In this document: in pieces, positions 1 through 64,000 of the stretch | Layout: each line of letters opens with the position of its first letter | Numbering within the stretch: the stretch's first letter is position 1 | NCBI GenBank assembly: GCA_965203865.1 | Contig: OZ241916.1 | Location: 2,872,738-2,936,737 of the forward strand | Length of the DNA stretch: 64,000 nt | Direction: 5' to 3' | Source: Arenicellales bacterium | GTDB taxonomy: Bacteria; Pseudomonadota; Gammaproteobacteria; Arenicellales; JAJDZL01 | Position numbers and translations under genes: made by a program | Notes under the pieces: generated by a model | The model's input: the letters and a program-made list of their open reading frames with translations, nothing else | What the model was told of the DNA's origin: nothing | The model's database searches: none

Positions 1-378
1 ATGCGCCAGTAGATGGGAACACGAAACCTCTGCTCCCGCATTCCATCTTCCTGATACGCTTGATTGGTCTTGTATGTCCAACCAACGAAAAAATCAAGTA
101 TTTGTAGTGCCGCCTGCAAAAGTAGGAAAATCGCAGACAATTGGAACTCCCCAAAAAGAAAACTTCTCAAGTTCAAACAATAAGCGCTAATGATTTTGAC
201 ACTGGGTCAATGGCAAGCTCTTTAACCGGAGATGAAGCGAGAATTTCAATATCGTTTGTTTAAATTCAGGCGTGGCTAGATAAAATTTAGCGACAAAGCA
301 TAAATTCATGCCTGGCATCGGGGTATAATATAGACCTTGACCATGAATAGGAACTTATCAATACTCCCTTAAACTCGC

Positions 379-2268
379 GTGGCACATACGTACGACGCAT
401 CTGCAATTGAAGTCCTGGTGGGGCTTGAACCGGTTCGCAAGCGACCGGGCATGTACACTCAAACTGAGCAACCCAATCATCTCGCTCAGGAAATTGTCGA
501 CAACAGCGTAGACGAAGTCATTGCCGGGTTTGCTAGTCAAATTGATATAACTCTGCACACCGACCTCTCATTGAGCGTGAAAGACAACGGGCGCGGAATG
601 CCCGTAGACATGCATCAAGAAGAAAACTTGCCCGGTGTAGAAGTAATCATGACCCGCCTGCATGCCGGTGCAAAGTTTTCAAGCAAAAACTACATGCACT
701 CCGGCGGATTGCACGGAGTCGGAGTATCTGTGGTCAACGCACTTTCCAAACGACTGGAAGTTGAAATTCGACGAGACGGCAAACTGCATCGGATGCTGTT
801 TGAAGATGGAAACACTGTCGAACAACTACAGGTAGTCGAACAGGTTCGAAAAAACGATACCGGTTCCAAGGTTCAATTTTGGCCGGACGAGCAGTTCTTC
901 GATTCGGTCAAGTTTAGTCTCCCCAGATTAAAGCATTTGCTATTGGCGAAAGCTGTACTTTGCCCAGGACTGCATATCAACTTCACTGATGAAAACAATT
1001 CGGAAAACAATGAGAGCTGGTTTTTCGAGGATGGTCTAGGGGACTACCTTGCCAATCAATTGAACGGAAGCGAGCGAATTCCAGCTGAACCGATTATCTT
1101 TCACAAGAAATCAGATGATTCCCAAGTTGACTGGGTAGTGGTTTGGAGTCCTGAATCAGCTGAAACGATTACTGAAAGCTATGTAAATTTGATTCCAACT
1201 TCACTTGGCGGAACCCATGTGAATGGACTGCGAACAGGAATGACCGACGCTGTCCGAGAATTTTGCGAACTTCGGAACTTGCTGCCGCGAGGGATTCGAA
1301 TTTCCGCAGAAGATGTCTGGAGGCATTGCAGTTTTGTACTTTCCGTACGCATGGACAACCCGCAATTCACCGGTCAAACCAAAGACAGGCTAACATCCCA
1401 GGGGATCGGCAAAACTGTTTCTGCAATTGCGAAAGACGCTTTCAGTCTCTGGCTTCACAAGCATGTAACAGATGCAGAGCGAATTGCCCAGCTTTGCATT
1501 GAACTAGCCCGCAGTCGTCAACGTGCAAACAAGCAAGTTCAGAGAAAGAAATACGGGGCAGGTCCAGCACTGCCCGGCAAATTGACAGATTGCACAAGCG
1601 GAAACATTGAGCTTACAGAATTGTTTCTTGTAGAAGGCGATTCAGCCGGAGGTTCTGCACGACAGGCCCGAAATCGGGAAACACAGGCCATACTGCCACT
1701 TCGGGGGAAAATTCTGAATACCTGGGAGATTGACTCAACTCAGGTTCTTGCATCAAACGAAGTACATGATCTGGCGGTCGCTCTGGGAGTTGACCCGGGG
1801 TCTGACAATATTTCTGGACTACGATACGGGAAGGTATGTATTCTCGCCGACGCGGATTCTGATGGTGCGCATATTGCCACGCTGCTATGTGCTCTCTTTG
1901 TCAGGCATTTTCGGAAGCTGGTGGAAAATGGTCGTATCTATGTAGCTCAGCCTCCACTGTATAGAGTTGATGCTGGAAAAGACGTGCACTATGTTTTGGA
2001 CGATAGCGAACTGGACAGTGTAGTTGAAGAACTGGAAGCGAAAAAGCCGAAAAGGAAAGTTTCAATTCAGCGATTCAAGGGGTTGGGCGAGATGAACCCC
2101 AAGCAGTTGAAAGAAACTACAATGCATCCTGAAACTCGAAAACTGGTTCAATTGACACTGGATGAACCTGCCAAGACAGACCGCTTGCTGAACATGCTTC
2201 TGGCGAAGAAAAAAGTAGCAGAACGCAAGAACTGGCTTACAGAATTCGGCGACCGCGCACAATTGTAG
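379..2268 (+). CDS. parE: DNA topoisomerase IV subunit B
   Basis: 629-aa ORF with a GTG start. N-terminus is MAHTYDASAIEVLVGLEPVRKRPGMYT. GHKL motifs (EIVDNSVDE, DNGRGMP) and Toprim motifs (EGDSAGGSA, DADSDGAHI) are present. Length fits ParE rather than GyrB, and parC follows directly. Confidence 0.95.
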   Translation: MAHTYDASAIEVLVGLEPVRKRPGMYTQTEQPNHLAQEIVDNSVDEVIAGFASQIDITLHTDLSLSVKDNGRGMPVDMHQEENLPGVEVIMTRLHAGAKFSSKNYMHSGGLHGVGVSVVNALSKRLEVEIRRDGKLHRMLFEDGNTVEQLQVVEQVRKNDTGSKVQFWPDEQFFDSVKFSLPRLKHLLLAKAVLCPGLHINFTDENNSENNESWFFEDGLGDYLANQLNGSERIPAEPIIFHKKSDDSQVDWVVVWSPESAETITESYVNLIPTSLGGTHVNGLRTGMTDAVREFCELRNLLPRGIRISAEDVWRHCSFVLSVRMDNPQFTGQTKDRLTSQGIGKTVSAIAKDAFSLWLHKHVTDAERIAQLCIELARSRQRANKQVQRKKYGAGPALPGKLTDCTSGNIELTELFLVEGDSAGGSARQARNRETQAILPLRGKILNTWEIDSTQVLASNEVHDLAVALGVDPGSDNISGLRYGKVCILADADSDGAHIATLLCALFVRHFRKLVENGRIYVAQPPLYRVDAGKDVHYVLDDSELDSVVEELEAKKPKRKVSIQRFKGLGEMNPKQLKETTMHPETRKLVQLTLDEPAKTDRLLNMLLAKKKVAERKNWLTEFGDRAQL

Positions 2269-2302
2269 TAATCATTGACGATTTCAAGTCGCCAGACCAG
2301 CC

Positions 2303-4585
2303 ATGCCGGATATAACATCTGAAGAATCCAAAAAGCAGGTACAACTGAGCCTGGTACTGAATCCAGACTCGGATTCGGAAAAAATAGTACTGGCCGATTT
2401 TGCTGAAAAGGCGTATCTCGACTACTCGATGTACGTCATTTTGGACCGTGCACTGCCTCATATATCCGACGGGCTGAAACCTGTACAGCGCAGGATCATT
2501 TATGCAATGTCCGAGTTGGGCCTGAGTGCAACAGCAAAGTTCAAAAAATCTGCCCGCACTGTTGGAGATGTAATCGGGAAGTTTCATCCGCACGGAGAAA
2601 CTGCGGCATACGAAGCCATGGTGCTTATGGCGCAGCCGTTCTCTTATCGCTACCCCATTGTAGACGGACAAGGAAACTGGGGCTCGCAGGACGATCCTAA
2701 ATCTTTCGCAGCAATGCGCTACACCGAGTGCAGATTTGCTCCCTACGCGCAAGTTCTGCTTGAAGAGGTTTCTCAGGGCACAGTAGACTGGATACCGAAC
2801 TTCGATGGTACTCTGAGAGAGCCTCAGCGACTTCCGGCACAACTTCCCAATGTTTTGCTAAACGGCTCTTCAGGAATCGCTGTCGGAATGGCAACTGATA
2901 TTCCGCCTCATAATATTTCCGAAGTCGTAAAGGCGTGTATCAAACTGCTACAGGAACCAAAATCCACAGTTGAAGATCTATGCCAACTTATTCTTGCTCC
3001 TGACTTTCCTACTGAAGCAGAAATTACTACTCCTCGAGGTGAAATAGTTTCGATGTACGAGTCGGGCAACGGTTCCATTCGTCAGCGAGCATCCTGGAAT
3101 ACAGAAGGCAATTCAATTGTAATCACAGCACTGCCCTACCAAACTTCCGGCGCAAAAATTATGGAGCAAATTGGTTCGCAAATACTGGCCAAAAAACTTC
3201 CGATGGTTGTTGACTTGCGAGATGAATCGGATGAAGAGGAGCCCACCAGACTTGTACTGGAATTAAAGAGTAATCGGACCAAAGCTCAACCTTTAATGAG
3301 CCATCTTTTCGCAACTACTGATTTAGAAAAAAGCCATCGCGTTAACCTGAACATGATTGGCCTGGATGGCAGACCCAGAGTCTACAATTTGAAAATTTTG
3401 CTTAAAGAGTGGCTTGAATTCAGATCGAACACAGTTTTAAAGAGACTGGAAAGCCGGCTAAGCACTGTAAGCGACCGCTTGCACATATTGGACGGGTTGT
3501 TAATCGTATTTTTGGATATTGACGAAGTTATATACATTGTTCGTAATGAAGACGAGCCTAAATCTGCATTAATGGAACGCTTTTCTCTTAGCGACAAACA
3601 GGCGGAAGCAATTCTGGAGATTCGTCTTCGCCAACTGGCAAAATTGGAAGAATTGAAAATTCGTCAAGAGCAATCAGAACTTGTCCAGGAAAAGACGGAG
3701 ATAGAGTTGGTAATCGGGTCAAAACGAAGATTAAACACTCTGGTACGACAAGAACTTGAAGCTGCTTCGGAGAAATATGGAGACAAACGTCGCTCCCCGC
3801 TCAAGGAAGGCAGTGCAGCAAAGGCCTTTAGTGAAATCGATCTTATTACGACAGAATCAATTACTGTTGTGCTATCAAAAATGGGCTGGATTCGCGTAGC
3901 AAAAGGACACGATATTGACCCGACATCACTGAGCTATCGCGAAGGAGACGAATTTCTGGAATGTGCAAAGGGTAAATCTGTTGACAATCTGATTTGCATG
4001 GATTCAATGGGCAGGACCTATTCACTTCAGGCTCATAAGTTATCTTCAGCAAGATCATTGGGAGAGCCGCTCACTAGCACCTTGACCCCGGATTCAGACG
4101 TGGGTTTTACCAGTGTAATTCTTGGCAAGAATGACTGGCACTGTTTTGTTGGCACCGATGAAGGTAAAGGATTTGTGACACCAGTTAGTGACATGATGGC
4201 AAAAAGCCGTAAAGGCAAAGCGACTCTGAGAGTACCAAAGGGGCATATGCCGCTACCTATGCAAACTATTTCGGATATGGAACAACTACTGGCTGTAGTC
4301 ACATCGCACGGTAGACTGCTAATTTATTCCGTTAATGAACTACCTGTCATGTCAAAGGGTGGCGGGGCTCGTTTAATCAATCTCCCGCCAAAAGCTCGAA
4401 AAGAGGGAGAAAGAGTCAGCCATGTAAAAATTCTGTCCATTAAGGATGAATTAATATTGCACTCTGGCAAACGCTATATGCGATTGAAGAAATCTGAATT
4501 TGAAAACTATTTGGGGGCAAGAGCACTTAGAGGGACCCTTCTTCCAAAAGGATTCCGGCACGTACACAAAGCTGAAGTGGAATGA
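2303..4585 (+). CDS. parC: DNA topoisomerase IV subunit A
   Basis: 760-aa ORF starting 34 nt after par[20 protein letters not shown] and the active-site Tyr context AAMRYTECR are typical of ParC/GyrA. Confidence 0.95.
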
Positions 4586-6639
4586 ACAAGATGGTTCAAA
4601 AAACTTATCACCCCCCCCCCCTATCTGAAGTAACGAACGCAAAAAGTCCGCGGCTTTGGTTTACTTCGTTCAGTAAGCCCGAAGGGTTTGGTTCGCATTC
4701 GATTTCAATTGGTAACGATATTAGCCCTGCCCCTATCGTTCGAGAACTGATTCAAAATTCTCTGGATGCCGGCCAATTGGCTGGTCGTTCAGAAGTAAAA
4801 ATCAGGTTTGAATTTGATGTTGTACGCGCTATTGAAATACCGGGTTGGGAAGAATACAAAGAAGCATTTCATGCTGCCGAAGATGCTCATAGTGAATACC
4901 TAGAGGCAGTTGAGGCTCAATACCTACGATTCTTGGAAAGTATCGAATCGCCAACACTTCCAATTCTGCATGTCATTGATAATGGCATTGGTCTAAACGA
5001 CCAAAGGATGAATGCCTTGCTAGGTGATGGCACTACGAGCAAGACAAACGATGAAGCCAATTCTGCCGGCTCATATGGACTAGGTCACTTCACAGCGTTT
5101 CCAGCATCAAATCTTCAATACATTTTGTATGGCGGACTCACCAAAGATGGTGTCAGGTGTGCTTCTGCACACGCTATCCTTGCTTCACACGAGTCAAATC
5201 AAGAACTCAAAGGTAAAGATGGATACTTAATATTGGAAACAAGAAACGATATTCGAAATCGATACGTATTTCCAAAAAACGGGCAAATTCCATCAATCAT
5301 TGATCGTAAATTGTCTGAAATTGAAAAGCAGAGCGAGTCTGGTTCAGTAGTTTCTATAACAGCGTTTAACGAGTTTATGGATAAAGAACAAAATGCCGTA
5401 GAACTAATCCTAGCATCTGCAGCAAAGCACTTTTTTCCTGCAATTCATCGCAAACGATTGATTCTCGAAGTACTCAAGGAAGGGGAAAAAACAATATTGG
5501 ATCAAGCAAAGCTGCATAAGTTGCTTGATAGTATAAAGTCCGAAAAACGAAGTCGAGACACCATTAACGGAAATAAGGCTTTTTCGGCGTTTCAGACACT
5601 TTGCAACGGCAATTCGAAAGAGGTAGAAACAGGCTTTGGCAAAGTTACCATCTTTGTGAGACAAGCTCCGAATGAAATTACACGCGTCAGTTTATTTCGA
5701 AACGGCATGTATATCACCGACGATTTAACACGAAACCGTCCGGGAAACTTTACGAAGTTTCTACCATTCAACGCTGTAATTCTGCTGGATCCCCCTTCCG
5801 ATATCGACAAATCTCGAGCATTCGAACTGGTTCGAAAGGCTGAGGGTGAGAAACACTCAGACATTAAACGACAAAGGCTAGCAGAAAAGCACTTGGAAGA
5901 TTTTGACGAGTTGTTTAATTCAATTCAACAGAATATCGGAGAAATGGCAGAGAAAGACAGTGGCGAATTCTTTATCCCTAGAGGCTTTATGCCCATTGAC
6001 TCACACGATGCATCTAGCCCGAGTCCGAATCAGCCAACAAGAAAGCGTAAGGCAACAGAGCAAACCGGTTCGTCCGTTATTCGACCTGAATTTTTACAAA
6101 CTTCAGAATCTCTGCTTAACAACATTCTTGAAGGTGACGGTGGAAACTCAAACGAAAACAGATCGGGTGCTGGGTCAGGAAATCCCAGTTCGGGGAATGA
6201 TGACGGCAAAGGAAAAAGAAACTTGTCAGGCAATCAAGATGGTCTGCAACCAAATTTCGACCCGAGAGGTGCTGTGGCTGATGTTCAAACAATGGCAAGA
6301 ATCTCCAAAAAGAATGTTGAACTGTTGATTTGCCCAAACACTGACTTGGAAAATGCTGGCGTTCGCATAACTACTGACAGTGGGTCTGACCCATCCTGCA
6401 CAGACCCGATTAAAGAAAAATTCCTTTCTTTAAAAACTGGTGTGTCACTTAATGGTCAGATGTTGCCTTCTGATGCGTATGTTTATGGCGGAAACGACAG
6501 CAAAATATATGAAATTCTACTGGGACCCATTTGCAAGGGAGAAAGAAAGAAATTGTCAATTCCGTTGTTGGATCAATACTCAGACGGAACAGTCTTCAAG
6601 GTAAATGTTGTAAATCGAAAACTTCAAAACAGGAACTAA
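4582..6639 (+). CDS. GHKL-superfamily ATPase; first gene of the Dnd/Ssp-like DNA sulfur-modification module (occupies the ATPase position)
   Basis: 685-aa ORF. Bergerat-fold motifs: N-box [12 protein letters not shown]1 [11 protein letters not shown]2 [10 protein letters not shown]. Its ATG overlaps the parC stop (ATGA). The C-terminal part contains a low-complexity G/S/N-rich linker. Function is inferred from context. Confidence 0.75.
4611..4621 (+). repeat. C11 homopolymer tract inside codons 10-14 (HPPPL) of the GHKL gene
   Basis: Counted directly: 11 consecutive C, flanked by A and T, 30 nt after the start codon. Confidence 0.95.
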
Positions 6640-7482
6640 TTGATGACTGGAATGCTACCTCGAATTCGACCCTATCCGGTTTTGGCAGCCAACTGTTTGG
6701 ATTATCAGTCCGATCACAATTATGAGACTCGTCATGAAATTCATGAAGGCACCGATAGCCAACTGGTACTTGAGCATCAACTTACCGAGAATAACTTGGT
6801 TGCACGACTGCTTCAGGAAGGCAAAGCTCAATTTTGCTGCACATTCACCTCTACTTCGTCGGCCTACCGCGAGGTTTTTACAGAGAGTGGTCAACTAACT
6901 ACGCATAAGCAGATTATAGAGTTGGACAGGTCAAGAGCTACATACCCATTATTCTGCCAGTCTGCAATCATCACGGTAGATGAAATATTTCATGTCGTTG
7001 CACCTGACAGAGATGGTTTGCATGAATTTTGGCACGGTACCTCTTTAGTATTTCCAAAAGGTGCATTTCTAGCTATGACGCCATTTTGGCGTGCCAACGA
7101 CCCACTGAGAAGCATCTTGATTGTGAAAAAAGCACGAGATGGCGAGCTACCTGACGGATGCTTCGAAGTCAAGGAGGCTGAAGAGAACGGGTTTTATTTT
7201 GAAATGACCGTTGCTCCCGATTTGTATGGTTGCCTGATAAATGCAGGAGGAAATGCTACTGCTCATCGCGACAGCATATATTCAGCTGCCTTAGCACAAG
7301 GGTTTGAGATTTTGCAAACTAGGTACAAAGAAAAAGAGGCTTGGACTCCTCATCACAATCTTCGCGGACTTTACGAGATGCTAATCTCACGAAATTTACC
7401 CACTTGGATGGATGACGAATTTAGCCCAAATCGCACCGTCGCAAAATTTCATCCCCACAAAATTATTACTGATATTGATTAA
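6640..7482 (+). CDS. hypothetical protein (module member, no motif recognised)
   Basis: 280-aa ORF abutting the upstream stop. It begins TTG at 6640, with an ATG at 6643 that is the likelier start. Its sequence looks like a real protein and it is packed tightly in the operon. Confidence 0.7.
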   Translation: MMTGMLPRIRPYPVLAANCLDYQSDHNYETRHEIHEGTDSQLVLEHQLTENNLVARLLQEGKAQFCCTFTSTSSAYREVFTESGQLTTHKQIIELDRSRATYPLFCQSAIITVDEIFHVVAPDRDGLHEFWHGTSLVFPKGAFLAMTPFWRANDPLRSILIVKKARDGELPDGCFEVKEAEENGFYFEMTVAPDLYGCLINAGGNATAHRDSIYSAALAQGFEILQTRYKEKEAWTPHHNLRGLYEMLISRNLPTWMDDEFSPNRTVAKFHPHKIITDID

Positions 7483-7509
7483 ATCACTGATTAGGCGGAA
7501 TTTAATCAA

Positions 7510-8373
7510 GTGAATACCTTAAAATTCAACATTCTTTCTGCGGCAGATTTATCTCGCCTTAGACATGAGCTGATAAAAGGCGTTGGTGGCGAGCCTCCTT
7601 CCACCCTTATTCACAGGCAGAAGAAGTTTTTGGAATCAGTTGCTTGCAAATCTGCTACAGCACTTTTGGATCAACTTCCCGAAGGACGGGGAGACACAGA
7701 ATTAACGCTTCCGGTATTCAATAGAAAAATCACTGAGGCAGAACTATTTGATCCGCCTATTGACACTGAAAAGCTAATCTTTTCGACTCTCAGCGAACTC
7801 GAACCACGGTACGCTTGCTCACCAGCGTTCTGGGCAAGCCTGCATTTACAGTTGATATCGCGTGACATTGTCAGCCCGTCTTATTTTGCGATGGGGAAAG
7901 CTACTATGTCAGGAAGAGCCCGTATTCAAGAATCACTGCAATGCGATGATGCAAAAATGATTGATAGGTGTGTAAGAACATTTTTTCGAAGATTTTGCGG
8001 ATTACCTGAGGTAAGAGGAACTTCCAGTGTTTTTATGGACTGTCGTACTGCACGAGCTTGGTGGCGCGGGTTCTTGGTTAGTGAAGTACGCCAGTATATT
8101 GATGCGGAAGAAGAAAAACTGTGGAGAAAACTTAGGCATACAGAATTTTGGACTCACTTGATGATGTATGGAGTCCGAAGGCTAACCGTAATCAGTGATA
8201 AGAAAATTCGAGTGGCAACCATCGTTAGATTTGCTGAAATGCACCCTGAATTAAAGTCAAGACAAGATATTCAGCAATTTCTTGGAAAAATCGGAGCGAG
8301 ATCCACTTATCAGGTAATGGGAGCCCTTACGGTTGATGAAAACTTGAAAATTATTCAATCGCTTGAGAAGTAA
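7510..8373 (+). CDS. hypothetical protein (module member; the length is what I recall for SspB-type proteins, but no motif was verified)
   Basis: 287-aa ORF with a GTG start. The next gene's ATG directly follows its stop (TAAATG). Confidence 0.7.
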   Translation: MNTLKFNILSAADLSRLRHELIKGVGGEPPSTLIHRQKKFLESVACKSATALLDQLPEGRGDTELTLPVFNRKITEAELFDPPIDTEKLIFSTLSELEPRYACSPAFWASLHLQLISRDIVSPSYFAMGKATMSGRARIQESLQCDDAKMIDRCVRTFFRRFCGLPEVRGTSSVFMDCRTARAWWRGFLVSEVRQYIDAEEEKLWRKLRHTEFWTHLMMYGVRRLTVISDKKIRVATIVRFAEMHPELKSRQDIQQFLGKIGARSTYQVMGALTVDENLKIIQSLEK

Positions 8374-9657
8374 ATGCAAATCACCAAGCAAAGCCAACCA
8401 TTACCGAGACTTCGCGGGCTTCCTCAAATTGAATTAAACTACGAAGTTCCACACCATAAGGAATTGCCGCACGTCTTCAAGTTTTCAGGCGGAAGATCCA
8501 GCTCTATGCTGTTGCTTGCACTTTTGAAGAGTCGTCAACTTCGACCTTCGCGCGGAGATGTAGTCGTTTTCAACAATACTTCAACTGAATACCCAGCAAC
8601 CTATGAATTTGTGACCACATGCAAGCGCATTGTGGAACAACGCTACAACATTCCATTTTTCTGGCTGGAATTTCAAACCTATGAAGATGCTCGAAGAGGC
8701 CAGTGGTCGCGTCTTCCCACTTTTCGCTTGGTACATCCGGTACCGTACTCTAAATCCAAACCTAATGGTTACCGGCACAAAGGAGAGGTGTTTGAAGAGC
8801 TTGTGTCATGGAAGCAGCAACTTCCAAACCGATTCACACGACTATGTACTCAACATTTGAAATTGGAGACGACCGCGAATTTTCTGGGCGAGTGGCTAGC
8901 GGTAAAGAGCCAAACTCATCGCCTCGGTCATTGGTACGACAAAACGAAAGTTAAAGCAGTCGACCAAAGTGAACGAGCAAAACTTCAAGAATATCTTTTA
9001 TCCCAACCCCCAACGCGATCTAGACAGAAATTTCAAGATTACACTTCTGCCAAGCTGGTAAGAATTTCCAAAAAGAGGCTAGCAGAATACTGCCTTGATG
9101 AGACGGCGACATTGAAAGGTCTTAACCCGGTAGAGTTTATCTCAATCATTGGACTTCGCGGTGACGAGCCGCGTCGCGTTGCGCGGGTGAAGGAACGAAA
9201 TCGATCATTTGCAAATTCGTCTGACTTGCCTGATCGCTTAGCGGACGGAGAGCATGTTTATATGCCACTATTCGATGCAGAAATCGATCGAAATGATGTT
9301 TTGAAATTTTGGTCGAAACAAACTTGGGACTTAAATACTCCTCATAGTCTGAACTTGTCCAACTGCGTATACTGTTTTATGAAAGGAAAGCAAACCTTGT
9401 CCTTGCTAGCATCGAGGGAGTGTTCAACCAAAAACAATTCTGCTCAATATGGACCAGAGCATATTGAGTGGTGGAGTGATATAGAGAATCGTTATTCGCG
9501 GCAGATGGCAAGCAAGCGAAAAAACGGAGCTATAACCAGATTCGGCTTTTTTGGAGCAGATGCCCCAGTATCGTATGCACAAATTCAGAAAGAGGCACGG
9601 ATAAACTCAGACATCGCTCTTGATTCGGACTCACTACCCTGTGAATGCACTGACTGA
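8374..9657 (+). CDS. PP-loop ATP pyrophosphatase of the PAPS-reductase family (DndC/SspD-like)
   Basis: 427-aa ORF. PP-loop variant FKFSGGRSSSMLLLALL is near the N-terminus. Cys motifs NCVYCFMKG and the C-terminal LPCECTD fit the DndC / PAPS-reductase family. A cysteine desulfurase gene lies adjacent. Confidence 0.8.
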   Translation: MQITKQSQPLPRLRGLPQIELNYEVPHHKELPHVFKFSGGRSSSMLLLALLKSRQLRPSRGDVVVFNNTSTEYPATYEFVTTCKRIVEQRYNIPFFWLEFQTYEDARRGQWSRLPTFRLVHPVPYSKSKPNGYRHKGEVFEELVSWKQQLPNRFTRLCTQHLKLETTANFLGEWLAVKSQTHRLGHWYDKTKVKAVDQSERAKLQEYLLSQPPTRSRQKFQDYTSAKLVRISKKRLAEYCLDETATLKGLNPVEFISIIGLRGDEPRRVARVKERNRSFANSSDLPDRLADGEHVYMPLFDAEIDRNDVLKFWSKQTWDLNTPHSLNLSNCVYCFMKGKQTLSLLASRECSTKNNSAQYGPEHIEWWSDIENRYSRQMASKRKNGAITRFGFFGADAPVSYAQIQKEARINSDIALDSDSLPCECTD

Positions 9658-9662
9658 GACTG

Positions 9663-10823
9663 GTGAACGCTACAAAAGACGTAATCTATCTTGACCACCA
9701 AGCAACAACTCCGGTTGATTCTCGTGTACTAGATGCGATGCTGCCGTATTTTTCCGATGAATTTGCAAATCCACACGGCAATACCTATACGCTTTCAATA
9801 CTCGCCCGAGATGCGGTTGAAAACGCCCGACAACAAATCGCTGATACAGTCAGCGCTTCCCCACAGGAGATTTTCTTTACCGGAAGTGCCACTGAATCCA
9901 ATAATCTAGCACTGTTTGGAACAGCAATGGCAAGCAAGAAAAAACGTATTGCGATTGTAGCAACTGAACATAAATCTGTCATTGAACCAGCAATTCGGCT
10001 CCGTTCACAAGGCTATCAAGTGGATGTATTCAAAGTAGCGAAAAATGGAATCCTTAATCCCGAACATGTTCGTCTTGCGTTAAAGGATGACACAATTCTA
10101 CTGTCAGTAATGCTGGTCAACAATGAAATCGGAGTCATTCAGCCGGTTAGAGAAATTGCAAAGATATGTCATGAAAAAGGAGTATTTGTACATTCAGATT
10201 GTGCACAGGCACTAGGCAAGATTCCAGTCAACCTAAAGAACCTTGGTGTTGATCTTGCCACTTTCTCTTCGCACAAAGCTTACGGACCGAAAGGGATAGG
10301 AGCGATATACATTCGGCGAAAACCTAAAGTTTTAATCAAACCGCTTATACTGGGCGGCGGTCAAGAAGGTGGCATTCGCTCTGGAACTTTGCCAGTTCCA
10401 CTATGTGTAGGTTTTGGTACAGCAGCTACACTCGTTAAGAAACAATTGGCAAATGATATCAAGCGTATTGACCGTCTCACAAAAAAACTGCTTGATGGAT
10501 TCAGCAATGTCAAAAGTGATATCTTATTAAACGGCGACCCTGATCGTTTAGCACCCGGATGTCTAAGTATTTCGTTTCCCGGTTACCGAGGCGATAGTTT
10601 AATTGATGCGTTCTCCGGAATAGCATGTTCGACTGGCTCTTCTTGCGAAGCAACATCCACAAACGTTTCGCACGTTCTGCGCGCGATAGGTTTATCCAAA
10701 GCAAGGGCAGAATCTACACTAAGGTTCGGTATTGGTAGAGATACCGATGAAGGACAAATATTTTCCGCACTTGAAATCATTAGAAAGCATTTTCAAGGAG
10801 AGAGTGATTTACGGGAAGCATAA
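9663..10823 (+). CDS. class V PLP-dependent cysteine desulfurase (IscS/NifS/DndA/SspA-like)
   Basis: 386-aa ORF with a GTG start. IYLDHQATTP N-terminus, PLP-lysine context FSSHKAYGPKGIGAIYIR, and catalytic-Cys loop ACSTGSSCEA. Confidence 0.9.
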   Translation: MNATKDVIYLDHQATTPVDSRVLDAMLPYFSDEFANPHGNTYTLSILARDAVENARQQIADTVSASPQEIFFTGSATESNNLALFGTAMASKKKRIAIVATEHKSVIEPAIRLRSQGYQVDVFKVAKNGILNPEHVRLALKDDTILLSVMLVNNEIGVIQPVREIAKICHEKGVFVHSDCAQALGKIPVNLKNLGVDLATFSSHKAYGPKGIGAIYIRRKPKVLIKPLILGGGQEGGIRSGTLPVPLCVGFGTAATLVKKQLANDIKRIDRLTKKLLDGFSNVKSDILLNGDPDRLAPGCLSISFPGYRGDSLIDAFSGIACSTGSSCEATSTNVSHVLRAIGLSKARAESTLRFGIGRDTDEGQIFSALEIIRKHFQGESDLREA

Positions 10824-10894
10824 AAGCGGACAATCAGGAAATTCAAAAACGGCAACAACAAACCAAGTATTGTAGTTTGCATTAAAATCAGTAA

Positions 10895-10917
10895 CTTGGC
10901 AACTACGAAACCAACTC
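10895..10917 (+). repeat. 23-nt motif CTTGGCAACTACGAAACCAACTC (copy 1 of 2)
   Basis: Matches 37681..37703 at 22 of 23 positions in the same orientation. Both copies are intergenic. Confidence 0.8.
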
Positions 10918-10955
10918 AATCAATCCACATTACCCAACCAGGTCAGTTTGACGGA

Positions 10956-11963
10956 CTATCCTGGCGTTTTCGCCTCGTCTGTCAATTCGTACCTTAAATC
11001 GGGATTAAAGTTCGGAATAGCTATAAATGCACCTCCGTTTTGACGCGCCACCTCCCGCATCAAAACTGCAAACCGGTCATTTGTAGTAATCAAATCCTGA
11101 TTCAAAAAACCAATTCCGTGAATCCGTGCACGCGGCTCACCCGTAGCCGGATCCCTGTTTATTCTGTTAATTCTGTTCAGTACATCGTCATACGACGGAC
11201 CAGTATAGTCATCCCCGAACACATAGATTGACAAACTCTCTGTTTTACGGACGTAGGCATTTAATGCAGTAGTTACGCCTTCCAGGGGACTACTGTTTGA
11301 AAAACTACTCCAAGATCTCATTCGACGCAATACCGACCTTCTTCTTGAAGGTGTGTCTGGAATCCATTTTCCCCCGTAAGCCGATATCAGGTAGTTTCCC
11401 ATATCATTCATAATTTGAAATCCTTTCACCTCAGGATGAATGTCCAGAATATTTTCAATTTCCCGAATGACTCGAGACCAAATTGCCATCATACTGCCCG
11501 ATGTATCCACAACAAAAATGACATGCTCGCTGTCAACCGGAATCCCGCCAACTTCTACTACCTTTTCACTTGTGGCACCCGGTTGCTCCTGAACAACCGG
11601 TTCGCTTTCCTGACTTTGCAAAGCGGCCAGCTCGGCTTGTTTACTGGCAATCTCTTGTTCCAGCGATTCCAGGTTTTCGTCGGACCCGCTAAGCACGTCT
11701 GATGCGATAGAAAGACGTGTTTGCTGCAATTCAATTTGCTGCTGAAGATATTCATTCCTTTTCTCCGCCTGGTCCGATTTGTCCTCCGCCGTCATAACAG
11801 CATCCAGCAAGTTGTTCACTTGAGTCACATCGGGAATACCGCCTTCTACATCCTGCTTTGACAACAGTACAAGCAGTACTATCGCACCAAAGCCGCAACA
11901 AATCACGTCCAAAAATGAGACGCTAAAAATTTCAGTGCCTCTTCTGCGTTCCTTCATGGCCAA
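10956..11963 (-). CDS. ExbD/TolR-like membrane anchor fused to coiled coil and vWA domain (paralog 2)
   Basis: 335-aa ORF. The N-terminus RRRGTEIFSVSFLDVICCGFGAIVLLVLL resembles the ExbD/TolR TM helix with its conserved Asp. A Q/E-rich coiled-coil segment follows, then a vWA MIDAS motif VIFVVDTSGSM. It overlaps the upstream gene by 10 nt. Confidence 0.8.
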   Translation of the reverse strand: MAMKERRRGTEIFSVSFLDVICCGFGAIVLLVLLSKQDVEGGIPDVTQVNNLLDAVMTAEDKSDQAEKRNEYLQQQIELQQTRLSIASDVLSGSDENLESLEQEIASKQAELAALQSQESEPVVQEQPGATSEKVVEVGGIPVDSEHVIFVVDTSGSMMAIWSRVIREIENILDIHPEVKGFQIMNDMGNYLISAYGGKWIPDTPSRRRSVLRRMRSWSSFSNSSPLEGVTTALNAYVRKTESLSIYVFGDDYTGPSYDDVLNRINRINRDPATGEPRARIHGIGFLNQDLITTNDRFAVLMREVARQNGGAFIAIPNFNPDLRYELTDEAKTPG

Positions 11964-13054
11964 AAGGGTGGAGGACTAACCATCATGCCACCTGTTGCAG
12001 AATTCCATTGCCAATACGCAAATGCAGCATTAGGGTCTCCTTCAATTGGAAGCAGTACAGTATTGATTTTGGTTTTTCTGCCTGTAGAAAATCCGACAAT
12101 TGCAGAATAGAACAATGCCTCCCTGCAAGCACTCGTAATCGTCGCATCTTTTTTTGAATAAGATTTACATCTTAGTGCTCTTCGATATTTTAAGCTCAGC
12201 TTGCCAACTCCCTTTGTTGGCAAGCCGTCAGTAATAATATAAATGTCTGACGGCCTCAGTTTGTTCGTCCTTATGTGCCTTAGTGCCTCTTCAAAATTCG
12301 TGGCATTTTCCGGATGCAACTCGGCAAGCGCATCCTCGACCTGTTTTCTTTCCTTGGCATCAGAGCCCTTTATCCATTGTCGCCCATGCAAAAACCGCGC
12401 TTTTTCGTTGTAAGACACTATGAGATACTCGCTGTTATCCGGAACTCGATCCATTATCCAATTCACAACTCTCAAAGTGCGCTGCCATTTGGGAGCGGAC
12501 TTTTTTGCAGACACATCGGCGATCTGAGTTTTTACAATATCAATCAAACGCTCGTTTGCCATTGATGCACTGCTATCCAGCAAAATCAGGATTCGGTCGC
12601 CGCTGACTCTCAAACCGATTAAATGATCTTCTGATACTTTAGGGGAAATATTTGCCCCTTGGGGAGTTTCTACGCTGGCGACCTGAGTTTCTTGAGTCTT
12701 TATTTTTGCTTTCATTTCGGCAATGGCAGTATCCAATTGCTCGATTTCTTTGTTCTTGGCATCAATGCTGGCACTCGTCTGAGAAGTACCGCCTTCTTTT
12801 TCGTTTATTTTTTGTGTTAGTGTCTCAAGCTGCTGTTCAAGCAAGTTGTTTTCTGCCAAAGTCGCTTCGGTTTGACTTTCAATTTCTGCAATGTCGAAAG
12901 CAAGTGCAGAATTTTCTATATTCGGCACCTCAGTTTGGTACTTCACCAGCATGAAAATCAAGGTTACTGCTCCAAGTCCGCATGACATCACGTCAAGAAA
13001 AGCAATATTGAAGCCTTCAGGTCTTCGCTTAGCTCTCCTCATCGGTTTTTCCAA
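11954..13054 (-). CDS. ExbD/TolR-like membrane anchor fused to coiled coil and vWA domain (paralog 1)
   Basis: 366-aa ORF. N-terminus is RRAKRRPEGFNIAFLDVMSCGLGAVTLIFMLV (ExbD-like, Asp in the TM helix). A coiled-coil segment and the MIDAS motif ILILLDSSASM follow. It overlaps the MotA-like gene. Confidence 0.8.
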   Translation of the reverse strand: MEKPMRRAKRRPEGFNIAFLDVMSCGLGAVTLIFMLVKYQTEVPNIENSALAFDIAEIESQTEATLAENNLLEQQLETLTQKINEKEGGTSQTSASIDAKNKEIEQLDTAIAEMKAKIKTQETQVASVETPQGANISPKVSEDHLIGLRVSGDRILILLDSSASMANERLIDIVKTQIADVSAKKSAPKWQRTLRVVNWIMDRVPDNSEYLIVSYNEKARFLHGRQWIKGSDAKERKQVEDALAELHPENATNFEEALRHIRTNKLRPSDIYIITDGLPTKGVGKLSLKYRRALRCKSYSKKDATITSACREALFYSAIVGFSTGRKTKINTVLLPIEGDPNAAFAYWQWNSATGGMMVSPPPFWP

Positions 13055-13826
13055 TACGATTCAGCAAAAACTTTTCACAGTAAGCCTGTGTATCCACCAC
13101 TAGCCCATCCTGCAAGCGCTGCAGCTGATGCAAAAAAAACATGAGAAATATGCTTATGATCAAAGCTACAAATGTTGAATTGAATGCGACTCCCAGACTC
13201 GCTGCCATATTGGCAATATCTCCGGAAAGAGCTTCATCGGCTTGTGCAAGAGCTTGGCCGATTCCACGTACAGTGCCCAGAAATCCAATTGAAGGAATCG
13301 CCCAGATCAAATATCGGATCATCGCATTTTCGGACTCGATGCGTGCAGCCAACGCGTCTACGCCGGTAACGATCGCATCAGAGGTGTTTTGAACACTATT
13401 TGTTATTACAAAACGACGAACCGAAGCTGTTAATGTTTCAACCAGGGGAGTGCTTTGAACATTCTGGGGAAGCGAGTGCAATGACTCCAAACTCATCTCC
13501 ATCTCTTCAACGATAGTTCGGGGCTCTACTGATTCTTCGTCATCGGGGGAGGATTCCATCAAATCAATGTCGAACAAATACCTGTGCCGCGCGATTGAAA
13601 TGCACTTGTCAATGATCAGGAACAATCCCCAGAACATGAGGATAATGCAAATTTCCTGCTCGTAGTCTTTCAAAACAACTGCAAGCGTTCGAATAGTGGA
13701 CTGTCCTTCAGCTTGAGCAATCGCCAGCGCTCTTTCGGCCTGAGGACGAATCACTCCTGTGTAGAGCAAGTGCACGCCCGAGGCGCTAATGATCAGTGCA
13801 ATGATACTCTTGAATACGGATGGCAT
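13029..13826 (-). CDS. MotA/TolQ/ExbB-family proton-channel protein
   Basis: 265-aa ORF with several hydrophobic helices. The C-terminal signature IWAIPSIGFLGTVRGIGQALAQA...FNSTFVALIISIFLMFF is typical of the MotA/ExbB family. Confidence 0.85.
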   Translation of the reverse strand: MPSVFKSIIALIISASGVHLLYTGVIRPQAERALAIAQAEGQSTIRTLAVVLKDYEQEICIILMFWGLFLIIDKCISIARHRYLFDIDLMESSPDDEESVEPRTIVEEMEMSLESLHSLPQNVQSTPLVETLTASVRRFVITNSVQNTSDAIVTGVDALAARIESENAMIRYLIWAIPSIGFLGTVRGIGQALAQADEALSGDIANMAASLGVAFNSTFVALIISIFLMFFLHQLQRLQDGLVVDTQAYCEKFLLNRIGKTDEES

Positions 13827-13838
13827 TTATATCAAGAA

Positions 13839-14003
13839 TCAAATATCAACAGGGAACTTCGCAGGGCTGTTCAGACTAATGGAATACGGTTTATTGTCAG
13901 CGTCTACTTCGGTTACCAGTCCGTATACAACCCAGGCCGCCAATAGTGCGGCAATCAATCCGGCCCAATACAACTTATTTCTGAATCCTGCAACTGCTTT
14001 CAT
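13839..14003 (-). CDS. small single-pass membrane protein (54 aa, below the ORF-track cutoff)
   Basis: Hand translation gives MKAVAGFRNKLYWAGLIAALLAAWVVYGLVTEVDADNKPYSISLNSPAKFPVDI. Its ATG shares one base with the upstream stop (TGATG). It ends 12 nt before the MotA-like start, filling an otherwise unexplained 176-nt gap. Confidence 0.6.
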   Translation of the reverse strand: MKAVAGFRNKLYWAGLIAALLAAWVVYGLVTEVDADNKPYSISLNSPAKFPVDI

Positions 14004-16036
14004 CATCTGCCTTTCCCGTACACATACCTTGCAATGCGAAATCCTACCATATCTTTGCCCTTGTCCAAGCCTTCCCGAAAACTGGAACGTATTTCAGTCA
14101 AGCTTGCAGAACGAAAATTACTCCCCTTTATTACATGGCTGGAACCAAAAGGAGCACCGAACGGGTCCACCTCAAGCTCCGCTGACTGGGAAGGAAGCAG
14201 CATATAAACATCATGCACCCATTCACTCACGTTTCCCGCCATGTCATGCAATCCAGCCGAATCTGGTGGAAATGAACCAACCGGAGCAACCGAAGGGTAG
14301 CCATCTTTGTACCGGGGTATGATTTTTTCAAGAACCTTCTTGCCGCTCTCATCCGCAAGATTTCCACTCCCTGCAGGAATTGTCATTTCATCACCCCAGA
14401 CAAAGCGCACTTTCTTTTGCCTCCCGGCAACTCGTGCCAGCCATTCCCATTCCGCTTCAGTCAACAAGCGATAGCCGTTTGCTTGCGAATTGAAATTGGC
14501 AACCCATCCGTTTGCAATCTCATACACCAACTCCAGCCCTTCCTTCTTGCTCAGCCAATTGCAAAATTCTACCACATCTATCCATGATACATTCCTTATC
14601 GGCAGGTCCGGTTTGGTAACTTGATTTCCTTTAAATCGTGCAAACTGGCCCTCGGTAATTTCTGTAATACCGGCAAAAAACGGTTTCGTCAACTCAACAT
14701 TTCTCAAGATTTCGTTGGCGCGCTGTCCTTTTTCGCTTCTTGGTGCGCCCATAGTGAACTTTCCCCTTGAATCATTGCCGGGTTTAAACAGTTTCATCTT
14801 GACCCCGATAGAATTGGTAATCATGGGTGGGGCTTCCGACATTAGTACATCAAATTCCTTTTGGAGTGTCTTCTCCACCAGAAGCGGTGAACTTGCATCA
14901 GGAGTAATTTGTACATCTACAGCTCTGTAGCCGTCTCTTTTCAGCGTCAAGGATTGCGGAACGGTCTGAAGATCCAGTTGCCTTGGCGTGGTACCGATGG
15001 ACTTTCCGTTTAATATGATTTCCGATTCCGGACTTGACCTGACCACGACTTGCCCTGTTTCTTCTTCCAGTTGAAACTGGACATCCAAACGTTCATCAGG
15101 CTTCAGGTTGATACTTCTGGATTGGGATACATATCCTTTTTTCTCATAGACAAGTATGTGATTCTGGCTTGGTGTTACCGGAAATGCGGACGAAGGGTCG
15201 ACAAGTAGTCCGTCAACTGTAAACATTCCTCCCGATGGCGACACTTTAGCCTGTACAAAAGCCATCTTCATACTTAGCAAGAAGTCTCGAACCAGGTCTT
15301 TTGACTTGTTGGTAATTTCAACTGTGTCGGTTGCCGTTAAATAGCCAGAAAGACTTACGCTTATATTGTGAACACCTCCTTCCAGACTATCGATTTTCAA
15401 GGGGGTTCGACCATACTGTCTACCATCAACTTCAACCAACGCCTGCTCAGGAACTGAGTTAATAGACAAACTACGAGAAACAGGCTTGAGTTGCACCTCC
15501 ATTGAAACAGACTCTCCCCTTTCCACGTCAATATCAATAGATTCTTTCTTAAAGTACGGATGGTCAATTTCAAACGACTTCGTGCCGGCAAGCATTTTTT
15601 GAACAAATCTCTCACCTACAAATACCCTTTCACCGTTTAGACTCCATTGCGTACCGGAACTTGCTGGAATGGTCGAAATTTCTACTGTTGCAGGAACCTC
15701 ACGCATATTGACAGACAGGTTTCTGATTCCTGAACCAAAATCCACCGTGGGAGTTTCATCGTAAAATCCTTTGGCCTGAATAAGCAGACCCACTTGCCCG
15801 CCGAGCGAAAACACTTTCCCCGCAATAACAATTCCGGCGCCATCGGAAATAGACATTTCTGAAATTAATGCAGCTTCCTGTGGCGTTATGTGAACGGATA
15901 CTGCCCTAGTCCAGTAATTTATTGCTGCAGCAATAAGCAATAGCAGCAATATTCCCAGACCAGCAAACAATAATCTGGCTCGAAAACGTTTTTTCGCAAT
16001 AACAAGTTGCTGGTCAAATTTGTTCACTGCATACAA
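14003..16036 (-). CDS. membrane-anchored PEGA-repeat protein with C-terminal FGE-sulfatase (SUMF1/EgtB/PvdO-type) domain
   Basis: 677-aa ORF. N-terminal TM segment LLFAGLGILLLLLIAAAI. PEGA-like segments are present, e.g. VEVDGRQYGRTPLKIDSLEGGVHNISVSLSGY. FGE-domain motifs are GYRLLTEAEWEWLAR, GNVSEWVHD and VIKGSNF. Confidence 0.85.
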   Translation of the reverse strand: MYAVNKFDQQLVIAKKRFRARLLFAGLGILLLLLIAAAINYWTRAVSVHITPQEAALISEMSISDGAGIVIAGKVFSLGGQVGLLIQAKGFYDETPTVDFGSGIRNLSVNMREVPATVEISTIPASSGTQWSLNGERVFVGERFVQKMLAGTKSFEIDHPYFKKESIDIDVERGESVSMEVQLKPVSRSLSINSVPEQALVEVDGRQYGRTPLKIDSLEGGVHNISVSLSGYLTATDTVEITNKSKDLVRDFLLSMKMAFVQAKVSPSGGMFTVDGLLVDPSSAFPVTPSQNHILVYEKKGYVSQSRSINLKPDERLDVQFQLEEETGQVVVRSSPESEIILNGKSIGTTPRQLDLQTVPQSLTLKRDGYRAVDVQITPDASSPLLVEKTLQKEFDVLMSEAPPMITNSIGVKMKLFKPGNDSRGKFTMGAPRSEKGQRANEILRNVELTKPFFAGITEITEGQFARFKGNQVTKPDLPIRNVSWIDVVEFCNWLSKKEGLELVYEIANGWVANFNSQANGYRLLTEAEWEWLARVAGRQKKVRFVWGDEMTIPAGSGNLADESGKKVLEKIIPRYKDGYPSVAPVGSFPPDSAGLHDMAGNVSEWVHDVYMLLPSQSAELEVDPFGAPFGSSHVIKGSNFRSASLTEIRSSFREGLDKGKDMVGFRIARYVYGKGR

Positions 16037-17765
16037 CCGTTACATCAACCGGTCTACTTCCGGGTTCTATGTTTACAGAAACCCGGACTGACCTGTAGCC
16101 ATCACGCGACCCTTCAAATACATGTTTACCGGGACGCAGCTGAATAGTTCGACTTGTTGTTTTTCCTACAATCCCCACGCCAACTACAACAATGTGGGTT
16201 TCATCATCAGATATGACATTGACTTCAACTTTCTTTTCATACAGCACCAGCCTGGCAGACAACTTTTCATGTAATTGCTTTAACTTGGGGCTGAAGTCAA
16301 GATACAGTTCTGCGTCTTGCAAATGTCCGAGCACCTGGTTTGCAATGTTTGAGTCTGCCAGTCTGTTTTCAAGCACAAGATCCATATCAAGTTGATTCGT
16401 AATCGACACAATTACATTTGCTGCTTTTTGATTTTCGATTGTTACCAAGTCATTGGGCTTGAGTTTCAGTGCCTCGGTAAAGTGATGCAAGGATTGATTC
16501 CAGTTGTCTTTTTTAGCAAATTCTGTTGCAAGGGCCACTTGTTTCGAAAATTGCTGCTCATTTTCCACTGATTTGATTTTACTGTCCAGCGCAGCGACCT
16601 CGGCTGACTTCGGGAAAATACTCTTGGCAATCGAATACTGCTTTTTCGCCTTTTCCAGATTTTCTCTGCCCAGCTCCCTGTTGGCACTACGAATGGCATC
16701 AGCGAACCTTTGCCTTGTAATATTATTCTGAATACTTGCAATACGGTCCTTTACCTCGGGGCGATTCGAGTCAAGGCTTATCACCTGCTTCAAAATTGCA
16801 AGTTCTTTCTGAGGCTGGTTTGTATTCCGAGCAATGCTGGCTTCGCGTAGCAAATTCAATACTTCCCCCAGCGTATTGGCGCGAGGCTGCAGTGCAAGCA
16901 TTTCGGAATCGTTTGGGGAAAGTCTTAGTGCTTCACTTATATAGTTGCTGGCTTGCAAGGGTTGATTATTTAAAAATGCGGTGTTTGCTGCAAATTTCAA
17001 TTCGTCAAGTTTCGCAGCATGCTCGGCTTCCAACCGCTCCACTGTGTCAATTGCATTGTCAAGAGTTTCGGCTGCCCCCTTGTAATCGCCAACCGAAAAC
17101 ATTTCTGTCGCCCTTTTCTTGGATTCCGCCAGATCATCAGTTTCTGCAGCTGCCCAAGTAGCCAAATTCAATTGAGCTATTATTGGTTGGACTGTTTGTT
17201 CGTAATACCTGAATTTTTCCAGGTACTCTTTTCGAAAATCTATGGATTCACCAATGGTCGGCTGGGGTTGCACGGAATCATCTTTACTGGCTACCTGATC
17301 AACTTCCACAACTTCCGTTGCTGGCTGCGCAGTCTGACCTTCAACAATTTTTTCCGAAGTGGTCTGTTCCTCCTTTCCCGATTCACTGTCAGCCAAGTCA
17401 GTTTGACTGGGTATTAATTGAGTTGCTTTTTCCTTTTCATCTGTCGGTAATATCTTGTCAACGAGTGATTCCACCAAGGAGGATTCTTGAACATCCCGTG
17501 ATTCAACTTGATTTTCAGCTACTGCAGAATATTCAGGCGATGGTTGATTCGTATTGTCAAGATTTTCTGTTGATAAAATTCCCTCATCCACTTCGGCAGA
17601 GATTGATTCCGACGGCTTCTCAGGCGGAGCATTCTGTTTCTCAATTACATAGAATTGCAAAAAAATCGCAGCTGCGAGTACAGCTGCGGCCAACCCAAAC
17701 CAAAGGTAGCGAGAAGTTTTTTGATACTGCTGTGCTCTTACCCTTGAAATCTTGTCCTCAAGCAT
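16014..17765 (-). CDS. membrane-anchored TPR-repeat protein with acidic linker and C-terminal PEGA-like domain
   Basis: 583-aa ORF. TM segment WFGLAAAVLAAAIFLQFYVI is followed by an E/Q/S-rich region. TPR-like repeats are visible, e.g. ASNYISEALRLSPND and LHHFTEALKLKPND. The C-terminus is GKHVFEGSRDGYRSVRVSVNIEPG. It overlaps the next gene by 23 nt. Confidence 0.75.
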   Translation of the reverse strand: MLEDKISRVRAQQYQKTSRYLWFGLAAAVLAAAIFLQFYVIEKQNAPPEKPSESISAEVDEGILSTENLDNTNQPSPEYSAVAENQVESRDVQESSLVESLVDKILPTDEKEKATQLIPSQTDLADSESGKEEQTTSEKIVEGQTAQPATEVVEVDQVASKDDSVQPQPTIGESIDFRKEYLEKFRYYEQTVQPIIAQLNLATWAAAETDDLAESKKRATEMFSVGDYKGAAETLDNAIDTVERLEAEHAAKLDELKFAANTAFLNNQPLQASNYISEALRLSPNDSEMLALQPRANTLGEVLNLLREASIARNTNQPQKELAILKQVISLDSNRPEVKDRIASIQNNITRQRFADAIRSANRELGRENLEKAKKQYSIAKSIFPKSAEVAALDSKIKSVENEQQFSKQVALATEFAKKDNWNQSLHHFTEALKLKPNDLVTIENQKAANVIVSITNQLDMDLVLENRLADSNIANQVLGHLQDAELYLDFSPKLKQLHEKLSARLVLYEKKVEVNVISDDETHIVVVGVGIVGKTTSRTIQLRPGKHVFEGSRDGYRSVRVSVNIEPGSRPVDVTVVCSEQI

Positions 17766-17777
17766 AATGGAGCATTC

Positions 17778-19091
17778 CTACAACTGAGTCTCCGGCGTGG
17801 CTTCCAGTTCGTAAATTTTTCTCAGAAATTCAATCCACTGCCCGTATTGCTCCGAAGCATTGCCAACCAGTTGCGCCGTTTCGTTTTCAAATTCCACCAC
17901 TTGCGGACCCAGTTCCAAATCAAGCGATTCCCCCAATTCATTCAGTGCATCAAGGTGGACTCGAGATTCTGCGTTGTCTTGCAAGCCACTCCGAATTGCA
18001 AGAACACCTCCAACCAAAGCCGCGGCTGTCGCTGCTCTTGTGCCGCTGTCATAGCTGTAGTCGTCCCTGGAGGCACCGGCAACAGCCAAGCCGATTGCCA
18101 GAGCACCGAGAAATGTTTTCATCGAGCCTGCACTCTTTGCCTTTCTTGCCGCCTTGGCTTCCGGCAGTGTTCGTTCTTGCCACACCAAATAGCTTTCATT
18201 CAACTTGCTGTTGAATTCCATATAGTGGGATTGCATTCGATCAATAAACAATTGGTCGCGGACGCGTATTACATTGACTCTTTGCAGCATGGGGTCGCTT
18301 TCAGCAGGAAGTGCTACCAATTTAATCCGCTTCCCATCACTGGTCATATATTTTGCAAAAGTCTCTTCTGACAAGCTGCTGGCAAATCGAATTTGCTTAA
18401 GAGGGGGAAGACCACGCAAGTAATTCTCATCTTGCTTTTTCAACTGCTCAACAACGTACTCGGCAGCTTTCTTGAACACAGGTTCATATGAGTCCTTTCC
18501 CTTGTTTCGATAGGTGTTGTAAAACTTTTCATCAACCCTGTGTGAAAAAGACTTGGTGAACCACTTGCGGCCAGAAATGTCATAGGCTGTAATTTCGATT
18601 TCTACATCTTCGCCATTGGAATTGATAATTTTTCCCTGAACGTAAAAGTCCGCTGTAACGACTGGACTAGGAACAACCCTGACTGCACCGAAGGCCTTCG
18701 TATCTTCCAATGCAGTTTTCATGTTCAGCGCGAAACGCGTTGATTCGGCACGCCTTAGCTCAGGCCATATTCCCAAGTTTGCAGTATCATTCTGAGCCTG
18801 ATGACTGCCGTAACCCGGGTCGCCAGGCTCAACTTTCACACCTTGCTTCGCGTCCTTTTTGGGGGACAAGTTAGGGTCAAACACCGGGATGGCGACTTCA
18901 AGCTGCAACGAACTAAAAGCCGGAACCACTTCCTTGGATGCCTGATTCTGCTGGCCGAAATTAGAGGATAATGATGGCCCTACCGGAATATTTTCAATTG
19001 AGCCGCCTGCACTCTGATTAGTAGGGGCAGAACCGCAACCGACCAATCCAAGCGTAATTGCAGAAAAGACCAGAATACTGGTCAATTTCAT
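17778..19091 (-). CDS. lipoprotein, function unknown
   Basis: The ORF extends to 19118, but the likely start is the internal MKLTSILVFSAITLGLVGCGS, which has a lipobox (LVGC). A C-terminal hydrophobic G/A-rich segment (FLGALAIGLAVAGA...ALVGGVLAI) is present. It ends 12 nt upstream of the TPR gene. Confidence 0.75.
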   Translation of the reverse strand: MKLTSILVFSAITLGLVGCGSAPTNQSAGGSIENIPVGPSLSSNFGQQNQASKEVVPAFSSLQLEVAIPVFDPNLSPKKDAKQGVKVEPGDPGYGSHQAQNDTANLGIWPELRRAESTRFALNMKTALEDTKAFGAVRVVPSPVVTADFYVQGKIINSNGEDVEIEITAYDISGRKWFTKSFSHRVDEKFYNTYRNKGKDSYEPVFKKAAEYVVEQLKKQDENYLRGLPPLKQIRFASSLSEETFAKYMTSDGKRIKLVALPAESDPMLQRVNVIRVRDQLFIDRMQSHYMEFNSKLNESYLVWQERTLPEAKAARKAKSAGSMKTFLGALAIGLAVAGASRDDYSYDSGTRAATAAALVGGVLAIRSGLQDNAESRVHLDALNELGESLDLELGPQVVEFENETAQLVGNASEQYGQWIEFLRKIYELEATPETQL

Positions 19092-19375
19092 ATTTTTTCC
19101 ATTTCTACTTAAATACATAATCTACATGTCCTTGCTTTACATTTGCATAACTTTGGGAAATCTTCAGAATTTATCTGTAAGAAAACATACCCAAAGCAAT
19201 TTATTTATGCTTATCATACATGATATTCCAGTCGGTTCAACCCCTTGAACTGATATTACGACAGCAATTGTCGCAATCAAAAGCAACTGAACTTATTTCA
19301 AATCAATTCCAGAGCAACTATTCAATCCCATTTTCTGATTCTAAATTGACTTGAAAAACTGAAGCAAACTGTATT

Positions 19376-21013
19376 CTACTTCAAAGGAAGCCCTTTATAT
19401 CTTCTGTACTTGTTCCACAATTCCGCCTGCTTTACCGGGTCAGTTTCTTCCATAGCTGCTTCACGAAGCTGCCTGGCAATAATGGAATCATTGTCTACCG
19501 GAGGTATATCTTCGGGCAACTGTCCATTGGTGGGGGTAGGTGGAACCGTATCCAAAGTTGCCAATTCGGACTCAGCACCTTGCTCGCCGCCTCCACCTGC
19601 TGGCGGTTGGGAATCGACTTCAGAATCAGCGGACTCCGTTCCCTGCATATTAGCACTTGCTATGGCATCGCCTTGCGTCCCGCCGCCTGCTGGCGATTGG
19701 GAATCAATTTCAGAGCCGGCGAGTTCCGTTCCCTGCATCTCAGCACTTGCAGTGGCATCACCTTGCGACTCGGCTTTAGTCTGACTGTATTCGGACCCAG
19801 TTCCCTGTAGTTCGCCATCACTATCTGAACTGCCGCTATTTGATGCAGATACTGTGTCATCGCATGGGGCACGATGCAACGATTCCATCAACAACCCGTC
19901 AAGCAGTTCAATCTTTTCCTCGCGAGTCAGATTCACATTGTCAAGGTTGGGTGCTGTAATCGTATTGCAATCTTGTAATTCTGAAAGCCCTCCGATTGAA
20001 CCTTGTGCATAACTACCATAATTCAAGGGAAGATTTTTATGTTTTCTGTACTCGTTCCACAATTCCGCCTGCTTTGCCGGATCAGTTTCTTCCATGGCTG
20101 CTTCACGAAGTTGCCTGGCAATAATGGAGTCATGGTCTGCAGGAGGTATATCTTCAGGCACCTGTCCATTGGATGCAGCAGAAGCTGTATTCAATGTTGC
20201 CAATTCGGACCCAACACCTTGCTCTCCCCCTGCCGGCGGTTGAGAATCAATTCCAGAGCCAACGGACTCCGTCCCCGGAATATCAGTACTAGCCGTAGCA
20301 TTGCCCTGCGTCGTCCCGCCTTCGCTTGTCGTCGGCCGGGGAGCAGTGCCAGAACTACCGGACCCTGTTCCCTGCAAACCAGCACTTGCCATAGAATCGC
20401 CCTGCGCCCCACCTTCGCCTGTCGACGGCTGGAAACCAATTCCAGAATTGACAGACTCCGTTCCCTGCAAACCAGCACTTGCCATAGAATCGCCCTGCGT
20501 CCCACCTTCGCCTGTCGACGGCTGGAAATCAATTCCAGAATTGACAGACTCCATTTCCTGCATACCGGCGCTCAACCCGGTATCGCCTTGCGAACCGCCT
20601 TCACTTGCTGACGATTGGGAGCCAGTGCCAGAACCATCGGATTCCGTTCCCTGCAAACCAGCACTTGCGGTGGAATCACCTTGTGACTCGCCTTTGCCCT
20701 GACTGTATTCAGACCCAGTTCCTTGTAATCCACCATCACTATCTGAATTGCCGCTATCTGAACCATCACCATTTGATGCAGATGCTGTGCTGTCGCATGG
20801 GACAGCACGATTCAACGGGTCTACCAGCAACCCATCAAGCAGTTTAACTTTTTCCTCACGAGTCAGATTCACATTGTCGAGATTGGGTACTGTAATCGTA
20901 TTGCAGTCTTGTAATTCTGAAATACTCTTGGTCTGACTTTGTGCATAACAGCTAATATGCAGCATTCCTGAGAGGGTGCAAACTAGCAAGGCAAGCAAAT
21001 ATTTTTTACACAT
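19376..21013 (-). CDS. secreted acidic repeat protein with a two-fold module duplication and nested roughly 31-aa tandem repeats
   Basis: 545-aa ORF with signal peptide MCKKYLLALLVCTLSGMLHISCYA. The module ELQDCNTIT.PNLDNVNLTREEK...DSIIARQLREAAMEETDP..QAELWN.YR occurs twice. Internal G/S/T/E/Q-rich repeats such as GDSMASAGLQGTESVNSGIGFQPSTGEGGAQ are present. Confidence 0.8.
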   Translation of the reverse strand: MCKKYLLALLVCTLSGMLHISCYAQSQTKSISELQDCNTITVPNLDNVNLTREEKVKLLDGLLVDPLNRAVPCDSTASASNGDGSDSGNSDSDGGLQGTGSEYSQGKGESQGDSTASAGLQGTESDGSGTGSQSSASEGGSQGDTGLSAGMQEMESVNSGIDFQPSTGEGGTQGDSMASAGLQGTESVNSGIGFQPSTGEGGAQGDSMASAGLQGTGSGSSGTAPRPTTSEGGTTQGNATASTDIPGTESVGSGIDSQPPAGGEQGVGSELATLNTASAASNGQVPEDIPPADHDSIIARQLREAAMEETDPAKQAELWNEYRKHKNLPLNYGSYAQGSIGGLSELQDCNTITAPNLDNVNLTREEKIELLDGLLMESLHRAPCDDTVSASNSGSSDSDGELQGTGSEYSQTKAESQGDATASAEMQGTELAGSEIDSQSPAGGGTQGDAIASANMQGTESADSEVDSQPPAGGGGEQGAESELATLDTVPPTPTNGQLPEDIPPVDNDSIIARQLREAAMEETDPVKQAELWNKYRRYKGLPLK

Positions 21014-21095
21014 TACAAAAATTCACTTCACTTGGACCAACTGATTTTCAACCATGAATGTGTTGAATGTAGTCTTGATACGCCCTATCTTAGAT

Positions 21096-21115
21096 TTCTA
21101 TTTCTTGAAATAGAA
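21096..21115. promoter_or_regulatory. perfect 9-bp inverted repeat TTCTATTTC-tt-GAAATAGAA (candidate operator)
   Basis: Read directly. It lies about 85 nt upstream of the repeat-protein start, in the 450-nt divergent intergenic region. Confidence 0.3.
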
Positions 21116-21466
21116 TGTTCTTTTTACTGTGAATGTCTTGGCTCTCTGATTCACGGGGTACGGTAAAAATGATTGTATGGAATTTTGAGTTAGTCTGACT
21201 TCCTGCCCACGACACTGCAAGGTCACAAGAAATTGAGCTCCAAGATATTCTGTTAATAGCAAAGTTTCGTGATAGGCTAGTTATGATTGTGAAAACCTTT
21301 ATAGGCTTTCCATTTTAAAAGAAATTTCACGTTAAAATCAAGAAAATCGCGGCAAATGCGAGCAATATGAATCAAGCGAGACGATGCTAAATGGGATAAT
21401 GTTAAATGCTACCGAGCTTGGTGTAGCTATAATCAATTTTATAATTCAAACACATTTAAAATTGGA

Positions 21467-21946
21467 GTGGTTGTGAAAAAGAGTACGCTAATTGTATTAA
21501 TTCTATTGTTTTCATTCTTGCAAGGATGTGCAACAAATTACCAGGCACAGGGATTAACAGGAGGATTTACTGAAACGCAGCTAGATAAAAATGTATTCAA
21601 AGTATCGTTTCGTGGTAACGGGTACACAAGCCCAGAAAGAGCATCCGACTTGGCGCTGTTACGAAGTGCTGAACTTACTTTACTGCATGGCTACAAATAC
21701 TTTATTGTGGTCGAAAATTCAGATGTGGTTAATGTGAGTACATATACAACACCTACAACCAGTTACACAACATTCTATGGCAATACTGCGCAGACATATA
21801 CCTACGGTGGGCAAACTTACAATACATCTAGACCAAATTCTACAAATGTTATCGTCTGTTTTGATGAAAAACCTGATAATGCTGTTCTTTCATATAACGC
21901 AGAATTTGTTTATAAACAACTCTCTGCAAAGTATGAAATCCAGTGA
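21467..21946 (+). CDS. small lipoprotein (CC0125/CC1285-like family, recalled from memory)
   Basis: 159-aa ORF with lipobox LLFSFLQGC. The motif GGFTETQLDKNVFKVSFRGNGYTSPERASDLALLRSAELTL..GYKYF is one I recognise from a conserved lipoprotein family. Confidence 0.7.
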   Translation: MVVKKSTLIVLILLFSFLQGCATNYQAQGLTGGFTETQLDKNVFKVSFRGNGYTSPERASDLALLRSAELTLLHGYKYFIVVENSDVVNVSTYTTPTTSYTTFYGNTAQTYTYGGQTYNTSRPNSTNVIVCFDEKPDNAVLSYNAEFVYKQLSAKYEIQ

Positions 21947-21987
21947 TTGTATAGTTGATTGGAATTATAGTTTCATTACGATATTTC

Positions 21988-22030
21988 ATAAGTGCCCATA
22001 AGTACCCATAGGTACCCATAAGTACCCCAT
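21988..22030. repeat. four tandem copies of a 10-bp unit ATARGTRCCC
   Basis: Sequence reads ataagtgccc ataagtaccc ataggtaccc ataagtacccc. It sits in the 127-nt gap between convergent gene ends. Confidence 0.85.
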
Positions 22031-22073
22031 GCACTTCAAAGATGCTATTGAATCAAAATTTCACTGTTTGAAT

Positions 22074-23489
22074 TTAATCTTGCCTGATTTTCCAGCGTGC
22101 AGTTCTACCACGACCAGAAGAGACGATCTTGCCTTGCTCCCTGAGATTGTCCAAAGCTCTTCTGATTTGCCGTTCAGATGCGAATGAGCCTACGCGAGAA
22201 GAAATTTCTTCAAATGACAGGCCGTCAGCCGCATCCAACAATAAATGCAGAATATCAGCTTGCCTTTCAGGAAGAGTCCTTCTCACACGCTGGTCCAGAA
22301 GTGATTGACTGTTGCGGCGAAAGCGTACAGTAACACATCCACCTGCATCTTCTATTTCAGGATTCGGCAATCCTGCGTCAGATAGCCATTCTGCAATCCT
22401 GATTGTACCGCGCCCCCATTCTTCAATAATGCCACTCAAAAAGAAACTGCGAGCAATCAGTGGATTCCACGGTTGAGAATCATGCGGCAAAAATAATTTT
22501 TCCGGTGTAAGTCCAAAATGCAATGACCCTGATGAGGTAATTTCAAGACGATCATCATAAACAGCCACACCAACAGATCCCCCAAGAATCAAGTAGTCCC
22601 GGTGACAAAAAGCATTTGCGAGAGCTTCTCGAATTGCTTCCCAAGGGTAAAGTGGTTTATCAATGCGCTCAGATCTACCCTCCTCAAATCTACTTGCTAT
22701 TGGTAGATGATCTCTTAAAAATCGCTCTGCATCTGAAAATAGCTTAAAGGCGTTTCCACGATACTGGCGATTGTCCGATATTTCAGTGCGATCCAACCCT
22801 CGAAACCTGGCGGTACGGAGCAAACATTGAGGGTAGTCAAATTCTATGCGTTCTGTATTGCCATATAGAACAACAGCTGCCTGTAGTAACTGACCATCTT
22901 GAATCAACCTCAACCCTCTTAACATATCAATTGGGTCTCGAGATACATAACCATCCAGCATACCTCGTTGAATTGCAATAGACACTACGCGAAAAATCTC
23001 TGATTCATCCAGGTCATCAATCGACCAATTTGCGGCAACCTGATTCTCCCATCTTTGTCGAGAGTGCATGCTCTCCAGTATCATCTGCTTGTATTCATCT
23101 GATGAAACCGCAATCGTAGTATTGCCAACCCTTCGATACGGCAATCCGCGATAAACATAAGGGTCTGACCTGCCTGCTTTTACTTCTACCGCGAGCACCT
23201 CAAGATTGCCACCAATTTGAATTCTCTCAATAGCTGGAAATACAGACGGTTCAATTCTTTGAAATTCAGCGCTTAATCTTTCAATTGTTTGCTCAGAAAC
23301 TTTTTGACCAATAACTCTTCCACTTTGTTCAATTCCAAACAGAATATATCCACCTCGCTGATTGAGCATTGCACACATAGTTTTTGCGGCTTCCCGACGT
23401 GCACCGGTCATTCGTTTAAATTCAAGCGTCTCTGATTCACCCGCTTTAACCTGATACTTGATTTGCTCGAGATTCATTGCTGCATTCAC
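22074..23489 (-). CDS. AlbA_2 (Schlafen-like DNA-binding) / HATPase_c_4-type ATP-binding protein with C-terminal wHTH
   Basis: 471-aa ORF. N-terminal GESETLEFKR is typical of the AlbA_2 domain. The central ANAFCHRDY motif and a C-terminal winged-helix-like tail (IRRALDNLREQGKIV) follow. Confidence 0.7.
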   Translation of the reverse strand: MNAAMNLEQIKYQVKAGESETLEFKRMTGARREAAKTMCAMLNQRGGYILFGIEQSGRVIGQKVSEQTIERLSAEFQRIEPSVFPAIERIQIGGNLEVLAVEVKAGRSDPYVYRGLPYRRVGNTTIAVSSDEYKQMILESMHSRQRWENQVAANWSIDDLDESEIFRVVSIAIQRGMLDGYVSRDPIDMLRGLRLIQDGQLLQAAVVLYGNTERIEFDYPQCLLRTARFRGLDRTEISDNRQYRGNAFKLFSDAERFLRDHLPIASRFEEGRSERIDKPLYPWEAIREALANAFCHRDYLILGGSVGVAVYDDRLEITSSGSLHFGLTPEKLFLPHDSQPWNPLIARSFFLSGIIEEWGRGTIRIAEWLSDAGLPNPEIEDAGGCVTVRFRRNSQSLLDQRVRRTLPERQADILHLLLDAADGLSFEEISSRVGSFASERQIRRALDNLREQGKIVSSGRGRTARWKIRQD

Positions 23490-23588
23490 ACTAATTTTGG
23501 AATTTGAACAAATAATGTAGATTCAATTGATTTTAAAGTGATAGCCACAGTATCCATGGCTGTATTTGAAGTTTATTATCAAGCAATC

Positions 23589-24995
23589 TTAAATAGAATT
23601 GCAAACCAGCGTCTTATACTGAGGCTGGATTGAAATGAGTTCATTGCGGAAATCCTCCCGTATTCTGTTCAAGCCAGCTTCGGTATCCGCTTCAAATCGA
23701 AAAACAACTTCGGGCGCTGTGTTTGAAGCTCGCATCAATCCGAACCCGTCCGGAAAATCTGCTCGTACGCCATCAAGAAAATTTAATTCAGCATTTGGAA
23801 ATTTCACTTTTTCCTTGAATTGTTCAACCAACTTGTGCGGGTCGTGAACCTGAACACGAATTTCAGGAGTACCAATCAGTTTTGGCAAGCTTGAAAATAC
23901 TTCTGATACGCTTCGAGTTTCGTTGGAAAGCAGTTCGCACAGCCGAACACCTGCGTATATTCCATCGTCAAAGCCATACCAGCAATCTGCAAAGAAAAAA
24001 TGCCCGCTCATTTCGCCCCCCAGTTTTCCTCCACACTCTGCAAGTTTTGCCTTCAAAAGCGAATGCCCGGTTTTCCACATAATTCCCACGCCGTCGGCTT
24101 TTTCAATTTCGCGCTTCAATGCTCGCGTACACTTCACATCAAATACAATGGAACTGCTAGGATTTCGTTTCAAAACATCCTGGGCAAACAGAATCATCAA
24201 TCGGTCTGGCCAAACAATCTCGCCATCTGGTGAAATCGCAACCAGACGGTCACCATCTCCATCCAGTGCGAGTCCAAGGTCAGCTTTGCTTTCTCGTACT
24301 TTTGCAATCAAATCCTGCAAATTTTCAACACGTGTCGGATCTGCACCATGATTTGGGAACGAACTGTCAACTTCACAATACAACTCTTCTACTTCGCAAC
24401 CGATTCTATGAAGTATCTGAGGAGCAATTGAACCTGCAACTCCATTGGCACAATCCAGTACGATTCGTAGCTGCCGCCGGCCCATTCGGATGCCTGAGCA
24501 AACTCTATTCGAGTAGTCTTGAACGACAGATTGCTCGGTTAATTTTCCTTTCCCCTGGACATACTGCTTTCGCACAATTGTGTCGCGTAGAATCTGAATG
24601 TCTTCACCATAGATTGAACGGCCATCCAAAACCAGTTTCACACCGTTGTATTCAGGAGGGTTATGGCTCGCAGTAACCATCAACCCAGTCCGAGTATTCA
24701 AATGATGCGTAGCAAAATAAACTACAGGCGTTGGCACCATTCCAATGTCAACCGCATTGCATCCAGTCGACAGCAAGCCGTCAATCAGTGCTGACTTGAA
24801 TTCTGGACTTGAATCCCGGCCATCGCATCCAACTACAACTTCATGGATTGATTTTCCAAGAGCGGCTGTACCAAATGCACAACCAATCTCATGCATCAAC
24901 TCGGCTGTAAGCGTTTCTCCGACCACGCCGCGAATGTCATACATTTGAAAGATACTCCGGGGAACATCTCTCGCATGCTGTTCGTTGTCAGACAC
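23589..24995 (-). CDS. phosphomannomutase/phosphoglucomutase
   Basis: 468-aa ORF. Active-site loop VTASHNPPEYNGVK, metal site LALDGDGDRL, and GEMSGH. Confidence 0.92.
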   Translation of the reverse strand: MSDNEQHARDVPRSIFQMYDIRGVVGETLTAELMHEIGCAFGTAALGKSIHEVVVGCDGRDSSPEFKSALIDGLLSTGCNAVDIGMVPTPVVYFATHHLNTRTGLMVTASHNPPEYNGVKLVLDGRSIYGEDIQILRDTIVRKQYVQGKGKLTEQSVVQDYSNRVCSGIRMGRRQLRIVLDCANGVAGSIAPQILHRIGCEVEELYCEVDSSFPNHGADPTRVENLQDLIAKVRESKADLGLALDGDGDRLVAISPDGEIVWPDRLMILFAQDVLKRNPSSSIVFDVKCTRALKREIEKADGVGIMWKTGHSLLKAKLAECGGKLGGEMSGHFFFADCWYGFDDGIYAGVRLCELLSNETRSVSEVFSSLPKLIGTPEIRVQVHDPHKLVEQFKEKVKFPNAELNFLDGVRADFPDGFGLMRASNTAPEVVFRFEADTEAGLNRIREDFRNELISIQPQYKTLVCNSI

Positions 24996-26432
24996 CTATT
25001 TTCTGTTGGCTTTGTGAATTGCCATTTTATCGACTGCCAGTGCTGCTTCGTGAACCGCTTCGGATAATGTGGGGTGTGCGTGGATGGTTCTGGCCAGATC
25101 TTCAGCACTTGCCTGAAACTCCATTGCAACAACAGCCTCCGATATCAGCTCGGAAGCATGCGGACCGATAATATGCACTCCCTTTATTTTGTCATCTTTT
25201 GCGTCAGCAACAATTTTTACCAAGCCTGCAGTGTCATTCATGGCCATTGCACGGCCAGTAGCGGCGAATGGAAATGTTCCGCAATTGCAGGATTCGCCGT
25301 TTGCACTCGCCTGCTTTTCTGTCAATCCGACCCACGCGATTTCAGGCGAGGTATAAATCGCCCAAGGAACGGTAGCGTAATTCATGTGCCCATGTCCGGT
25401 AGCGATTCTCTCTGCAACTGCGATGCCTTCTTCCGAACCCTTGTGCGCGAGCATCGGGCCCCTTACACTGTCACCAACCGCATAAACATTTTCCACACCG
25501 GTTTGGCATTGCTCATCTACTACAATAAATCCCCGCTCGTCTAGTTGAACCCCTGCATCTTCGGCAATCAGGTTGTCTGTGCAGGGCCGTCTGCCAACAC
25601 ATACGATCAACCGGTCTGCTGCAAGCTCGTGTTCTTTCCCATCCAGAGAATAATTGATTGAGACACTTCGAGACGTAGCTTTTGCACTTTGCACACTTGC
25701 ACCGAGCTTTATGTCCAAGCCTTGTTTTGTGAATTGCCTGAACGCTTCCCGGGAAATTTCATGATCCACAGTTGGCAAAAATTCATCCATTGCTTCCAGA
25801 ATTGTTACGTTTGACCCGAGTCGGCGCCACACGCTTCCCAGCTCCAGACCTATCACCCCTGCTCCAACGATTCCCAAGCTTTTTGGAACATCATCGAAAG
25901 ACAGGGCACCTTCGGAGTCAACGATTCGCTTTCCATCGAACTTCATGCTCGGTAATTCAATAGGCGTAGAGCCACTGGCAAGTATTACGTTTTCTGCTTT
26001 GATTTCACCAGTTTTTTCCCCGGTGCTTACATCCAGCAACTCGATCTTTCGATTCGGGGCCAACCTTCCGTGGGCATGAACCGAGTCAACATTATTCGCC
26101 TTTAACAGCGAAGCAACGCCCCGGGTCAACCCCTGTACAATGGTATCTTTACGCTTCATCATTGTGCCCAAATCTATAGACACTGAATCAGCAAGAATTC
26201 CATGGTCGCTGTAGGAGTGCAAAAGATTGTGATAGCGTTCTGTTGAATCAAGCAAAGCCTTTGACGGAATGCATCCAACATTCAGACAAGTTCCTCCCAA
26301 AGCAGGCGAACCATCGCTCCTTGTCCATCGATCAATGCAAACTGACTTGAGCCCGAGTTGACCGCATCGGATCGCTGCCACATATCCAGCAGGCCCTGCT
26401 CCAATAACTGCTACGTCGTAGGAATCAGACAC
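24996..26432 (-). CDS. lpdA: dihydrolipoyl dehydrogenase (E3)
   Basis: 478-aa ORF. FAD motif VIGAGPAGY, redox-active GGTCLNVGCIPSK, and C-terminal HAHPTLSE. It lies downstream of sucAB. Confidence 0.95.
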   Translation of the reverse strand: MSDSYDVAVIGAGPAGYVAAIRCGQLGLKSVCIDRWTRSDGSPALGGTCLNVGCIPSKALLDSTERYHNLLHSYSDHGILADSVSIDLGTMMKRKDTIVQGLTRGVASLLKANNVDSVHAHGRLAPNRKIELLDVSTGEKTGEIKAENVILASGSTPIELPSMKFDGKRIVDSEGALSFDDVPKSLGIVGAGVIGLELGSVWRRLGSNVTILEAMDEFLPTVDHEISREAFRQFTKQGLDIKLGASVQSAKATSRSVSINYSLDGKEHELAADRLIVCVGRRPCTDNLIAEDAGVQLDERGFIVVDEQCQTGVENVYAVGDSVRGPMLAHKGSEEGIAVAERIATGHGHMNYATVPWAIYTSPEIAWVGLTEKQASANGESCNCGTFPFAATGRAMAMNDTAGLVKIVADAKDDKIKGVHIIGPHASELISEAVVAMEFQASAEDLARTIHAHPTLSEAVHEAALAVDKMAIHKANRK

Positions 26433-26444
26433 TTTAAGCTATTC

Positions 26445-27641
26445 TTAGAGCTCCAGCAATAGCCTGGTTGGATCTTCAAGGTTTTCTTTGATGCCCACCA
26501 GAAAAGTCACTGCTTCGCGCCCGTCGATGATTCTATGGTCGTACGTCAATGCCAGATACATCATGGGACGAATTACAACCTCCCCGTCTTCAGCAATCGG
26601 TCGCTCCTGAATCTTGTGCATGCCAAGAATTGCGCTTTGCGGCGGATTTACAATTGGAGTCGAAACCAATGACCCGAATACACCTCCATTGGTGATCGTA
26701 AATGTCCCGCCACTGAGCTCTTCCATGGAAAGGGTTCCAGACTTGGCTTTCTCCCCGAAACTCCGAATCTCCTTCTCTATATCGGCAAGAGACTTGTTCT
26801 GCGCGTTACGAACAATCGGAACAACCAGTCCTCGCGGCGAGGATACGGCAATCCCTACATCACAGTAGTCATGATAAACAATGTCGCTATCTTCAATAAA
26901 GGCGTTGACCGTCGGATTTGCCTTGAGTGCCTCAACGGAAGCCTTGACAAAGAATGACATGAAGCCCAGTCGAACACCATGCTTTGCCTCGAAAGCTTCC
27001 TGATGCCTGCTTCGAAGCTTCATCACTTCTTTCAGATTGACTTCGTTGAATGTAGTCAAAAGAGCGGCGGATTGCTGCGAGTAAAGAAGCCGGTCCGCAA
27101 TTGTGCGACGAATCCGGCTCATAGGTTCTCGTCGTTCGTTCCTTGAAGTAGACGGTTGTTCAACCTGAGGCGCAGGCGCTTCCGCGGGAGAAATCTCTGC
27201 TTCTGCCTGAGCTCCTGATTCGATATAGTTCAATACATCGCCTTTCAGGATTCGACCATCTTTGCCTGTTCCAGTAATTTCATCTGGCGATATGTCATGC
27301 TCATCCAAAAGACGGCGAACTGCCGGACTCAGCGCAGATTGATCCGATTTCTCAGATGAAACTTCTTCTGGAACCTGTTCCGGCGATTGCCTAGAAACAT
27401 CTACATCTGTTTCCAAAATTCCAAGCACATCGTCTGCATAGACCGTTTCGCCAACTTTTTTCAAGATATCCACCAGCTGTCCGTCTTGCGAGACCGGCAC
27501 TTCCAGAACGATTTTTTCTGTTTCAACGTCAACCAGAACTGAATCGCGTTCAATAACGTCGCCGACTTCCTTGTGCCAATTCAGCACAGTCGCTTCGCTT
27601 ACCGATTCCGGAAGCATTGGGGTTTTAATTTCAACTTGCAT
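26445..27641 (-). CDS. sucB: dihydrolipoyllysine-residue succinyltransferase (E2 of 2-oxoglutarate dehydrogenase)
   Basis: Likely start is [14 protein letters not shown], the internal Met of the 410-aa ORF. It overlaps the sucA stop by 11 nt. A lipoyl domain ([10 protein letters not shown]), a PSBB linker and the catalytic [12 protein letters not shown] are present. Confidence 0.93.
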
Positions 27642-30459
27642 AAGCTCTTGCCCCCTGCGTTTCTGTGATAGATGCAACTGTCATCACCTCTGTGATGAGT
27701 TTTTCCTGCTGTTCCAGATGCACCCGATAGTTCCCTACCGAAGGTGAGGCTGCTTCATCCCGGCTGGCTTGCAGAAGTTTTTGATTCGGTGCAAGGCAAT
27801 CTCTTATCAAGTGCCAAATCTGGTACCACGCTCCCTGGTTCTTGGGTTCCTCCTGGCACCAAAGAACTTCTTCTGCGTTGGGGTACAAGGCTAGAGTGTT
27901 TTTCAGTTCGTCGCCCGGAAACGGATACAACTGCTCTACGCGAACCAATGCAATATCATTAATATTCATGTGCTCCCGGATTTCCAGCAAGTCATAATAA
28001 ACCTTGCCTGAACAAAGCACAACTCGAACAACCCCTTCCTTGTCAATGGTCTCATCCATTTCATCAATAACATTTTGAAATCCGCCATCTGCCAATTGCT
28101 TCAAATCAGAAACCGCTCGCTTGTGTCTCAGCAGACTCTTGGGGGACATGACGATCAATGGATGCCGGAATTTTCGAATCGCCTGCCGACGCAGGAGATG
28201 GAATATCTGCGAAGGCAGTGTAGGCACGCATACCTGGATATTGTCATGCGCACACAACTGCAAAAATCGTTCAAGTCTTGCAGAGGAGTGCTCGGGGCCT
28301 TGGCCTTCGTAGCCATGCGGCAACAGCATCGTCAACCCGCACAGCCTGGCCCATTTTGCATCGCCGCTGGTTACAAACTGATCAATTACAATTTGTGCAC
28401 CGTTTGCAAAGTCTCCAAACTGGGCTTCCCAGACCACCAGGGCATCCGGGTCCGTAGTGGAAAATCCATATTCAAACCCGAGAACTGCTTCTTCAGACAG
28501 TAGAGAGTTGATTACTTGGCAACTGTGATTATGCCGGACCGAGTGGAGTTGATTGTGAACATCCCTGCTCAGTTGGTCGTGAAGCAGTGCATGCCGGTGA
28601 GAAAAAGTTCCGCGTCCTGAATCTTGGCCAGTCAACCGAACAAAATAGCCTTCGTCAATTAAAGACGCGTAAGCCATCATTTCCGCAAACCCCCAGTCGC
28701 CCGGGAGTTCGCCGCCAGCCATTTTGCTACGATCCGACATAAGCTTGCTCACTCGCGGATGAAGCTTGAATCCTTCCGGCAACTGCTGCATTTTCTCATC
28801 CAGTTCGCGAATCTTTTCCAGTGAAACCTTAGTATCAACAGGCGTATCCCATTTGGTTTCCAGATACGGTGTCCAGTCAATCATTTTTTCAGCCTTGGCG
28901 ATATCAATGATCTGCCCTGCAACTACTTCGCCGCGGTCCAGCGAATCACGGTATTCCACTAGCATCCGCTGCACATCTTCATCTGACAGCACACCCTGTT
29001 CAACCAGACGTTCTGCGTATTTACGACGAATCGGCGGCGTTTCACCGATAACCCGATACATGGTGGGCTGTGTCATTGTGGGCTCGTCCGCTTCATTATG
29101 TCCATGCCGTCTATAGCAAACCATGTCTATTACAACATCAGTATGAAACTTCATACGGTATTCATTTGCCAGCCTCACTACAAAAATAACTGCTTCGGGG
29201 TCGTCTCCATTGACATGGAATATGGGAGCCTGGACCATCTTGGCGACTTCGGTGCAGTAAGTGGTAGAACGCGCGTCTGCCCGATTGCTGGTGGTGAACC
29301 CGATCTGATTGTTGATGATAACGTGCAATGTCCCCCCGACATTGAAACCGCGCGTATGCGTCATATTGAGTGTTTCCATAACAACACCCTGACCTGCAAA
29401 TGCTGCATCTCCGTGAATCAGAATTGGGACTACCTGTTTTCTTTCTTCGTCTTTTCGACGGTGCTGCCGGGCGCGTACCGAGCCTTCAACCACCGGATTG
29501 ATAATTTCAAGATGCGAGGGATTGAAAGCCATTGCCACATGCACGATTCCGCCGGGAGTACTAATGTCGGACGATACTCCCTGGTGGTACTTCACATCGC
29601 CTTGTTCATTCATTCGCTTGCTATCGGCGCTGCTTTCCTTGCCTTCAAATTCGCCGAACAAATCCGACGGCGCTTTTCCAAGAATATTAACCAGCACGTT
29701 GAGTCGGCCACGGTGCGCCATTCCAATTACAATCTCCTGTGCACCGGCTTCGCCAAATAGCAGGATTGCTTCCCGAATTAAAGGTATCAGCGATTCTCCG
29801 CCTTCCAGCGAAAATCGTTTTTGACCGACATACTTGGAGTGAAGATAGGTCTCCAGTCCTTCCGCCATAGTCAGAAGCTTCAGAATTTCTCGTCGGTCAT
29901 CGTTACTGATTTTGGGTTTCAACTTGTCATTTTCCACTCTCTCCTGAAGCCACGCAGAACGCTCTGTGTCCGTGAGATACATGAATTCATAGCCAATTGA
30001 ACCGCAATACGTTCTTTCAAGGAAGTCGATGATGGAACGAAGCGGATTGGACTCGGAATCGGTAAGTGGGTCAAACTTGAACTTCGAGTCGAAATTCGCC
30101 TCTGTCAACCCCACTGATTCGAGGCTCAGATCAACAGAAATTCCATTGGTTGCCAACTCGAGCGGATCAAGATTTGCCTTTAAATGCCCGTAAACCTGGT
30201 ATCGACGAACCAGTCTCTGGACTGCTGCCTGCTTCCGGAGGTGTTCAGTATCAACCGACTCGCGAGCGTGTACGGGTGCTGATTTCCGAGGAGAACTTAA
30301 TTTGATGCTATCCAGATTTTGGAATGCGTTTTTCCAGTCCGCTGAAATACCATCAGAATTTGATTGATACCGTGAATACAACTGTTCAAGATATGCTGCA
30401 CTACCAGGTGTTAAGCATGTTTCATCAAATGGTTGGTTGGAAGGTGTAGATTTTGCCAT
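27631..30459 (-). CDS. sucA: 2-oxoglutarate dehydrogenase E1 component
   Basis: 942-aa ORF. Characteristic N-terminus [10 protein letters not shown], a ThDP region with [13 protein letters not shown], and SucA-like length. Confidence 0.95.
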
Positions 30460-30994
30460 GAGTTGATAACGTGGAAATTAATGAACTAACAGATGGAATT
30501 GCTGACCATAATTTTTTGCTCGCATACGTCCTTGATGTACTATTTGACTAACAAATATCGAATTTGCTGGATTAATCAGGGATTGAATTCAATTAAACCG
30601 GGTTATTTTCCGCAGTCAACAATGATTGCTGATTATATGAAAAGACACTTGATTAATCAAAAACGCAAAAAGGCGGATTTAGAATGCTGGACATTTTCTG
30701 CCGGAGCTCGATTGACGCAAAACAGAATGAGCAATAAGCCAATTCATTCAAAAAAGTTACCAATCAAGTTCTACTATACAGTTTCTGGCAATATCAATTA
30801 CCACTTCTTTGCCTTCAACTACACGCTTTATTCAATAAAATCAATTTTTCATTAAAGTGAAAACAAATTTTAAGGACTGACTATTCAAGTGTGGATGATT
30901 TTTTCTACCAATCTGTAAACTGTTGTTCCAGTGGAGCGCGGCCAGTCTGAACATGGGGGAGTATCTTTATTGCGTGCGCGTTGAATTGCTTCTT

Positions 30995-31432
30995 CTACCA
31001 TGACTTTTGTAATCGAGTTTCGATTTGGGTTGCCGACCTAATTCTCAAACCTTCCTCGAAATGAAGAAGAAGCCAGTACTCAAATTTTGGATTGCTTAGT
31101 GCTAATCCACGGCTATGAGCTTTTTGGGACCAATTATGAATCTTCAGCAATTGGTCTTCTGGCCAATTATCCCGGTCAACAATTATCCAGGTTTCGTCAT
31201 TTTCACCCAATGTGTTGTCTTTTAAATACTTATTGATTCGATTCAATAAATTTTCCGGGGCTACCTTTGTTGAACTAAAATTTAACGAATGAGTTCGTGC
31301 CGCTTCAGCAAAATTGTTCAAAATTCTGAAATACTGGGGTTCTGTTCTCCTACCCTCTGTACTCAAAATAAATAGTTTTTTAGGTGTCCTTGTCGGGTGT
31401 GTGCTTCTCGTGCTTCTGAATTTATGAGTCAT
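30995..31432 (-). CDS. RloB-like small Toprim-type protein
   Basis: Likely start is MTHKFRS (Met60 of the 204-aa ORF), one nt after the upstream stop. Motifs are FILSTEGRRTEPQYF (Toprim Glu), WIIVDRDNW (DxD) and LALSNPKFEYWLLLHFE. Confidence 0.8.
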   Translation of the reverse strand: MTHKFRSTRSTHPTRTPKKLFILSTEGRRTEPQYFRILNNFAEAARTHSLNFSSTKVAPENLLNRINKYLKDNTLGENDETWIIVDRDNWPEDQLLKIHNWSQKAHSRGLALSNPKFEYWLLLHFEEGLRIRSATQIETRLQKSW

Positions 31433-31433
31433 T

Positions 31434-32786
31434 TCATTCGCCAATAAAATCACGAGAAATTTCAGCGGGCTGGATTTCTGGTATTCCACCATACCGTCCT
31501 TGCAGATAACTTTTACGAATATCTTTATCGTAGCGAATGTCTTTAAAATCACTAAGAGAGAATAAAGAAGATTGACCGTATGTATCCCTTTCCATATGCC
31601 ATATTTCATCTCTGCGAAACAGTCTTTGGTCTATCAACGAATTATCATGAGTCGTGAACAGCAATTGCGTTTGTGTTCCAGAATTACAATTTTTCAAGTA
31701 GGTTTCAAGTAGAGTTCTTGTCATAAGGCTATGTAAGCAACGGTCGATTTCATCAATTAAATATACTCCCGACCGTTTGGGGGATGATTGTTGCGTAGCT
31801 GACAAATCAAGGAAGGCTGGTAAAAGGTCAATTGCACGTTGCGTCCCATGTGACTCAAGATGAATCTCAAAAGGCGTTTCCTTGTCATCTAGCGTACGAT
31901 GATATGCAATTAATTTCTTCGCAAGAATTTCACCATTTTCACGAGAAACAACAAATCGACCAGCCTGGTCAAGTAATACTCGGAGGCTCTCCCCCTCCTT
32001 TAATTCCTTTTCAATTTTAGATTTTATCTGTTCAGGCAACCGAAGATTATTAAATGGGACTTCCTCGTTGCCTAGCCGAAAAATTCCTGTATCTAAATGC
32101 TGTAGAATTTCACTCATATTTTCGTAAAGCGGGCTTGCTTCATCAATAAACTGTTCCAACCCCGCAAATCGACTATCGGGGGCAACTAGTTCAAGTGTCT
32201 TTTTGAACCAGTTGTAAACTGCTTTTAACTCTTTAGTTTTCTTGTATACAGATTTATGAGATACAGCATTTGTAAGAAAAAGCTGGTTCTCCCATGTTCC
32301 GTCAATTATGAATTTCAAATACTCATTTTTTGACAGATAACTGTGGAGGGCTATACGGTCATTCACTCGGTCAAATATTACTTTCTCACTACTGCTATTG
32401 AATATCACAAGTTTTTCTTTCAATACGTAATTCTTGTTCACGGAGAAGCTGTATTCATAAATCAAATTATCTATTAACAACTCAAATTTAAAATCGGTTG
32501 GACGTTTCAAACTTTTTGAATCTAGCCGAAATGGTTCCACTGGAATTAGTTCATCCGATTTTGTCCCTTCAATTATCAATGTTCTAGCAAAGTTGAGAGC
32601 CATGAACAAATTTGTTTTTCCTGAAGCATTCCCGCCGAATATCGCTGCAACTGGAAGAATTTTTGCTTGAAATTTTTTCAATTTAAAAATTCGTTCGCGA
32701 TGCTGTCGCTCTCGGGTGGCAATCATGGAAAATTTGGTCTCTTTACGAAAAGACATCCAGTTTTTTACTGTAAAACTTAGTAACAT
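31434..32786 (-). CDS. ABC-type (AAA_21/AAA_15-like) ATPase, partner of the RloB-like protein
   Basis: 450-aa ORF. Walker A FGGNASGKTNLF, Walker B/D-loop region YLIDEIDRCLHSL, and FTTHD. The C-terminus is SYLQGRYGGIP. Confidence 0.85.
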   Translation of the reverse strand: MLLSFTVKNWMSFRKETKFSMIATRERQHRERIFKLKKFQAKILPVAAIFGGNASGKTNLFMALNFARTLIIEGTKSDELIPVEPFRLDSKSLKRPTDFKFELLIDNLIYEYSFSVNKNYVLKEKLVIFNSSSEKVIFDRVNDRIALHSYLSKNEYLKFIIDGTWENQLFLTNAVSHKSVYKKTKELKAVYNWFKKTLELVAPDSRFAGLEQFIDEASPLYENMSEILQHLDTGIFRLGNEEVPFNNLRLPEQIKSKIEKELKEGESLRVLLDQAGRFVVSRENGEILAKKLIAYHRTLDDKETPFEIHLESHGTQRAIDLLPAFLDLSATQQSSPKRSGVYLIDEIDRCLHSLMTRTLLETYLKNCNSGTQTQLLFTTHDNSLIDQRLFRRDEIWHMERDTYGQSSLFSLSDFKDIRYDKDIRKSYLQGRYGGIPEIQPAEISRDFIGE

Positions 32787-33267
32787 ATTGCTTCAAAAAA
32801 GTAGTTTTGATTTAATTCAAGGTGTAAATTTAATTATTTAACCTTAATTTTACATTTATTATGAGAATATATCTCATAAAGTCAAGCAAAAAATTAACTT
32901 GAAACTCTGATGTTTGGACATCTTGAAAGTCTTTATTGTGCGAGCCATGGGAAAATCACATTCATGTTAGAATTTTAATCACGGACAAAAAAGACTGACC
33001 AAATTCTACCAAGTGAATTTTTAAACGCTTGGTTCAGAATTAAATTTGCAGATGCGGGAATCAACTGTATTGACCCGATAGTAACAACAGTACAGGAAAA
33101 TGGGCATTTCAACCGACTTTTCTTTTTGTCGTACTCCCTGAGGGTTTTGACGGTACAATACTGCTAATTACACTTGGAAGGTACCTAATCAAACAGATTA
33201 AAAGTATTCATGTTAACTATATGATTGCTTCGCACATTTCTGTAGAATAAATCATCGATATCATTTT

Positions 33268-33344
33268 CGGGGTATGGCGCAGTCTGGTAGCGCGCCTGCT
33301 TTGGGAGCAGGAAGCCGGGGGTTCAAATCCCTCTACCCCGACCA
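33268..33344 (+). tRNA. tRNA-Pro (anticodon UGG)
   Basis: A 77-nt cloverleaf folded by hand. Acceptor stem CGGGGTA/TACCCCG, D-arm GCGC-AGTCTGGTA-GCGC, anticodon arm CCTGC-TTTGGGA-GCAGG, T-arm GGGGG-TTCAAAT-CCCTC, discriminator A and an encoded CCA. Confidence 0.93.
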
Positions 33345-33514
33345 ATTTCTCCGGCAAGATAGACTTAACCAATGGGTCGCAACCGCAAATTCTGCTTGCT
33401 GTAATAGTCGCCAAGAAATCTCTAATCTTGTACAAACTTCCCTTGGTTTGAACTTGGTGCTGGTGGCTTGAAATGCCGCCAGCAAACTGACTCACTACTT
33501 GCAGATTAACTTTT

Positions 33515-34489
33515 CTATTTAGACTTCTTGGTTGGCAAGTGTGGGCCTATATACCCAATCTCTATACTTTGGGTAACCTTACAAAGACGAAAATGAATTC
33601 TCCCAACATTGCCAAAACGAGCATGCCACTCAAAAAATTCTTTCGAGCCCTCAGCGCTTAAAAAACTTCGACGTTCACGCAACTTCGGATTCGTTCTCAC
33701 ATTTTCTCCCTCTGGAGAAACACGGCATTTGAATTCAGGAAGGCTTGATTTTTTGACACGCCATTCTTCGCAGGTTTCATTCAATGCTTTTAATCTTTTG
33801 ATAACAGTTGGAAACTCCTGTTTGGGTAAATCTTGAATATGTTGCTCAACATCGAGACCAAATTTGAGGAACTGAAAAACGGAACATTTCATCGCCCAAA
33901 AGTCGCGTTGGTTCAAATTGACTTGTAACAGTTCAAGGTGAGACTCACAAATTGAATTTGCATGCCGGGCTTGTGTGAGGTTGTCTATGGTTTCTGATAC
34001 TTGTTCAACCGAACTGTCTTCGTACAATTCATTGAAATTGACCTTAATTTGCTCACAGTCCCAATTTTTGGATGAAAAACCGACTGCGATTGAATCAGTC
34101 ACAACACATAGAATTAAGGGGGCACCATCGTCGGGAGGCAATTTAACTTGATTTTGCGTTGAGTGAGATAAATACTCACAGTTGCTAAATCTTTCCTTAT
34201 ATGTTGCTTCGAGATTTTTATCTAGTGGATATTGGGCACTCAATTTTAAAAGAAGTTTAATCGAATCTTTAGCCTCCTGATAGTTATACGAACTTGGGTC
34301 TAAAAAACCATTCGGCTCTATTAGCTGCTGAATTTGCGGCCATTCTTTGGACATCCTCAGATTATTTTTTACAGCATTATTTGAAATCAGCAATGAAATG
34401 CCCGCCATAACATCTTTCAGCAGATGCGTCGCTTCATGGCGGTTATATGCCACAAGACTCACATGGTTGAGAACCATTTCACGTTTCAT
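33515..34489 (-). CDS. hypothetical protein, third gene of the DUF262-like/ATPase triad
   Basis: 324-aa ORF starting 1 nt after the ATPase gene stop. No motif could be assigned. The C-terminus is FFEWHARFGNVGRIHFRLCKVTQSIEIGYIGPHLPT. Confidence 0.7.
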   Translation of the reverse strand: MKREMVLNHVSLVAYNRHEATHLLKDVMAGISLLISNNAVKNNLRMSKEWPQIQQLIEPNGFLDPSSYNYQEAKDSIKLLLKLSAQYPLDKNLEATYKERFSNCEYLSHSTQNQVKLPPDDGAPLILCVVTDSIAVGFSSKNWDCEQIKVNFNELYEDSSVEQVSETIDNLTQARHANSICESHLELLQVNLNQRDFWAMKCSVFQFLKFGLDVEQHIQDLPKQEFPTVIKRLKALNETCEEWRVKKSSLPEFKCRVSPEGENVRTNPKLRERRSFLSAEGSKEFFEWHARFGNVGRIHFRLCKVTQSIEIGYIGPHLPTKKSK

Positions 34490-34490
34490 T

Positions 34491-35624
34491 TCAAAATTTC
34501 TGTTTCGGTACTAGCAGTTGAGCTAAATTCTGTTCATACTGGTCAAAAAATCCTTCTGGCCATTCCGACAATCTTCCATCGGGGTCAATTTCTGGAGTAG
34601 ATACAATTGATTTGCCCTTGTCGCGATTAAAATAATGAATTGAAACTTGATTCGGCTCAATTAATTCGTTCCTTACAGCGATTCGTACACCATCCAAGAA
34701 ATGGTCGCTATGTGTCTCTACAATTACTTGAACACCTGCCAAGGCAGCTAGCGCCGTTAATTCCGCAAGTTTCGTCTGTCCTCTCGGATGTAAATGAGCC
34801 TCTGGATTTTCAATTATGCAAAGTGTGCCTGGTCGGGACAGGAGTGAAACTATTACTGGCAAGACATACGAAAGACCAAATCCAACATTTGTCGCTCGAT
34901 AGACCCTTGACTCAACATCTTCGGGCTGGTCGAATTGAAATCCAGCACGGACAAAATCAACATCTTCAATAGGTTGGATTTTTAGGTGGGCACCTGGAGT
35001 CACTTCTTGAATCCAATGATCAACACCCGAAATAATGGTATTTTTTATCAAGCCCTTACATCTAGGATCATCTGGTTCCAAAGTTTTATTACTACGAGTA
35101 TATAGGTAACTCATTGAGTATTCGCCTTGCGCTCCAATCTGGCCGCTAGATGCAAATGCCTCAGAATGCGAATAAATTTTTTGCGGACCAATTCTCCCTG
35201 CACTAACATACCTGAATTTTCCTCCCAAGGGCGGCGTTTTGTGCCAGGAATTGTAAACACCTTGCTTGACTGGACAATCAGCAAAACTCAATTGGTCTGA
35301 TTTAGAGGCTTTGCCAGAACAGTCAAAACTTGATTTAAATATGGTTTGATTTTTATTATCTGTCAACTCTATCCGAGTTATGTCGGATTCTGAATTCTCA
35401 AACAGTATGTCGTACCCCGTACCCAACTCTATTAAACTTCCATTTAAGTTCAGTTTGCTGTCTCGTAAATCACCAGACTCAAATGACTGACGCAATAACA
35501 GCAAAGCTTGAATGACAGTGCTTTTCCCAGCACCATTGATGCCGCATAACAAGGTTAAGGGGGAACATTTTATATCCGCCTTCTCGAAACACTTAAAATT
35601 TGCAAGTTTAATTCTGCTAATCAC
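34491..35624 (-). CDS. AAA ATPase of the DUF3696 / AAA_15-21 type
   Basis: 377-aa ORF. N-terminus IKLANFKCFE, Walker A CGINGAGKST, IIENPEAHLHPRGQ, ETHSDHF, and C-terminal WPEGFFDQ. Confidence 0.85.
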   Translation of the reverse strand: MISRIKLANFKCFEKADIKCSPLTLLCGINGAGKSTVIQALLLLRQSFESGDLRDSKLNLNGSLIELGTGYDILFENSESDITRIELTDNKNQTIFKSSFDCSGKASKSDQLSFADCPVKQGVYNSWHKTPPLGGKFRYVSAGRIGPQKIYSHSEAFASSGQIGAQGEYSMSYLYTRSNKTLEPDDPRCKGLIKNTIISGVDHWIQEVTPGAHLKIQPIEDVDFVRAGFQFDQPEDVESRVYRATNVGFGLSYVLPVIVSLLSRPGTLCIIENPEAHLHPRGQTKLAELTALAALAGVQVIVETHSDHFLDGVRIAVRNELIEPNQVSIHYFNRDKGKSIVSTPEIDPDGRLSEWPEGFFDQYEQNLAQLLVPKQKF

Positions 35625-36856
35625 GAAGAAACAATCTCATGTATAAGACTTTGAATTGACTCAAATCGTTTCCTAACCCTTTGTGATAAACCGGTTGAAT
35701 AACTAATTGCTTTGTCAAATTCATCGTCTCGCAATACCAAATTTTTGAATTTATCCACGACTGATTCTTTTTGCTTGATGAGTACGTTTATTTCCTGTGA
35801 CGAACATTTTGCCAAGCAAACACTCCATACTTCAAATAGCGGTTTGCTAATTGGGGCTCTTGAATTATCAGGCTTGGGTTTCCGAAATGCTCTATCATCA
35901 AATATCTTTCGGGCTGCTGTCATCGAATCGAAGAATTTTCTTTTGGGCAACTCAAGGTCACCTTCGCTCATTTGGTTGACCTGTCGCATAGTGTTGACGA
36001 GAAAGCTATCAAGACTGTTCTCTTTGTAGTTTTCCCAGCCATTGAAATAAAAAGCAAGAAATCTTAACACACACTCTCGGTCTACCATTCGTTTTGGTCT
36101 TACCGAATTATCAGTTGCCAATTTGAATTCTTCAGAATCCGCAAGCTCCTTCAAATAATTTCTAACTTTACCGGGATTTAAAGCATGGCGAATTTCCTGT
36201 CCGTTTAACATCATACCGCCAGTATTGATTCGTTTAAAAATATTAAACATAACAGTAATGGGGGTTCTTGAATCAATTACATTGACAATTAACTGAGTCT
36301 CGTTAATTCGTCTTTGCATCGGTCTTGGAAGTTTATCATAGGAATTGCTGTCAAACCGGTCCAAATATTCCAAAGACCTTAGTTTAAATTTATTTCCAAC
36401 AAAATCGTTGATTGTTGAAATCCTTTGAATGCCATCAACCACCGACCAGTGTTCCTGGTTGTCAGCGGCAACATAGAAGACCGGAATAGGTACACGAAGC
36501 AACAATGATTCAATAAGTCTACTCTGTTGTACAGGACTCCATATCCCAATGTTCCTTTGCCATTCGGGGGATAGCTCTATCTCATTGTGTTCCATTCGCA
36601 AAACAATTTGTCCAACTGTAATATTTATCGTGTTTATTTTTATTTCTTCTGGATTGTATGGATCTTTAATGTCTGCAATTTTCGGATTTGGGTCATCCGG
36701 TTCCTCCTCAACATCAATATAGGCATCGTTTGTCTGAGGAAGTTCTCGGGAGGGGCATCCTGTATTTTTGTTTTTCAAGCTTAATAAATCCTCGTTCTGG
36801 TCACTGAATTCACCTTCAACTTGATTAGATTGATCGTCTATACATATTGATTGCAT
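35621..36856 (-). CDS. DUF262-type (ParB/Srx-fold, GmrSD N-terminal-like) protein without a recognisable HNH/DUF1524 tail
   Basis: 411-aa ORF. An acidic N-terminal extension is followed by PEWQRNIGIWSPVQQSRLIESLLLRVPIPVFY and VVDGIQRISTI (a variant of the DGQQR motif). It overlaps the ATPase gene by 4 nt. Confidence 0.8.
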   Translation of the reverse strand: MQSICIDDQSNQVEGEFSDQNEDLLSLKNKNTGCPSRELPQTNDAYIDVEEEPDDPNPKIADIKDPYNPEEIKINTINITVGQIVLRMEHNEIELSPEWQRNIGIWSPVQQSRLIESLLLRVPIPVFYVAADNQEHWSVVDGIQRISTINDFVGNKFKLRSLEYLDRFDSNSYDKLPRPMQRRINETQLIVNVIDSRTPITVMFNIFKRINTGGMMLNGQEIRHALNPGKVRNYLKELADSEEFKLATDNSVRPKRMVDRECVLRFLAFYFNGWENYKENSLDSFLVNTMRQVNQMSEGDLELPKRKFFDSMTAARKIFDDRAFRKPKPDNSRAPISKPLFEVWSVCLAKCSSQEINVLIKQKESVVDKFKNLVLRDDEFDKAISYSTGLSQRVRKRFESIQSLIHEIVSS

Positions 36857-37680
36857 TTCGCCCTCCTAGAGGGTCATAGTTAAAATATGGGAGCTTCGCA
36901 TTTCCAAGTATGAAACAAAAATAAGGAATTGAGAATCTTCACAATCTTTATTTGCGCTACATAACAACTGGGAAACTTGATTGTCATCGTTATGCCGGTA
37001 GTAGAATTTTTACTTCTGTAATTCTAATCGGCCAATCCGTCAAGTGTCAATTTTTATCGAAAAACAGAGTTTCCCGCTGGAAAGAAATTGAAGGCGAAAT
37101 TGTTGATTTTCCAGATTCGGCCAAGGCATGACAATGTTCTGGTCGGTGAATTCGGAGCTTGACCCCAAAGATTTTCGTGTTGCGAAATCGCGAATTTTCA
37201 GCGATTTTCGAGTTTCGGACGTGCCAGTGCCTGCCGCTTCTGGCAGCATGGTCAAGACCGGGACGACAAGCGGGTTTCAGGCGGTCAGCGGTGTCACCAG
37301 ACTGCGCATCTTGTCGGGCTTGTTCTTTTCCTGGTAGCCCAAGGCAATCGGCTTTGCGGAACGCTTCAAAATCTTCCCCGTCCAACAGGCTACAATAGAA
37401 CATGAAATTTGGTTTCGCCAGATTGCTTCTCCTGAGGCTTATAGCACCTCTTGAATGTGTATTACATTCTGTTCACTGTACCTCTGGAGGGCTTTCATGG
37501 TAACATTTTTTAAGTGTAAACAAGAAGTTGCAACAGATCCCGAGGATGCCGACGAGCCAGGCATGAAGGCGGGGTAGAAACGCGGCAAAAACAGGCGAAA
37601 TCGGTGTTTCAAGCCTTGAAAACGCAGATTCTTGGGGTAAAAAAATTTCAGGCAGTCAAATTCTCGTGTGAAATCAACAG

Positions 37681-37703
37681 CTTGGCAACTACGAAACTAA
37701 CTC
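37681..37703 (+). repeat. 23-nt motif CTTGGCAACTACGAAACTAACTC (copy 2 of 2)
   Basis: Matches 10895..10917 at 22 of 23 positions. Confidence 0.8.
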
Positions 37704-38141
37704 TCGAATAGGCTTGTTCGGCGGTGCTTCACCGCATTGAATATCTTGAATCTGATCTATTGGGCAGACACTCTCGCTTGCCGCCGGTGAAAACTCGTCC
37801 GCACAGCCGCTTCATGCCGTCGATTCGGACCTCGAACCTTGCTGATAAGCCGATCCGCTCAGTACCGGCACCGAATTGCACCGGGCAAATCGGAAAAACT
37901 CAACGCTAACGATTGCATGCATTTGTCTTCACTGCCTAATACAGCTTTCCCAGCCTTAAGCGGGGATCTGGGTTTAACAATACATGAGCAATTCTCAGAT
38001 ATGCTTCTCTTATGATTTTGTGAAGTTGTCCAAAGCAAACTCTCCCAAATCCAAACTGTCACATTGAAAAATGGACTGATGCTCTTCAGTCAATGAAAAA
38101 CATCAGTCATACAAATTTCTGTTTAGATTCAGTTTAAGTGT

Positions 38142-41100
38142 TTACCAGTCCAAAGTAGTTTTCAGCACCACTCTGTTGTCCGACGACTTGGCATCGCTTT
38201 CATGGTGTTCAAACTCAAGTTGCAACTCAAGCGTTGATTCTGTCGAGAATCTTGTGCCAACACGATAATCTCGCGAGCTTTCTTGAATACCCAAACCGAT
38301 GTACGGAGTGACTAGTCCGTTGCTGCCATAAACTCCGTATCCGATTTCAGAATCAAATCTTGATGTTGTTTCGGTTTTGCCCTCGGCAAGATTGCTTGTC
38401 GAAACACTGCGTTCCCAGAAGGAGGAACCGGATTCGCTGTTCGCTCTTCCAGTCGAAATTGAAGCGTTGTAAATCAAGCCTGCGGAACCTGACACGGGTT
38501 GCCGTCGCACCATGGCTCCGACTCCCCATACCTTGTTGTCATTTTTATGTGCAATGAGATAGCGCAGGTTTACACTCGCTGTAACACCTGATTTCAAATC
38601 ACTGTACTTGACACTGCCGCCCAATTCAGCGCCAGCACCGGTTTCACCGTCACCGCCGTCCCAGCGGACACCAAGCTCTACAGAGGGTGTCATGCATGAA
38701 TCGGGACTCATCGCACATTTCTGCGAAGCTTCCAATGCAACACGCAAGCCTTGAGTTTTGATCTTGCTGCCAGCTTGCTGTCCTGCTCTGGGCTTGATTT
38801 TCAGGTTCGAACCCCAAATTTCACTTTTCACGCTGAGTGTCACCGGGGACTCGCTATCATCTCCAATCGTTCTCAATCCATAGCGCCCACCGGCTACCAA
38901 CTGCAGCATCTCTGTCTTGTTTGAGAAGCTGTCCTGTACAGAGTCATTGTAGTCAATCCGTCCCTGCCCGAATCCCAGCGAAGCCCAGGCATCGAACTCA
39001 TCCGTTACTGACCAGCCTATGTAAGGACTCAGCATGGTCATGCGGGTTTTCAGCGTGCCGCTAGAGTTCTGAGTTCCAGCATTCGAGTAGTTGAAACTTC
39101 CTCTGGATACACCCAATGAAATTCCCGCCAGCATTCCCGAGTCAAGCATAGTATCTGTCCCCAGGTGAAACCCAAACAAGTTTCCGTCCCAGTTCAAAGC
39201 GCTATTGCCGCCGCTTGACAAGCGTGTGTAGTCCGCTGAACCCCATATCGCCATGCCGCCTTCTGCAGCACCTCCGGAATGAGATGACGACAAGCTGCCG
39301 CCAGGTGAATAAGCGAAACTTGCTCCGTCAAGCGCTTGCTCAAGTGAGCCAGTTGAATCTTCCAGATCTTTGTTGCGCTCATGATTCACCAGTCGCTTCA
39401 GAATGGATATGAATTCATCATCATTGTGGCTCATTGCGCCCGATATGCTACCGGCAATTACGGCTGAAATTCTGCCAGACAACGCGGCAACTGTGCTAGC
39501 AGTTATTTCGCGTACCACACTCGCGACGATTTCTTCTTCAATCTCTTCTTCAAGCGGCCCTCTCGCTGCTGCAGCAGGAGGAGGAGCGGGTTCGGGTATT
39601 CGCGCATCGCTTACGGTCACCAAAACACTGGAAATATTCAACGACGTTGTATACGTGGCATCACCAGATGTGACTCTATGGGTGAGTCTTGCAGTACTAT
39701 CGAAATTGTCGATATCTGAATACGCTGTAACTGTCACCGTCTGCGCAGTGGCGTAGTCGGTTGATGTAAAAGTCAGTTCATTCTGATTGCCTGCTGTTTC
39801 AGAATCAGTGTCGACTACGACATCGCTGTTGGTACTGCTGACCATAATTACAACATCGCTTGTCGGTGCCTGAGCCAATACGACTGTGTAAGTACCAATA
39901 TTGGCGTTCGTATTGTCAGTGTCCGTATCGTCAGGCGATTCTTCCTCAAGTGCCAAGGTTTGCTTGCTAACTACTACATCGGTAGTTGCTGGTGCCACTT
40001 CCACCAAAACCGGGTTCGATCGCAAACTCTCCGTGCCTGTGTGCACAATTGCATTGGCTATTACCACGATCCATTTTGGTTCATAAAAATTAGGATCTCC
40101 AGTAAAAGCAAGGATAAGTTCGTACCGGGTCGCGCTCCCCACCACTATAGCAGGAGTAGCAACGCTTAAACCCTCTATATTCGTTACCAACTCGTAGCTT
40201 GCCGCTTCAAGGCTTTCATTTCCCATGAACGTTAAACCACCTGACAACGTCATATTTAATCTTGCACCGTTCAAATTGCCGCTGTTCAACTGGGCGGATG
40301 TCGGAGAAATGCTCAGGTTACTAGTAGCAACAGTAGTGCCATCGTCGTTCATGATGTATCCGATGGCGGCTATGGAACAATTACCTGGCGAACCGGTATC
40401 AGGAAATCCCGGAAGAGCGGCTACACTACCAACACATGCACGCAGATTAGTATTAAACGTTGCTGGCGCATTATCCTCAGTAGGCGATCTAGTATAAGGC
40501 TTGTCCAGTGTTACCTGAATCGTCTCGTGCGCCTCCACGTCCGTGTCCCCCACAATCGAAAAACTGATTTGCTTGGCTGTCTCGCCTTGAGCAAAGGACA
40601 CTACTCCGGTGTTGCTGCTAGCTCTGTAGTCTTGACCAAAGGTTGCTGTGCCAGCTACTACATAAGGTACATTAATCACTGTATCGCTTGCACCACTAAG
40701 CGTTACAGTGAAAGTCATGGTCTTTGTACCGCTATTGCCTTCCGTGACGCTTGGAAAGTTTACCGACACAACTGGAGTACCACTGTTGTCATTGACTGAT
40801 ACCACCACACTTTCAATTGATGTATCAAAGGATGCAGGACCACTGGTAATACTGTGGCTTAGTATCGCACTGTCGTCCCTAAAGTCAGTATCAGAAGCTG
40901 CTGTAACTGTCACCGTCTGATCAGTGCCGAAGTTGCTTGTTGTAAAAGTCAGCGTACTTGGGTCTACAGTTACATCATGATTGTTGCTACTGATTGAAAT
41001 TGTCAGATTTTCTGAGGGGGCAGCACCCAAAGACACATTGTAAGTATCGCTACTACCTTCATTGACGGACAAGCTCTCCGAACTGACAGTTACTCCTGGT

Positions 41101-42761
41101 CCAGGCGGTGCCGTAATAGTAACTGTTTCGATCAAATCGCTCCCCGCACTTCGCAGATTTGCAAGATTCGGGGGCAACCGGTCAGAGTAGCTGCCGAGTC
41201 GAAACGGCGGTCTTGTTTGCCGACCGCCTTGCGCTCGAACACTCACAACCTCCAATGTGAATGTTTCATCGTCGTCCGATACGGAGTCTGCATTCAACTG
41301 AAAGCATAGCAACCAGCCCGAAGCAGCCACGCCTGGCGTACTTCCTTGCCCAGAAGCCGTTCCCCCGAAGCGCAGATTAAATCTATCTTGAGCATCCAAC
41401 TCCAATGAACCAGAAGCACCAACAGCAGGATTACCGCAATTTGCCAACTGGGTTAATGAAACCGGGTTAATATCAGCGCTCGCAGTATCTTTATTCCTGC
41501 CTGTTGTAGCAGTACCTTTAACTTGCAGAGTTGCTGTGTACAAATTTGTGCTTGATATGGCTCTGTTATTTCCAACTGAGTCTTGAATCTTTACGCGAAA
41601 CCTTAGCATCTTGTCCCGCTCCGGTTCGGAAGCGGAAGTGCCGGCCTCTCGAGTAACCACCAGTTTATACGCCTCCTGGCTTGACCGTATCTTTTCAACA
41701 GCACTGCCATTGCCGCTGGATATGGTAACTGTCTCGCCGGATATTGTGCTACCCAATCTACGAGTAGAACCCGAAGTCGTAATACTGTTCACAATCGTTA
41801 GATTAAACGATTCATCAGGTTCGGCGACAGTGTCAAATGCAATGGGTACTATCAGCTCAAGCCGGCCTCGTGAGCTTGTATTAATCTGTTCAGGAGTGAA
41901 CACCTGGTAGCACACTAGGCCCCGGGTGCAATTGCGCCCCATCACGCCAGTCTTGTCGTTTGGCCAAGCCCCTATATCGCTTGATGTAAACCCTGCACCG
42001 CCTGTGCTTGCGGCGGTCAATCTAAACGGTACGGTGATGTTACCTACTGCCCTAGGTACCGTAGGCTCGCCGTTTACTATCGGACCAGTAAAAGTGACCC
42101 GGAAATTTGCTGTACCGCCTTCTCGTGAATGGTCAGAGGGTTCTCCAACAGATACAATGAGCCCGGACGGATTCAAGGTGCTGGCTGCAATGGTACCATC
42201 CGCGTACTGACTTGCACCTGTAGCAAGCGCGTAGGTAGTACCGCCAACCTCGGCACTTAGAAAACCAGTCAGAGTAACTCTATAGGATTCTGCTGCCTCT
42301 TCTGCCCCATCATTAAATATAGGAACAGTGATCGTACCTGTTGTTGCTCCCGGCAGGATGGTGGCAAATCCTCCGAAGTATTGATAACATCCACTTGCTG
42401 GTGGTGCTTGGCCAGGTGCTTCTCTTTGTTGAGCACAATTACGTTGATACTCATTCTGGCGGTCTCCAAAGTCTCCCGGCTCTGCATCATCATCACTAGT
42501 ACTTGGAGTCGCAGCGATACGATATCCTACTCTTAGCGAAGCTGCGCTTCCAACCGCTCCGGGAACAGCTGTCGTTGCAGTAACCGTAAAAGTCGCACTT
42601 GACCCTTCGGCTGTATTTGTAGCAGATGCTGCCGCTATTGACACCGTCCCCGTCGTCTGCGCAAAAGCTTGAACGGACAGGAACAGCACCGAAAATAAAA
42701 CAGCTGCCTGGAGGAATGAATTTACAACAATTCTTGATTTTCCAGCATTAGCATTGACCAC
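38142..42761 (-). CDS. giant Calx-beta repeat autotransporter-type adhesin (paralog A)
   Basis: 1539-aa ORF with signal peptide ...FLSVQAFAQ. Calx-beta-like units are present, e.g. VTEGNSGTKTMTFTVTLSGASDTVINVPYVVAGTATFGQDYR...ETIQVTL. The C-terminal roughly 450 aa look like an autotransporter beta-barrel and end in an aromatic residue (TTLDW). Confidence 0.8.
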   Translation of the reverse strand: MVNANAGKSRIVVNSFLQAAVLFSVLFLSVQAFAQTTGTVSIAAASATNTAEGSSATFTVTATTAVPGAVGSAASLRVGYRIAATPSTSDDDAEPGDFGDRQNEYQRNCAQQREAPGQAPPASGCYQYFGGFATILPGATTGTITVPIFNDGAEEAAESYRVTLTGFLSAEVGGTTYALATGASQYADGTIAASTLNPSGLIVSVGEPSDHSREGGTANFRVTFTGPIVNGEPTVPRAVGNITVPFRLTAASTGGAGFTSSDIGAWPNDKTGVMGRNCTRGLVCYQVFTPEQINTSSRGRLELIVPIAFDTVAEPDESFNLTIVNSITTSGSTRRLGSTISGETVTISSGNGSAVEKIRSSQEAYKLVVTREAGTSASEPERDKMLRFRVKIQDSVGNNRAISSTNLYTATLQVKGTATTGRNKDTASADINPVSLTQLANCGNPAVGASGSLELDAQDRFNLRFGGTASGQGSTPGVAASGWLLCFQLNADSVSDDDETFTLEVVSVRAQGGRQTRPPFRLGSYSDRLPPNLANLRSAGSDLIETVTITAPPGPGVTVSSESLSVNEGSSDTYNVSLGAAPSENLTISISSNNHDVTVDPSTLTFTTSNFGTDQTVTVTAASDTDFRDDSAILSHSITSGPASFDTSIESVVVSVNDNSGTPVVSVNFPSVTEGNSGTKTMTFTVTLSGASDTVINVPYVVAGTATFGQDYRASSNTGVVSFAQGETAKQISFSIVGDTDVEAHETIQVTLDKPYTRSPTEDNAPATFNTNLRACVGSVAALPGFPDTGSPGNCSIAAIGYIMNDDGTTVATSNLSISPTSAQLNSGNLNGARLNMTLSGGLTFMGNESLEAASYELVTNIEGLSVATPAIVVGSATRYELILAFTGDPNFYEPKWIVVIANAIVHTGTESLRSNPVLVEVAPATTDVVVSKQTLALEEESPDDTDTDNTNANIGTYTVVLAQAPTSDVVIMVSSTNSDVVVDTDSETAGNQNELTFTSTDYATAQTVTVTAYSDIDNFDSTARLTHRVTSGDATYTTSLNISSVLVTVSDARIPEPAPPPAAAARGPLEEEIEEEIVASVVREITASTVAALSGRISAVIAGSISGAMSHNDDEFISILKRLVNHERNKDLEDSTGSLEQALDGASFAYSPGGSLSSSHSGGAAEGGMAIWGSADYTRLSSGGNSALNWDGNLFGFHLGTDTMLDSGMLAGISLGVSRGSFNYSNAGTQNSSGTLKTRMTMLSPYIGWSVTDEFDAWASLGFGQGRIDYNDSVQDSFSNKTEMLQLVAGGRYGLRTIGDDSESPVTLSVKSEIWGSNLKIKPRAGQQAGSKIKTQGLRVALEASQKCAMSPDSCMTPSVELGVRWDGGDGETGAGAELGGSVKYSDLKSGVTASVNLRYLIAHKNDNKVWGVGAMVRRQPVSGSAGLIYNASISTGRANSESGSSFWERSVSTSNLAEGKTETTSRFDSEIGYGVYGSNGLVTPYIGLGIQESSRDYRVGTRFSTESTLELQLEFEHHESDAKSSDNRVVLKTTLDW

Positions 42762-43069
42762 GATTCATACCTCCAATCGTATATTTTTCAGTTTCTTCAA
42801 AAGTTGCAATATCTATATTCAGAAACTTTCTGTTATGTAGAAATTTGGGTGCTTTTGCAATTCAATGTTGAATAAATACCACTATTTCAAAAGAGTATCT
42901 CCGTCAACCAACGGAAAGAAGGAATCCGACACTCTCTGCCAGCCCGCCTCGCGTGTGAATTTTATACAGGCCCGCATCGCTGACCGGCACTTGCATCTTC
43001 GGAAAGAATCAATAGTCGACATTAACTTCAAAAACCCAGACAAATTAGCAAATCGCCAATGTTACTCTA

Positions 43070-43081
43070 CCCCCCCCCCCC
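43070..43081 (-). promoter_or_regulatory. G12 tract (C12 on the + strand) 309 nt upstream of the paralog A start
   Basis: Counted directly. The homologous position in copy 2 carries 10 residues. Confidence 0.9.
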
Positions 43082-44026
43082 TTGTCAAGTCGGTGTGCTG
43101 ATTCGTAAAAATATGAGATTCGGACTACCATTTTTAAGAGCACGAGATACTTGCATGATGCCATGTTGCCCAGCGACTAAAGAGGGGGCTGTGCACTTTT
43201 CGGATTAAAGGGGAAGAGGTATAGCCGAGACGGTTGCTAAAGGCATCAAGCGATTGGCCGCATGAATATTCCGCAGGACCGGTATGGCATCATCCTGTAT
43301 TGTCGGAAACTTTTGACGACCGCCATATTTCATCGAATTCGCCCGAATGCAAGTAAGCGAACCAGAGTTGGCCAGTCCGTGCAATGAACTCGTCTAAAAT
43401 CTGCAAAAGTCAGGGAACCCTCCGTAAATCGCTGAATTTCCGCTTCGCAACGGTTAATACAGCACCACTCAGAGTGCTTGTCAGGTGTTGCCGAGGGGGA
43501 GCGATGCGATGTTTAACACCTCAGCTCCATGACCCGGTAGATGGTTTTCTGAACCTCGGTGGATTTTGATGGAATCGCATAGCGACTATGGTTATCAATG
43601 CGGGTCAGGATGCTACCCTGACGATGGCTCTACTCTTGACGAACGATCTCGACCAAGATGGATTATTCTGCTTTCCAGTGAGCGCAATGAAGCAGATGGC
43701 GAAGTGAGCCTGAATGTGCGGTAGAACGGTGGAACACAGGTGCACCCTCATGTTGTGCTTGGTGTGTTAATACCAGATTTGAAAATCCCGGGAATATGCA
43801 AAAAGAAGGCATATCAACAATCAACAGAAACCCAGAAAATTTAACTGAGCCTTGCCTATCTACAAAACCCTATTTACAGCCCCAAAACCAAATTCCCGCG
43901 GTGTTTTTGTGAAGTTGACCGAAGCAAACTATTCCAAATCCAGACTACCATACTGAAGCATGGCTGATGCTCTTCAACAATGAAAAACATCAACCATGCA
44001 TATTCCTATCCAGATTTAAGATAGTT

Positions 44027-47000
44027 CTACCAGTCGAGAGTCGTTTTCAGCACCATCCTGTTGTCTGACGATTTGACATCGCTTTCATGATGCTCAAACT
44101 CAAGTTGCAACTCAAGCGTTGAATCTGTCGAGAATCTGGTGCCAACACGATAATCTCGCGTGCTTTCCTGAATCCCCAGACCGATGTACGGAGTGACTAG
44201 TCCGTTGCTGCCATAAACTCCGTATCCGATTTCAGAATCGAATCTTGATGTTGTTTCTGTTTTGCCCTCGGCAAGATTGCTTGTTGAAACACTGCGCTCC
44301 CAGAAGGAGGAACCGGCTTCGCTGTTCGCTCTTCCAGTGGAAATAGAAGCATTGTAAGTCATGCCTGCAGAACCTGACACAGGTTGCCGACGCAGCATGG
44401 CTCCGATTCCCCATACCTTGTTGTCATTTTTATGTGCAATGAGATAGCGCAGGTTTACACTCGCTGTAACACCTGATTTGAAATCACTGTACTTGACACC
44501 GCCGCCCAATTCAGCGCCAGCGCCGGTTTCACCGTCACCTCCGTCCCAGCGGACACCAAGCTCTACAGAGGGTATCATGCATGAATCGGGACTCATCGCA
44601 CATTTCTGCGAAGCTTCCAATGCAACACGTAGGCCTTGAGTCTTGATCTTGCTGCCAGTTTGACCTGCTGCTCTGGGCGCGATTTTCAGGTTCGAGCCCC
44701 AAATTTCACTTTTCACGCTGAGTGTCACCGGGGACTCGCTATCATCTCCAATTGTCCTCAACGCATAACGCCCACCGGCTACCAACTGCAACATCTCTGT
44801 CTTGTTTGAGAAGCTGTCCTGTACAGAGTCATTGTAGTCAATCCGTCCTCGTCCGAATCCCAGTGATGCCCAAGCATCGAACTCATCTGTTACTGACCAG
44901 CCTATGTAAGGACTCAGCATGACCATGCGAGGTTTCAGCGTACCGCTAGAATTCTGAGTTCCGGCATTCGAGTAGTTGAAACTTCCTCTGGATATACCCA
45001 ATGAAACTCCCGCCAGCATTCCCGAGTCAAGCATGGTATCTGACCCCAGGTGAAACGCAAACAAGCTTCCGTCCCAGTTCAAATCGCTATTGCCACCGCT
45101 TGACAAGCGTGTGTAGTCCGCTGAACCCCATATCGCGATGCCGCCTTCTGCCGCACCTCCGGAATGAGATGACGACAAGCTGCCGCCGGGTGAATAAGCG
45201 AAACTTGCTCCGTCAAGAGCTTGTTCAAGCGAGCCAACTGAATCTTCCAGATCTTTGTTGCGCTCATGATTCACCAGTCGCTTCAGAATGGACATGAATT
45301 CATCATCATTGTGGCTCATTGCACCGGATATGCTGCCGCCAATAACGGTTGAAATTCTGCCAGACAAAGCCGCAACTGTGCTAGAAGTTATCTCGCGTAC
45401 CACATTCGTGACGATTTCTTTTTCAAGCTCTTCTTCAAGCGACCCCCTCTCTGGAGGAGTAGGAGGAGTATTAGGGTCAGAAGCGTCTTCGGGTGATTGC
45501 TGCACATCGCTTAAGGTCACCAGAACACTGGAAATATTCAACGTCGTTGGATACATCGTTCCACCAGCAGTTGTGATGCTATGGGTAAGTCTTGCGGTAC
45601 TATCGAAATTGTCGATATCTGAATACGCTGTAACTGTAACCGTCTGCGCAGTGGCGTAGCCGGTTGATGTAAAAGTCAGTGTATTCTGATTGCCTGCTGT
45701 TTCAGAATCCGTGTCGACTACGACATCGCTGTTGGTACTTTCGACCGTAATTACAACATCGGTTGTCGGTGCCTGAGTCAATACGACCGTGTAAGTACCA
45801 ATATTGTCATTGTCCTCATCGTCGGGCGATCTTTCCTCAAGCGCCAAGGTTTGCTTGCTAACTACTATATTAGTGGTTGCTGGCGCCACTGCCACCGAAA
45901 CCGGGGCCGAGGTCAAACTCTCCGTGCCTGAGTGCGCAGCTGCCTTGGCTATTACCGCGATTGATTTCGCTTCATAAAAATCAGGAGCGGTATCAGGATA
46001 AGCAAGGGTAATGGTCAACGTCGTTGTAGTGGGTCGCGTTACAGTATTAATTGTTAGACCCTCTATGCTCGTTACCAACTCGTAGTTGGTTGCTGTAGTA
46101 GCAGCTGAACCAAACGTTCCACTTGACAACGTCATATTTAATACTGCACTGTTCAAATTACCGCTGTTCAACGAAGTAGGACTTGACGTAGAAATGGCCA
46201 AGTTACTAGTAGCAAGAGTAGTGCCGTCGTCGTTCATAATGTATCCGATGGCGGCTATGGAGCAATTACCTGGCGAATCTCCTACAATGGCAGCAACACA
46301 TGCTCTCAGATTATCATTAAACGTTGCTGGTGGTAAGGCTTCATTAGGCGCTCTAGAATAAGGCTGGTCCAGTGTGACCTGAATCGTCTCATGTGCTTCG
46401 GGTGTCGTGTCCCCCACAATCGAAAAACTGATTATCTTTGATGTCTCGCCTTGAGCAAAGGACACATTTCCGATATTGGGGGTAGCTCTGTAGTCGGTTC
46501 CCGACTCTGCCGTGCCACCTAATACATAAGGTACATTAATCACCCTATCGCTTGCACCACTAAGCGTTACAGTGAAAGTCATCGTCTTTGTACCGCTATC
46601 GCCTTCCGTGACGCTCGGAAAGTCTACCGACACAACTGGAGTACCGGTGTCATTGACTGATACCACCACACTTTCAATAGATGAATCAAAGGATGCAGGA
46701 CCACTGGTAATACTATGGCTTAGTATCGCACTGTCGTCCCTAAAGTCGGTATCATCTGCTGCTGTAACTGTCACCGTCTGCTCAGTGCCGAAGTTGCCTG
46801 TTGTAAAAGTCAGCGTACTTGGGTTTACAGTTACATCATGATTGTTGCTACTGATTGAAATTGTCAGATCTGCTGAGGGTGCAGAAGCCAAAGACACATT
46901 GTAAGTATCGCTACTACCTTCATTGACGGACAAGCTCTTCGAACTGACAGTTACTCCTGGTCCAGGCGGTGCCGTAATAGTAATTGTTTCGATCAAATCG

Positions 47001-48529
47001 CTCCCCGCACTTCGCAGATTTGCCATATTACCCGGCAACCGGCCATAGTAGCTGCCGCGGAAAAACGGTGGTCTTGATTGCCGACCGCCTTGTGCTCGAA
47101 CACTGACAACCTCCAATATAAATGTTTCGCCGACATCCGATACGGAATCTGCATTCAACTGAAAGCATAGCAACCAGCCCGAAGCAGCCACGCCTGGCGT
47201 ACTTCCTTGCCCAGAAGCTGTGCCCCCGAAGTTCAGATTAAATCTATCTTGAGTATTCAACTCCAATGAACCAGCCACACCAACAGCAGGATTACCGCAA
47301 TTTGCCGACTGGGTTATTGAAACTGGGTTAATATCAGCGCTCGCAGTATCTTTGTTACTGCCTGTTGTAGCAGTACCTTTAACTTCCAGAGTTGCCGTGT
47401 ACAAATTTGCGCTTGATATAGCTCTGTCAATTCCAGCTGAGTCTTGAATCTTCACACGAAACCTTAGCATCTTGTCCCGCTCCGGTTCAGAAGCGGAAGT
47501 GCCAGCCTCTCGAACCACCACCAGCTTATACGCCTCTTGGCTAGACTGTATCTTTTCAAAAGCCCTGCCGTTGCCGCTGGATATGGTAACTGTCTCGTTG
47601 GATATTGTGCTACCCAGGCTACGAGTAGATCCCGAAGTCGTAATACTGCTTACAATCTCTAGATGAAACGATTCATCAGGTTCGGCGGCATTGTCAAATG
47701 CAATGGGGACTTCCAGATAAAGTCCGTTTCGCAAGCTCGTGTTAATCTCTTTAGGAGTGAACACTCGGTAGCACACCAGGCCCGCGGCGCAAGTACGTCC
47801 ACTCACTTCAGGCGCATCAGTCGGCCAAGCTCCTATATCGCTTGCTGTAAAACCTGTGGTAATGGCCGTCAATCTAAACGGTACGGTAATGTTGCCTACT
47901 GCCGTACCAGTAAAACTGACCGGGAACAATGCTGTCCCGCCTTCGAGCGAATGGCCAGCGGGTTCTCCAACAGATACAGTGAGTCTGGACGGATTCGAGG
48001 AGCTGGGTCCAGTGCTGGATGCAATGGTACCATCCGCGTGCGGATTTGTAACAAGACTGTACGTAATAGTACCAGCTGTAGCGCTACCTTGAAAACCAAT
48101 CAGAGTGACTCTATAGGATTCTGCGGACTCTGCTGCACCATCATTAAATATAGGAACAGTAATCGTAGCTGTTGTTGCCCCCGCCGGTATAACAACTCTT
48201 GCTCCTGATAGGTAACTGCTACGTTGAAGCGTATTATCGCGATTTCCAAAATCACCCGCCTCTGCATCATCATCACTAGTACTGGGGGTCTTACCGATAC
48301 TATACCTTACTCCTAGCTGATTACCAGCAGGAACAGTTTGCGATGCAGTAACCGTAAAAGTCGCACTTGACCCTTCGGCTGTATTTGTAGCAGATGCTGC
48401 CGCTATTGACACTGTCCCCGTCGTCTGCGCAAAAGCTGGAACAGACAGGAACAGCACCGAAAATAAAACAGCTGCCTGGAGGAATGAATTTACAACAATT
48501 CTTGATTTTCCAGTATTACCATTCATCAC
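44027..48529 (-). CDS. giant Calx-beta repeat autotransporter-type adhesin (paralog B)
   Basis: 1500-aa ORF. The signal peptide and C-terminal barrel are nearly identical to paralog A. The passenger is mosaic, with divergent blocks and indels. Confidence 0.8.
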   Translation of the reverse strand: MMNGNTGKSRIVVNSFLQAAVLFSVLFLSVPAFAQTTGTVSIAAASATNTAEGSSATFTVTASQTVPAGNQLGVRYSIGKTPSTSDDDAEAGDFGNRDNTLQRSSYLSGARVVIPAGATTATITVPIFNDGAAESAESYRVTLIGFQGSATAGTITYSLVTNPHADGTIASSTGPSSSNPSRLTVSVGEPAGHSLEGGTALFPVSFTGTAVGNITVPFRLTAITTGFTASDIGAWPTDAPEVSGRTCAAGLVCYRVFTPKEINTSLRNGLYLEVPIAFDNAAEPDESFHLEIVSSITTSGSTRSLGSTISNETVTISSGNGRAFEKIQSSQEAYKLVVVREAGTSASEPERDKMLRFRVKIQDSAGIDRAISSANLYTATLEVKGTATTGSNKDTASADINPVSITQSANCGNPAVGVAGSLELNTQDRFNLNFGGTASGQGSTPGVAASGWLLCFQLNADSVSDVGETFILEVVSVRAQGGRQSRPPFFRGSYYGRLPGNMANLRSAGSDLIETITITAPPGPGVTVSSKSLSVNEGSSDTYNVSLASAPSADLTISISSNNHDVTVNPSTLTFTTGNFGTEQTVTVTAADDTDFRDDSAILSHSITSGPASFDSSIESVVVSVNDTGTPVVSVDFPSVTEGDSGTKTMTFTVTLSGASDRVINVPYVLGGTAESGTDYRATPNIGNVSFAQGETSKIISFSIVGDTTPEAHETIQVTLDQPYSRAPNEALPPATFNDNLRACVAAIVGDSPGNCSIAAIGYIMNDDGTTLATSNLAISTSSPTSLNSGNLNSAVLNMTLSSGTFGSAATTATNYELVTSIEGLTINTVTRPTTTTLTITLAYPDTAPDFYEAKSIAVIAKAAAHSGTESLTSAPVSVAVAPATTNIVVSKQTLALEERSPDDEDNDNIGTYTVVLTQAPTTDVVITVESTNSDVVVDTDSETAGNQNTLTFTSTGYATAQTVTVTAYSDIDNFDSTARLTHSITTAGGTMYPTTLNISSVLVTLSDVQQSPEDASDPNTPPTPPERGSLEEELEKEIVTNVVREITSSTVAALSGRISTVIGGSISGAMSHNDDEFMSILKRLVNHERNKDLEDSVGSLEQALDGASFAYSPGGSLSSSHSGGAAEGGIAIWGSADYTRLSSGGNSDLNWDGSLFAFHLGSDTMLDSGMLAGVSLGISRGSFNYSNAGTQNSSGTLKPRMVMLSPYIGWSVTDEFDAWASLGFGRGRIDYNDSVQDSFSNKTEMLQLVAGGRYALRTIGDDSESPVTLSVKSEIWGSNLKIAPRAAGQTGSKIKTQGLRVALEASQKCAMSPDSCMIPSVELGVRWDGGDGETGAGAELGGGVKYSDFKSGVTASVNLRYLIAHKNDNKVWGIGAMLRRQPVSGSAGMTYNASISTGRANSEAGSSFWERSVSTSNLAEGKTETTSRFDSEIGYGVYGSNGLVTPYIGLGIQESTRDYRVGTRFSTDSTLELQLEFEHHESDVKSSDNRMVLKTTLDW

Positions 48530-48840
48530 AATTCATACCTCCAATAGTATGTCTCTCGGTTTCTTCAAAAGTTTTAACTCTGTATTCAGAACTTTCTGCT
48601 ATGTAAAATTTGGGCGCTTTTGCAATTTAATGTTGAATGAATACCCCAGTAACCTTTCAAAAAGAGTATCTCCGTCAACCAATGGAAAGAAGGAATCTAA
48701 CACTTTCTTCCAGCCCGCCTCGCGTGCAGATTTCAAGCAGGCCACATCGCTGACCGGCACGGCATCTTCGGAAAGAATCAATAGTTGACATTAATTTGAA
48801 AAACCCAAATAAATTATTAATTTACCGATGTTAATTCATA

Positions 48841-48850
48841 CCCCCCCCCC
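48841..48850 (-). promoter_or_regulatory. G10 tract (C10 on the + strand) 312 nt upstream of the paralog B start
   Basis: Counted directly. The flanks (TTGTCAAGTCGGT...) are homologous to those of the 43070 tract. Confidence 0.9.
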
Positions 48851-49486
48851 TTGTCAAGTCGGTTTGTTGATTCGTTAAAAATATGAGATTCGGACTACCA
48901 TTTTTAAGAGCACAAGATACTTGCATGATGCCATGCTGCCCAGCGACTAAAGAGGGGCTGTGTACTTTTCGGATTAAGGGGGGAGAAGTGTAGCTGAGAC
49001 GATGGCTAAAGGTATCAAGCGGTTGGCCGCATGAAGATTCCGCGGGGAACGGCATGGCATCATCCTGTATTGTCGGAAACTTTTGGCAGTCTCCATATTC
49101 CATTGAATTGGCCCGAATGCAAGTAAGCGAACCAGAGTTGGCCAGCCCGTGTGGTGAGCTCGTCTAAAATCCGCGAAAGTCAGTCAGGAAGAGCCTTGCA
49201 AAGCGCTGAATCTCCACTTTGCAACAGCGAATAAAGCGCCACCCAGCTATTCTTCAGTTATAGCAAGGCATCAATTCGCAGATTCTAAAATCTGTTCAGC
49301 ATTCATCAATTCTTGGCATACAATAAATTTGACAGAAATCTGTGCAAGTTGATCGCTTTGTACACAATTTACATGCGCCATGGCTTTGGTTACCATGGTG
49401 ATATTGTGGTATTGAATTGGTCCTTGTATATAAGGTTGTATTTGCCGTAAATTAAATATCTCTGCATTTAAAAACTTACTGACTGC

Positions 49487-50365
49487 ATGATTGAGTATCT
49501 AAATATTGCAAGACATGTTCTGGAGAACGGAACTCGGAAAGAAAGTCGAACTGGAGTCGATACGATTTCAGCATTCAATTACAACTACCAGATTGACCTT
49601 CGAAATGGATTTCCGCTGCTTACAACAAAAGAAATCTCCTGGAAGAATATTGTCGTTGAAAATCTGTGGTTTCTTTCGGGCCAGAGGCATATCGGGCTAC
49701 TCAGAAAGCACGGTTGCAAATTTTGGGACCCTTGGGCCGATGAAGACGGCTATGTTCCCAGTGCCTACGGAAACTTTTGGAGATACTTTCCAGTTGGCAA
49801 CGGCGTTCAAACCGTTTGCAATGATCAAATTGCATGGGTTCTGGAACAGATAAGATCAAACCCGTTCAGTCGCCGGCATGTTGTAACGGCTTGGGACCCC
49901 GGCAATGCGCAAAACAGCGCCTTGCCGCCCTGCCATGCTTTCTGGGCGCTGAATGTTCAAGTGGACAACAATGGCGAGCCGAATCTTTGCCTTCACCTGA
50001 CTCAGCGCAGTGCGGATGTTGCGTTGGGCGTTCCGTACAACATTGCCGGATATTCATTTTTGCTTGAGTTGTTTGGCCGCCTGACAGGAATCAGGCCGGC
50101 GATATTCGCGCATACATTAATTGATTCGCATATCTATACCGCAAAGTCCGATGGTAGCCAGAGCGAGTACGATCATGTTCCCGGGCTTCAAAACCAGATT
50201 TCCAGGTCACCCAGACAACTGCCCAAACTTACAATTAGCCCGGACATCAAAACACTTGCAGATGTAACTGCAGTTCTCGAAATGGATACGCATGAAATTT
50301 TGGACATGTTTCAACTTTCCGGCTACGACCCTCACCCTGCAATTCAGTTTCGGGTTGCAGTTTGA
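49487..50365 (+). CDS. thyA: thymidylate synthase
   Basis: 292-aa ORF. MIEYLNIARHVLENGTRKESRTGVDTIS, the catalytic-Cys context ALPPCHAFW, and SADVALGVPYNIA. Confidence 0.93.
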   Translation: MIEYLNIARHVLENGTRKESRTGVDTISAFNYNYQIDLRNGFPLLTTKEISWKNIVVENLWFLSGQRHIGLLRKHGCKFWDPWADEDGYVPSAYGNFWRYFPVGNGVQTVCNDQIAWVLEQIRSNPFSRRHVVTAWDPGNAQNSALPPCHAFWALNVQVDNNGEPNLCLHLTQRSADVALGVPYNIAGYSFLLELFGRLTGIRPAIFAHTLIDSHIYTAKSDGSQSEYDHVPGLQNQISRSPRQLPKLTISPDIKTLADVTAVLEMDTHEILDMFQLSGYDPHPAIQFRVAV

Positions 50366-50371
50366 ATTCCA

Positions 50372-50488
50372 ATGAACATTAGCCCGGGCATGAATCGTCA
50401 ACACAGAATTATCATTGCCGCGACCCTGGACGGTTCAATTCCTTGGCATTACTCTGCCAACCTAAGGCGCTTCAAGGAGGATTTGAAG
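50372..50488 (+). pseudogene. relic duplicate of the folA 5' end
   Basis: MNISPGMNRQHRIIIAATLDGSIPWHYSANLRRFK parallels the intact folA N-terminus (MNISPGMTPQRGIIVAMTLDGVIGLDGSIPWHYSADLKRFK). It lacks 6 codons and then runs into an unrelated gene. Confidence 0.75.
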
Positions 50489-50857
50489 ATGAAGAGAACT
50501 TACATGCTGTTGTCTATATTCTTTGTATGGGCGTTGTTCGCGCCGTTTGCAAAGGCAAATGCAACAGAGCTGACACCGGATGAGTTTCAGTCGCTCGCGG
50601 TGCTTCAGGACCATGTTGACAAGTGCAGTTCAAGGCATGAGTATCCAGAGAAAAATTTTGACTGGTGCATTGAGTTTGAGGCAGTGATGAATTGGTGTGA
50701 AAATGCTCTTGGGGGCGGCACGCAATCGGCGGGATTCAGCATTCGTGTATTTGAGTGCATGAACAAAAGACTGGACCGGCCCATGTCCAATCGCACGAAT
50801 ACAAGTTTGATCGCGTTGCCGTCTATGGCGACGCATGCAGAATCAAGTACGTGGTAA
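50489..50857 (+). CDS. small secreted Cys-containing protein, unknown function
   Basis: Internal start MKRTYMLLSIFFVWALFAPFAKA (signal peptide), preceded by a strong SD (AAGGAGG) 9 nt upstream. 122 aa. The 3' end is uncertain because a possible frameshift leads into ORF 50755..51033. Confidence 0.55.
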   Translation: MKRTYMLLSIFFVWALFAPFAKANATELTPDEFQSLAVLQDHVDKCSSRHEYPEKNFDWCIEFEAVMNWCENALGGGTQSAGFSIRVFECMNKRLDRPMSNRTNTSLIALPSMATHAESSTW

Positions 50858-51051
50858 AGCATAGCATTGAGAATACTAGCCCAGACGACACCATTCTTCT
50901 CGAAAATGTCCGGGGGATTCATAGCCGGATACGAGGATGCTCGCAAGCGACCATGCTGGAAGCAAGGATAAGGTGGAGCAGGAGATTGGGGATGAGAGGG
51001 AGGCCTGTATCAAGGCAACGAGAATGCCGTTGAGCATAGGCTTTAATTGCA

Positions 51052-51546
51052 TTGAACATTAGCCCAGGCATGACTCCTCAACGCGGGATTATCGTCGCCA
51101 TGACCCTGGACGGTGTAATTGGTCTGGACGGGTCGATTCCTTGGCATTACTCTGCCGACCTGAAGCGCTTCAAAAAAACAACTCTGGACTCCACCGTAAT
51201 AATGGGACGACACACTTGGGAGTCCCTCCCGATTCGTCCACTGCCGCAAAGACAGAATATCGTAGTTGCCAGCAGTCTTGATTCTGATGTTGAACACTAT
51301 CCGTCCATTCAGGAAGCAATGAACAATGCGACGAATCCAACCCTCTGGTTCATCGGGGGAGCAAGGATATACGAGGAGGCTGTAAACTACTGCGACAGAA
51401 TGGATATAACAATTGTTCCTGATCGTATCAAGGCATCAAACAGCGTCAGGTTTCCACAAATTGACTGGTCAGCGTGGCATGAATCATCAACAACGATTTT
51501 TGAAGATGACCCTCGTCTCCGCCATCAAGTCTACACAAAACTATAG
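51052..51546 (+). CDS. folA: dihydrofolate reductase
   Basis: IIVAMTLDGVIGLDGSIPWHYSADLKRFKKTTLDSTVIMGRHTWESLP and WFIGGARIYEEA are typical DHFR motifs. The ORF-track start is a TTG at 51052, but the ATG at 51070 (MTPQRG) is the likelier start. Confidence 0.9.
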   Translation: MNISPGMTPQRGIIVAMTLDGVIGLDGSIPWHYSADLKRFKKTTLDSTVIMGRHTWESLPIRPLPQRQNIVVASSLDSDVEHYPSIQEAMNNATNPTLWFIGGARIYEEAVNYCDRMDITIVPDRIKASNSVRFPQIDWSAWHESSTTIFEDDPRLRHQVYTKL

Positions 51547-51580
51547 ATACAGCAATTCTGGACGAGCGCTTGTGAAACTT

Positions 51581-52534
51581 CTACTGTTTCATCAGGCACT
51601 GAAGATGCGTCGCAACGCATTGCGACAGAGCGTTAAGATCGTACCCGCCTTCCAGAAGAGCAATCAACCGGCCTTCGGCATATTTGTCCGCCACCTCCAT
51701 CAATCTGTCACTCATCCATCCGAAACATTCTGTACTTAGCTGAATCTGTCCAAGCGGGTCTGCAGCGTGCGCATCAAAGCCGGCTGAAATTAGTACTGCA
51801 TCCGGCTTGAACTTGTCTATTGCTGGCATAATTCGCTCCTGAAAAGCATCTTCGTATCTGGAGTCATTCGAGCCGGCAGACATTGGACAGTTCACCGTTG
51901 CATTCGCGCCTTTCCCTGTGCCGGTTTCACTGTAAGAGCCGGTTCCGGGATAGTAGGGGTATTGGTGCAGGCTTGCAAACAACACTGTGGGGTCGTCCTC
52001 GAACGAATGCTGAGTTCCGTTTCCGTGGTGAACATCCCAGTCCAGAATCAGTATTTTTTCCAAACTGTATTGTTCCTGCAGATACCGCGCGCTGATTGCA
52101 ATATTGTTAAACAGGCAAAATCCCATTGCATGGGAAGACTCTGCATGATGCCCCGGCGGCCTTGACAAGGAAAATCCATTGGCAATTTCGCCGCGCATCA
52201 AGCTGTCTACAAGCTCCAGTGCGCCGCCGGTAGCCAGGCGAGCAACATTGTACGACTCTTTGCTAATGCGCACATCCGGGTCGTCCAGCATATGCGATTC
52301 AGACTGGCACATGTCCCGGGCATGGTCAACATAGTCCGGCTTGTGAATTCTTTCTATCCACTCGCGCTCGGCAAGCCGAGGTTGAATTTGATGCAATTCT
52401 TCAAACCATGGTTGAACTTGCAAGTAATCCATTGCAGCGGTCAACCGACTACTGTTTTCCGGAAATCTGTTGCCTGTATTGTGGTTAAGAAATCGCGAAT
52501 CGTAAACAAAGCCTGTCTTTGGCATAGTTATCAT
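51581..52534 (-). CDS. histone deacetylase-family amidohydrolase (acetoin utilisation / acetylpolyamine amidohydrolase-like)
   Basis: RPPGHHAE, ILDWDVHHGNGTQ and SAGFDAH motifs. The likely start is an internal Met (MITMPKTGFVYD). The ORF extends to 52621. Confidence 0.88.
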   Translation of the reverse strand: MITMPKTGFVYDSRFLNHNTGNRFPENSSRLTAAMDYLQVQPWFEELHQIQPRLAEREWIERIHKPDYVDHARDMCQSESHMLDDPDVRISKESYNVARLATGGALELVDSLMRGEIANGFSLSRPPGHHAESSHAMGFCLFNNIAISARYLQEQYSLEKILILDWDVHHGNGTQHSFEDDPTVLFASLHQYPYYPGTGSYSETGTGKGANATVNCPMSAGSNDSRYEDAFQERIMPAIDKFKPDAVLISAGFDAHAADPLGQIQLSTECFGWMSDRLMEVADKYAEGRLIALLEGGYDLNALSQCVATHLQCLMKQ

Positions 52535-52734
52535 GGCTCCCGAATGTGCTTGTATGAAATTTGAATTGTGCAGATTTACCGCAATACCATAACACAGTGC
52601 ACCAATCCGGCACGTGAACAAAAATTTATTTTGGAAACAGGTAAATCTTCGAAGACGAAGATTGAAGTTGAAGGTTTACATGCATTGATTTATTTCAGCG
52701 ATAACAATGCAACCCATATAATCCTTGCCAGAGT

Positions 52735-53502
52735 ATGAAGATTCTTTTAATTAATCCTAACACCACCAGCATGATTACCGACCGTGCACTCGATGCGGCG
52801 CGCTTGGTTGCATCGCCCGATACAGTCATTGAAGGAGTGACCGGGCATTTCGGTGCTCCCATCATTAACAGCATGACAGACAACGCCATCGGCACCTTCT
52901 GTGCAATTGAACTGGCCGCCAGGCATTATCGCGACTACGACGCAATTGTGCTTGCCGTATCGTTTGACACAGGACTCCACGAACTGAGAGAAATGCTGGA
53001 TATTCCTGTAGCGGGAATGAGCGAATCAGCGATGCGCGAGGCTAGCCGACTTGGAAATCGATTCGCACTCGTTTCGTTTGGGGCACGAACAAAGCCCCTA
53101 TACGAGAATCTGTCCGTTCGATACGGGAAGCAACCACAGCTTGCGAGTGTCAGGTGCATTGAAAATCTTGCACCGTCCCAGATGAGCGACATTGATTATT
53201 TGGCAGAGTGCGTCGCTGCCGAGCTGCATGAAGCTGTTCAATACGACAATGCTGATGTGGGGGTGCTTTGCGCTACGGTATTTACAGGGCTGGGTGAAAA
53301 AATGAATATTGATATTCCGGTAGTGGACGGAATAACGGTAGCAATTCAAGAATTGGAAATGTCGCAGAACCACCCGGACATTCTTGATGCGCTGACCAGT
53401 TCGGATTATCCAGAGAGAAAAACTCTTGGATGTGTTTCCGATGAGCTGAATAACTTGTATATGAATTTTCCGGCTGAAAAGAACACTTCTTTAAAAAATT
53501 GA
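52735..53502 (+). CDS. Asp/Glu/hydantoin racemase-family protein
   Basis: 255-aa ORF. The MKILLINPNTT N-terminus and overall pattern are typical of this family. I did not locate the catalytic Cys pair. Confidence 0.6.
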   Translation: MKILLINPNTTSMITDRALDAARLVASPDTVIEGVTGHFGAPIINSMTDNAIGTFCAIELAARHYRDYDAIVLAVSFDTGLHELREMLDIPVAGMSESAMREASRLGNRFALVSFGARTKPLYENLSVRYGKQPQLASVRCIENLAPSQMSDIDYLAECVAAELHEAVQYDNADVGVLCATVFTGLGEKMNIDIPVVDGITVAIQELEMSQNHPDILDALTSSDYPERKTLGCVSDELNNLYMNFPAEKNTSLKN

Positions 53503-53507
53503 TTGAC

Positions 53508-54101
53508 TCATTCGTTTTTCAGGCGAGCCTGCTTTCCAAGGTAGCCGCCGTGGTGACGAAGTCCGTAGTCGTGTCTTGTGATTCCTTTTTGCGTCATTAA
53601 AACAAGTGCAAGCGCGTCGGCTATGGCATTCATTACTGCAATACTGGCCGTAGGAGTCAGCCCCAATGGGCATGGCTCCTGAATCACACCCATTTCCAGA
53701 ATCAGGTCGCAGTGCTGACGCAACTCGGAATCCGGGTGAGATGTAATACCGATTACTTTTTCCAATCCAATATGCTTGCCAAGTTCAAGCATTTCAATCA
53801 CTTCTCGAGTTTTGCCGCTCGTGGAAAACGCAACCATGCAATCCTTTTCAGAGATTACCCCGAGATCCCCGTGAGCCGCTTCGCCAGGGTGAATATATAC
53901 AGCAGGCGTGCCGGTGGAGCATAGTGTCACAGCAAATTTTTTTGCTGCAAGACCCGCCTTCCCCATACCGGTTGACAGAATTTTACCTTGGCAATTCTCC
54001 AGAATTTCAACTGCCTTCACAAAAGAGTCGTTGACTTCCACTGAATTTATGGCTTTGGCCTCAGAGTCAAGTATTTTCTTGATTTGGTTACTTGTCTTCA
54101 T
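53508..54101 (-). CDS. SIS-domain sugar-phosphate isomerase (KpsF/GutQ-like or hexulose-6-P isomerase-like, no CBS domains)
   Basis: 197-aa ORF. GKILSTGMGKAGLAAKKFAVTLCSTGTPAVYIHPGEAAHGDLG and AFSTSGKTRE are SIS hallmarks. Confidence 0.85.
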   Translation of the reverse strand: MKTSNQIKKILDSEAKAINSVEVNDSFVKAVEILENCQGKILSTGMGKAGLAAKKFAVTLCSTGTPAVYIHPGEAAHGDLGVISEKDCMVAFSTSGKTREVIEMLELGKHIGLEKVIGITSHPDSELRQHCDLILEMGVIQEPCPLGLTPTASIAVMNAIADALALVLMTQKGITRHDYGLRHHGGYLGKQARLKNE

Positions 54102-54365
54102 TCGATTTGAATCAGTTTACAGATTGTCATTTAACCTTGAGTACACTCGCTAATCAATTTAATTCAAATTCATCGGCAGTACTGAACTATGATTGCAGCA
54201 CACCGCTGCGAGTCAAAAGGCTATTGTAGTTTTTAGAATTGTAATTCAACAGGTACGTGGGGATGCCGATGAATAGAATATTTGTCATTTTTACTCAAGC
54301 ATCAAGTTTTGCAATAAGTTTCAAAGTGAATGTGCAGAACCCCTCGTATTTCTCATTCGGATGCT
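53942..54365. repeat. 424-bp direct repeat, copy 1 (SIS gene 5' end plus its upstream region)
   Basis: Hand alignment to 56238..56661 with a constant 2296-nt offset. Only scattered mismatches. Confidence 0.85.
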
Positions 54366-54415
54366 GGTCTCAGAATACTTTGATATATTGTATTGCCAAT
54401 TTCAAAATTATCTTT

Positions 54416-54598
54416 CATGCATCTAACCATAAGTAAGGAAAATCCGAATCGGCACATGCTCAACAGTGGTCTGCAGAGTTCATTCCAGCAACTGAGGTTT
54501 CCATTAGCAGCTATTAAAGGGGAAAACAAACTCGCCAGCGTGCCAATCTGGACCGTTTTGTTGTATTATTCGACAACCCTTTAATAGTTAGAGGCATG
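54416..54598. mobile_element. MITE-like element, copy A (183 bp)
   Basis: Terminal inverted repeats CATGCATCTAACCAT / ATAGTTAGAGGCATG (13 of 15 matched). Roughly 70% identical to copy B, with perfectly conserved internal blocks such as GGGGAAAACAAACTCGCCAGC. The flanking 8-mers match only partly (TTATCTTT vs TTATATAA). Confidence 0.6.
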
Positions 54599-54646
54599 TT
54601 ATATAATTTGAATGCAGCTAGATTTCCAACGGATGGAGGTGATTTG

Positions 54647-55750
54647 ATGCAACGTGTTGAATATCTAAAGATAAGCCTAGATGAAGCCCGCTTTGACAAG
54701 GGCAATATACCCTCGGACGTTCAAAAATTACTTAATTGTGTCAGAGATTTTTTTGGGGAAATTGCCAAGTGGAGATTTGAATTGGACAATCTGGACAAGG
54801 ATATTGCCTCAGAAAAAGAATTTTTAGAATTAATTAGAAATCTGGAATCTGCACAATCAAATCAAGAAAGTCTTGAAAAGAATGAAAATGAATTTTCCAC
54901 CTGTTTTGAGTTGGCTAAGAGAGACTTTATTGAAATAATAAACTCGGCAAATCGAAATAAAGTTGTAGAAAGTGTAGTTCCATTTGAAATTTTAAAATTG
55001 TTCGAGAAAGAAAGAAGTTTTCGTGTAGATAAAACAATAAAACTTGAATTTCATCAAAATTCTGAGCCAATTCTATTCACGAGAGAGGCATATCTGAGAA
55101 TTGTTGAGGTATTGTCAAATGATTTCAAGTTTGGAGAATTTTTAATTCGGTGTACAGTATCGAAAATTGACAAAGACAGTATGACCATTCATTTACTTTT
55201 TCCAAACGGAAAAAGACTGGTTGGAGCAATATCCCATCGACATCTGGAAGTTTTAATCAATGGTAAAAAGGGCAACGAGATCAAACTGAATGTAATGGTT
55301 GAAGGTTCAGGGATGTACAATGCTGACGGCGAATTAATTCGTGTTGAATCAATAAAAGAAATTACTCCGTTTGACCTATCTGATGTTCTAACCCGCCTGG
55401 ATGAGTTTCGTGATTTGAAAAAAGGCTGGCTAGACGGGGAAGAAGGCGTACCACCAAGTTTCGAAGGTTTGGATTGGCTGTCATCGTTGATTAAGAACAA
55501 ATTTCTGAGCGACGTGCCATTACCCTATACTTATCCCAAACCCGATGGTGGAATACAGCTAGAATGGTCGTTTCCTAATAGTATTGATGCAGACTTGGAA
55601 GTGGATTTAATTTCTCATACTGGTTTATGGACAAATTACGATATGTCAAACAATTGCAACCCCACTACACAAAAACTTGCACTGGACGAAAATAATGACT
55701 GGACATGGTTGATAGAAAAAATCAAGTCACTGAGTGAGGTTCGCGTTTGA
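54647..55750 (+). CDS. hypothetical protein: coiled-coil N-terminal half plus a C-terminal domain shared with ORF 57117..57563
   Basis: The ORF-track start at 54596 lies inside the MITE terminus. The ATG at 54647 (MQRVEYLK) has a GGAGG SD 8 nt upstream. 367 aa. Confidence 0.7.
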   Translation: MQRVEYLKISLDEARFDKGNIPSDVQKLLNCVRDFFGEIAKWRFELDNLDKDIASEKEFLELIRNLESAQSNQESLEKNENEFSTCFELAKRDFIEIINSANRNKVVESVVPFEILKLFEKERSFRVDKTIKLEFHQNSEPILFTREAYLRIVEVLSNDFKFGEFLIRCTVSKIDKDSMTIHLLFPNGKRLVGAISHRHLEVLINGKKGNEIKLNVMVEGSGMYNADGELIRVESIKEITPFDLSDVLTRLDEFRDLKKGWLDGEEGVPPSFEGLDWLSSLIKNKFLSDVPLPYTYPKPDGGIQLEWSFPNSIDADLEVDLISHTGLWTNYDMSNNCNPTTQKLALDENNDWTWLIEKIKSLSEVRV

Positions 55751-56121
55751 ATAACCAAACCTTGCTTCTCAGGCAAGTGCATCCAAATTTTATAGACAAG
55801 GGCATTATTACCAGACAAGTTTTTCAACCCACAAGAACAAATCCTCAACTATCCGTTTATGATGGCGACCAAATTAATGCTGAAGATTCCTGGATACACT
55901 TCACACAAAAATTACATCGCCTCTCTAGGGGCGTGGTCGCAGTATCTGTTGAAGAGTGCAGTTCGATAGAAGCACTTGAAGTTAAACCTGACCCGGGCGA
56001 ATTTCCAGAACATGCGTTAATTTCCTTTGTTGAAAAATTTTCCAGAAGCGAATTGAAGAGAATTTCGACATTTCTTCAGAGTAAAGCACATCAACGAGGT
56101 TGGCTATACAAGCCTCAGTAG
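55747..56121 (+). CDS. hypothetical 124-aa protein (candidate toxin/effector partner)
   Basis: A TTG start overlaps the upstream stop (GTTTGAAT). The sequence is MNNQTLLLRQVHPNFIDKGIITRQVFQPT...LSVYDG...EFPEHALISF, and no family could be assigned. Confidence 0.6.
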   Translation: MNNQTLLLRQVHPNFIDKGIITRQVFQPTRTNPQLSVYDGDQINAEDSWIHFTQKLHRLSRGVVAVSVEECSSIEALEVKPDPGEFPEHALISFVEKFSRSELKRISTFLQSKAHQRGWLYKPQ

Positions 56122-56237
56122 TTCTTACTTACATGCTTTGGTAACCTGTTTCTGAACTTCGTCACGTAATACCCATTATTGATGAGTTTGTGTTCCGCTT
56201 CAATCGCCGATTCTGGGAACCCCAGTTGCTGGACCGA

Positions 56238-56397
56238 TTGCTGCGAGACCCGCCTTCCCCATACCGGTTGACAGAATTTTACCTCGGCAATTCTCCAGAA
56301 TTTCAACTGCCTTCACAAAAGAGTCGTTGACTTCCACTGAATTTATGGCTTTGGCCTCAGAGTCAAGTATTTTCTTGATTTGGTTACTTGTCTTCAT
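56238..56397 (-). pseudogene. truncated duplicate of the SIS gene 5' end (first ~53 codons)
   Basis: MKTSNQIKKILDSEAKAINSVEVNDSFVKAVEILENC.GKILSTGMGKAGLAA is identical to 53508..54101 except for one residue. Homology then breaks. Confidence 0.85.
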
Positions 56398-56661
56398 TCG
56401 ATTTGAATCAGTTTACAGATTGTCATTTAACCTTGAGTACACTCGCTAATCAATTTAATTCAGATTCTATCGGCAGTACTGAACTATGGTTGCAGCACAC
56501 CGCTGCGAGTCAAAAGGCTATTGTAGTTTTTAGAATTGTAATTCAACAGGTACGTGGGGATGCCGATGAATAGAATATTTGTCATTTTTACTCAAGCATC
56601 AAGTTTTGCAATAAGTTTCAAAGTGAATGTGCAAAACCCCCGCATTTCTCATTCGGATGCT
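56238..56661. repeat. 424-bp direct repeat, copy 2
   Basis: See copy 1. Confidence 0.85.
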
Positions 56662-56856
56662 CAATTCAGCGAGCTGTCGTTGATTTCAATCTATGCGGCG
56701 ATGGAGCTGGTTGAGAAAAAACTGGACCGGCGAATCAATCCGACCCTTTACAAGCCTGCTGACTTTCGAGAACGAATGTCGAGAAAGGCAGAATTTGTTG
56801 TCCGTGTCCTGAATCGCCCGCATATCATTCTTGTGGGCACTCTCAATGACTCGTAA
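56662..56856 (+). pseudogene. 3' fragment of a nucleotidyltransferase-type (MNT-like) antitoxin/regulator gene
   Basis: The tail RRINPTLYKPADFRERMSRKAEFVVRVLNRPHIILVG matches the conserved C-terminus I recall for this family (..NP.vY...EF...........F...vl..Pki.l.G). The N-terminal NTase motif is missing because homology breaks at the repeat boundary. Confidence 0.45.
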
Positions 56857-57076
56857 GGAACTCGACAATCTTGTACAGATTGGGCAATTAAAGCAGGCAA
56901 GTGTTACAAAGCGGAACTTTTCAACTTTGATTCATTCGAACTGGTCCACGTTTATAGTCCCAATGACTATAGATTATAATAATGATAGAAGTAAGTCATT
57001 ATTGGACCAGAAGCCTATATTTGACTTTTTGCAAATTGACAAAAAATTATTCTGGAAAGAGATTTGTTTACTATAA
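56846..57076 (+). pseudogene. probable truncated HEPN-like partner of the MNT relic
   Basis: MTRKELDNLVQIGQLKQASVTKRNFSTLIHS overlaps the upstream stop, as in MNT/HEPN pairs. The ORF then degenerates into AT-rich sequence and ends early. Confidence 0.3.
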
Positions 57077-57116
57077 ATCGGGGAAGTGCCTGTATTCATG
57101 CAGTACTGACCACAAA

Positions 57117-57563
57117 ATGCGAATCATCATGAGAAAAAACCAGGACAGTTTGCCTGCTACCGACAACCCGGTACTTGGACCAAGGACACTTGCTCCACCG
57201 CCAAAGCTATCGCCTACTCAACAACTGCTTATGAAATTGGAAGCTTATCAGAACATGCCAGAAGACGAGCGATGGCCACCTGCGAAGTGGCCTGAAGAGA
57301 AAGCATTTGAAGATGCCTATAACTTCATCCAGCACCTTGATCTCAATTCAGTTCCTATGCCGATTATCACCTTGGCTGATGATGGCGAGGTTAATTTTTT
57401 TTGGAAGAATGCCTCTGTCCATGTTGACCTTGGTTTCTATGGAACAGGTACTTACTCCTACTTTGCCTGCCATACAGACGGGCGCAAATTTATTGGCGAA
57501 GTTGAACCGGCTCGGAAAGGATTACCTTCCGAGGTGATTCAGCTATTCCGAGAGGTCAAATAA
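57117..57563 (+). CDS. hypothetical protein carrying the same C-terminal domain as 54647..55750
   Basis: The likely start is the internal MRIIMRKNQ of the 193-aa ORF. The shared pattern is W...P....F.......L.....P.P......DG.....W......D (SVPMPIITLADDGEVNFFW vs DVPLPYTYPKPDGGIQLEW). Confidence 0.6.
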   Translation: MRIIMRKNQDSLPATDNPVLGPRTLAPPPKLSPTQQLLMKLEAYQNMPEDERWPPAKWPEEKAFEDAYNFIQHLDLNSVPMPIITLADDGEVNFFWKNASVHVDLGFYGTGTYSYFACHTDGRKFIGEVEPARKGLPSEVIQLFREVK

Positions 57564-57599
57564 ACTGGTTAAAGCTTACGTATGGCAGATTTAACGAAA

Positions 57600-57784
57600 C
57601 ATGCCTCTAACTATAAGTAAGGAAAGCCAGAATCAGCACATGAACAACTGCGGTTTGCGGCATTCGTTCCGGCCGCTGAGGGTTTCAGTAGCGGATATTG
57701 AAGGGGAAAACAAACTCGCCAGCATACTCATTCAGACCGTTTCGTTGTATGATTCGACAACCCTTTATAATAGTTATAGGCATG
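57600..57784. mobile_element. MITE-like element, copy B (185 bp) with an 8-bp target-site duplication
   Basis: Terminal inverted repeats CATGCCTCTAACTAT / ATAGTTATAGGCATG (14 of 15 matched). It is flanked on both sides by TAACGAAA (57592..57599 and 57785..57792). Confidence 0.7.
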
Positions 57785-58116
57785 TAACGAAAAATCAGCA
57801 TTGTGTCACTCAGTAGGCCGGATTCATTCTCTAGCCGCAAGAATCATTTTAAAATGCCGGTAGGTGAATGACAGTTCAGCAGGTTTGGTTTAGCTGAAGT
57901 GGCGTAAAAGGTGGCATGAAGGAAGGTTGGTTTCCAGAGATATAGAGCTGTACATTTTTGTCCCTGTTCCAAGTATTTACGCCTGCAATCAAACCCTCAA
58001 AATCATTAATTTCACCTCAATAAAGAACATGACATCTTGATTTTCTTGTCCTCAAGGTATGAAAATTTTGTTAAACTAAGTTGTTGAGCAATCCGTTGGA
58101 CTAAAAGATTTCTATT

Positions 58117-60309
58117 ATGCCGACTTCAAACACAGCATTGAAGGGCAATGCAGGGCAATTTGCTACTGAATTGCAACTTGCTTCAGTGAACCAAGAAGCC
58201 TTGCCAATCCATATTCACCCGAGAGTCTTCGCAGCACTGGGGGCAGACCTTGTTACAGATGATGTTGTCGCCGTTGTAGAGCTGGTAAAAAACTCATATG
58301 ATGCGTTTGCACATAATGTTTGGGTAAGATTTACCGAAGATTCGAATGGAAACTTGGAATTGGAAATTGAAGATGATGGCCACGGTATGTCCAGAGAGAG
58401 CATCGAAAACTCATGGTTTGTAGTTGCTACACCACTTAAGCAGCAAAACCCTTATGTAAAAAAAGGCAATAAAACTCGCCGGGTAGTAGGTGAAAAGGGA
58501 TTGGGTCGTCTATCTGCTGCAAGACTCGGAACAAAATTGTTGATGCAAACAAAGGCGGATCAAAACCCTTGCTGGGAGGTTGTGGTTGACTGGGATACAC
58601 TGTTCCGACACGATCGAATGGAAGACTGTAGTCTTGAAATAAGGAAATTGCCTGATGATTCCCGGGTTGCAAGAGCAGGCACATATATAAAAATATCTAG
58701 TCTGAGAAGCATTTGGAAAGACAAGCAAATTGCAAATCTTGAAAACGGATTAAGGCGAATTATAAATCCCTTGTTTAAATCTGATGATTTCAAGATTCAT
58801 TTTTTGAAGCCAGGCTCCACAGAATTAGAGAAAATAGAAATTACTTCACATGACTTTCTTGAAAACCCCAAATACAGAATATATGGGCACTCCGATAAAT
58901 ATGGTAATGTTAATTGGAAGTACGAGTACAGTTCAATTGATTGCAACAAGAGTCGTGAGTATGAATCTAAATTGTATTGGGAACAGATCTTCAATAGCAT
59001 TCAAGAAAGCGATAAAGACCACTTATCTTCAGAATCTGTTCAATGTGGACCATTCTCCTTTGAAGTGCGCGCATGGGATCTGCAAGCAGAAGATACTGAA
59101 GAAATCGCAGACAAATATGAAATCCGGAAAAACGAAATTCGAAAATCCATCAGTGCATTCAAAGGTATTTCTGTTTACCGAGACAATGTATTGATATTGC
59201 CCAAAACAGAAAATTCAAGAGATTGGCTTGGACTTGATGCTCGAAGAATTGCCAGAGTCGGCACACGCTTAAGTACATCTCAAATTGTTGGCTATGTATC
59301 TATCTCTAGTGAAGACAATCCTGGAATAAAAGATACAAGCGACAGAGAACGACTTGCAGATTGCGTTGAAGTAGAAAAGTTTCGAGAAATTTTACGTGCT
59401 ATTGTAGGGCTATTTGAAGTTGAAAGAGATGAAGATAGAATCAAGCGGGAAATTGAAAAACCCATGAAGGATTTATTTGCACAAATAGAACCTCAAGAAT
59501 TATTCACAAATATAAATAGCAAGTTAAAAGAAGGTGCTGACTCATCGGAAGTTATTCAATTGATGGATCAGATGAGGGATTCATTGGCTGAGACGCGTAA
59601 TACGATTCAATCTCGTTTTGTTTACTATAGTAGATTGGCAACAATTGGTACCATTGCGTTTTATTTGATTCACGAAATACGAAACAAAACATTCGTAATT
59701 GGTGGGCTAATAAGAGTATTGGAAGGAACTGATATTTATTTGAATAACACAGATATAAAAAAGGCATGTATAAGAGCGAGGGAGTCAATTCATTCATTGG
59801 AGAGGTTGGCGGATACTTTTGCTCCGTTAGCTAGTCGAAATTTTAGACGTCGTGCCAGAAGTTCGGTGCTAGAAGAGAGAATCAAAAGTTGTATTGAACT
59901 CCAGCAAATATCACTTGAATCAAAGCATATTGTATGCGTAGTTCCAGATTCAATTACAAAGGTGGCGGCAGATCCTGGGGAACTTGACACAATAATATTG
60001 AATTTAATAACAAACTCAGAATACTGGCTTTGTCAAATTCCAAAGGCACAAAGAAAATTGATTTTTGAGTGTGATATTCAAAACAGTGGAAAGTTTGTTC
60101 GTATTACTGTAAGCGATACAGGCCCAGGTATAGAAAAAGAAGATTTGGAGAAAGTGTTTCTACCTGGGGTCACGCGAAAACCAAATGGTCTTGGAATGGG
60201 CCTTACGGTTGCGGCAGAGCTGGCTTCGATTTACAACGGAAACATTCACACAATACATACCAACGGGAATGGTGCAGTTTTTGTGTTTGATCTGCCTCTT
60301 TTGAAATAA
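58117..60309 (+). CDS. cytoplasmic MORC-like GHKL ATPase module fused to a histidine-kinase transmitter (HisKA-like plus a second HATPase_c)
   Basis: 730-aa ORF. First GHKL: VVELVKNSYDAF, EIEDDGHGMS, GEKGLGRLSA. A mid-region (GISVYRDNVLILPK...DWLGLDARR...SDRERL) follows. H-box YLIHEIRNKT. Second GHKL: ILNLITNSEYW, VSDTGPGIE, GLGMGLTVA. No hydrophobic TM segment was seen by eye. Confidence 0.85.
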   Translation: MPTSNTALKGNAGQFATELQLASVNQEALPIHIHPRVFAALGADLVTDDVVAVVELVKNSYDAFAHNVWVRFTEDSNGNLELEIEDDGHGMSRESIENSWFVVATPLKQQNPYVKKGNKTRRVVGEKGLGRLSAARLGTKLLMQTKADQNPCWEVVVDWDTLFRHDRMEDCSLEIRKLPDDSRVARAGTYIKISSLRSIWKDKQIANLENGLRRIINPLFKSDDFKIHFLKPGSTELEKIEITSHDFLENPKYRIYGHSDKYGNVNWKYEYSSIDCNKSREYESKLYWEQIFNSIQESDKDHLSSESVQCGPFSFEVRAWDLQAEDTEEIADKYEIRKNEIRKSISAFKGISVYRDNVLILPKTENSRDWLGLDARRIARVGTRLSTSQIVGYVSISSEDNPGIKDTSDRERLADCVEVEKFREILRAIVGLFEVERDEDRIKREIEKPMKDLFAQIEPQELFTNINSKLKEGADSSEVIQLMDQMRDSLAETRNTIQSRFVYYSRLATIGTIAFYLIHEIRNKTFVIGGLIRVLEGTDIYLNNTDIKKACIRARESIHSLERLADTFAPLASRNFRRRARSSVLEERIKSCIELQQISLESKHIVCVVPDSITKVAADPGELDTIILNLITNSEYWLCQIPKAQRKLIFECDIQNSGKFVRITVSDTGPGIEKEDLEKVFLPGVTRKPNGLGMGLTVAAELASIYNGNIHTIHTNGNGAVFVFDLPLLK

Positions 60310-60337
60310 GCACAATTTCTGCTTTGAGTGTGTTATT

Positions 60338-61492
60338 GTGAAAATACTTGTTATAGAAGATGAGGACCATGTAATTGATACAATTCAGGATCTTTTGTCG
60401 AAGGAAGAACCTGCATGGAATCTTGAAGGAATATCTTTCAAATGTGCAGAAAAAAAGCTTGTGTCGTTTCGACCAGATGTTGTAATACTTGATATATTTG
60501 ATGGTGAAATTGATCCGAGTAACGCAGCCGGCGGCAAGTTACACAATTTTGTTTGGAACGAACATTTCTGCCCAATTGTAGTATTTTCTGCGAGACCCTA
60601 TCAAACTGAAATCAAGGATGATAACCATCCATTTAGGCGATTTGTAGAAAAAAGTAGTGATAGTTATGATGAGCTTGTAAATATTCTACGAGAATTTCAA
60701 CCCCACATTAAGTCAATAAACGTTACATTCTCTTACATACAAAAGAATTTGTATGGTGTCTTACGAGACGTGGCACCTCAAATTTTTCAAGAAATTGATG
60801 ATGATAATGGTGCTGAACGTCATGAGGCAATTAAAAGAGCAAGCAGACGGAGATTGGCTGCGCTAATGGATGAAAGTCCAAATGGAGATGCTAAGCTTGT
60901 CGGCTGGGAACAATATATATTTCCTCCAATAAACGAGGATTGCTTGCTAGGAGATGTAATAATCAAATCTGGCGGGTCGAATTCAGAGCCGTCCGATTTT
61001 CGAATCATTTTGTCTCCTTCATGCGACCTTGTCAAACGGCCAAAACCGAAAATCAAAGAGATTCTGGTTGCAAAGTGCTGTTCAGTTGCAGATGGCTTAT
61101 ACAAGGCGAACAAAAAGGACATGAAAAAGAATGATAAAAATAAGGAAACTATTGAAGGAATTCTTAGACAAGGTTACATAAATTCTGTTATTCCTTTACC
61201 GAAATTAAAAGGCAAGATTCCTAATATGTTCGCAGATATGAAAGATTTGGAACTTGTGGCATGGGAAAATATCATCGACAAAGAAGAGTCAGGTTCAAGG
61301 GAAGAAATCGGAGACAAAGAAAAATCACAACCAAAATATTATAGAGTTGCCTCGGTTGATAGTCCATTTCGTGAAATGATTTCACAAGTATATCAGTTAG
61401 TTTCGACTAGGCCAGGATTGCCGGAAAGGGACTTTGAATCCTGGGTAAAAGAACTTTCGGAAGAGCCGTGGGGAAAAAATGAAGGCGATTGA
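60338..61492 (+). CDS. response-regulator receiver protein with an unassigned ~260-aa output domain
   Basis: 384-aa ORF with a GTG start. REC motifs: MKILVIEDEDH, phospho-acceptor context RPDVVILDI (Asp52), IVVFSA. The remainder (e.g. FRIILSPSCDLVKRPKPKIKEILVAKC) contains no HTH or enzyme motif I recognise. Confidence 0.8.
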   Translation: MKILVIEDEDHVIDTIQDLLSKEEPAWNLEGISFKCAEKKLVSFRPDVVILDIFDGEIDPSNAAGGKLHNFVWNEHFCPIVVFSARPYQTEIKDDNHPFRRFVEKSSDSYDELVNILREFQPHIKSINVTFSYIQKNLYGVLRDVAPQIFQEIDDDNGAERHEAIKRASRRRLAALMDESPNGDAKLVGWEQYIFPPINEDCLLGDVIIKSGGSNSEPSDFRIILSPSCDLVKRPKPKIKEILVAKCCSVADGLYKANKKDMKKNDKNKETIEGILRQGYINSVIPLPKLKGKIPNMFADMKDLELVAWENIIDKEESGSREEIGDKEKSQPKYYRVASVDSPFREMISQVYQLVSTRPGLPERDFESWVKELSEEPWGKNEGD

Positions 61493-62501
61493 CTTTTTTT
61501 GCGGTGCTGGAGGGTTGACGCGAGGATTGGTGCAATCAGGAATTGACGTGGTTGCAGGTCTTGATATAGATAGTAGTTGCCAAGCTACCTACGAATACAA
61601 CAATAAGGGAATACAATTCATTCGAGAGGATATCAAGAATGTAAACTCAGAATTATTGAAGAATCTTTACTCCGAAAAAGACGTGCTGCTATTTGCGGGA
61701 TGTGCTCCTTGCCAGCCTTTCAGTCATCACAGGAAGAGTAGTCCCAAATCGGATAGCGCGAGACTTCTTAAAGAGTTTGGTAGACTGGTAGTATCGGCAT
61801 TGCCAGATTACGTGTTGATGGAAAATGTACCAGGTATGGCCAAAGTTCTTGGATATAGCACGTATCGAAGATTTTTGAATGCATTGAGAAACTGCAACTA
61901 CAATTGCAAATCAGAAGTTCTAAACGCTAAATACTTCGGTGTTCCCCAAAATCGCAAACGATTGGTTTTGATTGCCGCCAAAAACAAAATTCCAACTCTT
62001 CCTGTGCCTGAATTTGGTGAAAGGGACCAACCATTTCGAACAGTGAGAGATGCTATATCTCATCTACCGAAGATAGTTGCCGGTGAGAACCATGGTTCGG
62101 TGAATAACCATGTAGCTGCAAGCCTTTCCAAATTGAATTTGGAAAGGCTACGATTCACACCATCTGACGGCGGTGACCGAAGGTCGTGGCCCGACCATTT
62201 GAAGCTCCATTGTCACAGCCATGCACATACGGGTTACACTGATGTATATGGTCGTCTGCGTTGGGATGATGTAGCACCAACATTGACCAGTCGGTGCTAC
62301 AGTTTGTCGAATGGGCGTTTTGGACATCCACAGCAAAATCGAGCCATATCTCTTAGAGAAGCAGCAGCCCTTCAGTCATTTCCGGATGACTATGTCTTCT
62401 TTGGGACAAACACAAAAATTGCAAGACAGATTGGTAATGCGGTACCAATCGAATTGGCGAGGCAGCTGGGACGACACCTGCTTACGATTGAATCAAGCTG
62501 A
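61479..62501 (+). CDS. DNA (cytosine-5)-methyltransferase
   Basis: 340-aa ORF overlapping the receiver gene by 14 nt. Motif I DFFCGAGGLTRG, motif IV GCAPCQPFS, motif VI ENVPG, motif VIII QNRKRLVL, motif X GNAVP. Confidence 0.93.
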   Translation: MKAIDFFCGAGGLTRGLVQSGIDVVAGLDIDSSCQATYEYNNKGIQFIREDIKNVNSELLKNLYSEKDVLLFAGCAPCQPFSHHRKSSPKSDSARLLKEFGRLVVSALPDYVLMENVPGMAKVLGYSTYRRFLNALRNCNYNCKSEVLNAKYFGVPQNRKRLVLIAAKNKIPTLPVPEFGERDQPFRTVRDAISHLPKIVAGENHGSVNNHVAASLSKLNLERLRFTPSDGGDRRSWPDHLKLHCHSHAHTGYTDVYGRLRWDDVAPTLTSRCYSLSNGRFGHPQQNRAISLREAAALQSFPDDYVFFGTNTKIARQIGNAVPIELARQLGRHLLTIESS

Positions 62502-62814
62502 CAGACCAGTTCGAAGAGCAATTCTTCGTTGTCTGTTGCTATAGTACGCATTGATCGACTAATGGCAGAAAGGATGCCGGTAGAAAAAGCTTTTGAAATA
62601 GCTAATACAACTCTAGCGGGAACCGCTCCAGGCAAGTTTTTCTATCTTTTGAAGCGAAAATAAATTATATTTTCTAACCATCTGTGCAACAAAATAATTC
62701 AGGCAGCAGGCATTTTTTAAAAAAAGGTTGAAATTTAAATCAGATTCGGTAACAATTCACATTTATTCCCATAATAATAGAAGGAACATCTTTGTTTATT
62801 CACTTAATCTAGCA

Positions 62815-63141
62815 ATGGTAAATTCAATAACACATATCAGCGACGACACTTTTAATGATGAAGTTGTCAATTCAAAAATTCCGGTAATGGTTGATTACTG
62901 GGCCGAATGGTGCGGGCCGTGCAAAATGATTGCGCCCATACTGGATGAAATTGCAAATGAATACGAAGGCAAGTTGAAAGTGGTGAAACTGAATGTCGAC
63001 GACAATCCTGTAACGCCGCCAAAATACGGGATTCGCGGTATTCCAACGCTGATGATATTCAAGAACGGAGATGTTGAGGCAACCAAAGTTGGCGCAGTTT
63101 CGAAAAAGCAGCTGGTTGCATTTGTCGAAGGTGCCGTATAG
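62815..63141 (+). CDS. trxA: thioredoxin
   Basis: Internal start [13 protein letters not shown] at 62815. WCGPC active site, and a TrxA-like size of about 108 aa. rho follows. Confidence 0.93.
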
Positions 63142-63344
63142 GTGCCACTTGCAATTAAACACCGGAGTTCGTATATAATGTGCATTGCTTCTTGACGGTT
63201 CCTGTTTTATCAGAGCTATCAAATAATGTAATCATTACCTAATTATTCTTTCCTTTACTTCCTGTAAATTACGCAACAATTGAACTGACAGACGTCTTAA
63301 AGGACGCTCAATGACAAATCGCTCAACAATGCGAGGCAACTTAT

Positions 63345-64000
63345 ATGGCAATCAGCCTTAATGAACTTAAAACAAAAACACCTGCCGAATTGGCGGATTT
63401 GGCGCGAGACAACCACGTAAACGGCGCTTCCAGAATGCGCAAGCAGGACCAGATTTTCGCCATTCTCAAAGCGGAAGCGAAAAATGGCGGCACGATTACT
63501 GGCGAAGGCGTTATGGAGATTTTGTCAGACGGCTTCGGGTTTCTGCGCTCGCCTGCAAGCTCTTATCTTGCAGGTCCCGACGATATCTACGTATCGCCCA
63601 GTCAAATCCGGCGATTCAATCTCAGAACCGGCGACACAGTCTCGGGACTGGTTCGCCCCCCCAAAGAATCTGAACGATACTTCGCCTTATTAAAGGTAGA
63701 GCAGATCAACGATCAACCTCTTGACCGCATCAAAGGGAAAGTCCTGTTCGAAAATCTCACTCCGCTTCATCCCGACGAAAGAATGAGGCTTGAACGCGGC
63801 AATGGAAGCACGGAGGATCTGACCGCCCGCATCATTGATTTGATTGCGCCGATCGGCAAGGGACAACGCGGCTTGATTGTCTCGTCGCCGAAAACCGGAA
63901 AAACAGTGATGCTTCAGCAGATTGCCCATTCCATCACCGCTAACAACCCGGAGTGTCACCTTATCGTACTGCTAATTGACGAGAGACCCGAAGAAGTTAC
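63345..64000 (+). CDS. rho: transcription termination factor Rho (5' part, runs off the window)
   Basis: Hand translation from the ATG at 63345 gives [25 protein letters not shown]...[14 protein letters not shown]...[16 protein letters not shown]...[21 protein letters not shown] (Walker A). It is absent from the ORF track because no stop falls in the window. Confidence 0.93.

Follow-up and report, generated by a model that had tools for sequence, protein, structure and literature searches.

We propose that the five genes downstream of parC in the window (i.e., the whole 64-kb stretch of DNA analyzed here) form a cassette whose most likely function is to insert sulfur into DNA, probably into the backbone, and that looks like an undescribed type of sulfur-based restriction-modification (R-M). 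With moderate confidence, we read it as the sulfur-writing flavor of a two-flavor, R-M-like defence family built on a common chassis of a GHKL ATPase (component A) and two further proteins, components B and C.

Layout and unity of the cassette

The five genes had been described from the letters of the DNA alone (the sequence-only reading) as encoding a GHKL ATPase, two proteins lacking recognizable motifs, a PP-loop protein of the PAPS-reductase family (SGGRSS, CxxC), and a class V cysteine desulfurase, and models and motifs confirmed these identities (Table 1). The ORF layout reproduced their tight packing in this order on the plus strand, with junctions from parC to the desulfurase of -4, 0, 27, 0, and 5 nt when the GHKL ORF is taken from 4582. 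The same reading regarded the genes as one module, and their joint occurrence and distance correlations bear this out. Among 79 genome loci collected with the PP-loop protein as seed, the GHKL-B-C trio was present in 75 and all five genes in 63, pairwise distances of the five proteins were correlated with r = 0.84-0.93 (55 loci), and dN/dS was 0.08-0.26 for all five genes between the window and its two closest relatives. These results support the view of the five genes as a single functional unit with joint inheritance. Two gene orders were found, permuting the blocks A-B-C and PP-loop-desulfurase(-DUF262), and protein distances indicate a higher rate of evolution in the trio than in the catalytic pair.

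Table 1. Features of the cassette and its upstream flank (window coordinates)
Feature	Position	Strand	Basis
parE	379-2268	+	ORF layout
parC	2303-4585	+	ORF layout
Whole variable cassette, from the conserved parC end to the conserved downstream flank	4583-10917	+	blastn against L143; comparison with L084
GHKL (Bergerat-fold) ATPase, component A	4591-6639; upstream in-frame ATG at 4582 (ORF 4582-6639)	+	PADLOC PDC-M33A, HATPase_c_3, motifs
C11 homopolymer, GHKL codons 7-11 counted from the ATG at 4591	4611-4621	+	Candidate slipped-strand on/off switch
Component B, 280 aa, predicted to fold as a beta-sandwich and then a helical tail	6640-7482	+	PADLOC PDC-M33B; AlphaFold model
Component C, 287 aa, all-alpha, Arg- and Trp-rich, remote DUF6339 relative	7510-8373	+	PADLOC PDC-M33C; homologue matches
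PP-loop ATP-pyrophosphatase, PAPS-reductase superfamily, presumed sulfur-inserting enzyme	8374-9657	+	Motifs, weak model matches
Class V cysteine desulfurase, IscS/NifS/DndA/SspA class	9663-10823	+	Aminotran_5, PADLOC DndA, SspA
Decayed 5' remnant of a DUF262/GmrSD_N gene, 24 codons and a premature stop, ATG start now ACG	10811-10885	+	Alignment with L084 and L086

The PP-loop enzyme, the desulfurase, and their neighbors

The desulfurase matched Aminotran_5 (E = 1.8e-76) and, in PADLOC, DndA (E = 7.6e-134) and SspA (E = 2.9e-133), and it stayed under the NCBIfam equivalog cut-offs for both IscS and DndA. The PP-loop protein carries SGGRSS at residues 38-43 and CVYC at 331-334. Invariant in its family, which comprises 1873 clusters at 50% identity, none of them named, are SGGRSS, C83, C158 (R-x-C-T...K), C331-x-x-C334, and the C-terminal C423-x-C425-TD. 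PAPS_reduct matched it with 17.8 bits (E = 3.5e-3; cut-off 22.5), the match to SspD (E = 5.7e-9) was confined to a 36-residue motif and that to BrxP (E = 1.5e-5) to the N-terminal PP-loop region, and the DndC models of PADLOC and NCBIfam gave no match.

The neighborhoods of related loci strengthen the earlier proposal that these two enzymes are a DNA-directed sulfur core. SBD(ScoMcrA)-HNH genes, which match the phosphorothioate-binding domain of ScoMcrA (PDB 5zmm, 5zmo; E = 5e-11), adjoin the module in about 5-10% of loci, and DUF262/GmrSD_N genes occur in 33 of the 79 (~40%). The DUF262 gene goes together with the PP-loop/desulfurase block and comes directly after the desulfurase in the closest relatives, its proteins matching SspE models with an E of about 2e-3 only. 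Supported by these nuclease and DUF262 neighbors, the reading of the two enzymes as a sulfur-mobilizing pair apparently directed at DNA is well supported.

No adjacent restriction partner was found in the window, as the sequence-only reading had stated, but that account did not include the remnant of a lost DUF262 gene that follows the desulfurase. Residues 2-23 of the GmrSD_N protein of L084 aligned with window positions 10814-10879 (tblastn, 73% identity, E = 2e-3), and this remnant indicates that the DUF262 accessory has gone by recent deletion.

The GHKL-B-C trio and its methyl-type counterpart

The trio matches the PADLOC candidate system PDC-M33 (A/B/C), with E = 5e-33 for the GHKL protein, 2.9e-10 for component B, and 5.5e-3 for component C. 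That the trio recurs independently, partnering a C5-cytosine methylase and Vsr elsewhere, had been missed by the sequence-only reading. The GHKL protein reached 23.0 bits against HATPase_c_3, below the cut-off of 25, and matched a sacsin-type ATP-binding domain (E = 4.8e-6); across 22 homologues, there is no variation in the Bergerat motifs ExxxNxxD and DNGIG. Components B and C matched no Pfam or NCBIfam family, and homologues of component C matched DUF6339. The AlphaFold model of component B (pLDDT 74.7) had no significant neighbor in the PDB, and that of component C (pLDDT 87.8, pTM 0.87) no fold neighbor in the PDB or BFVD. At L054 (8067-9890), B and C are naturally fused. Component C of sulfur-type loci shares an ARxWW core with PDC-M33C and has a specific insertion at residues 163-178 (GLPEVRG...DC), in which Cys178 is invariant; this insertion could serve to relay sulfur or to contact the writer. 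Neither A nor B nor C showed a nuclease motif, and fold searches remained without a match.

Of 22 distant GHKL loci, 21 have a C5-cytosine methylase beside GHKL-B-DUF6339 with Vsr, in most of them with the methylase directly upstream of the trio and Vsr last. Methylase and Vsr were absent from all 30 sulfur-type loci, as was the PP-loop gene from all 22 methyl-type loci. Because the trio joins C5-methylase and Vsr in nearly all these distant loci, the PP-loop/desulfurase pair fills the methylase slot. Intact C5-methylase-PP-loop fusion proteins were also detected (P0201, P0203, P0200). In a region that looks like a mobile element, P0201 stands by itself, and neither a trio nor a desulfurase lies within 8 kb of it; orphan modification genes borne by mobile elements are placed similarly. 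PDC-M33 was not mentioned in the literature searched; GHKL "paraMORC" ATPases have been predicted to be parts of R-M operons with cytosine methylases and Vsr (PMC2292703).

A role of the PP-loop/desulfurase pair in RNA thiolation, sulfate assimilation, or cofactor synthesis, unrelated to DNA or defence, could be argued from the sub-threshold scores that the PP-loop protein reaches in Pfam and NCBIfam and from the fact that cysteine desulfurases are generalists. However, the pair has an obligate link to a trio found elsewhere with a DNA methylase and Vsr, the PP-loop protein occurs in fusions with DNA methylases, DNA nucleases are among the neighbors, and the cassette, which lies in a variable island, behaves like a mobile unit. 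Besides, no sulfur-assimilation or tRNA-modification gene recurred among the neighbors inspected, and we regard such a role as highly improbable.

The nature of the mark and the role of the trio

A backbone phosphorothioate is the most likely product based on the membership of the PP-loop enzyme in the PAPS-reductase superfamily, its conserved cysteines, and the phosphorothioate-reader genes beside relatives. It is improbable, in our view, that the mark is a thiolated DNA base (e.g., 2-thiocytosine) made via an adenylated base carbonyl, as in the PP-loop tRNA thiolases. That route would be typical PP-loop chemistry (TtcA, MnmA, ThiI), the enzyme is fused to base-flipping C5-cytosine methylases and replaces a cytosine methylase in the operon, and its sequence is far from DndC and SspD. 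On the other hand, the recurrent neighbors are phosphorothioate-specific SBD-HNH and SspE-class DUF262 genes, model matches were found on the PAPS-reductase/SspD/BrxP side only, with none to tRNA thiolase families, and systems that thiolate DNA bases are not known.

Since the trio occurs with a methylase and Vsr elsewhere, it is at least as likely to be the surveillance/restriction half of a complete R-M-like system as an SspB/SspC-like writer helper. The competing view, in line with the sequence-only reading, is that all five genes are a pure DNA-phosphorothioate writer, in which GHKL-B-C does the SspB/SspC or DndD/DndE job (ATP-dependent site selection, nicking), the window thus holding an orphan modification module without restriction. 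Phosphorothioate synthesis in Dnd, Ssp, and BREX-4 requires an NTPase besides the PAPS-reductase protein (PMC12914056), and the GHKL protein is the only NTPase here, which favors a writer role for it. L054, where three trios and the B-C fusion surround a single PP-loop gene, is more easily explained if trios give specificity to one writer. The genes can also be mapped one-to-one to SspA, SspD, SspE, and SspB/C, with DUF262 moving with the PP-loop/desulfurase block, and both the cysteine-bearing insertion of component C and the faster divergence of the trio, like that of specificity subunits, fit a pure writer. Against it, the trio cannot be a sulfur-writer helper in the loci where it stands beside self-sufficient C5-methylases, the methylase-PP-loop fusion P0201 occurs without a trio, and no SspB, SspC, DndD, or DndE homology was found. 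Moreover, phosphorothioate can be written by a single enzyme, as tdpC alone is sufficient for its synthesis (PMC12914056). We therefore consider the pure writer unlikely, albeit deserving serious attention.

Comparison with known systems

PDC-M33, a paraMORC-like R-M operon that is itself an unvalidated candidate, is homologous in all three trio proteins and shares the A-B-C order, the tight operon, and a DNA-modification enzyme beside the trio. It differs in that its partners are a methylase and Vsr instead of a PP-loop enzyme and a cysteine desulfurase, often with DUF262; identity is only about 15-25%, and the component C of the window has the extra cysteine-bearing insertion.

SspABCD-SspE shares an SspA-like desulfurase, a PP-loop enzyme of the PAPS-reductase superfamily, and an ATPase, and the DUF262 gene of relatives is placed like SspE; the logic is also alike, with host DNA marked and the mark sensed. 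Unlike Ssp, the window lacks homologues of SspB (triple wHTH/DUF4007) and SspC (ORC-like AAA+), its ATPase has the GHKL fold, and the similarity to SspD and SspE is limited to the short motif and weak DUF262 match given above. DndABCDE(-FGH) has in common with the cassette a DndA-class desulfurase and a PAPS-reductase-superfamily enzyme with conserved cysteines, and many loci are without a recognized restriction partner, comparable to solitary dnd clusters. The DndB, DndC, DndD, and DndE models of PADLOC and NCBIfam gave no match in the cassette at E ≤ 0.01, nor did the SspB and SspC models. Judging from these profile searches, the cassette is not a member of Dnd or Ssp: the sequence-only reading was right in calling it non-canonical and devoid of DndB/D/E, but "Ssp-like" does not hold as family membership.

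In TdpABC, a phosphorothioate system of thermophiles, An et al. reportedly found in 2025 that the mark is written via an adenylated intermediate and holds off an ATP-driven complex. Should the trio be the restriction half, the likeness extends to a single PP-loop writer and an ATP-driven complex blocked by the mark; the system of the window differs in having its own desulfurase and in GHKL-B-C proteins without PDB homologues. An evolutionary precedent for a methylase-using defence chassis switched to a PAPS-reductase protein is BREX type 4 (BrxP/BrxC/BrxZ/BrxL), in which BrxP takes the place of the methylase PglX and phosphorothioate is made (PMC12914056). Its chassis proteins are unrelated, and the window has no BrxC, BrxZ, or BrxL homologues.

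Proposed mechanism

We hypothesize a constant chassis of the GHKL ATPase, protein B, and the DUF6339-like protein C, which in the methyl flavor would be flanked by a C5-cytosine DNA methylase and the Vsr nuclease. In the sulfur flavor, the same slot would hold the PP-loop ATP-pyrophosphatase and a dedicated cysteine desulfurase, accompanied in about 40% of loci by DUF262 (SspE/DndB class). IscS, DndA, and SspA draw off cysteine sulfur as a persulfide and, following their biochemistry, the desulfurase would do the same. The PP-loop enzyme would then adenylate the DNA target and swap in the sulfur, most likely yielding a backbone phosphorothioate, and a GHKL dimer with B and C would read the mark as a DNA clamp or scanner driven by ATP. 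By analogy with the methyl flavor, GHKL-B-C may be the surveillance/restriction half that spares marked DNA, which we suggest tentatively, at somewhat short of an even chance; guidance of the writer is a further possible role, in addition or as an alternative. The DUF262 accessory was deleted in this genome, the cassette entered a variable slot immediately 3' of parC, and its activity may be toggled by the C11 tract.

Position beside parC and a candidate switch

The window and L143 are 97% identical over 193-4582 and 95% identical from 10918 on (blastn), and everything between differs. Next to its parE-parC, 97% identical to that of the window, L143 has a different module variant in opposite orientation in the same slot. 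That slot also holds an IetA-like gene. Conversely, the block 4581-10881 is 90% identical in nucleotides to L084, with identity of only about 70% in the flanks. In L084 and L086, the relatives with the closest modules, the module does not lie beside parC, and that of L084 adjoins unrelated genes. The slot 3' of parC is thus a variable island, and the cassette behaves as a horizontally mobile unit.

The sequence-only reading saw the module as meaningfully welded to parE-parC, a view that the inverted variant of L143 and the differently placed L084 module contradict. The ATGA at 4582 overlapping the parC stop is indeed present, but the conserved GHKL start is the second ATG at 4591, 5 nt past that stop, as aligned with L084, L085, and L086, all of which have ATA at the position of 4582. 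Because the L143 slot holds an inverted variant and the closest relatives lie elsewhere, the juxtaposition is lineage-specific and incidental, an accident of insertion. A functional coupling to topoisomerase IV, in which GHKL acts with ParC/ParE or the sulfur mark guides decatenation, would give the overlap a meaning; the lack of a terminator or promoter at the parC-GHKL junction and the fact that ParE is also a GHKL ATPase would agree with it. Given the conserved start, the location of L084 and L086, the inverted variant and IetA-like gene at the L143 parC, and parC adjacency reported for none of the 79 genome loci, we assign this coupling a very small probability. No promoter-like or terminator-like site was found between parC and the GHKL gene and, since the cassette kept none of its own 5' intergenic sequence, its transcription probably depends on read-through from parE-parC.

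The C11 tract in this first gene may be a slipped-strand switch that turns the cassette on or off. The tract is C12 in L084, L085, and L086, and G/C runs of at least 9 nt occur only three times in the 64-kb window. Long G/C tracts recur in the GHKL genes of other loci, several of which are frameshifted at the tract.

Gene content and conservation of the cassette

The five genes that follow parC (see the table) had been read from sequence alone as an Ssp-like or related DNA sulfur-modification module, and the underlying observation is real. The gene junctions are those claimed (-4, 0, 27, 0 and 5 nt), as are the protein classes: a divergent Bergerat (GHKL) ATPase, two family-less proteins (B and C), a PP-loop protein with SGGRSS and CVYC motifs, and, last, a cysteine desulfurase of class V (E = 1.8e-76). 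The preceding parE and parC are Gram-negative topoisomerase IV equivalogs. The GHKL protein scored 23 bits with HATPase_c_3 (cut-off 25) and retains Bergerat motifs I-IV, with ExxxNxxD, DNGIG and the Gly-rich motifs unchanged across 22 homologues (motif residues N56/D59 in alignment numbering, counted from ATG 4591). The PP-loop protein reached 17.8 bits with Pfam PAPS_reduct, below the cut-off of 22.5, and the motifs of the PP-loop/PAPS-reductase superfamily, SGGRSS (SGGxxS) and RLCTQHLK (R-x-C-(C/T)-x-x-x-K), are unchanged in 18 sequences. Pfam and NCBIfam gave no family match for B or C.

The module is not rare. A scan of species-representative (GTDB) genomes returned 331 positive genomes or loci, and the PP-loop family, large and unnamed, falls into over 1200 clusters when grouped at 90% identity and 1873 when grouped at 50%. 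The best 80 of the 331 are nearly all MAGs, mostly uncultured marine and from many phyla, and many bear sponge-symbiont-type names (Poriferihabitans, Porisulfidus, Entotheonella, Porifericomitales). GHKL-B-C (hereafter the trio) lies beside the PP-loop gene in 75 of 79 non-redundant loci, 63 of which hold all five genes. Of the two gene orders, PP-loop–desulfurase–(DUF262)–A-B-C, A being the GHKL gene, is the commoner (62 loci); the window has the other, A-B-C–PP-loop–desulfurase–(DUF262), which occurs in 14. The five proteins have correlated pairwise distances (r = 0.84-0.93), the trio diverging faster than the catalytic pair of PP-loop enzyme and desulfurase (mean p-distance 0.60-0.63 versus 0.48), and dN/dS against the two closest relatives is 0.08-0.26 for every module gene of the window. 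We conclude that all five genes belong to a single unit that is both conserved and mobile. Searching plasmids with the PP-loop protein was uninformative, yielding a PAPS-reductase gene of a P1-like phage-plasmid only.

Coordinates of the cassette, its surroundings and features of related loci (L-numbers, relative loci; P-numbers, single proteins)
Feature	Sequence	Position	Strand	Size	Remark
parE	window	379-2268	+	629 aa	ORF list
parC	window	2303-4585	+	760 aa	ORF list
GHKL ATPase (A)	window	4582-6639	+	685 aa	ORF list
C11 tract in GHKL gene	window	4611-4621			
B	window	6640-7482	+	280 aa	ORF list
C	window	7510-8373	+	287 aa	ORF list
Insertion in C	window	7996-8043			residues 163-178
PP-loop enzyme	window	8374-9657	+	427 aa	ORF list
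Cysteine desulfurase	window	9663-10823	+	386 aa	ORF list
GmrSD_N remnant	window	10811-10882		24 codons	stop 10883-10885
Conserved flank	window	10956-16036	-		
NsnABC	window	33515-36856	-		PADLOC, complete
Calx-beta/autotransporter ORF	window	38142-42761	-		paralogous
C12 run	window	43070-43081			
Calx-beta/autotransporter ORF	window	44027-48529	-		paralogous
C10 run	window	48841-48850			
G/C tracts within or immediately preceding module genes, chiefly GHKL					
C14	L012	6869			
C19	L013				
C11	L011	6862			
G13	L023	7366			
G18	L043	6949			
C13	L068	6347			
G19	L054	14166			
C19	L072	9975			
IetA-like AAA gene	L143	12512-13525			same in L144
Duplicate of parC 3' end	L143	13831-13897		67 bp	same in L144
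Methylase–PP-loop fusion P0201	L146	8001-10472			
Methylase–PP-loop fusion P0203	L147	83-2641			
Three-trio region	L054	2738-19151			
B-C fusion ORF	L054	8067-9890			
HNH-HIT fusion protein	L073	7371-8360			

Comparison with known phosphorothioate systems

Four phosphorothioate systems are established, namely Dnd, Ssp, Tdp and BREX-4 (PMC12914056), and none of them has a GHKL ATPase such as that of the window module. Profile searches against Dnd and Ssp (PADLOC, NCBIfam), which had been proposed as a check, place the module outside both canonical systems: at E ≤ 0.01 none of the five proteins was matched by a model of DndB, DndC, DndD, DndE, SspB or SspC. With respect to Dnd, the models of DndC (a PAPS-reductase-like [4Fe-4S] sulfurtransferase) in both collections thus miss the PP-loop protein, DndD (an ABC/SMC-like ATPase) and DndE have no counterpart, and the sole ATPase is the GHKL protein. 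The desulfurase does match PADLOC DndA (E = 7.6e-134), but DndA and SspA score equally in PADLOC, IscS models score alike, and TIGR03235 gives 376 bits, below its cut-off of 480. Membership in an Ssp-like group is not borne out either. A, B and C matched neither PADLOC SspB (a DUF4007/triple-wHTH nickase) nor SspC (ORC-like AAA+) at that threshold, and the PADLOC SspD match of the PP-loop protein (E = 5.7e-9 for the whole sequence) comes down to a single 36-residue motif, residues 143-178, with no single stretch passing. SspE (DUF262 + DUF1524) is missing from the window save for a 24-codon remnant, and the DUF262 proteins of relatives match SspE models at E ~2e-3 only, HEC-05 scoring better. 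As for BREX type 4, BrxP matched over residues 28-98 only (E = 1.5e-5), and BrxC, BrxZ and BrxL found no match in the module.

Judged by these profiles, the module is not a member of Dnd or Ssp. A literature search on PDC-M33, DUF6339, GHKL with phosphorothioate, and PAPS reductase with MORC returned nothing relevant, and the arrangement was not described there. If the module is a phosphorothioate writer, it would be the fifth such machinery, with entirely different partner proteins.

Relationship to PDC-M33 and the methylase slot

The trio, on the other hand, has relatives in a PADLOC candidate system, PDC-M33, all three homologues of which occur in the window in the conserved order A-B-C (PDC-M33A, E = 5e-33; PDC-M33B, E = 2.9e-10; PDC-M33C, E = 5.5e-3). 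The link of C to PDC-M33C is also given by DUF6339 matches of its homologues and a common ARxWW core. A metagenome scan seeded with the GHKL protein separated two classes. The closer relatives (sulfur-type) are accompanied by the PP-loop gene in every case with sufficient flank. The 22 distant relatives are true PDC-M33 (E down to 1e-153), their C protein is Pfam DUF6339, and none has the PP-loop gene; a C5-cytosine DNA methylase adjoins the GHKL gene in 21 of these 22 loci, mostly directly upstream (methyl-type). Methyl-type loci with enough sequence also carry Vsr, typically in the order methylase–GHKL–B–DUF6339–Vsr, whereas methylase and Vsr are absent from the window and from 30 of 30 sulfur-type metagenome loci. 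Plasmid-borne trios were also found near dcm and vsr genes.

Since the trio partners a C5-methylase in the distant loci and the PP-loop pair in the sulfur-type loci, the pair occupies the place of the methylase. In BREX type 4 a methylase is likewise replaced, PglX giving way to BrxP (PMC12914056), and the exchange seen in the trio loci is of the same kind, which would make it a second natural case, after BREX, of a methylase-to-sulfur-transferase swap. Prokaryotic MORC-like GHKL ATPases in restriction-modification operons with cytosine methylases and Vsr were predicted by Iyer et al. (PMC2292703). The description that fits the module best is not an Ssp variant but a sulfur-type flavour, so far undescribed, of the PDC-M33/paraMORC-like restriction-modification family. 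The orphan candidate PDC-M33/DUF6339 would thereby gain a concrete context: a chassis able to work with either a methyl or a sulfur mark.

The model of B is a beta-sandwich with helices (pLDDT 75) and that of C an all-alpha domain (pLDDT 88, pTM 0.87); Foldseek of both against PDB, and of C also against BFVD, returned nothing at E ≤ 1e-3, and no fold was assignable. When the GHKL and PP-loop alignments were used as profiles against PDB sequences, the matches were marginal or spurious and none was a homologue, those of GHKL being MutL/MORC at the ATP lid. No nuclease motif was found in the trio proteins. A PD-(D/E)xK reading of B ("PD...EVK") was dropped, as its Lys varies among homologues and the residues are wrongly spaced. 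Sulfur-type C proteins contain an insertion, GLPEVRG..S..DC, with an invariant cysteine, which is absent from the DUF6339 proteins of methylase-linked trios; its reading as an HhH-GPD glycosylase motif ("GLPEVRG...D") was rejected because EndoIII, AlkA and MutY structures were unmatched and methyl-type C lacks the motif.

DNA as the predicted target

Genes for a ScoMcrA-type sulfur-binding domain fused to HNH (SBD-HNH) flank the module in L001, L004, L005, L040, L054, L067, L072 and L087, and also in several metagenome loci; one of them matches the phosphorothioate-binding region of ScoMcrA (PDB 5zmm, 5zmo; E = 5e-11). A DUF262/GmrSD_N gene, of the class that includes SspE and DndB, lies 3' of the desulfurase in 33 of 79 loci. 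Model similarities of the PP-loop protein, all weak, are limited to SspD, BrxP and PAPS reductase. The evidence points to DNA as the target of the module, and probably to its backbone. The idea of sulfur modification in the sequence-only reading is well founded; all functional claims for the cassette are computational.

Beside a solitary PP-loop gene without the trio, L073 encodes a protein in which HNH and HIT are fused; such a HIT nucleotide hydrolase adjoining a presumed DNA-adenylating enzyme is suggestive.

Division of labour between the PP-loop enzyme and the trio

Three proteins (P0200, P0201 and P0203) combine an intact C5-cytosine methylase and an entire PP-loop enzyme in one fusion. 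Of these, P0201 stands alone in a mobile-element-like region (Rep3_C, pRha, topoisomerase, SSB, secretin, T2SS ATPase), with neither trio nor desulfurase within 8 kb. Mobile elements carry orphan protective modification genes in such solitary placement. This speaks for the PP-loop enzyme as the one that carries out modification, perhaps independently of the trio. A single-protein writer has precedent, since tdpC alone suffices for phosphorothioate synthesis (PMC12914056).

We tentatively regard the trio as the surveillance or restriction half of the module, at somewhat less than an even chance. Dnd, Ssp and BREX-4, however, all require an NTPase alongside the PAPS-reductase protein (PMC12914056), and GHKL is the only NTPase of the module; that the trio is a helper of the writer only is a reading we consider rather unlikely, and both roles, or something else, take up the remaining probability. 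One locus, L054, combines an SBD-HNH gene with three GHKL-B-C trios, a B-C fusion ORF and one PP-loop gene, and has no desulfurase.

That the PP-loop enzyme occurs on mobile elements in natural fusion with base-flipping C5-cytosine methylases, and that it is distant from DndC and SspD, hints at a mark of another kind. The enzyme would then be an autonomous sequence-directed writer in the paraMORC "methylase slot", its product a new sulfur mark such as thiolated cytosine, and the machine would read m5C or sulfur; we hold this to be improbable. That a mobile element carries a methylase–PP-loop fusion points to an arms race over methyl and sulfur marks. The sufficiency of the single PP-loop enzyme, a sulfur reader and on/off switching at homopolymers are now testable.

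Homopolymer tracts and possible phase variation

The GHKL gene contains a C11 tract, which is C12 in the three closest relatives. This conservation alone is not significant, with dS at ~0.3 and only four sequences available. G/C runs of ≥9 nt number just three in the 64 kb window, this tract included; the remaining two (C12 and C10) each lie ~310 nt upstream of a giant Calx-beta/autotransporter ORF and resemble the contingency loci of surface proteins. In a set of 132 loci, module genes account for about one third of the sequence, yet about 20 of 32 such runs lie within them or immediately ahead of them. GHKL genes are split exactly at the tract in L003/L013, L011 and L023, and one locus assembled twice has C14 in one assembly (L012) and C19 in the other (L013). 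Homopolymer sequencing error could account for differences in tract length, but not for the presence of tracts, and their family-wide recurrence suggests phase-variable expression of the module.

Placement beside parC and loss of a DUF262 partner

The module had been described as welded onto parE-parC, but the juxtaposition is incidental. Its closest relatives, L084 (90% nucleotide identity) and L086 (85%), sit after transporter and decarboxylase genes instead of parC, and the flanking genes they share with the window are ~70% identical. Conversely, in L143 and L144 parE-parC is 97% identical to that of the window. In L143 this identity ends at the parC stop (window 4582) and restarts at 10918; between these points lie an IetA-like AAA gene and then, on the opposite strand, a different module variant (27-49% amino acid identity) with DUF262 kept. 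The contents 3' of parC differ, thus this is a slot where cassettes are exchanged. The IetA-like gene is bounded by a second copy of the parC 3' end, reminiscent of the target-site duplication that an inserting island leaves behind. This duplicate is closer to the window's parC terminus than to that of L143 itself.

The cassette's 5' intergenic region, of 168 nt in L084, is not kept in the window, and no promoter-like or terminator-like site was found between parC and the GHKL gene. Read-through transcription from parC may reasonably be inferred; it would result from the insertion and does not reflect a conserved arrangement. The claimed ATGA overlap of the parC stop and the first start codon is present, but it is not the conserved start, which is ATG 4591, and L084, L085 and L086 read ATA at 4582. 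The joining of the module to the parE-parC operon is therefore an insertion artefact, and for annotation it follows that adjacency to a housekeeping operon, even with start/stop overlap, can be an insertion by-product.

It had also been claimed that the cassette has no adjacent restriction partner. No intact DUF262 gene indeed stands beside it, but a remnant marks a partner that was lost. In L084 and L086, a GmrSD_N gene of 574-578 aa begins 14 nt after the desulfurase stop. The window retains its first codons (73% identity by tblastn, E = 2e-3), with the start ATG changed to ACG and a premature stop, beyond which homology ends; by this comparison the DUF262 accessory is lost in the source genome. 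No second DUF262 or SBD-HNH partner was found in the 64 kb window, not counting the only DUF262 gene, a subunit of NsnABC (NsnA, DUF262, E = 1.8e-139; NsnB, AAA_15/DUF3696 ATPase, E = 8e-112; NsnC, E = 3e-51). This gene was rejected as a partner of the cassette, as it belongs to an unrelated system at 33.5-36.9 kb.

The desulfurase itself extends into the former DUF262 start region (window 10794-10823), being 9 codons longer than that of L084 because the L084 stop TAA is CAA in the window; 386 aa is also the size of other members of its cluster, and the extension is not window-specific. The conserved flank downstream encodes a family-less protein of 335 aa, a coiled-coil/VWA protein, a MotA/ExbB-family channel and a protein with PEGA and FGE-sulfatase domains. 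Parts of this cluster are also found near the module in L084 and L086, inverted and only ~70% identical.

Follow-up and report, generated by a model that had tools for sequence, protein, structure and literature searches.

The closest described relatives of the gene cluster analysed here are the "TPH-vWA" pairs reported in 'Origin and Evolution of Bacterial Periplasmic Force Transducers' (Mol Biol Evol 2025; PMC12204202), which adjoin tolQ-like genes in Idiomarina (section 8, Fig. 4c-d). On the basis of sequence analysis that study proposed a three-gene core with a conserved Asp and heterologous pairing of the two vWA proteins, and presented an AF3 5:2 model in which the helices of the vWA proteins occupy the interior of the pentamer and Thr residues encircle the Asp (PMC12204202). 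The text covers the three core genes only, with a PEGA-FGE protein, lipoprotein, secreted disordered protein and small peptide going unmentioned and a TPR gene not being discussed for this second vWA family (PMC12204202).

The window, meaning the whole stretch of 64,000 nucleotides of Arenicellales bacterium DNA that was analysed, had been described in a first-pass annotation as carrying seven tightly coupled minus-strand genes. In keeping with this, an ORF check confirmed seven minus-strand ORFs at 10956-19118, and the ORFs, junctions and domain models agree with the description given (Table 1). While these seven genes are real, the boundaries had missed the first gene of the operon; since gene 1 accompanies the others in 62 loci, in each case upstream and on their strand, the unit comprises eight genes rather than seven. 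With the longest ORFs the junctions include overlaps of 10, 26 and 23 nt and two 12-nt gaps, with a TGATG junction at the small gene 5 if its second ATG is the start. For the vWA genes 7 and 8, internal ATG starts are more likely than the longest ORFs because a 362-aa database product uses one and the junctions in orthologs favour them, giving a 14-nt overlap between the MotA-like gene and gene 7 and a 4-nt ATGA overlap between genes 7 and 8. Translational coupling of the cluster genes holds under either choice of starts.

Table 1. Genes of the cluster and the codons of key residues, as positions in the window.
Feature	Position	Strand	Description
gene 1	19376..21013	(-)	545 aa secreted protein; outside the coordinates first annotated
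gene 2	17778..19118	(-)	446 aa lipoprotein
gene 3	16014..17765	(-)	583 aa membrane-anchored TPR protein
gene 4	14003..16036	(-)	677 aa PEGA-FGE protein
gene 5	13839..14006	(-)	55 aa, or 54 aa from second Met; small signal-anchored or secreted peptide
gene 5, C-terminal motif	13842-13880		ISLNSPxxFPVDI-COOH
gene 6	13029..13826	(-)	265 aa MotA/TolQ/ExbB-family channel subunit
gene 6, Thr185	13272-13274		aligns with TolQ Thr145
gene 6, Thr218	13173-13175		aligns with TolQ Thr178
gene 7	11954..13054	(-)	366 aa vWA protein; probably 362 aa from ATG at 13042
gene 7, Asp21	12992-12994		Asp of transmembrane helix (FLDVM)
gene 7, D160-S-S162-A-S164	12563-12577		MIDAS (DSSAS)
gene 8	10956..11963	(-)	335 aa vWA protein; probably 333 aa from ATG at 11957
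gene 8, Asp19	11907-11909		Asp of N-terminal helix (FLDVI)
gene 8, D153-T-S155-G-S157	11493-11507		MIDAS (DTSGS)

A conserved-neighbourhood search found the gene set to be syntenic elsewhere. Of 80 loci, sampled from at least 590 species (Gamma-, Alpha-, Zeta- and 'Delta'-proteobacteria, Nitrospirales and Binatia), nearly all carry the same eight genes in an unchanged order, and the synteny spans at least six bacterial classes. The gene order is beyond chance because the whole order recurs in 80 independent loci. Beyond the eight there were no recurring flanking genes among the 80 loci, with no flank family present in more than five, and the Denitrobaculum and Idiomarina clusters are flanked by ordinary genes. 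Likewise, domain and family models and the flank survey revealed no ExbD, TolR or MotB gene in or near any cluster, nor any recurring in the flanks. Exactly this eight-gene cluster is present in I. xiamenensis, the Idiomarina genome compared here, the species of the published study being I. loihiensis (PMC12204202). The locus shares with the published system a tolQ-like gene beside a heterologous pair of genes for TM-tethered vWA proteins in place of tolR, exbD or motB, a conserved transmembrane Asp with no SHLS motif, and conserved channel Thr residues, and judged from sequence the Arenicellales locus is an ortholog of this Idiomarina-type system. The first-pass annotation, whose interpretation is partly supported overall, had held that no system with this combination was described; this is contradicted by the three-gene core published in 2025. 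The 5:2-motor reading is reasonable and already published, and the accessory genes are the part that goes beyond it (PMC12204202). A literature search found no phenotype, expression or localisation data for the system.

Gene 6 encodes a protein with four hydrophobic segments that matches MotA_ExbB (PF01618; E 3.7e-14, 53 bits against a cut-off of 22.9). Two threonines, Thr185 and Thr218, do not vary among 76 channel orthologs and correspond in alignment to the pore Thr145 and Thr178 of TolQ, with a Val at the position of TolQ Glu173. The channel is very divergent, the sole sequence match of its profile in the PDB being B. subtilis MotA (E 0.079). Models for TolQ (18.2 bits, cut-off 221), ExbB (18 bits, cut-off 135), the MotA equivalog (13.8 bits, cut-off 340) and ZorA (NCBIfam, 12.2 bits, cut-off 500) were each rejected. 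There is an overlap between the channel gene and the first of the vWA genes, and the channel gene was never found apart from the vWA pair.

In the vWA protein encoded by gene 7, a basic patch and a transmembrane helix precede a helix of 81 residues, which a linker joins to the vWA domain (VWA_2 E 6.1e-08), with gene 8 following the same plan of Asp helix, Q/E-rich helical region and vWA domain. The VWA_2 match of gene 8 reached E 0.048, and its assignment comes from the MIDAS motifs and 23-31% identity to its paralogue gene 7. The FLDVM/FLDVI and DSSAS/DTSGS motifs were found at the expected codons. Asp21 of gene 7 lies in the transmembrane helix and is nearly invariant, missing from one N-terminally truncated ortholog only, while Asp19 of gene 8 is invariant in 72/72 orthologs; the N-in topology is assigned to both proteins because the basic patch precedes the Asp helix. 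DxSxS is invariant in both paralogues, and the conserved downstream residues T252 and D276 in gene 7, which would complete its MIDAS, and D251 in gene 8 are candidates for the remaining MIDAS residues. Two Cys (296 and 310) and a C-terminal W-P are invariant in gene 7, the cysteines being consistent with a periplasmic location of the vWA domain. The spacing from Asp to MIDAS is tightly constrained and near-equal in the paralogues (133-143 and 129-142 residues). In an AF2 monomer of gene 7, a transmembrane helix modelled at low confidence is followed by a helix at 47-127 and by a vWA domain whose pLDDT exceeds 90, and a search of the PDB with this model gave 196 matches to vWA domains. Homology of the Asp helix to that of ExbD or TolR is not statistically demonstrable, with HMMER profile searches of the helix against PDB and Pfam finding nothing and hhalign placing the Asp in register with TolR D23 and ExbD D25 at a probability below 1%. 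As far as sequence reaches, the architecture first put forward, a MotA/ExbB-type channel with two Asp-bearing helices fused to stalk and vWA domain, holds up, the Asp, MIDAS and pore Thr residues being invariant or nearly so.

The curated TolQ, ExbB, MotA, ZorA, BatB and GldK models all failed, in agreement with the earlier view that the cluster is not Tol-Pal, TonB, a flagellar stator, Zorya or Bat. Tol-Pal (TolQ-TolR-TolA, TolB, Pal, CpoB) resembles it in combining a 5:2-type PMF motor with a periplasm-spanning helical element, an outer-membrane-type lipoprotein and a TPR protein, and in the alignment of the pore threonines, but here the TolR periplasmic domain, TolA domain III, TolB propeller and OmpA-like Pal domain are absent, and the TolR-like helix, stalk and head form one polypeptide, present as two paralogues. 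ExbB-ExbD-TonB shares the MotA_ExbB superfamily and an Asp in a single-pass helix after a basic patch, whereas the cluster has no ExbD periplasmic domain, TonB or TonB-dependent receptor and the helix similarity is not significant. The flagellar stators MotAB/PomAB have a channel with four hydrophobic segments, but no MotB OmpA-like peptidoglycan-binding domain is encoded here and no flagellar genes are nearby. Zorya ZorAB likewise employs a MotA-like channel outside motility, but the ZorA tail, ZorB and the ZorC/D/E effectors are absent and both PADLOC and NCBIfam results fell far below threshold.

The accessory genes encode proteins of differing character. Gene 1, which matched no Pfam or NCBIfam family, encodes a protein with a signal peptide, in which a disordered stretch rich in G/S/T/E/Q separates an N-terminal motif ('DC...LTREEK...C') from a conserved C-terminal one ('PEDIPPxDNDSxxxxQLRxAAxxExDPxxxxxLWNxYRxYKGLP'); in this locus the whole module is tandem-duplicated, with N-motifs at residues 34 and 346 and C-motifs at 288 and 502, and diverged versions occur in Idiomarina and Pseudoalteromonas. 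In gene 2 an invariant lipobox Cys28 is followed by a disordered linker, a confidently folded alpha/beta domain (~115-260) and a long helical hairpin (276-350 / 358-413) whose Gly/Ala-rich tip is hydrophobic; the extreme C-terminus (E..TPxxQL) is conserved, and the AF2 model has a pLDDT of 71.5. All 578 homologs are annotated 'hypothetical' or 'Lipoprotein', and a structure search of the PDB gave nothing at E<=1e-3, its best matches, all weak, being PelC, the TolB N-terminal domain, which its folded domain weakly resembles, and hairpins of alpha-pore-forming toxins. Gene 3, detected by tblastn in 69/80 loci, combines an N-in membrane anchor, an acidic disordered region and TPR repeats (TPR_2 E 6.5e-07) with a conserved C-terminal beta domain that is PEGA-like by eye, at a Pfam E of only 0.1. 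Gene 4 has an N-in membrane anchor, several PEGA/CarboxypepD_reg-type beta-sandwich domains (PEGA E 7.8e-29) and a C-terminal FGE-sulfatase (C-type-lectin-like) fold (E 2.6e-35) with PDB matches to FGE (4e-15), PvdO (3e-12) and PorK/GldK (1e-10). With 0-1 Cys in 64/65 orthologs, this domain has no catalytic Cys pair and is predicted to be catalytically dead.

Domain content, residue conservation, the strict eight-gene synteny and orthology to the Idiomarina-type system are established, and on balance the eight genes probably encode an envelope machine with a non-canonical ion-driven motor of 5:2 type at its centre. The MotA/TolQ-like protein would form a pentameric channel around a heterodimer of the two vWA paralogues, which would replace TolR/ExbD/MotB and contribute one ion-binding Asp from each N-terminal helix; we infer this contact from gene context and the published model (PMC12204202). 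Ion flow would turn or cycle the vWA pair, and a helical stalk of ~80-95 residues (roughly 12-14 nm) would carry the motion to two vWA heads in the periplasm; these heads, whose metal-dependent MIDAS binding sites are intact, may grip and pull proteins of the same operon. The likeliest targets would be motifs, either acidic or C-terminal, in the lipoprotein, the disordered secreted protein or the gene 5 peptide, while the TPR and PEGA-plus-dead-FGE proteins may be periplasmic or peptidoglycan-associated scaffolds; the roles of all five accessory proteins are guessed solely from their domain types. The logic would be Ton/Tol-Pal-like force transduction with the TolR and TolA roles fused in one polypeptide. 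The most likely output would be maintenance of the envelope or outer membrane, or else mobilisation of some surface component, because all subunits are binding or structural, with no enzyme, pore or nuclease among them.

It is unlikely that the output is instead that of a motility, adhesion or secretion apparatus like T9SS/gliding (GldL/PorL, GldM/PorM, GldK/PorK, GldN/PorN) or the Myxococcus Agl-Glt machinery with its vWA adhesin CglB, a reading that has the same motor mechanism and differs in output only. In Myxococcus, vWA adhesins are reported to operate with TolQR-type motors (PMC9946355), and gliding motility was suggested for the first (TolA/TonB-like) vWA transducer family (PMC12204202). 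In T9SS, too, a 5:2-type motor gene is found together with an FGE-fold protein that is not catalytic, the PDB matches of gene 4 include PorK, GldK/PorK is its best NCBIfam match and PelC, weakly similar to the lipoprotein alpha/beta domain, is a ring-forming export lipoprotein. The GldK match, however, reached 62.7 bits against a cut-off of 350 and covered the generic FGE fold alone, the FGE protein here is inner-membrane-anchored rather than a lipoprotein, and GldL/M/N homologs, Glt proteins, an outer-membrane barrel and cargo genes are absent from the cluster and recurring flanks. To our knowledge the hosts (Alteromonadales, Sneathiella, Magnetovibrio and sponge symbionts) are not known gliders, which also counts against this output.

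Doubtful to a similar degree is a static membrane scaffold of bitopic vWA, TPR and PEGA proteins, like that of the Bat operon (BatA-E, Bacteroides aerotolerance), with the MotA-like protein a separate channel or sensor and no rotary coupling. Two membrane-anchored vWA paralogues with TPR proteins are a hallmark of Bat operons, the vWA domain has BatB among its structural matches, and the lack of significant homology of the Asp helix to ExbD/TolR would suit this reading. Against it, the BatB model gave 12.7 bits (cut-off 350), the MoxR ATPase and DUF58 genes are absent from the locus, and Bat has neither a MotA-like channel nor vWA proteins with an Asp helix and long stalk. Furthermore, without ion coupling it is difficult to account for an invariant Asp that lies buried in a single transmembrane helix of each paralogue across phyla, the channel gene always accompanies the vWA pair, and the cluster offers the channel no alternative dimer partner. 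A Zorya-like anti-phage or conflict system in which the channel senses envelope perturbation is very improbable, and the conflict role first entertained is not borne out: although the operon lies in this window between defence-type genes (PDC-M33A/B, SspD-like, DndA/SspA, Schlafen/AlbA_2), vWA, FGE and PEGA domains are known in conflict systems (PMC7159879) and a weak partial ZorA match was seen (PADLOC E 7e-4), PADLOC matched no system, the NCBIfam ZorA score was negligible, no nuclease, protease, NTPase or other effector enzyme is encoded, the accessory domains are all periplasmic and the FGE domain has no catalytic cysteines, the flanks are ordinary or not conserved, and a set fixed at eight genes across classes, whose FGE and vWA domains are conserved instead of diversifying, is unlike defence islands.

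The small gene 5, uncalled as a gene in the Denitrobaculum record, encodes a basic N-terminus, a hydrophobic helix and an invariant extreme C-terminus, also rendered SLNSPxSFPVDI. The motif was present in 74/76 loci, in most of which it stops 0-10 nt short of the MotA-like gene, and an AxA-type cleavage site in 64/75 gives a predicted mature peptide of 14-22 aa.

The seven minus-strand genes that the first-pass annotation placed at 10956-19118 were all recovered by ORF calling, but the cluster contains eight genes (see table), gene 1 having been omitted. All-against-all clustering of the ORFs flanking related clusters found gene 1 in 62 loci, always upstream and on the same strand, with no other flanking family present in more than five loci, while the genes around the cluster in Denitrobaculum and Idiomarina are unrelated, ordinary ones. 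With gene 1 kept upstream, the small peptide of gene 5 kept and the flanks unrelated, the eight genes thus form a module complete in itself. The junction lengths reported at first pass are right if the longest ORFs are assumed; read from the DNA, internal ATG starts give a 14-nt overlap between the channel gene and the first vWA gene and let one vWA gene overlap the other by ATGA, the latter being the norm among orthologs, and whichever start is used the genes of the operon are translationally coupled. The sole Rfam match in the window was a tRNA (33268-33341) lying outside the operon, and promoter and terminator scans returned matches at chance level.

Genes of the operon and other features of the window, with strand and content
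Feature	Position	Strand	Size or content
Gene 1	19376-21013	-	secreted disordered protein, 545 aa
Gene 2	17778-19118	-	lipoprotein, 446 aa
Gene 3	16014-17765	-	TPR protein, 583 aa
Gene 4	14003-16036	-	PEGA-FGE protein, 677 aa
Gene 5	13839-14006	-	small peptide, 54/55 aa
Gene 6	13029-13826	-	channel protein, 265 aa
Gene 7	11954-13054	-	vWA protein, 366 aa
Gene 8	10956-11963	-	vWA paralogue, 335 aa
Defence-type module	4582-10823	+	PDC-M33A (E 5e-33) and PDC-M33B (PADLOC candidates), familyless ORF, weak SspD-like protein, DndA/SspA-type cysteine desulfurase (E 8e-134)
Lipoprotein gene	21467-21946	+	CC0125/CC1285 family (NCBIfam E 7e-27)
Schlafen-type gene	22074-23489	-	Schlafen/AlbA_2 and HATPase_c_4 domains
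Low-GC stretch	30995-36856	-	GC 0.38-0.40; AbiL (AbiLi/AbiLii), NsnB/NsnC, GmrSD_N-domain protein
tRNA-Pro	33268-33344	+	
Giant ORF	38142-42761	-	1539 aa, Calx-beta domains
Giant ORF	44027-48529	-	1500 aa, Calx-beta domains
Second low-GC region	58117-62501	+	GC ~0.39; 730-aa protein with HATPase_c and HATPase_c_3, familyless ORF, C-5 cytosine DNA methylase

When the 366-aa vWA protein was used as query, 1,972 cluster representatives proved to be related, nearly all named merely 'VWA domain-containing protein'. In a scan of one genome per species at least 590 species had relatives, making the cluster widespread in marine and symbiotic proteobacteria, and 80 loci were retrieved. In tblastn searches of these loci with the proteins of the window, both vWA paralogues were found in 80/80, the channel in 79, the PEGA-FGE protein in 76, the TPR protein in 69 and the lipoprotein in 68, and wherever the locus was of sufficient length the genes almost always stood in this order; the neighbourhood check proposed at first pass thus returned a cluster syntenic in nearly all of the 80. 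Hosts include Gammaproteobacteria (Arenicellales, Thiotrichaceae, Methylophaga, Alteromonadales, Endobugula and sponge-symbiont lineages), Alphaproteobacteria (Rhodospirillales, Sneathiella and Magnetovibrio), Zetaproteobacteria, Nitrosomonadaceae, Desulfobacteraceae, Nitrospirales and Binatia, the closest relatives among the matches listed being from sponge-associated Gammaproteobacteria (~46-66% identity).

Searches of the literature yielded a sole directly relevant paper, in Mol Biol Evol 2025, and no experimental study. In that account of TPH-vWA clusters with a TolQ-like motor, the vWA genes occur mostly as heterologous pairs and carry a trans-pore helix of the TolR/ExbD type that bears the conserved Asp, AF3 models put the Asp residues inside the Thr ring of the pentamer, the example is Idiomarina, the stated range is Proteobacteria and Verrucomicrobia, and no phenotype is known (PMC12204202, Fig. 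4c-d). The locus shares with this kind a tolQ-type gene next to TM-tethered vWA genes, the lack of a tolR, exbD or motB gene in the cluster or its recurrent flanks, a paralogous vWA pair, conserved channel Thr residues and an N-terminal TM helix with a conserved Asp (the Asp helix, consensus FLDVMSCGLGAV) that has neither SHLS nor His. An Alteromonadales ortholog profile matched a vWA protein of Idiomarina xiamenensis at E 5e-155 and the contig of that protein carries all eight genes in order, so the locus belongs to an already described, purely computational kind, the orthology having been checked in I. xiamenensis and the species of the paper being I. loihiensis. The first-pass annotation was aware of no described system of this composition, a statement overtaken by the publication of the three-gene core in 2025 (PMC12204202). 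PEGA and sulfatase find no mention in the text of that paper, and the accessory composition, a conserved mini-peptide and candidate docking motifs are new here.

The product of gene 6, read at first pass as bearing a MotA/ExbB signature, matches PF01618 (MotA_ExbB) above the gathering threshold (53 bits against a cut-off of 22.9, E 3.7e-14), and its gene overlaps the first vWA gene and adjoins the vWA genes in 79/80 loci. It scores far below the NCBIfam equivalog cut-offs (TolQ 18.2 against 221, ExbB 18 against 135, MotA 13.8 against 340 and ZorA 12.2 against 500), and judged by its sequence the 265-aa protein belongs to the MotA/TolQ/ExbB superfamily but has diverged strongly. A single-sequence search of the PDB found no match and the ortholog profile only B. 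subtilis MotA (E 0.079). Like MotA, the channel has four hydrophobic segments. Across 76 orthologs the hallmark segment 'PSIGFxGTVRGIG … LGVAFNST' is conserved, as are Thr185 and Thr218 (at least 97%). When aligned by hhalign to an E. coli TolQ sequence (E 6e-5), these residues pair with TolQ Thr145 and Thr178 and a Val stands at the position of TolQ Glu173. The BatB model scored 12.7 bits against a cut-off of 350, with no AAA/MoxR or DUF58 gene in the cluster or its conserved flanks; on these comparisons and the channel scores, the earlier exclusion of Tol-Pal, TonB, flagellar stators, Zorya and Bat holds.

The two vWA proteins fall into two orthogroups with 23-31% mutual identity. Pfam VWA_2/VWA_3 matched in the 366-aa protein; in the 335-aa protein the vWA match is marginal and the DTSGS motif invariant, and this protein is, as far as sequence comparison goes, a clear paralogue of the first. 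Both start with a basic patch followed by one TM helix, are predicted to be N-in by the positive-inside rule, and carry the FLDVM/FLDVI and DSSAS/DTSGS motifs at the expected codons, as first described. The helix Asp is nearly invariant among orthologs of the 366-aa protein (D21) and present in 72/72 of the 335-aa orthologs (D19). AF2, which gave monomer models built with database homologs, predicts for the 366-aa protein a TM helix, an unbroken helix at 47-127, a linker that is flexible and, with high confidence, a vWA domain, and the model matches 196 PDB vWA domains at E<=1e-3. The MIDAS motifs, predicted metal sites called intact at first pass, are probably so: the vWA fold is predicted, DxSxS is invariant in both paralogues (D160, S162 and S164 in the 366-aa protein; D153, S155 and S157 in the 335-aa protein), and conserved candidates for the remaining residues lie downstream (T252 and D276; D251, respectively). 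Two invariant Cys in the vWA head of the 366-aa protein would fit a periplasmic location.

Asp-to-MIDAS spacing is held at 133-143 residues in one paralogue and 129-142 in the other, which is what one would expect if both chains belonged to a single stalk. A correlation between the stalk lengths, sought as a sign of co-evolution, was absent (r = -0.2) because the lengths barely vary. Sequence homology of the Asp helix to ExbD/TolR/MotB could not be established: its profile found nothing among PDB chains at E<=10, the isolated N-termini had no Pfam match, and hhalign against E. coli TolR and ExbD sequences brought the Asp into register at a probability below 1%. Nor does any of the eight proteins match ExbD, MotB or OmpA, the periplasmic part of the vWA protein being modelled as helix plus vWA domain. 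As homology of the helix to ExbD/TolR is not demonstrable, the motor assignment is based on the gene context, on the conserved residues and on the model already published.

Upstream, the FGE and PEGA, TPR and lipoprotein genes of the first-pass annotation were borne out by Pfam matches for FGE-sulfatase, PEGA and TPR and by an invariant lipobox Cys. The gene 4 protein has an N-in anchor, a chain of PEGA-type domains (E 7.8e-29) and a C-terminal FGE fold (PF03781, E 2.6e-35), its solved relatives being FGE chains (4e-15), PvdO and PorK, a T9SS ring protein that is not an enzyme. A role as a catalytic formylglycine-generating enzyme was discarded, the fold being kept and the Cys pair absent, with 0-1 Cys in the whole FGE domain of 64/65 orthologs; at the place of the FGE cysteines the consensus reads 'KG.swrSG..t.LR.ayR'. 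PEGA domains have been considered to associate with peptidoglycan, and FGE/FGS domains to bind in the manner of lectins (PMC7159879). Assignment to T9SS PorK/GldK was likewise rejected (62.7 bits against a cut-off of 350), gene 4 differing in its N-in TM anchor in place of a lipobox, and Pfam found no GldL, GldM or GldN in the cluster. The TPR protein of gene 3 also has an N-in anchor, together with a conserved C-terminal beta domain. All 578 homologs found for the gene 2 lipoprotein are named 'hypothetical' or 'Lipoprotein'. Its AF2 model (pLDDT 71.5) combines a tether that is disordered, an alpha/beta domain predicted with confidence and a long hairpin of helices whose tip is hydrophobic and rich in Gly/Ala. 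Foldseek of this model against the PDB gave nothing significant, the weak best matches being PelC (a ring-forming lipoprotein), the TolB N-terminal domain and alpha-pore-forming-toxin hairpins.

The gene 1 protein carries a signal peptide and an N-terminal motif with Cys, followed by a low-complexity middle and a strongly conserved helical C-terminal motif, acidic then basic. In the window the entire module occurs twice in tandem, with the N-motif 'LQDCNTIT.PNLDNVNLTREEK' at residues 34 and 346 and the C-motif 'DIPPxDxDSIIARQLREAAMEETDP' at residues 288 and 502 separated by G/S/T/E/Q-rich repeats; most orthologs are single-module proteins of ~190-330 aa, with a diverged version in the Alteromonadales. 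The gap to the lipoprotein gene is 257 nt in the window versus mostly <40 nt in the other loci checked. Gene 5, uncalled in at least one public annotation (Denitrobaculum), encodes a basic N-terminus and a hydrophobic helix and in 74/76 loci ends in (I/F)SLNSPxSFPVDI and a stop just before the channel gene. The last 13 residues are almost invariant across phyla (near-invariant positions from the C-terminus: L-11, P-8, F-5, P-4, D-2 and I-1), and on this conservation we regard the small ORF as a real gene. An AxA-type signal-peptidase-like site in 64/75 orthologs predicts a released peptide of 14-22 residues. Extreme C-termini are conserved in the peptide (FPVDI), the lipoprotein (TPxxQL) and the vWA protein (W-P), which suggests that these ends are candidate docking sites.

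The locus probably, though by no means securely, encodes an eight-component envelope machine built around a MotA-like pentamer with two Asp helices. From the observed domain content, conservation and synteny we infer a mechanism in which the pentamer would enclose a heterodimer of the two Asp helices, rotated or cycled by ion flow, the motion being passed on by a helical stalk ~12-14 nm long to a pair of vWA heads with MIDAS motifs, and these heads would bind and pull operon-encoded partners, with the TPR and PEGA-FGE proteins as scaffolds. The logic would be like that of Tol-Pal or Ton with the roles of TolR and TolA fused. A bolder reading, put forward tentatively and with rather more doubt than confidence, is that the operon represents a third autonomous trans-envelope class of PMF-driven force transduction beside Ton and Tol-Pal, in which eight genes supply a heterodimeric rotor that runs directly into metal-dependent vWA 'grippers', an outer-membrane lipoprotein of its own whose helical hairpin inserts into the membrane and an obligatory secreted peptide subunit of about 15-20 residues, usually left out of annotations; this peptide, …SLNSPxSFPVDI-COOH, might be a ligand of MIDAS or TPR or might plug the motor. 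If so, novelty would extend to the complete set of parts, to the peptide subunit and to the role in physiology, the three-gene core alone having been noted before.

An output in adhesion, gliding or secretion is unlikely: the PorK-like fold and the vWA adhesins of Myxococcus would be in keeping with it, but the cluster is without Gld/Glt, barrel or cargo genes. A static Bat-like scaffold would account for the vWA pair and the TPR protein but does not explain why the membrane Asp is invariant, why the channel gene is obligatory or why MoxR is missing, and is improbable. The defence or conflict role suggested at first pass, for which the only support is the neighbourhood in the window (PDC-M33A/B, an SspD-like gene, DndA/SspA and Schlafen/AlbA_2), is very improbable given that PADLOC-DB 2.0 found no anti-phage system, just weak partial ZorA matches (E 7e-4) and coiled-coil noise, that the flanks are not conserved and that the cluster has a fixed composition without effectors. 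The first-pass interpretation survives in its architecture of channel, Asp helices and vWA domains and in its exclusions, its core idea having been published in 2025 and its conflict-system suggestion lacking support.

In all characterised 5:2 ion-driven motors that we know of (MotAB, ExbBD, TolQR, GldLM and ZorAB) the periplasmic part of the dimer binds peptidoglycan or passes force to a separate protein; in the envelope machine proposed here the putative ion-coupling helix, stalk and metal-dependent adhesion domain form one polypeptide, and the presumed dimer consists of two paralogues. The published three-gene core gains a full parts list of five accessory proteins, among them the mini-peptide, which annotation often overlooks, and conserved terminal motifs, which are concrete targets for mutagenesis and complex prediction. 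As the cluster is self-contained and occurs in the cultivable and genetically tractable Pseudoalteromonas, Idiomarina and Glaciecola, the pulling target of the proposed motor is directly testable.

Several other features of the window were recorded. The defence-type module converging on the operon is found immediately downstream of parE/parC and may represent a system related to DNA phosphorothioation. The CC0125/CC1285-family lipoprotein gene is divergent from the operon and is not conserved beside the cluster elsewhere. The Schlafen-type gene, which carries the annotation 'RecG-like' or that of a transcriptional regulator elsewhere, separates the operon region from the housekeeping genes pgm, lpd, sucB and sucA. 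The low-GC stretch around the tRNA-Pro gene looks like a defence island, and the second low-GC region, with a strong positive GC skew, may be another restriction or defence module. The two giant ORFs are paralogous, one with an autotransporter beta-domain, and are probably surface adhesins.

What the first reader, a model, noticed from the sequence alone, without database searches (positions are those of the whole stretch)
10956..13054. Paralogous pair of ExbD-TM / coiled-coil / vWA chimeras
The two proteins (366 and 335 aa) share an architecture but are clearly diverged in sequence. This suggests a heterodimeric stator-like unit rather than a recent duplication. Both keep the membrane Asp and complete MIDAS motifs, which argues that both halves are functional. 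A vWA domain hung on a proton-motor plunger via a coiled coil is an unusual design.
Basis: partly seen in the sequence, partly recalled or inferred. Interest (0 to 1): 0.6.

Follow-up and report, generated by a model that had tools for sequence, protein, structure and literature searches.

The report
Paired vWA-tipped axle proteins of proton motor
Two diverged sister genes encode membrane proteins (Asp-bearing helix, long coiled coil, vWA adhesion head) that are always found together behind a MotA/ExbB-type proton-channel gene, so they most likely replace ExbD/TolR/MotB as the central pair of a proton-driven envelope motor; a 2025 paper already predicted this family, but its job in the cell is still unknown.

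Summary
Two translationally coupled genes on the minus strand (B1, 11954-13042, 362 aa; B2, 10956-11957, 333 aa) are ancient paralogs (25% identity; profile-profile E 8.6e-25). Both have an N-terminal helix with an invariant F-L-D motif, about 11 unbroken heptads of coiled coil, a flexible linker and a vWA domain. They follow a MotA/ExbB-family gene. In 160 related loci the partner paralog was present in every testable case (78/78 and 79/79), and MotA in 77/77. No ExbD/TolR gene lies nearby. The link to ExbD rests on position and context only: Pfam, PDB and hhalign profile tests found no significant similarity. A heterodimer is inferred, not shown. The idea is not new. PMC12204202 (Mol Biol Evol 2025) describes this "TPH-vWA" pair next to tolQ-like genes, seeded from Idiomarina, and I found the same operon in Idiomarina xiamenensis. 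That paper's text does not mention two things seen here. First, the pair ends a conserved eight-gene envelope operon: secreted protein, lipoprotein, TPR, PEGA/FGE-like, micro-protein, MotA-like, B1, B2. Second, the micro-protein has an invariant C-terminus, FPVDI-COOH, which makes it a candidate ligand. Verdict: a new member of a published but experimentally uncharacterised family; moderate interest.

The parts
11954..13042 (-). B1: 362-aa paralog. Cytoplasmic basic N-terminus, Asp17 helix (FNIAFLDVMSCGLGA), coiled coil about residues 43-121, linker, vWA domain with DxSxS/T248/D272, two invariant Cys (C292, C306) and an invariant C-terminal W-P.
   Evidence: (VWA_2 E 6e-8)
10956..11957 (-). 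B2: 333-aa paralog. Same plan as B1. Asp17 helix (FSVSFLDVICCGFGA), coiled coil about residues 44-118, vWA domain with DxSxS/S222/D249. Sequence models do not recognise it as vWA.
   Evidence: (VWA_2 E 0.048)
13029..13826 (-). MotA/TolQ/ExbB-family proton-channel protein (265 aa), the presumed pentameric partner. Invariant WAIPxxGFxGTVRGIG (T185) and AFNST (S217/T218).
   Evidence: (PF01618 E 3.7e-14)
13839..14006 (-). Micro-protein (55 aa), not listed at the 60-aa ORF cut-off. N-terminal signal/TM segment and an invariant extreme C-terminus ...SLNSPxxFPVDI-COOH. Its stop lies 12 nt before the MotA-like start.
   Evidence: 115/126 loci; Idiomarina
14003..16036 (-). N-terminal TM anchor, PEGA repeats and a C-terminal FGE-sulfatase-like domain (677 aa). 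The closest named relatives, GldK/PorK, score far below cut-off.
   Evidence: (FGE-sulfatase 2.6e-35, PEGA 7.8e-29)
16014..17765 (-). N-terminal TM anchor followed by TPR repeats (583 aa).
17778..19118 (-). Predicted lipoprotein (446 aa; lipobox LVGC). No known family.
19376..21013 (-). Secreted protein (545 aa): a tandem duplication of a module that is single-copy (about 190-400 aa) at the head of the operon elsewhere. The module has a Cys-pair N-domain, an acidic Gly/Ser linker and a conserved C-terminal DIPPxDND...LWNEYRKYKGLP motif.

Best explanation
B1 and B2 are the two central 'axle' subunits of a proton-driven 5:2-type inner-membrane motor whose outer ring is the MotA/ExbB-like protein encoded just upstream.

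Proposed mechanism:
1. The N-terminal helix of each paralog sits inside the MotA-like pentamer. Its invariant Asp17 acts as the proton-binding residue and faces the invariant Thr/Ser of the channel.
2. In the periplasm the two chains pair as a parallel coiled coil of about 80 residues (about 12 nm).
3. A flexible linker of 15-20 residues follows, then two non-identical vWA heads whose metal sites grip an acidic ligand.
4. Proton flow is thereby turned into rotation or pulling on a periplasmic or outer-membrane partner. Candidate partners are encoded in the same eight-gene operon: the FPVDI-COOH micro-protein, the acidic secreted protein, the lipoprotein, and the TPR and PEGA/FGE-like anchors.

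Shown here: the architecture, the conserved residues, obligate three-gene linkage and the absence of any ExbD/TolR gene. Inferred: insertion into the pentamer, heterodimer stoichiometry, the identity of the ligand and the physiological output.
For: - Gene linkage: the MotA_ExbB Pfam hit lies immediately upstream, and stop and start codons overlap at both junctions. MotA-B1-B2 order holds in 77/77, 78/78 and 79/79 testable loci across several phyla.
- No ExbD/TolR homolog was found in the window or in 80 loci of about 20 kb.
- The F-L-D...C-G-x-G-A helix is invariant in both paralogs despite 25% overall identity.
- The MotA-like protein has invariant T185 and S217/T218 in its last two TM helices.
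- Both proteins have about 11 uninterrupted heptads and a single long helix in AF2 models.
- Spacer lengths from the Asp to the DxSxS motif co-vary between B1 and B2 (Spearman 0.87 over 52 loci).
- Both C-terminal domains have the vWA fold with conserved MIDAS residues.
- B1 has an invariant Cys pair, which fits a periplasmic location.
- An independent AF3-based proposal of the same model exists for the Idiomarina family (PMC12204202). The same operon is present in Idiomarina xiamenensis.
Against: - No profile method links the helix to ExbD, TolR or MotB.
- The helix is rich in small residues (S/C-C-G-x-G-A), unlike the Leu/Val-rich ExbD/TolR helices.
- AF2 confidence for the TM segment is low in the monomer models.
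- No complex model could be run here.
- The e/g-position charge test for hetero- versus homodimer gave no discrimination.
- The spacer-length covariation is largely driven by two clades.
- There are no experimental data for any member of the family.
Confidence: 0.7

Rival explanations
1. Two separate motors. B1 and B2 each form homodimers, giving two kinds of MotA-like(5):B(2) complexes with different vWA specificities, rather than one heterodimeric axle.
For: All structurally solved 5:2 motors that I know of have homodimeric B subunits (my knowledge). The e/g charge analysis gives no preference for the heterodimer. The heptad registers relative to Asp17 differ by 3 residues between B1 and B2.
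Against: Adjacency is strict at 100% and the genes are translationally coupled, with a single MotA-like gene. Spacer lengths co-vary between the paralogs. The published AF3 model is a heterodimer. Paired, diverged B-type genes are also known in other motors, for example AglQ/AglS with AglR in Myxococcus (my knowledge).
Confidence: 0.2
2. Passive anchors. The N-terminal helices merely tether two vWA adhesion or scaffold proteins to the inner membrane, as in BatA/BatB-like proteins. The MotA-like protein would be an unrelated channel or would act through another partner.
For: No ExbD/TolR/MotB profile similarity was found. There is a faint NCBIfam BatB hit for B2 (E 0.049).
Against: A generic anchor would not keep an invariant charged Asp and an invariant 10-residue motif across phyla and across paralogs. 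The MotA-like gene has no other B-type partner nearby. The BatB score is 12.7 bits against a cut-off of 350. No MoxR or DUF58 gene is present in the operon.
Confidence: 0.07
3. Zorya-like anti-phage system. A MotA-like/B-like membrane sensor would detect envelope perturbation. The locus sits beside a defence-like cluster in this window.
For: Weak PADLOC ZorA2 hits to the MotA-like protein (E 7e-4). Neighbouring plus-strand genes match the defence candidate PDC-M33A/B and an SspD-like protein.
Against: The ZorA hit covers only the generic MotA/ExbB channel region. There is no ZorA tail, no ZorB peptidoglycan-binding domain and no nuclease or helicase effector in the operon. The defence-like neighbours are not conserved next to the operon in 80 other genomes. 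The operon is a stable, syntenic block of eight envelope-protein genes.
Confidence: 0.05

Closest known systems
'TPH-vWA' motor partners next to tolQ-like genes (PMC12204202, Mol Biol Evol 2025, section 8, Fig. 4c-d; seed Idiomarina loihiensis)
   Same: Every feature described there is met: a TM-tethered vWA protein with a conserved Asp; tight linkage to a tolQ/motA-like gene; no tolR/exbD gene; occurrence as a heterologous pair; no SHLS motif; conserved Thr in the channel protein. Idiomarina xiamenensis carries the same operon, and its B2 is 40% identical to the window's B2.
   Different: Nothing distinguishes the pair itself. The paper's text does not describe the coiled-coil stalk, the Thr-to-Ser change in B2's metal site, the wider eight-gene operon, the FPVDI micro-protein, or the variant with an extra gene between MotA and B1. 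I could not compare directly with the authors' I. loihiensis sequences, because the held supplements give no accession.
ExbB-ExbD / TolQ-TolR (Ton and Tol motors)
   Same: A MotA/ExbB-family channel gene is followed by genes for single-pass proteins with a basic cytoplasmic N-terminus and an Asp near the start of the helix. The local motif FN(I/L)xFLD(V/I)M resembles INVTPFIDVM in ExbD.
   Different: There is no detectable homology to the ExbD/TolR family model. The ExbD/TolR periplasmic domain is replaced by a coiled coil plus vWA. No separate TonB/TolA-type transducer is needed, because the axle itself carries the binding head.
GldL-GldM / PorL-PorM with GldK/PorK (type IX secretion and gliding motor)
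   Same: A 5:2-type motor whose two central subunits extend across the periplasm, encoded with an FGE-sulfatase-fold envelope protein.
   Different: There is no sequence relationship to GldM. The FGE-like protein scores 62.7 bits against a GldK cut-off of 350, is TM-anchored with PEGA repeats and is not a lipoprotein. The taxa are Proteobacteria and Acidobacteriota, not Bacteroidota.
AglR-AglQ/AglS (Myxococcus gliding motor)
   Same: One MotA/TolQ-like gene occurs with two diverged B-type paralogs. This is a precedent for a non-identical axle pair (my knowledge).
   Different: AglQ and AglS are short TolR-like proteins without a coiled coil or vWA. The vWA adhesin of that system, CglB, is a separate outer-membrane lipoprotein (PMC9946355, abstract).

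Membership tests
TPH-vWA pair (PMC12204202) | Single N-terminal TM helix with a conserved Asp and no SHLS/His motor-binding motif | tested here: met
   F15-L16-D17 is invariant in 40 N-termini of both paralog families. No S-H-L-S motif and no His occurs in the helix sequences.
TPH-vWA pair (PMC12204202) | C-terminal vWA fold | tested here: met
   Pfam VWA_2 for B1. Foldseek matches to solved vWA domains for both models at E about 1e-6.
TPH-vWA pair (PMC12204202) | Tight co-occurrence with a tolQ/motA-like gene and no tolR/exbD gene nearby | tested here: met
TPH-vWA pair (PMC12204202) | Occurs as a heterologous pair | tested here: met
   B1 immediately upstream of B2 in 78/78 loci; B2 immediately downstream of B1 in 79/79 loci.
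TPH-vWA pair (PMC12204202) | Sequence relationship to the Idiomarina seed | tested here: inconclusive
   Idiomarina xiamenensis has the same operon, and its B2 is 40% identical to the window's B2 (E 3e-69). The authors' I. loihiensis proteins themselves could not be retrieved.
TPH-vWA pair (PMC12204202) | Helices predicted to insert in the pentamer, with the Asp ringed by conserved Thr | not testable with these tools
   Only monomer prediction is offered. Invariant T185 and S217/T218 in the MotA-like protein are compatible with this.
ExbD/TolR family (Pfam PF02472) | Match to the family model | tested here: not met
   No hit at E<=1 for the full proteins or at E<=10 for 40 N-terminal fragments. 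hhalign against E. coli ExbD/TolR N-termini gives 1.1% probability.
ExbD/TolR family (Pfam PF02472) | Periplasmic ExbD/TolR alpha/beta domain | tested here: not met
   The periplasmic part is one long helix plus a vWA domain.
ExbD/TolR family (Pfam PF02472) | N-terminal TM helix with an essential Asp, encoded after an ExbB/TolQ-type gene | tested here: met
MotB/PomB/ZorB-type stator B subunits | C-terminal OmpA-like peptidoglycan-binding domain | tested here: not met
   No OmpA-family hit in Pfam or NCBIfam. PADLOC gives no ZorB hit.
vWA domain with a canonical MIDAS site | DxSxS ... T ... D metal-coordinating residues | tested here: met
   B1: D156, S158, S160, T248 and D272 are invariant in 120 sequences.
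vWA domain with a canonical MIDAS site | The same residues in B2 | tested here: inconclusive
   D151, S153, S155 and D249 are invariant. The Thr position is occupied by an invariant S222, placed from the alignment and the predicted helix start rather than from coordinates.
BatA/BatB aerotolerance vWA proteins | Match to the BatB model and MoxR/DUF58 neighbours | tested here: not met
   NCBIfam BatB scores 12.7 bits against a cut-off of 350. No MoxR-type gene is present in the operon.

The most novel reading that the evidence does not exclude
The pair is the axle of a previously undescribed, widely conserved eight-gene trans-envelope machine. The tiny secreted peptide encoded right before the motor gene has an invariant ...SFPVDI-COOH tail. 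That tail would be the acidic ligand captured by the vWA metal sites, or by the catalytically dead-looking FGE-like domain. The proton motor would then pull on, or reel in, a peptide-tagged partner. Together with the lipoprotein, TPR and PEGA components this would form a Tol-Pal- or GldLM-like system of a new kind.
Probability: 0.3. Interest if true: 0.7.

Novelty: new member of a known kind. Interest (0 to 1): 0.45.

Why it matters
Proton-driven 5:2 motors power flagella, TonB-dependent uptake, Tol-Pal envelope maintenance, gliding and type IX secretion, and Zorya defence. Here the axle itself carries adhesion-type heads, so force would be delivered without a TonB/TolA-like intermediary. That would be a distinct way of coupling the membrane potential to the outer envelope.

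The family is large. There are 327 clusters at 50% identity with E<=1e-30 for B1 alone, spread across marine Gammaproteobacteria, sponge symbionts, Zetaproteobacteria, sulfate reducers and Acidobacteriota. Even so, no phenotype is known for any member.

The operon map and the FPVDI micro-protein give concrete binding and genetic experiments. These can be done in culturable hosts such as Idiomarina, Pseudoalteromonas denitrificans, Microbulbifer echini, Opacimonas viscosa and Sneathiella.

Tried and rejected
1. A Pfam scan of the full proteins and of 40 N-terminal 44-aa pieces, looking for ExbD/TolR, found nothing.
2. A family profile of the N-terminus searched against all PDB chain sequences gave 0 hits at E<=10.
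4. An e/g-position charge-complementarity test, meant to separate heterodimer from homodimer, gave scores within +/-2 for all pairings and is uninformative.
5. Covariation of the Asp-to-DxSxS spacer lengths is positive but confounded by two clades, so it counts only as weak support.
6. The defence-system reading is rejected. PADLOC gives only generic MotA-region hits, and the defence-like neighbours are not conserved elsewhere.
7. The BatA/BatB reading is rejected.
8. The paper's supplements were searched for the Idiomarina accessions, and none is held.
9. The afdb50 fold library was unavailable.
10. Cluster look-up gave no source names for the window's proteins.
11. No terminator-like or promoter-like site was found downstream of B2.
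12. The extra gene found in many related loci gave no Pfam hit, and only faint Hsp70 and FHA hints in the PDB.
Full report
**What is there**

The mechanical ORF list starts both at TTG. The ATGs at 13042 and 11957 give 362 aa (B1) and 333 aa (B2), which are the lengths of 100%-identical public gene calls. With those starts, B1's ATG overlaps the stop of the upstream gene, and B2's ATG overlaps B1's stop as ATGA. This is the usual signature of translational coupling.

The upstream gene (13029-13826, 265 aa) matches Pfam MotA_ExbB at E 3.7e-14. It has weak, roughly equal NCBIfam similarity to TolQ, ExbB, MotA and ZorA.

**The two proteins are true but old paralogs**

- BLASTP between them gives 25% identity, E 8e-17.
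- The alignment of 20 B2-family members against 20 B1-family members gives hhalign probability 99.6%, E 8.6e-25 over 255 columns.
- Each family has thousands of homologs.
- A B1 profile finds 327 cluster representatives at E<=1e-30 among 1.84 billion. Nearly all of the 150 listed are 330-380 aa and most match end to end.

**Architecture**

AF2 models were built from 120-sequence alignments (mean pLDDT 81.7 for B1 and 72.8 for B2). Each shows:

- a short N-terminal helix;
- a break;
- a single long helix (43-121 in B1, 44-118 in B2);
- a low-confidence linker of about 15-20 residues;
- an alpha/beta domain with pLDDT above 90.

Foldseek places both domains among solved vWA domains (ITIH1, anthrax toxin receptors, integrin I domains, CLCA1, Rpn10) at E about 1e-6 to 1e-5. 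Only B1 is recognised by Pfam vWA models; B2 scores E 0.048.

Family-averaged hydrophobicity shows a single unbroken heptad register over about 11 heptads in each protein. Positions a/d are about 0.6 hydrophobic against about 0.07-0.12 elsewhere, and 0 of 1000 shuffles reach this. About 80 helical residues correspond to roughly 12 nm. Together with the linker and the head this could span much of a periplasm (inference).

**Conserved residues**

Forty N-termini from both families share invariant F15, L16, D17, C21, A25 and L28, and near-invariant G22 and G24. That degree of conservation is incompatible with a generic signal anchor. The basic residues before the helix imply an N-in topology, which puts the vWA heads in the periplasm. 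An invariant Cys pair in B1 (C292, C306) fits that location.

- B1 metal site: D156-x-S158-x-S160, T248 and D272, all invariant.
- B2 metal site: D151-x-S153-x-S155 and D249 are invariant. An invariant S222, just before the helix that corresponds to B1's T248 helix, appears to replace the Thr.
- MotA-like protein: 124 non-identical sequences share invariant WAIPxxGFxGTVRGIG (T185) and AFNST (S217/T218) in the last two membrane helices. ExbB and TolQ carry their pore-lining Thr in the corresponding helices (my knowledge; also stated for this family in PMC12204202).

**Is the helix ExbD/TolR?**

By every profile test available, homology is not demonstrable.

- No ExbD hit for the full proteins at E<=1.
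- No ExbD hit for 40 N-terminal fragments at E<=10.
- No PDB chain found with the family profile at E<=10.
- hhalign against E. coli ExbD/TolR N-termini aligns FNIAFLDVM with INVTPFIDVM and superposes the Asp residues, but at 1.1% probability.

The helix is also rich in small residues, unlike ExbD/TolR. So these proteins are not members of the ExbD/TolR family. The claim that they work like ExbD/TolR/MotB rests on context.

**Context and co-occurrence**

A genome scan seeded with B2 gave 80 loci from Gamma-, Alpha-, Zeta- and Deltaproteobacteria and Acidobacteriota; the closest are sponge-symbiont MAGs. A metagenome scan seeded with B1 gave 80 more. After HMM classification of all ORFs:

| Test | Result |
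|---|---|
| B1 immediately upstream of B2 (B2-seeded loci with upstream sequence) | 78/78 |
| B2 immediately downstream of B1 (B1-seeded loci) | 79/79 |
| MotA-like gene upstream | 77/77 |
| ExbD/TolR homolog in the window or in 80 genome loci | none |

So neither paralog is dispensable, and the MotA-like protein has no other B-type partner.

The spacer from the Asp to the DxSxS motif co-varies between B1 and B2 (Spearman 0.87 over 52 loci). Much of this reflects two clades. An e/g charge test could not separate heterodimer from homodimer.

**Prior knowledge**

PMC12204202 (Mol Biol Evol 2025, section 8, Fig. 4c-d) already reports this family. It describes TM-tethered vWA homologs that co-occur tightly with tolQ homologs, without tolR/exbD and mostly as heterologous pairs. 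Their 'transpore helix' carries the conserved Asp, and AF3 places it inside the TolQ-like pentamer ringed by Thr. The seed was Idiomarina, and the function is stated to be unknown.

I confirmed that Idiomarina xiamenensis carries the same operon. Its B2 is 40% identical to the window's (E 3e-69).

**What goes beyond that text**

First, the pair closes a conserved operon that is present in almost every locus with enough sequence:

1. a secreted protein, tandemly duplicated in this window;
2. a lipoprotein;
3. a TM-anchored TPR protein;
4. a TM-anchored PEGA plus FGE-sulfatase-like protein;
5. a micro-protein;
6. the MotA-like protein;
7. B1;
8. B2.

Second, the micro-protein (window 13839-14006, 55 aa) has a signal/TM segment and an extreme C-terminus, F-P-x-D-I followed by the stop codon. 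An ORF ending this way lies a median of 10 nt before the MotA-like start in 115 of 126 loci, with F in 110, P in 115, D in 112 and I in 115 of those 115. It is also present in Idiomarina. It matches no Pfam or NCBIfam family. An acidic residue next to a free C-terminal carboxylate is a plausible ligand for a MIDAS site. The S-F-P-V-D sequence also loosely resembles the (C/S)-x-P-x-R motif bound by FGE-fold domains (my knowledge). Either binding mode is speculation.

Third, 47 of 71 genome loci carry an extra gene of about 420 aa between MotA and B1. This window lacks it, and the gene has only faint Hsp70 and FHA similarity.

**Rivals**

- Two homodimeric motors cannot be excluded (0.2).
- Passive anchoring is unlikely, given the invariant Asp motif and the lack of any other axle gene (0.07).
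- A Zorya-like defence role is unlikely. Only generic MotA-region PADLOC hits were found, there are no effector genes, and the defence-like neighbours of this window are not conserved elsewhere.

**Verdict**

This is a real, well-conserved feature, correctly read by the first stage apart from the ExbD homology wording and B2's Thr-to-Ser variant. It is a new member of a family published in 2025 on bioinformatic grounds and never tested experimentally. The residual interest lies in the unknown function, the full operon and the FPVDI micro-protein.

Noticed in passing
window 13839-14006 (- strand); also L161:8017-8145 and about 115 other loci: Small gene, unlisted at the 60-aa ORF cut-off, encoding a signal/TM segment plus an invariant C-terminal ...SxSFPVDI-stop, directly upstream of the MotA-like gene. 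No Pfam or NCBIfam family. Candidate ligand for the vWA heads or for the FGE-like domain.
   Followed up: partly
window 13839-21013 (- strand): Five further genes (secreted protein, lipoprotein, TM-TPR, TM-PEGA-FGE-sulfatase-like, micro-protein) are syntenic with MotA-B1-B2 in nearly all of 160 related loci. The functional unit is therefore an eight-gene envelope operon, not just the pair.
   Followed up: partly
window 19376-21013 (- strand): The 545-aa secreted protein is a tandem duplication (59-63% identity between the two copies) of a module that is single-copy, at about 190-400 aa, at the head of the operon in other genomes.
   Followed up: yes
L022-L080 (e.g. L022:7602-8894, L028:7626-8906): In 47 of 71 genome loci an extra gene of about 420 aa lies between the MotA-like gene and B1. 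It has no Pfam hit and no obvious signal sequence or TM segment, and only faint PDB-profile similarity to Hsp70 (E 0.4-1) and to an FHA domain (E 0.45). It is absent from this window.
   Followed up: partly
window 4582-10823 (+ strand): A convergent five-gene cluster: homologs of PADLOC candidate defence proteins PDC-M33A (E 5e-33) and PDC-M33B (E 3e-10), a weak PDC-M33C match, an SspD/PAPS-reductase-like protein and a class-V aminotransferase-family protein (cysteine-desulfurase-like). It looks like a DNA-sulfur-modification-type defence module. It is not conserved next to the motor operon elsewhere.
   Followed up: partly
window 22074-23489 (- strand): A protein with Schlafen AlbA_2, HATPase_c_4 and HTH_11 domains lies just beyond the operon, followed by a phosphoglucomutase/phosphomannomutase-family gene at 23589-24995.
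   Followed up: no
window 30001-38000 and 54001-62000: G+C falls to 0.38-0.40 against about 0.45-0.50 elsewhere, which suggests acquired regions. Two very large ORFs (1539 and 1500 aa) lie at 38142-42761 and 44027-48529.
   Followed up: no

Follow-up and report, generated by a model that had tools for sequence, protein, structure and literature searches.

A low-GC defence patch of an Arenicellales genome with a probable Type I Menshen anti-phage operon

What do three tightly packed minus-strand genes next to a tRNA-Pro encode in an Arenicellales bacterium? A sequence-only reading of the window (the whole 64,000-nt stretch of DNA analysed here) had described them as a three-component defence module, comprising a DUF262 protein without a fused nuclease, an ATPase and an unassigned 324-aa protein. 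Our analysis indicates, with a probability of about 0.88, that they form a Type I Menshen operon against phage, nsnA-nsnB-nsnC, which is intact and translationally coupled and sits in a small low-GC defence patch.

Gene layout and family identity

ORF coordinates and ARAGORN reproduced the described layout exactly: three minus-strand ORFs, the first two overlapping by 4 nt and the last two 1 nt apart, with 170 nt between the last of them and tRNA-Pro. The first gene, nsnA (35621..36856, minus strand), has an ATG start preceded at 4 nt by a Shine-Dalgarno sequence, GGAGGG, and encodes a 411-aa ParB-DUF262 and ParBDB protein, a predicted sensor of DNA or infection. The GTG start of nsnB (34491..35624, minus strand) overlaps the nsnA stop codon (35621-35624, GTGA); its 377-aa product is an ABC-type ATPase with a DUF3696 tail, predicted to act as a transducer that holds NsnC. 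A single nucleotide (34490) separates nsnB from nsnC (33515..34489, minus strand), which starts with ATG and encodes the putative effector, a two-domain protein of 324 aa.

The three proteins are members of the NsnA, NsnB and NsnC families. PADLOC profiles matched them over nearly their whole lengths (NsnA, 1.8e-139; NsnB, 8.1e-112; NsnC, 3.3e-51), and E-values of 1e-51 to 1e-139 lie far beyond chance; the next-best systems scored much more weakly (PD-T4-2_A and HEC-03B, both 9e-40). These full-length matches bear out the proposal of a three-component defence module, and Menshen, which had been suggested for comparison, proved an apt choice. An exact match to a named system, which the earlier reading had listed as a refutation, is what the profiles gave: the triad is not novel, and the unassigned gene 3 is nsnC. 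Pfam assigned DUF262 alone to gene 1, AAA_15/AAA_21 plus DUF3696 to gene 2 and nothing to gene 3, the same domain architecture described for Menshen (PMC12065111). Millman 2022 demonstrated the anti-phage activity of Menshen, and Li et al. (NAR 2025; PMC12065111) took the system apart in detail, so it is already named and experimentally validated, and the locus is real, not new. In Solibacillus silvestris StLB046, the one system for which resistance is on record, Menshen protects against T2, T4, T6 and Fado (PMC12065111).

Family motifs are intact in all three proteins. NsnA residues 47-409 align to positions 22-383 of the 385-position PADLOC profile, and because residues 1 to ~47 form an acidic, non-conserved tail, this NsnA has no extra N-terminal domain (Type I). 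Its sole Pfam match was GmrSD_N (DUF262; 6.9e-18), which upholds the earlier description of a DUF262 protein lacking a fused nuclease; a DUF1524 or HNH domain was found by Pfam in none of NsnA, NsnB and NsnC. Across 32 homologues, R101, W106, D141-G142-x-Q144-R145 and N211 are invariant, and Q100 (at least 90%) and F207 nearly so. NsnA carries the Menshen motifs QRxxxW, DGxQR and FxxxN, with a spacing of 4, not 3, between R101 and W106. PEWQR...ESLLLRVPIP and VVDGIQRISTI occur in its sequence, and each of the motifs quoted earlier for genes 1 and 2 was found in the translations.

NsnB residues 1-371 align to positions 1-343 of the 345-position profile, and Pfam recognised AAA_15, AAA_21 and DUF3696 (2.8e-19, residues 322-370). 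The protein contains a Walker A motif, GINGAGKS(T), a Walker B motif, LCIIEN, a GFG signature, ENPEAHLHP, an H motif, ETHSDH, and the tail WPEGFFDQ. Menshen NsnB proteins are distinguished by a Walker B ending in EN rather than DE, by GxG in place of SGG and by a C-terminal DUF3696 (PMC12065111). The EN ending and the GxG, both specific to the family, are present here.

The NsnC effector

Assignment of gene 3 rests on full-length matches to PADLOC NsnC profiles (3.3e-51 and 1.2e-48), the only profiles that it matched. Pfam returned nothing for the whole protein or for either domain at E<=10, NCBIfam gave no family for NsnC or for NsnA, and a profile built from the NsnC alignment gave only noise against PDB sequences (E>=0.85). 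The nearest full-length relative is just 48% identical, an exact-sequence look-up returned no identical record, and a search of BFVD for viral folds yielded nothing meaningful.

Structure was more informative. The AlphaFold2 model of full-length NsnC has a pLDDT of 87.3 and divides into an N-terminal alpha/beta domain (~residues 1-204; window 33878-34489, minus strand), PIN-like as reported for the family, and a C-terminal BECR/RelE-fold RNase domain (~residues 205-324; window 33518-33877, minus strand) recognised by Foldseek. RelE toxins, aligned to the C-terminal domain, were the only confident, high-probability PDB matches of the model (3g5o_B, prob 0.99, TMt 0.72; 2khe, prob 0.98; TMt range 0.60-0.72). 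Sequence profiles gave no link between this domain and RelE or YafQ, and the link is thus structural only. H289, R297, H299, E310, Y313 and H317 do not vary among 64 homologues, 63 of which also have R301. Because the RelE-fold domain carries this invariant His/Arg/His/Glu/Tyr/His set, NsnC is predicted to be a cryptic RNase effector, in line with published Menshen systems, in which the C-terminal toxin or nuclease domain is most often a BECR RNase (PMC12065111). The sequence-only reading had anticipated an effector with a cryptic nuclease in gene 3, and the fold agrees with it. The family alignment also supplies candidate catalytic residues for mutagenesis. BECR-Tox2 (bioRxiv 2026) was considered as the family of the C-domain and judged unlikely: its defining KH motif is missing, and NsnC has W288-H289 instead.

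The N-terminal domain is less readily placed. In Menshen it is termed inPIN, a PIN-like domain without the D-E-D-D catalytic set, and 35 inPIN and 9 BECR families have been described among NsnC proteins (PMC12065111). Modelled alone, the domain fared worse than full-length NsnC (pLDDT 71.5 versus 87.3), and Foldseek searches with this domain-only model gave no PIN or other confident match, none exceeding a probability of 0.21. Several of its polar and acidic residues are nevertheless invariant or nearly so (N8, H9, S11, E105, D132, E154, E166, D169, N170 and H176), and on the basis of this set the "inactive PIN" could itself be active, as a second nuclease, instead of merely binding RNA.

The nature of the effector bears on whether the triad might be a split, GmrSD-like type IV restriction system, in which NsnA would recognise modified phage DNA and gene 3 would encode a DNA nuclease that cuts in trans. 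The GmrSD_N match, a weak PADLOC match to REase_II (1.4e-11) and the action of validated Menshen on T-even phages, whose cytosines are modified, are all compatible with such a system. However, DUF1524/HNH occurs nowhere in the three proteins, the effector fold resembles RelE-type RNases rather than HNH or PD-(D/E)xK DNases, and GmrSD contains nothing equivalent to the obligatory ABC ATPase. We therefore consider split restriction very improbable, and retain Menshen as the identity of the operon.

Conservation, deletions and genomic surroundings

Co-conservation of the three genes, as the earlier reading expected, was evident: the genes stand in the order A-B-C, all on the same strand, in 72 of 78 complete related loci from many phyla (72/80 overall, two of the exceptions among the 80 being contig ends). 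Two close relatives (L081 and L082; 91-95% nucleotide identity by blastn) lack a segment corresponding to 33363..35535, which holds most of nsnB and all of nsnC. They share a common deletion junction that leaves nsnA intact and ~29 codons of nsnB. Since two such close relatives have lost nsnB-nsnC, the system is dispensable. The dN/dS of nsnA is 0.15-0.25, a range consistent with purifying selection. A reciprocal arrangement is found in a syntenic Dehalococcoidia lineage, where several species have nsnB-nsnC and no nsnA within 8 kb.

The orphan nsnA of the relatives and the nsnA-less nsnBC of Dehalococcoidia hint at separable parts: NsnBC could work by itself as an ATPase-toxin module like those of PARIS and Septu, to which NsnA was added as a sensor, and NsnA could have a function of its own. 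Taken as a whole, the proposal that Menshen is not an obligate triad, and that the NsnC N-domain may be a second active nuclease, is a tentative one that we think rather unlikely. The intact operon, the two near-isogenic nsnB-nsnC deletions and the NsnA-less NsnBC lineage nonetheless make up a natural comparison set, one that could help to test how far the sensor can be separated from the ATPase-effector pair.

The same deletions, together with a break in synteny, raise the question of whether the operon is a remnant, decaying or silent, that no longer has a function. The conserved block that relatives share ends near 37064 (blastn), so that synteny breaks directly upstream of the operon. Just inside this block, ~165 nt upstream of nsnA, a consensus scan predicted a candidate operon promoter (TTGACA-18 nt-TAGAAT, 37021..37050, minus strand; 11/12), and this promoter-like site is accompanied by the strong Shine-Dalgarno sequence noted above. 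All three ORFs span the full length of their profiles, no catalytic or family motif is damaged, the coupled arrangement of starts and stops is kept, and the dN/dS of nsnA likewise speaks against decay. A remnant is thus improbable, and an intact Menshen operon remains the preferred reading.

The tRNA-Pro(UGG) gene (33268..33344, plus strand; ARAGORN; Rfam RF00005, 69.5 bits) is a landmark outside the system, and its 3' end is separated from the nsnC stop by the 170 nt at 33345-33514. A tRNA adjoins nsnC in 0 of 60 related loci; the adjacency, which had been given title rank, is incidental. No integrase turned up, nor any att-like direct repeat that matches the 3' end of the tRNA, only short chance repeats, and Rfam detected nothing except the tRNA over 30-39 kb. 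GC content is low at 30-37 kb, and an AbiLi/AbiLii pair lies next door to the triad. Among relatives, Menshen on one side of tRNA-Pro and AbiL on the other are each present or absent. The patch provides a small case of defence-gene turnover without a visible integrase.

Elsewhere in the window, at 4.6-10.8 kb, lies a sulfur-modification-like module, of which the triad might be an SspE- or SspFGH-like restriction or sensing partner that discriminates phosphorothioate (PT)-modified from unmodified DNA. SspE does sense PT through DUF262 (PMC12065111), and positions 8374-10823 encode a DndA/SspA-like cysteine desulfurase (7.6e-134) and a weakly matching SspD-like protein (5.7e-09). The desulfurase, however, scores just as well as housekeeping IscS, and ~22.7 kb containing MotA/ExbB, FGE-sulfatase, pgm and sucAB-lpd genes intervene between module and triad. 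PADLOC matched no Ssp model to genes 1 and 3, and none was among the best 25 of 128 matches for gene 2. SspFGH is described as lacking homology to SspE, a DUF262 protein, and as including an FtsK-like translocase, SspH (PMC8092258). The triad itself travels independently, as a unit present at 72 loci in unrelated genomes. The Ssp connection suggested in the sequence-only reading is unsupported, with the desulfurase/SspD-like module ~23 kb off behind housekeeping genes, and a PT-sensing partnership is extremely improbable. For the locus, Menshen (Type I) is the appropriate annotation, and its "hypothetical" product of 324 aa should be named NsnC, a BECR-fold RNase effector.

Proposed mechanism and comparison with known systems

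A working scheme can be drawn from the published Menshen model, itself only a predicted mechanism, and from related ATPase-effector systems. NsnA, through its ParB-like DUF262 NTPase and DNA-binding ParBDB domains, would sense invading phage DNA and signal to a tetramer of the NsnB ABC-ATPase. The DUF3696 tails of NsnB would clamp the N-terminal domain of NsnC, as in the NsnB4-NsnC2 complex predicted to form through these tails (PMC12065111). ATP binding or hydrolysis would then release or activate NsnC, whose C-terminal RNase may cleave RNA, of phage or host, and so stop the infection.

PARIS (AriAB), Septu (PtuAB) and Gabija (GajAB) share the AAA_15/AAA_21 ATPase with NsnB. Because published models predict an ATPase dimer that clamps and controls a toxic nuclease, the triad probably works in a similar way. 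NsnB gave partial PADLOC matches to AriA (1.8e-27), GajA and PtuA, which are confined to the Walker A and signature ends and fall short of its match to NsnB by at least 80 orders of magnitude. Unlike these systems, the triad has no AriB, PtuB or GajB homologue, possesses an additional DUF262 sensor gene, and has a BECR effector rather than a Toprim or HNH one. Membership in PARIS, Septu or Gabija was rejected, the cognate effector partner being missing beside the ATPase.

Comparison with other DUF262 systems gave a similar picture of partial likeness. GmrSD and SspE are single-chain DUF262-DUF1524 proteins that share with NsnA an N-terminal DUF262 NTPase bearing DGxQR, followed by a helical DNA-binding domain. 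The triad, in contrast, is without DUF1524/HNH, and its output would run via an ABC ATPase and an RNase-fold effector that are encoded separately; membership in SspE/GmrSD was rejected, as there is no DUF262-DUF1524 fusion. SspABCD-SspFGH resembles the triad in having a three-gene module, but that module lies beside sspBCD, whereas the triad has no adjacent sspBCD and its gene 1 encodes a DUF262 protein; membership was rejected here too. PD-T4-2 is a further DUF262-containing defence system, and NsnA matches PD-T4-2_A at 9.3e-40 (residues 86-400); this match is ~100 orders of magnitude weaker than that to NsnA, and the partner genes differ. With Type I Menshen of S. silvestris (PMC12065111), the operon shares gene order, the NsnA/NsnB/NsnC architecture and the conserved His/Arg/His of the BECR RNase, here in a different host lineage.

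Identity of the triad

The three minus-strand genes nsnA (35621..36856, 411 aa, ATG start), nsnB (34491..35624, 377 aa, GTG start) and nsnC (33515..34489, 324 aa, ATG start) are tightly packed: in the ORF list nsnA and nsnB overlap by 4 nt (GTGA), a 1-nt gap separates nsnB from nsnC, and the nsnC stop lies 170 nt from a plus-strand tRNA-Pro(UGG) (33268..33344; ARAGORN and Rfam). The ORF positions, overlap, gap and tRNA distance quoted in a sequence-only reading of this DNA were exact in these sources, and every peptide motif that it quoted was found in the translations.

Pfam returned GmrSD_N (DUF262) as the sole match for gene 1, AAA_15/AAA_21 plus DUF3696 for gene 2, and no match for gene 3. 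PADLOC-DB profiles matched all three: NsnA (E = 1.8e-139, profile positions 22-383 of 385), NsnB (E = 8.1e-112, positions 1-343 of 345) and NsnC (two profiles, both full-length; E = 3.3e-51 and 1.2e-48). The PADLOC-DB runners-up (PD-T4-2_A; HEC-03B; and AriA, GajA and PtuA, which match the gene 2 ATPase only in part) were weaker by at least 70 orders of magnitude. NsnABC constitutes the Menshen system (Li et al., NAR 2025, PMC12065111), of which Li et al. catalogued 1,997 loci; the same paper credits Millman et al. with showing protection by the Solibacillus silvestris Menshen against T2, T4, T6 and Fado. The novelty implied by the sequence-only reading is thus replaced by a named system, and it is well supported that the triad is a real, intact instance of it. 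That the operon is instead a dead remnant is unlikely: its ORFs and motifs are intact, its Shine-Dalgarno sequence (GGAGGG) is strong, and a near-consensus candidate promoter-like site lies at 37050-37021.

Co-inheritance and partial loss of the genes

A survey of one genome per species yielded 80 loci with NsnC relatives, mostly in MAGs of Acidobacteriota, Latescibacterota, Binatia, Poribacteria, Chloroflexota and Proteobacteria, whose gene content was scored by tblastn with the window proteins. nsnA, nsnB and nsnC were contiguous and on the same strand in 72 loci, while two loci were cut by a contig end. Six of the 78 complete loci carried nsnB-nsnC with no nsnA within 8 kb (L034:6841-8954, and likewise L036, L039, L043, L047 and L049). 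Of these, five belong to different Dehalococcoidia species and are syntenic, the pair lying directly downstream of a gene for a ~1,100-aa aminoacyl-tRNA-synthetase-like protein; a possible reading is that they represent an autonomous two-gene NsnBC variant. Loci of this kind would escape the NsnA-seeded survey of the Menshen paper (PMC12065111).

The reciprocal arrangement occurs in two relatives at 91-95% nucleotide identity, the long metagenome contigs L081 and L082. Both encode an NsnA homologue at 88% identity and share the window's gene order on the sucA side (sucA-sucB-lpd-pgm). In blastn both align to the window from 37064 down to 35536, covering nsnA and the first ~29 nsnB codons, to the Walker A site; after ~90 unrelated nt, alignment resumes at 33362 beside the tRNA. 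Junction inspection placed the replaced segment at window 33363-35535 versus L081:11316-11406 and L082:11315-11406. Because this junction is identical in the two contigs, nsnB-nsnC was deleted or replaced in their common ancestor. Synonymous divergence is similar for nsnA (dS 0.22-0.27) and sucA (0.235). The operon is therefore the ancestral state here, and the window has kept it whole.

nsnA remains intact in both contigs (409 aa); its dN/dS is 0.15-0.25, and comparing the two nsnBC-less contigs with each other gives 0.146. By these measures the orphan gene is not visibly decaying, although the small distances make this a weak test, and the DUF262 sensor gene appears to outlast the loss of its ATPase-effector pair. 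The remaining value of the locus lies partly in this natural series of deletions, which comprises the intact operon, nsnA as an orphan and lineages with nsnBC alone.

Genomic surroundings

The sequence-only reading had attached significance to tRNA-Pro. A tRNA adjoined nsnC in none of 60 related loci, and neither an att-like repeat nor an integrase was found flanking the window operon; the adjacency is therefore incidental. GC content around the operon falls to 0.34-0.42 (30-37 kb) from ~0.48 on both sides, and this low-GC stretch is bounded by sucA and a giant Calx-beta-type surface protein. On the opposite side of tRNA-Pro from Menshen is a minus-strand AbiLi/AbiLii pair (30995-32786; AbiLi, an AAA_21 ATPase, PADLOC 8.2e-81; AbiLii, RloB, 3.1e-18); L081 has this pair and L082 lacks it. 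Each side of the tRNA is thus a variable defence slot, without integrase or att repeat.

Upstream of nsnA, synteny with the relatives stops in a 1.1-kb region without a convincing gene (37065-38141); a 118-aa ORF at 37047-37403 has no family match. The relatives continue with PALP, MTTB, metA, dut and coaBC genes, and the window with two ~1,500-aa Calx-beta/autotransporter-like proteins (38142-42761 and 44027-48529). We interpret 37065-38141 as a rearrangement breakpoint.

A plus-strand five-gene cluster (4582-10823), directly downstream of parE/parC-like genes, encodes a 685-aa GHKL/sacsin-like ATPase (PDC-M33A, 5e-33), a 280-aa PDC-M33B-like protein, a 287-aa protein without family match, a 427-aa protein with a weak SspD-like (PAPS-reductase-type) match and an IscS/DndA/SspA-like cysteine desulfurase. 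It is a candidate module for sulfur-dependent modification of nucleic acids or for defence. The Ssp link raised by the sequence-only reading, with the triad as an Ssp-type partner of this cluster, is one that we reject: the two lie ~23 kb apart with housekeeping genes between them, no Ssp model occurs in the complete PADLOC match lists of genes 1 and 3 or among the best 25 of 128 matches of gene 2, and SspFGH is unrelated to DUF262 proteins. We found no evidence tying the cluster to Menshen.

In a second low-GC patch (GC 0.36-0.40; 54596-55750 and 58117-62501, plus strand), a PDC-M32A-like protein (6e-63) is encoded along with a cluster in which the gene for a C5 cytosine DNA methyltransferase (MTase_II, 4e-90) accompanies those for a 730-aa double-HATPase protein and a 384-aa protein without family match; the patch is probably another defence or R-M island. 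Adjoining pgm is a minus-strand gene (22074-23489) for a 471-aa Schlafen AlbA_2 plus HATPase_c_4 protein, a defence-associated architecture, found at the same place in L081.

Protein domains and relation to known Menshen systems

In the published description of Menshen NsnA (PMC12065111), a ParB-DUF262 domain bearing the motifs QR..W, DGxQR and FxxxN precedes a helical ParBDB domain, and the window NsnA fits: Q100 and F207 are near-invariant among 32 homologues, while R101, W106, D141-G-x-Q144-R145 and N211 do not vary at all. Residues 1 to ~47 form an acidic tail that related loci fail to align with in tblastn (the first matched residue is 16-63, or 29-63 if a single locus is set aside). An extra sensor domain is therefore absent, which places the system in Type I, the most frequent Menshen class (PMC12065111). 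NsnB has Walker A GINGAGKS, GFG where SGG would stand, the H motif ETHSDH and the DUF3696 tail; its LCIIEN matches the Walker B of Menshen NsnB, an ABC ATPase in which that motif ends in EN rather than DE (PMC12065111).

Gene 3, like Menshen NsnC (PMC12065111), is a two-domain protein without Pfam match; a homologue search gave 249 relatives, nearly all of 300-330 aa, at 35-48% identity. An AlphaFold2 model built from an alignment of 64 sequences (mean pLDDT 87.3, pTM 0.81) had no Foldseek match in the PDB at E < 0.001; its sole high-probability PDB matches were RelE toxins (3g5o_B, prob 0.99, target TM 0.72; 2khe, prob 0.98), each aligned over ~110 columns. Residues 205-324 run helix, helix, several strands, with H289, R297, H299, E310, Y313 and H317 invariant in 64/64 sequences and R301 in 63/64. 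The C-terminal domain is thus predicted to adopt a RelE fold with invariant catalytic-type residues. In this it agrees with most NsnC proteins, whose effector is reported to be a BECR (RelE/YafQ-like) RNase domain (PMC12065111), and particularly with the His-Arg-His type, PB-BECR1. With the NsnABC match, this fold bears out the earlier guess of a defence triad with gene 3 as cryptic-nuclease effector. A split GmrSD-type DNase is unlikely, given the RelE-type effector fold and a triad devoid of an HNH/DUF1524 domain.

In residues 1-204 (33878-34489), N8, H9, S11, E105, D132, E154, E166, D169, N170, R173 and H176 are invariant or nearly so. This polar and acidic set sits in a PIN-like domain that is supposedly inactive, and its conservation is the second remaining point of value; a 2026 preprint (10.64898/2026.08.28.747851) disputes the inactivity of Menshen PIN domains, arguing that they may be catalytically active.

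Family membership with intact motifs, three-gene co-inheritance and translational coupling of the ORFs are established by this analysis. By extension from PMC12065111, NsnA would act as the sensor, binding phage DNA; NsnB would assemble into a tetramer like that of GajA and clamp the NsnC N-domain with paired DUF3696 tails; and ATP binding or hydrolysis would release or activate NsnC, which would then cleave RNA. Point by point the window locus agrees with the published family description (PMC12065111), in which the NsnB clamp on NsnC is likened to PtuA and AriA clamping their own nucleases.
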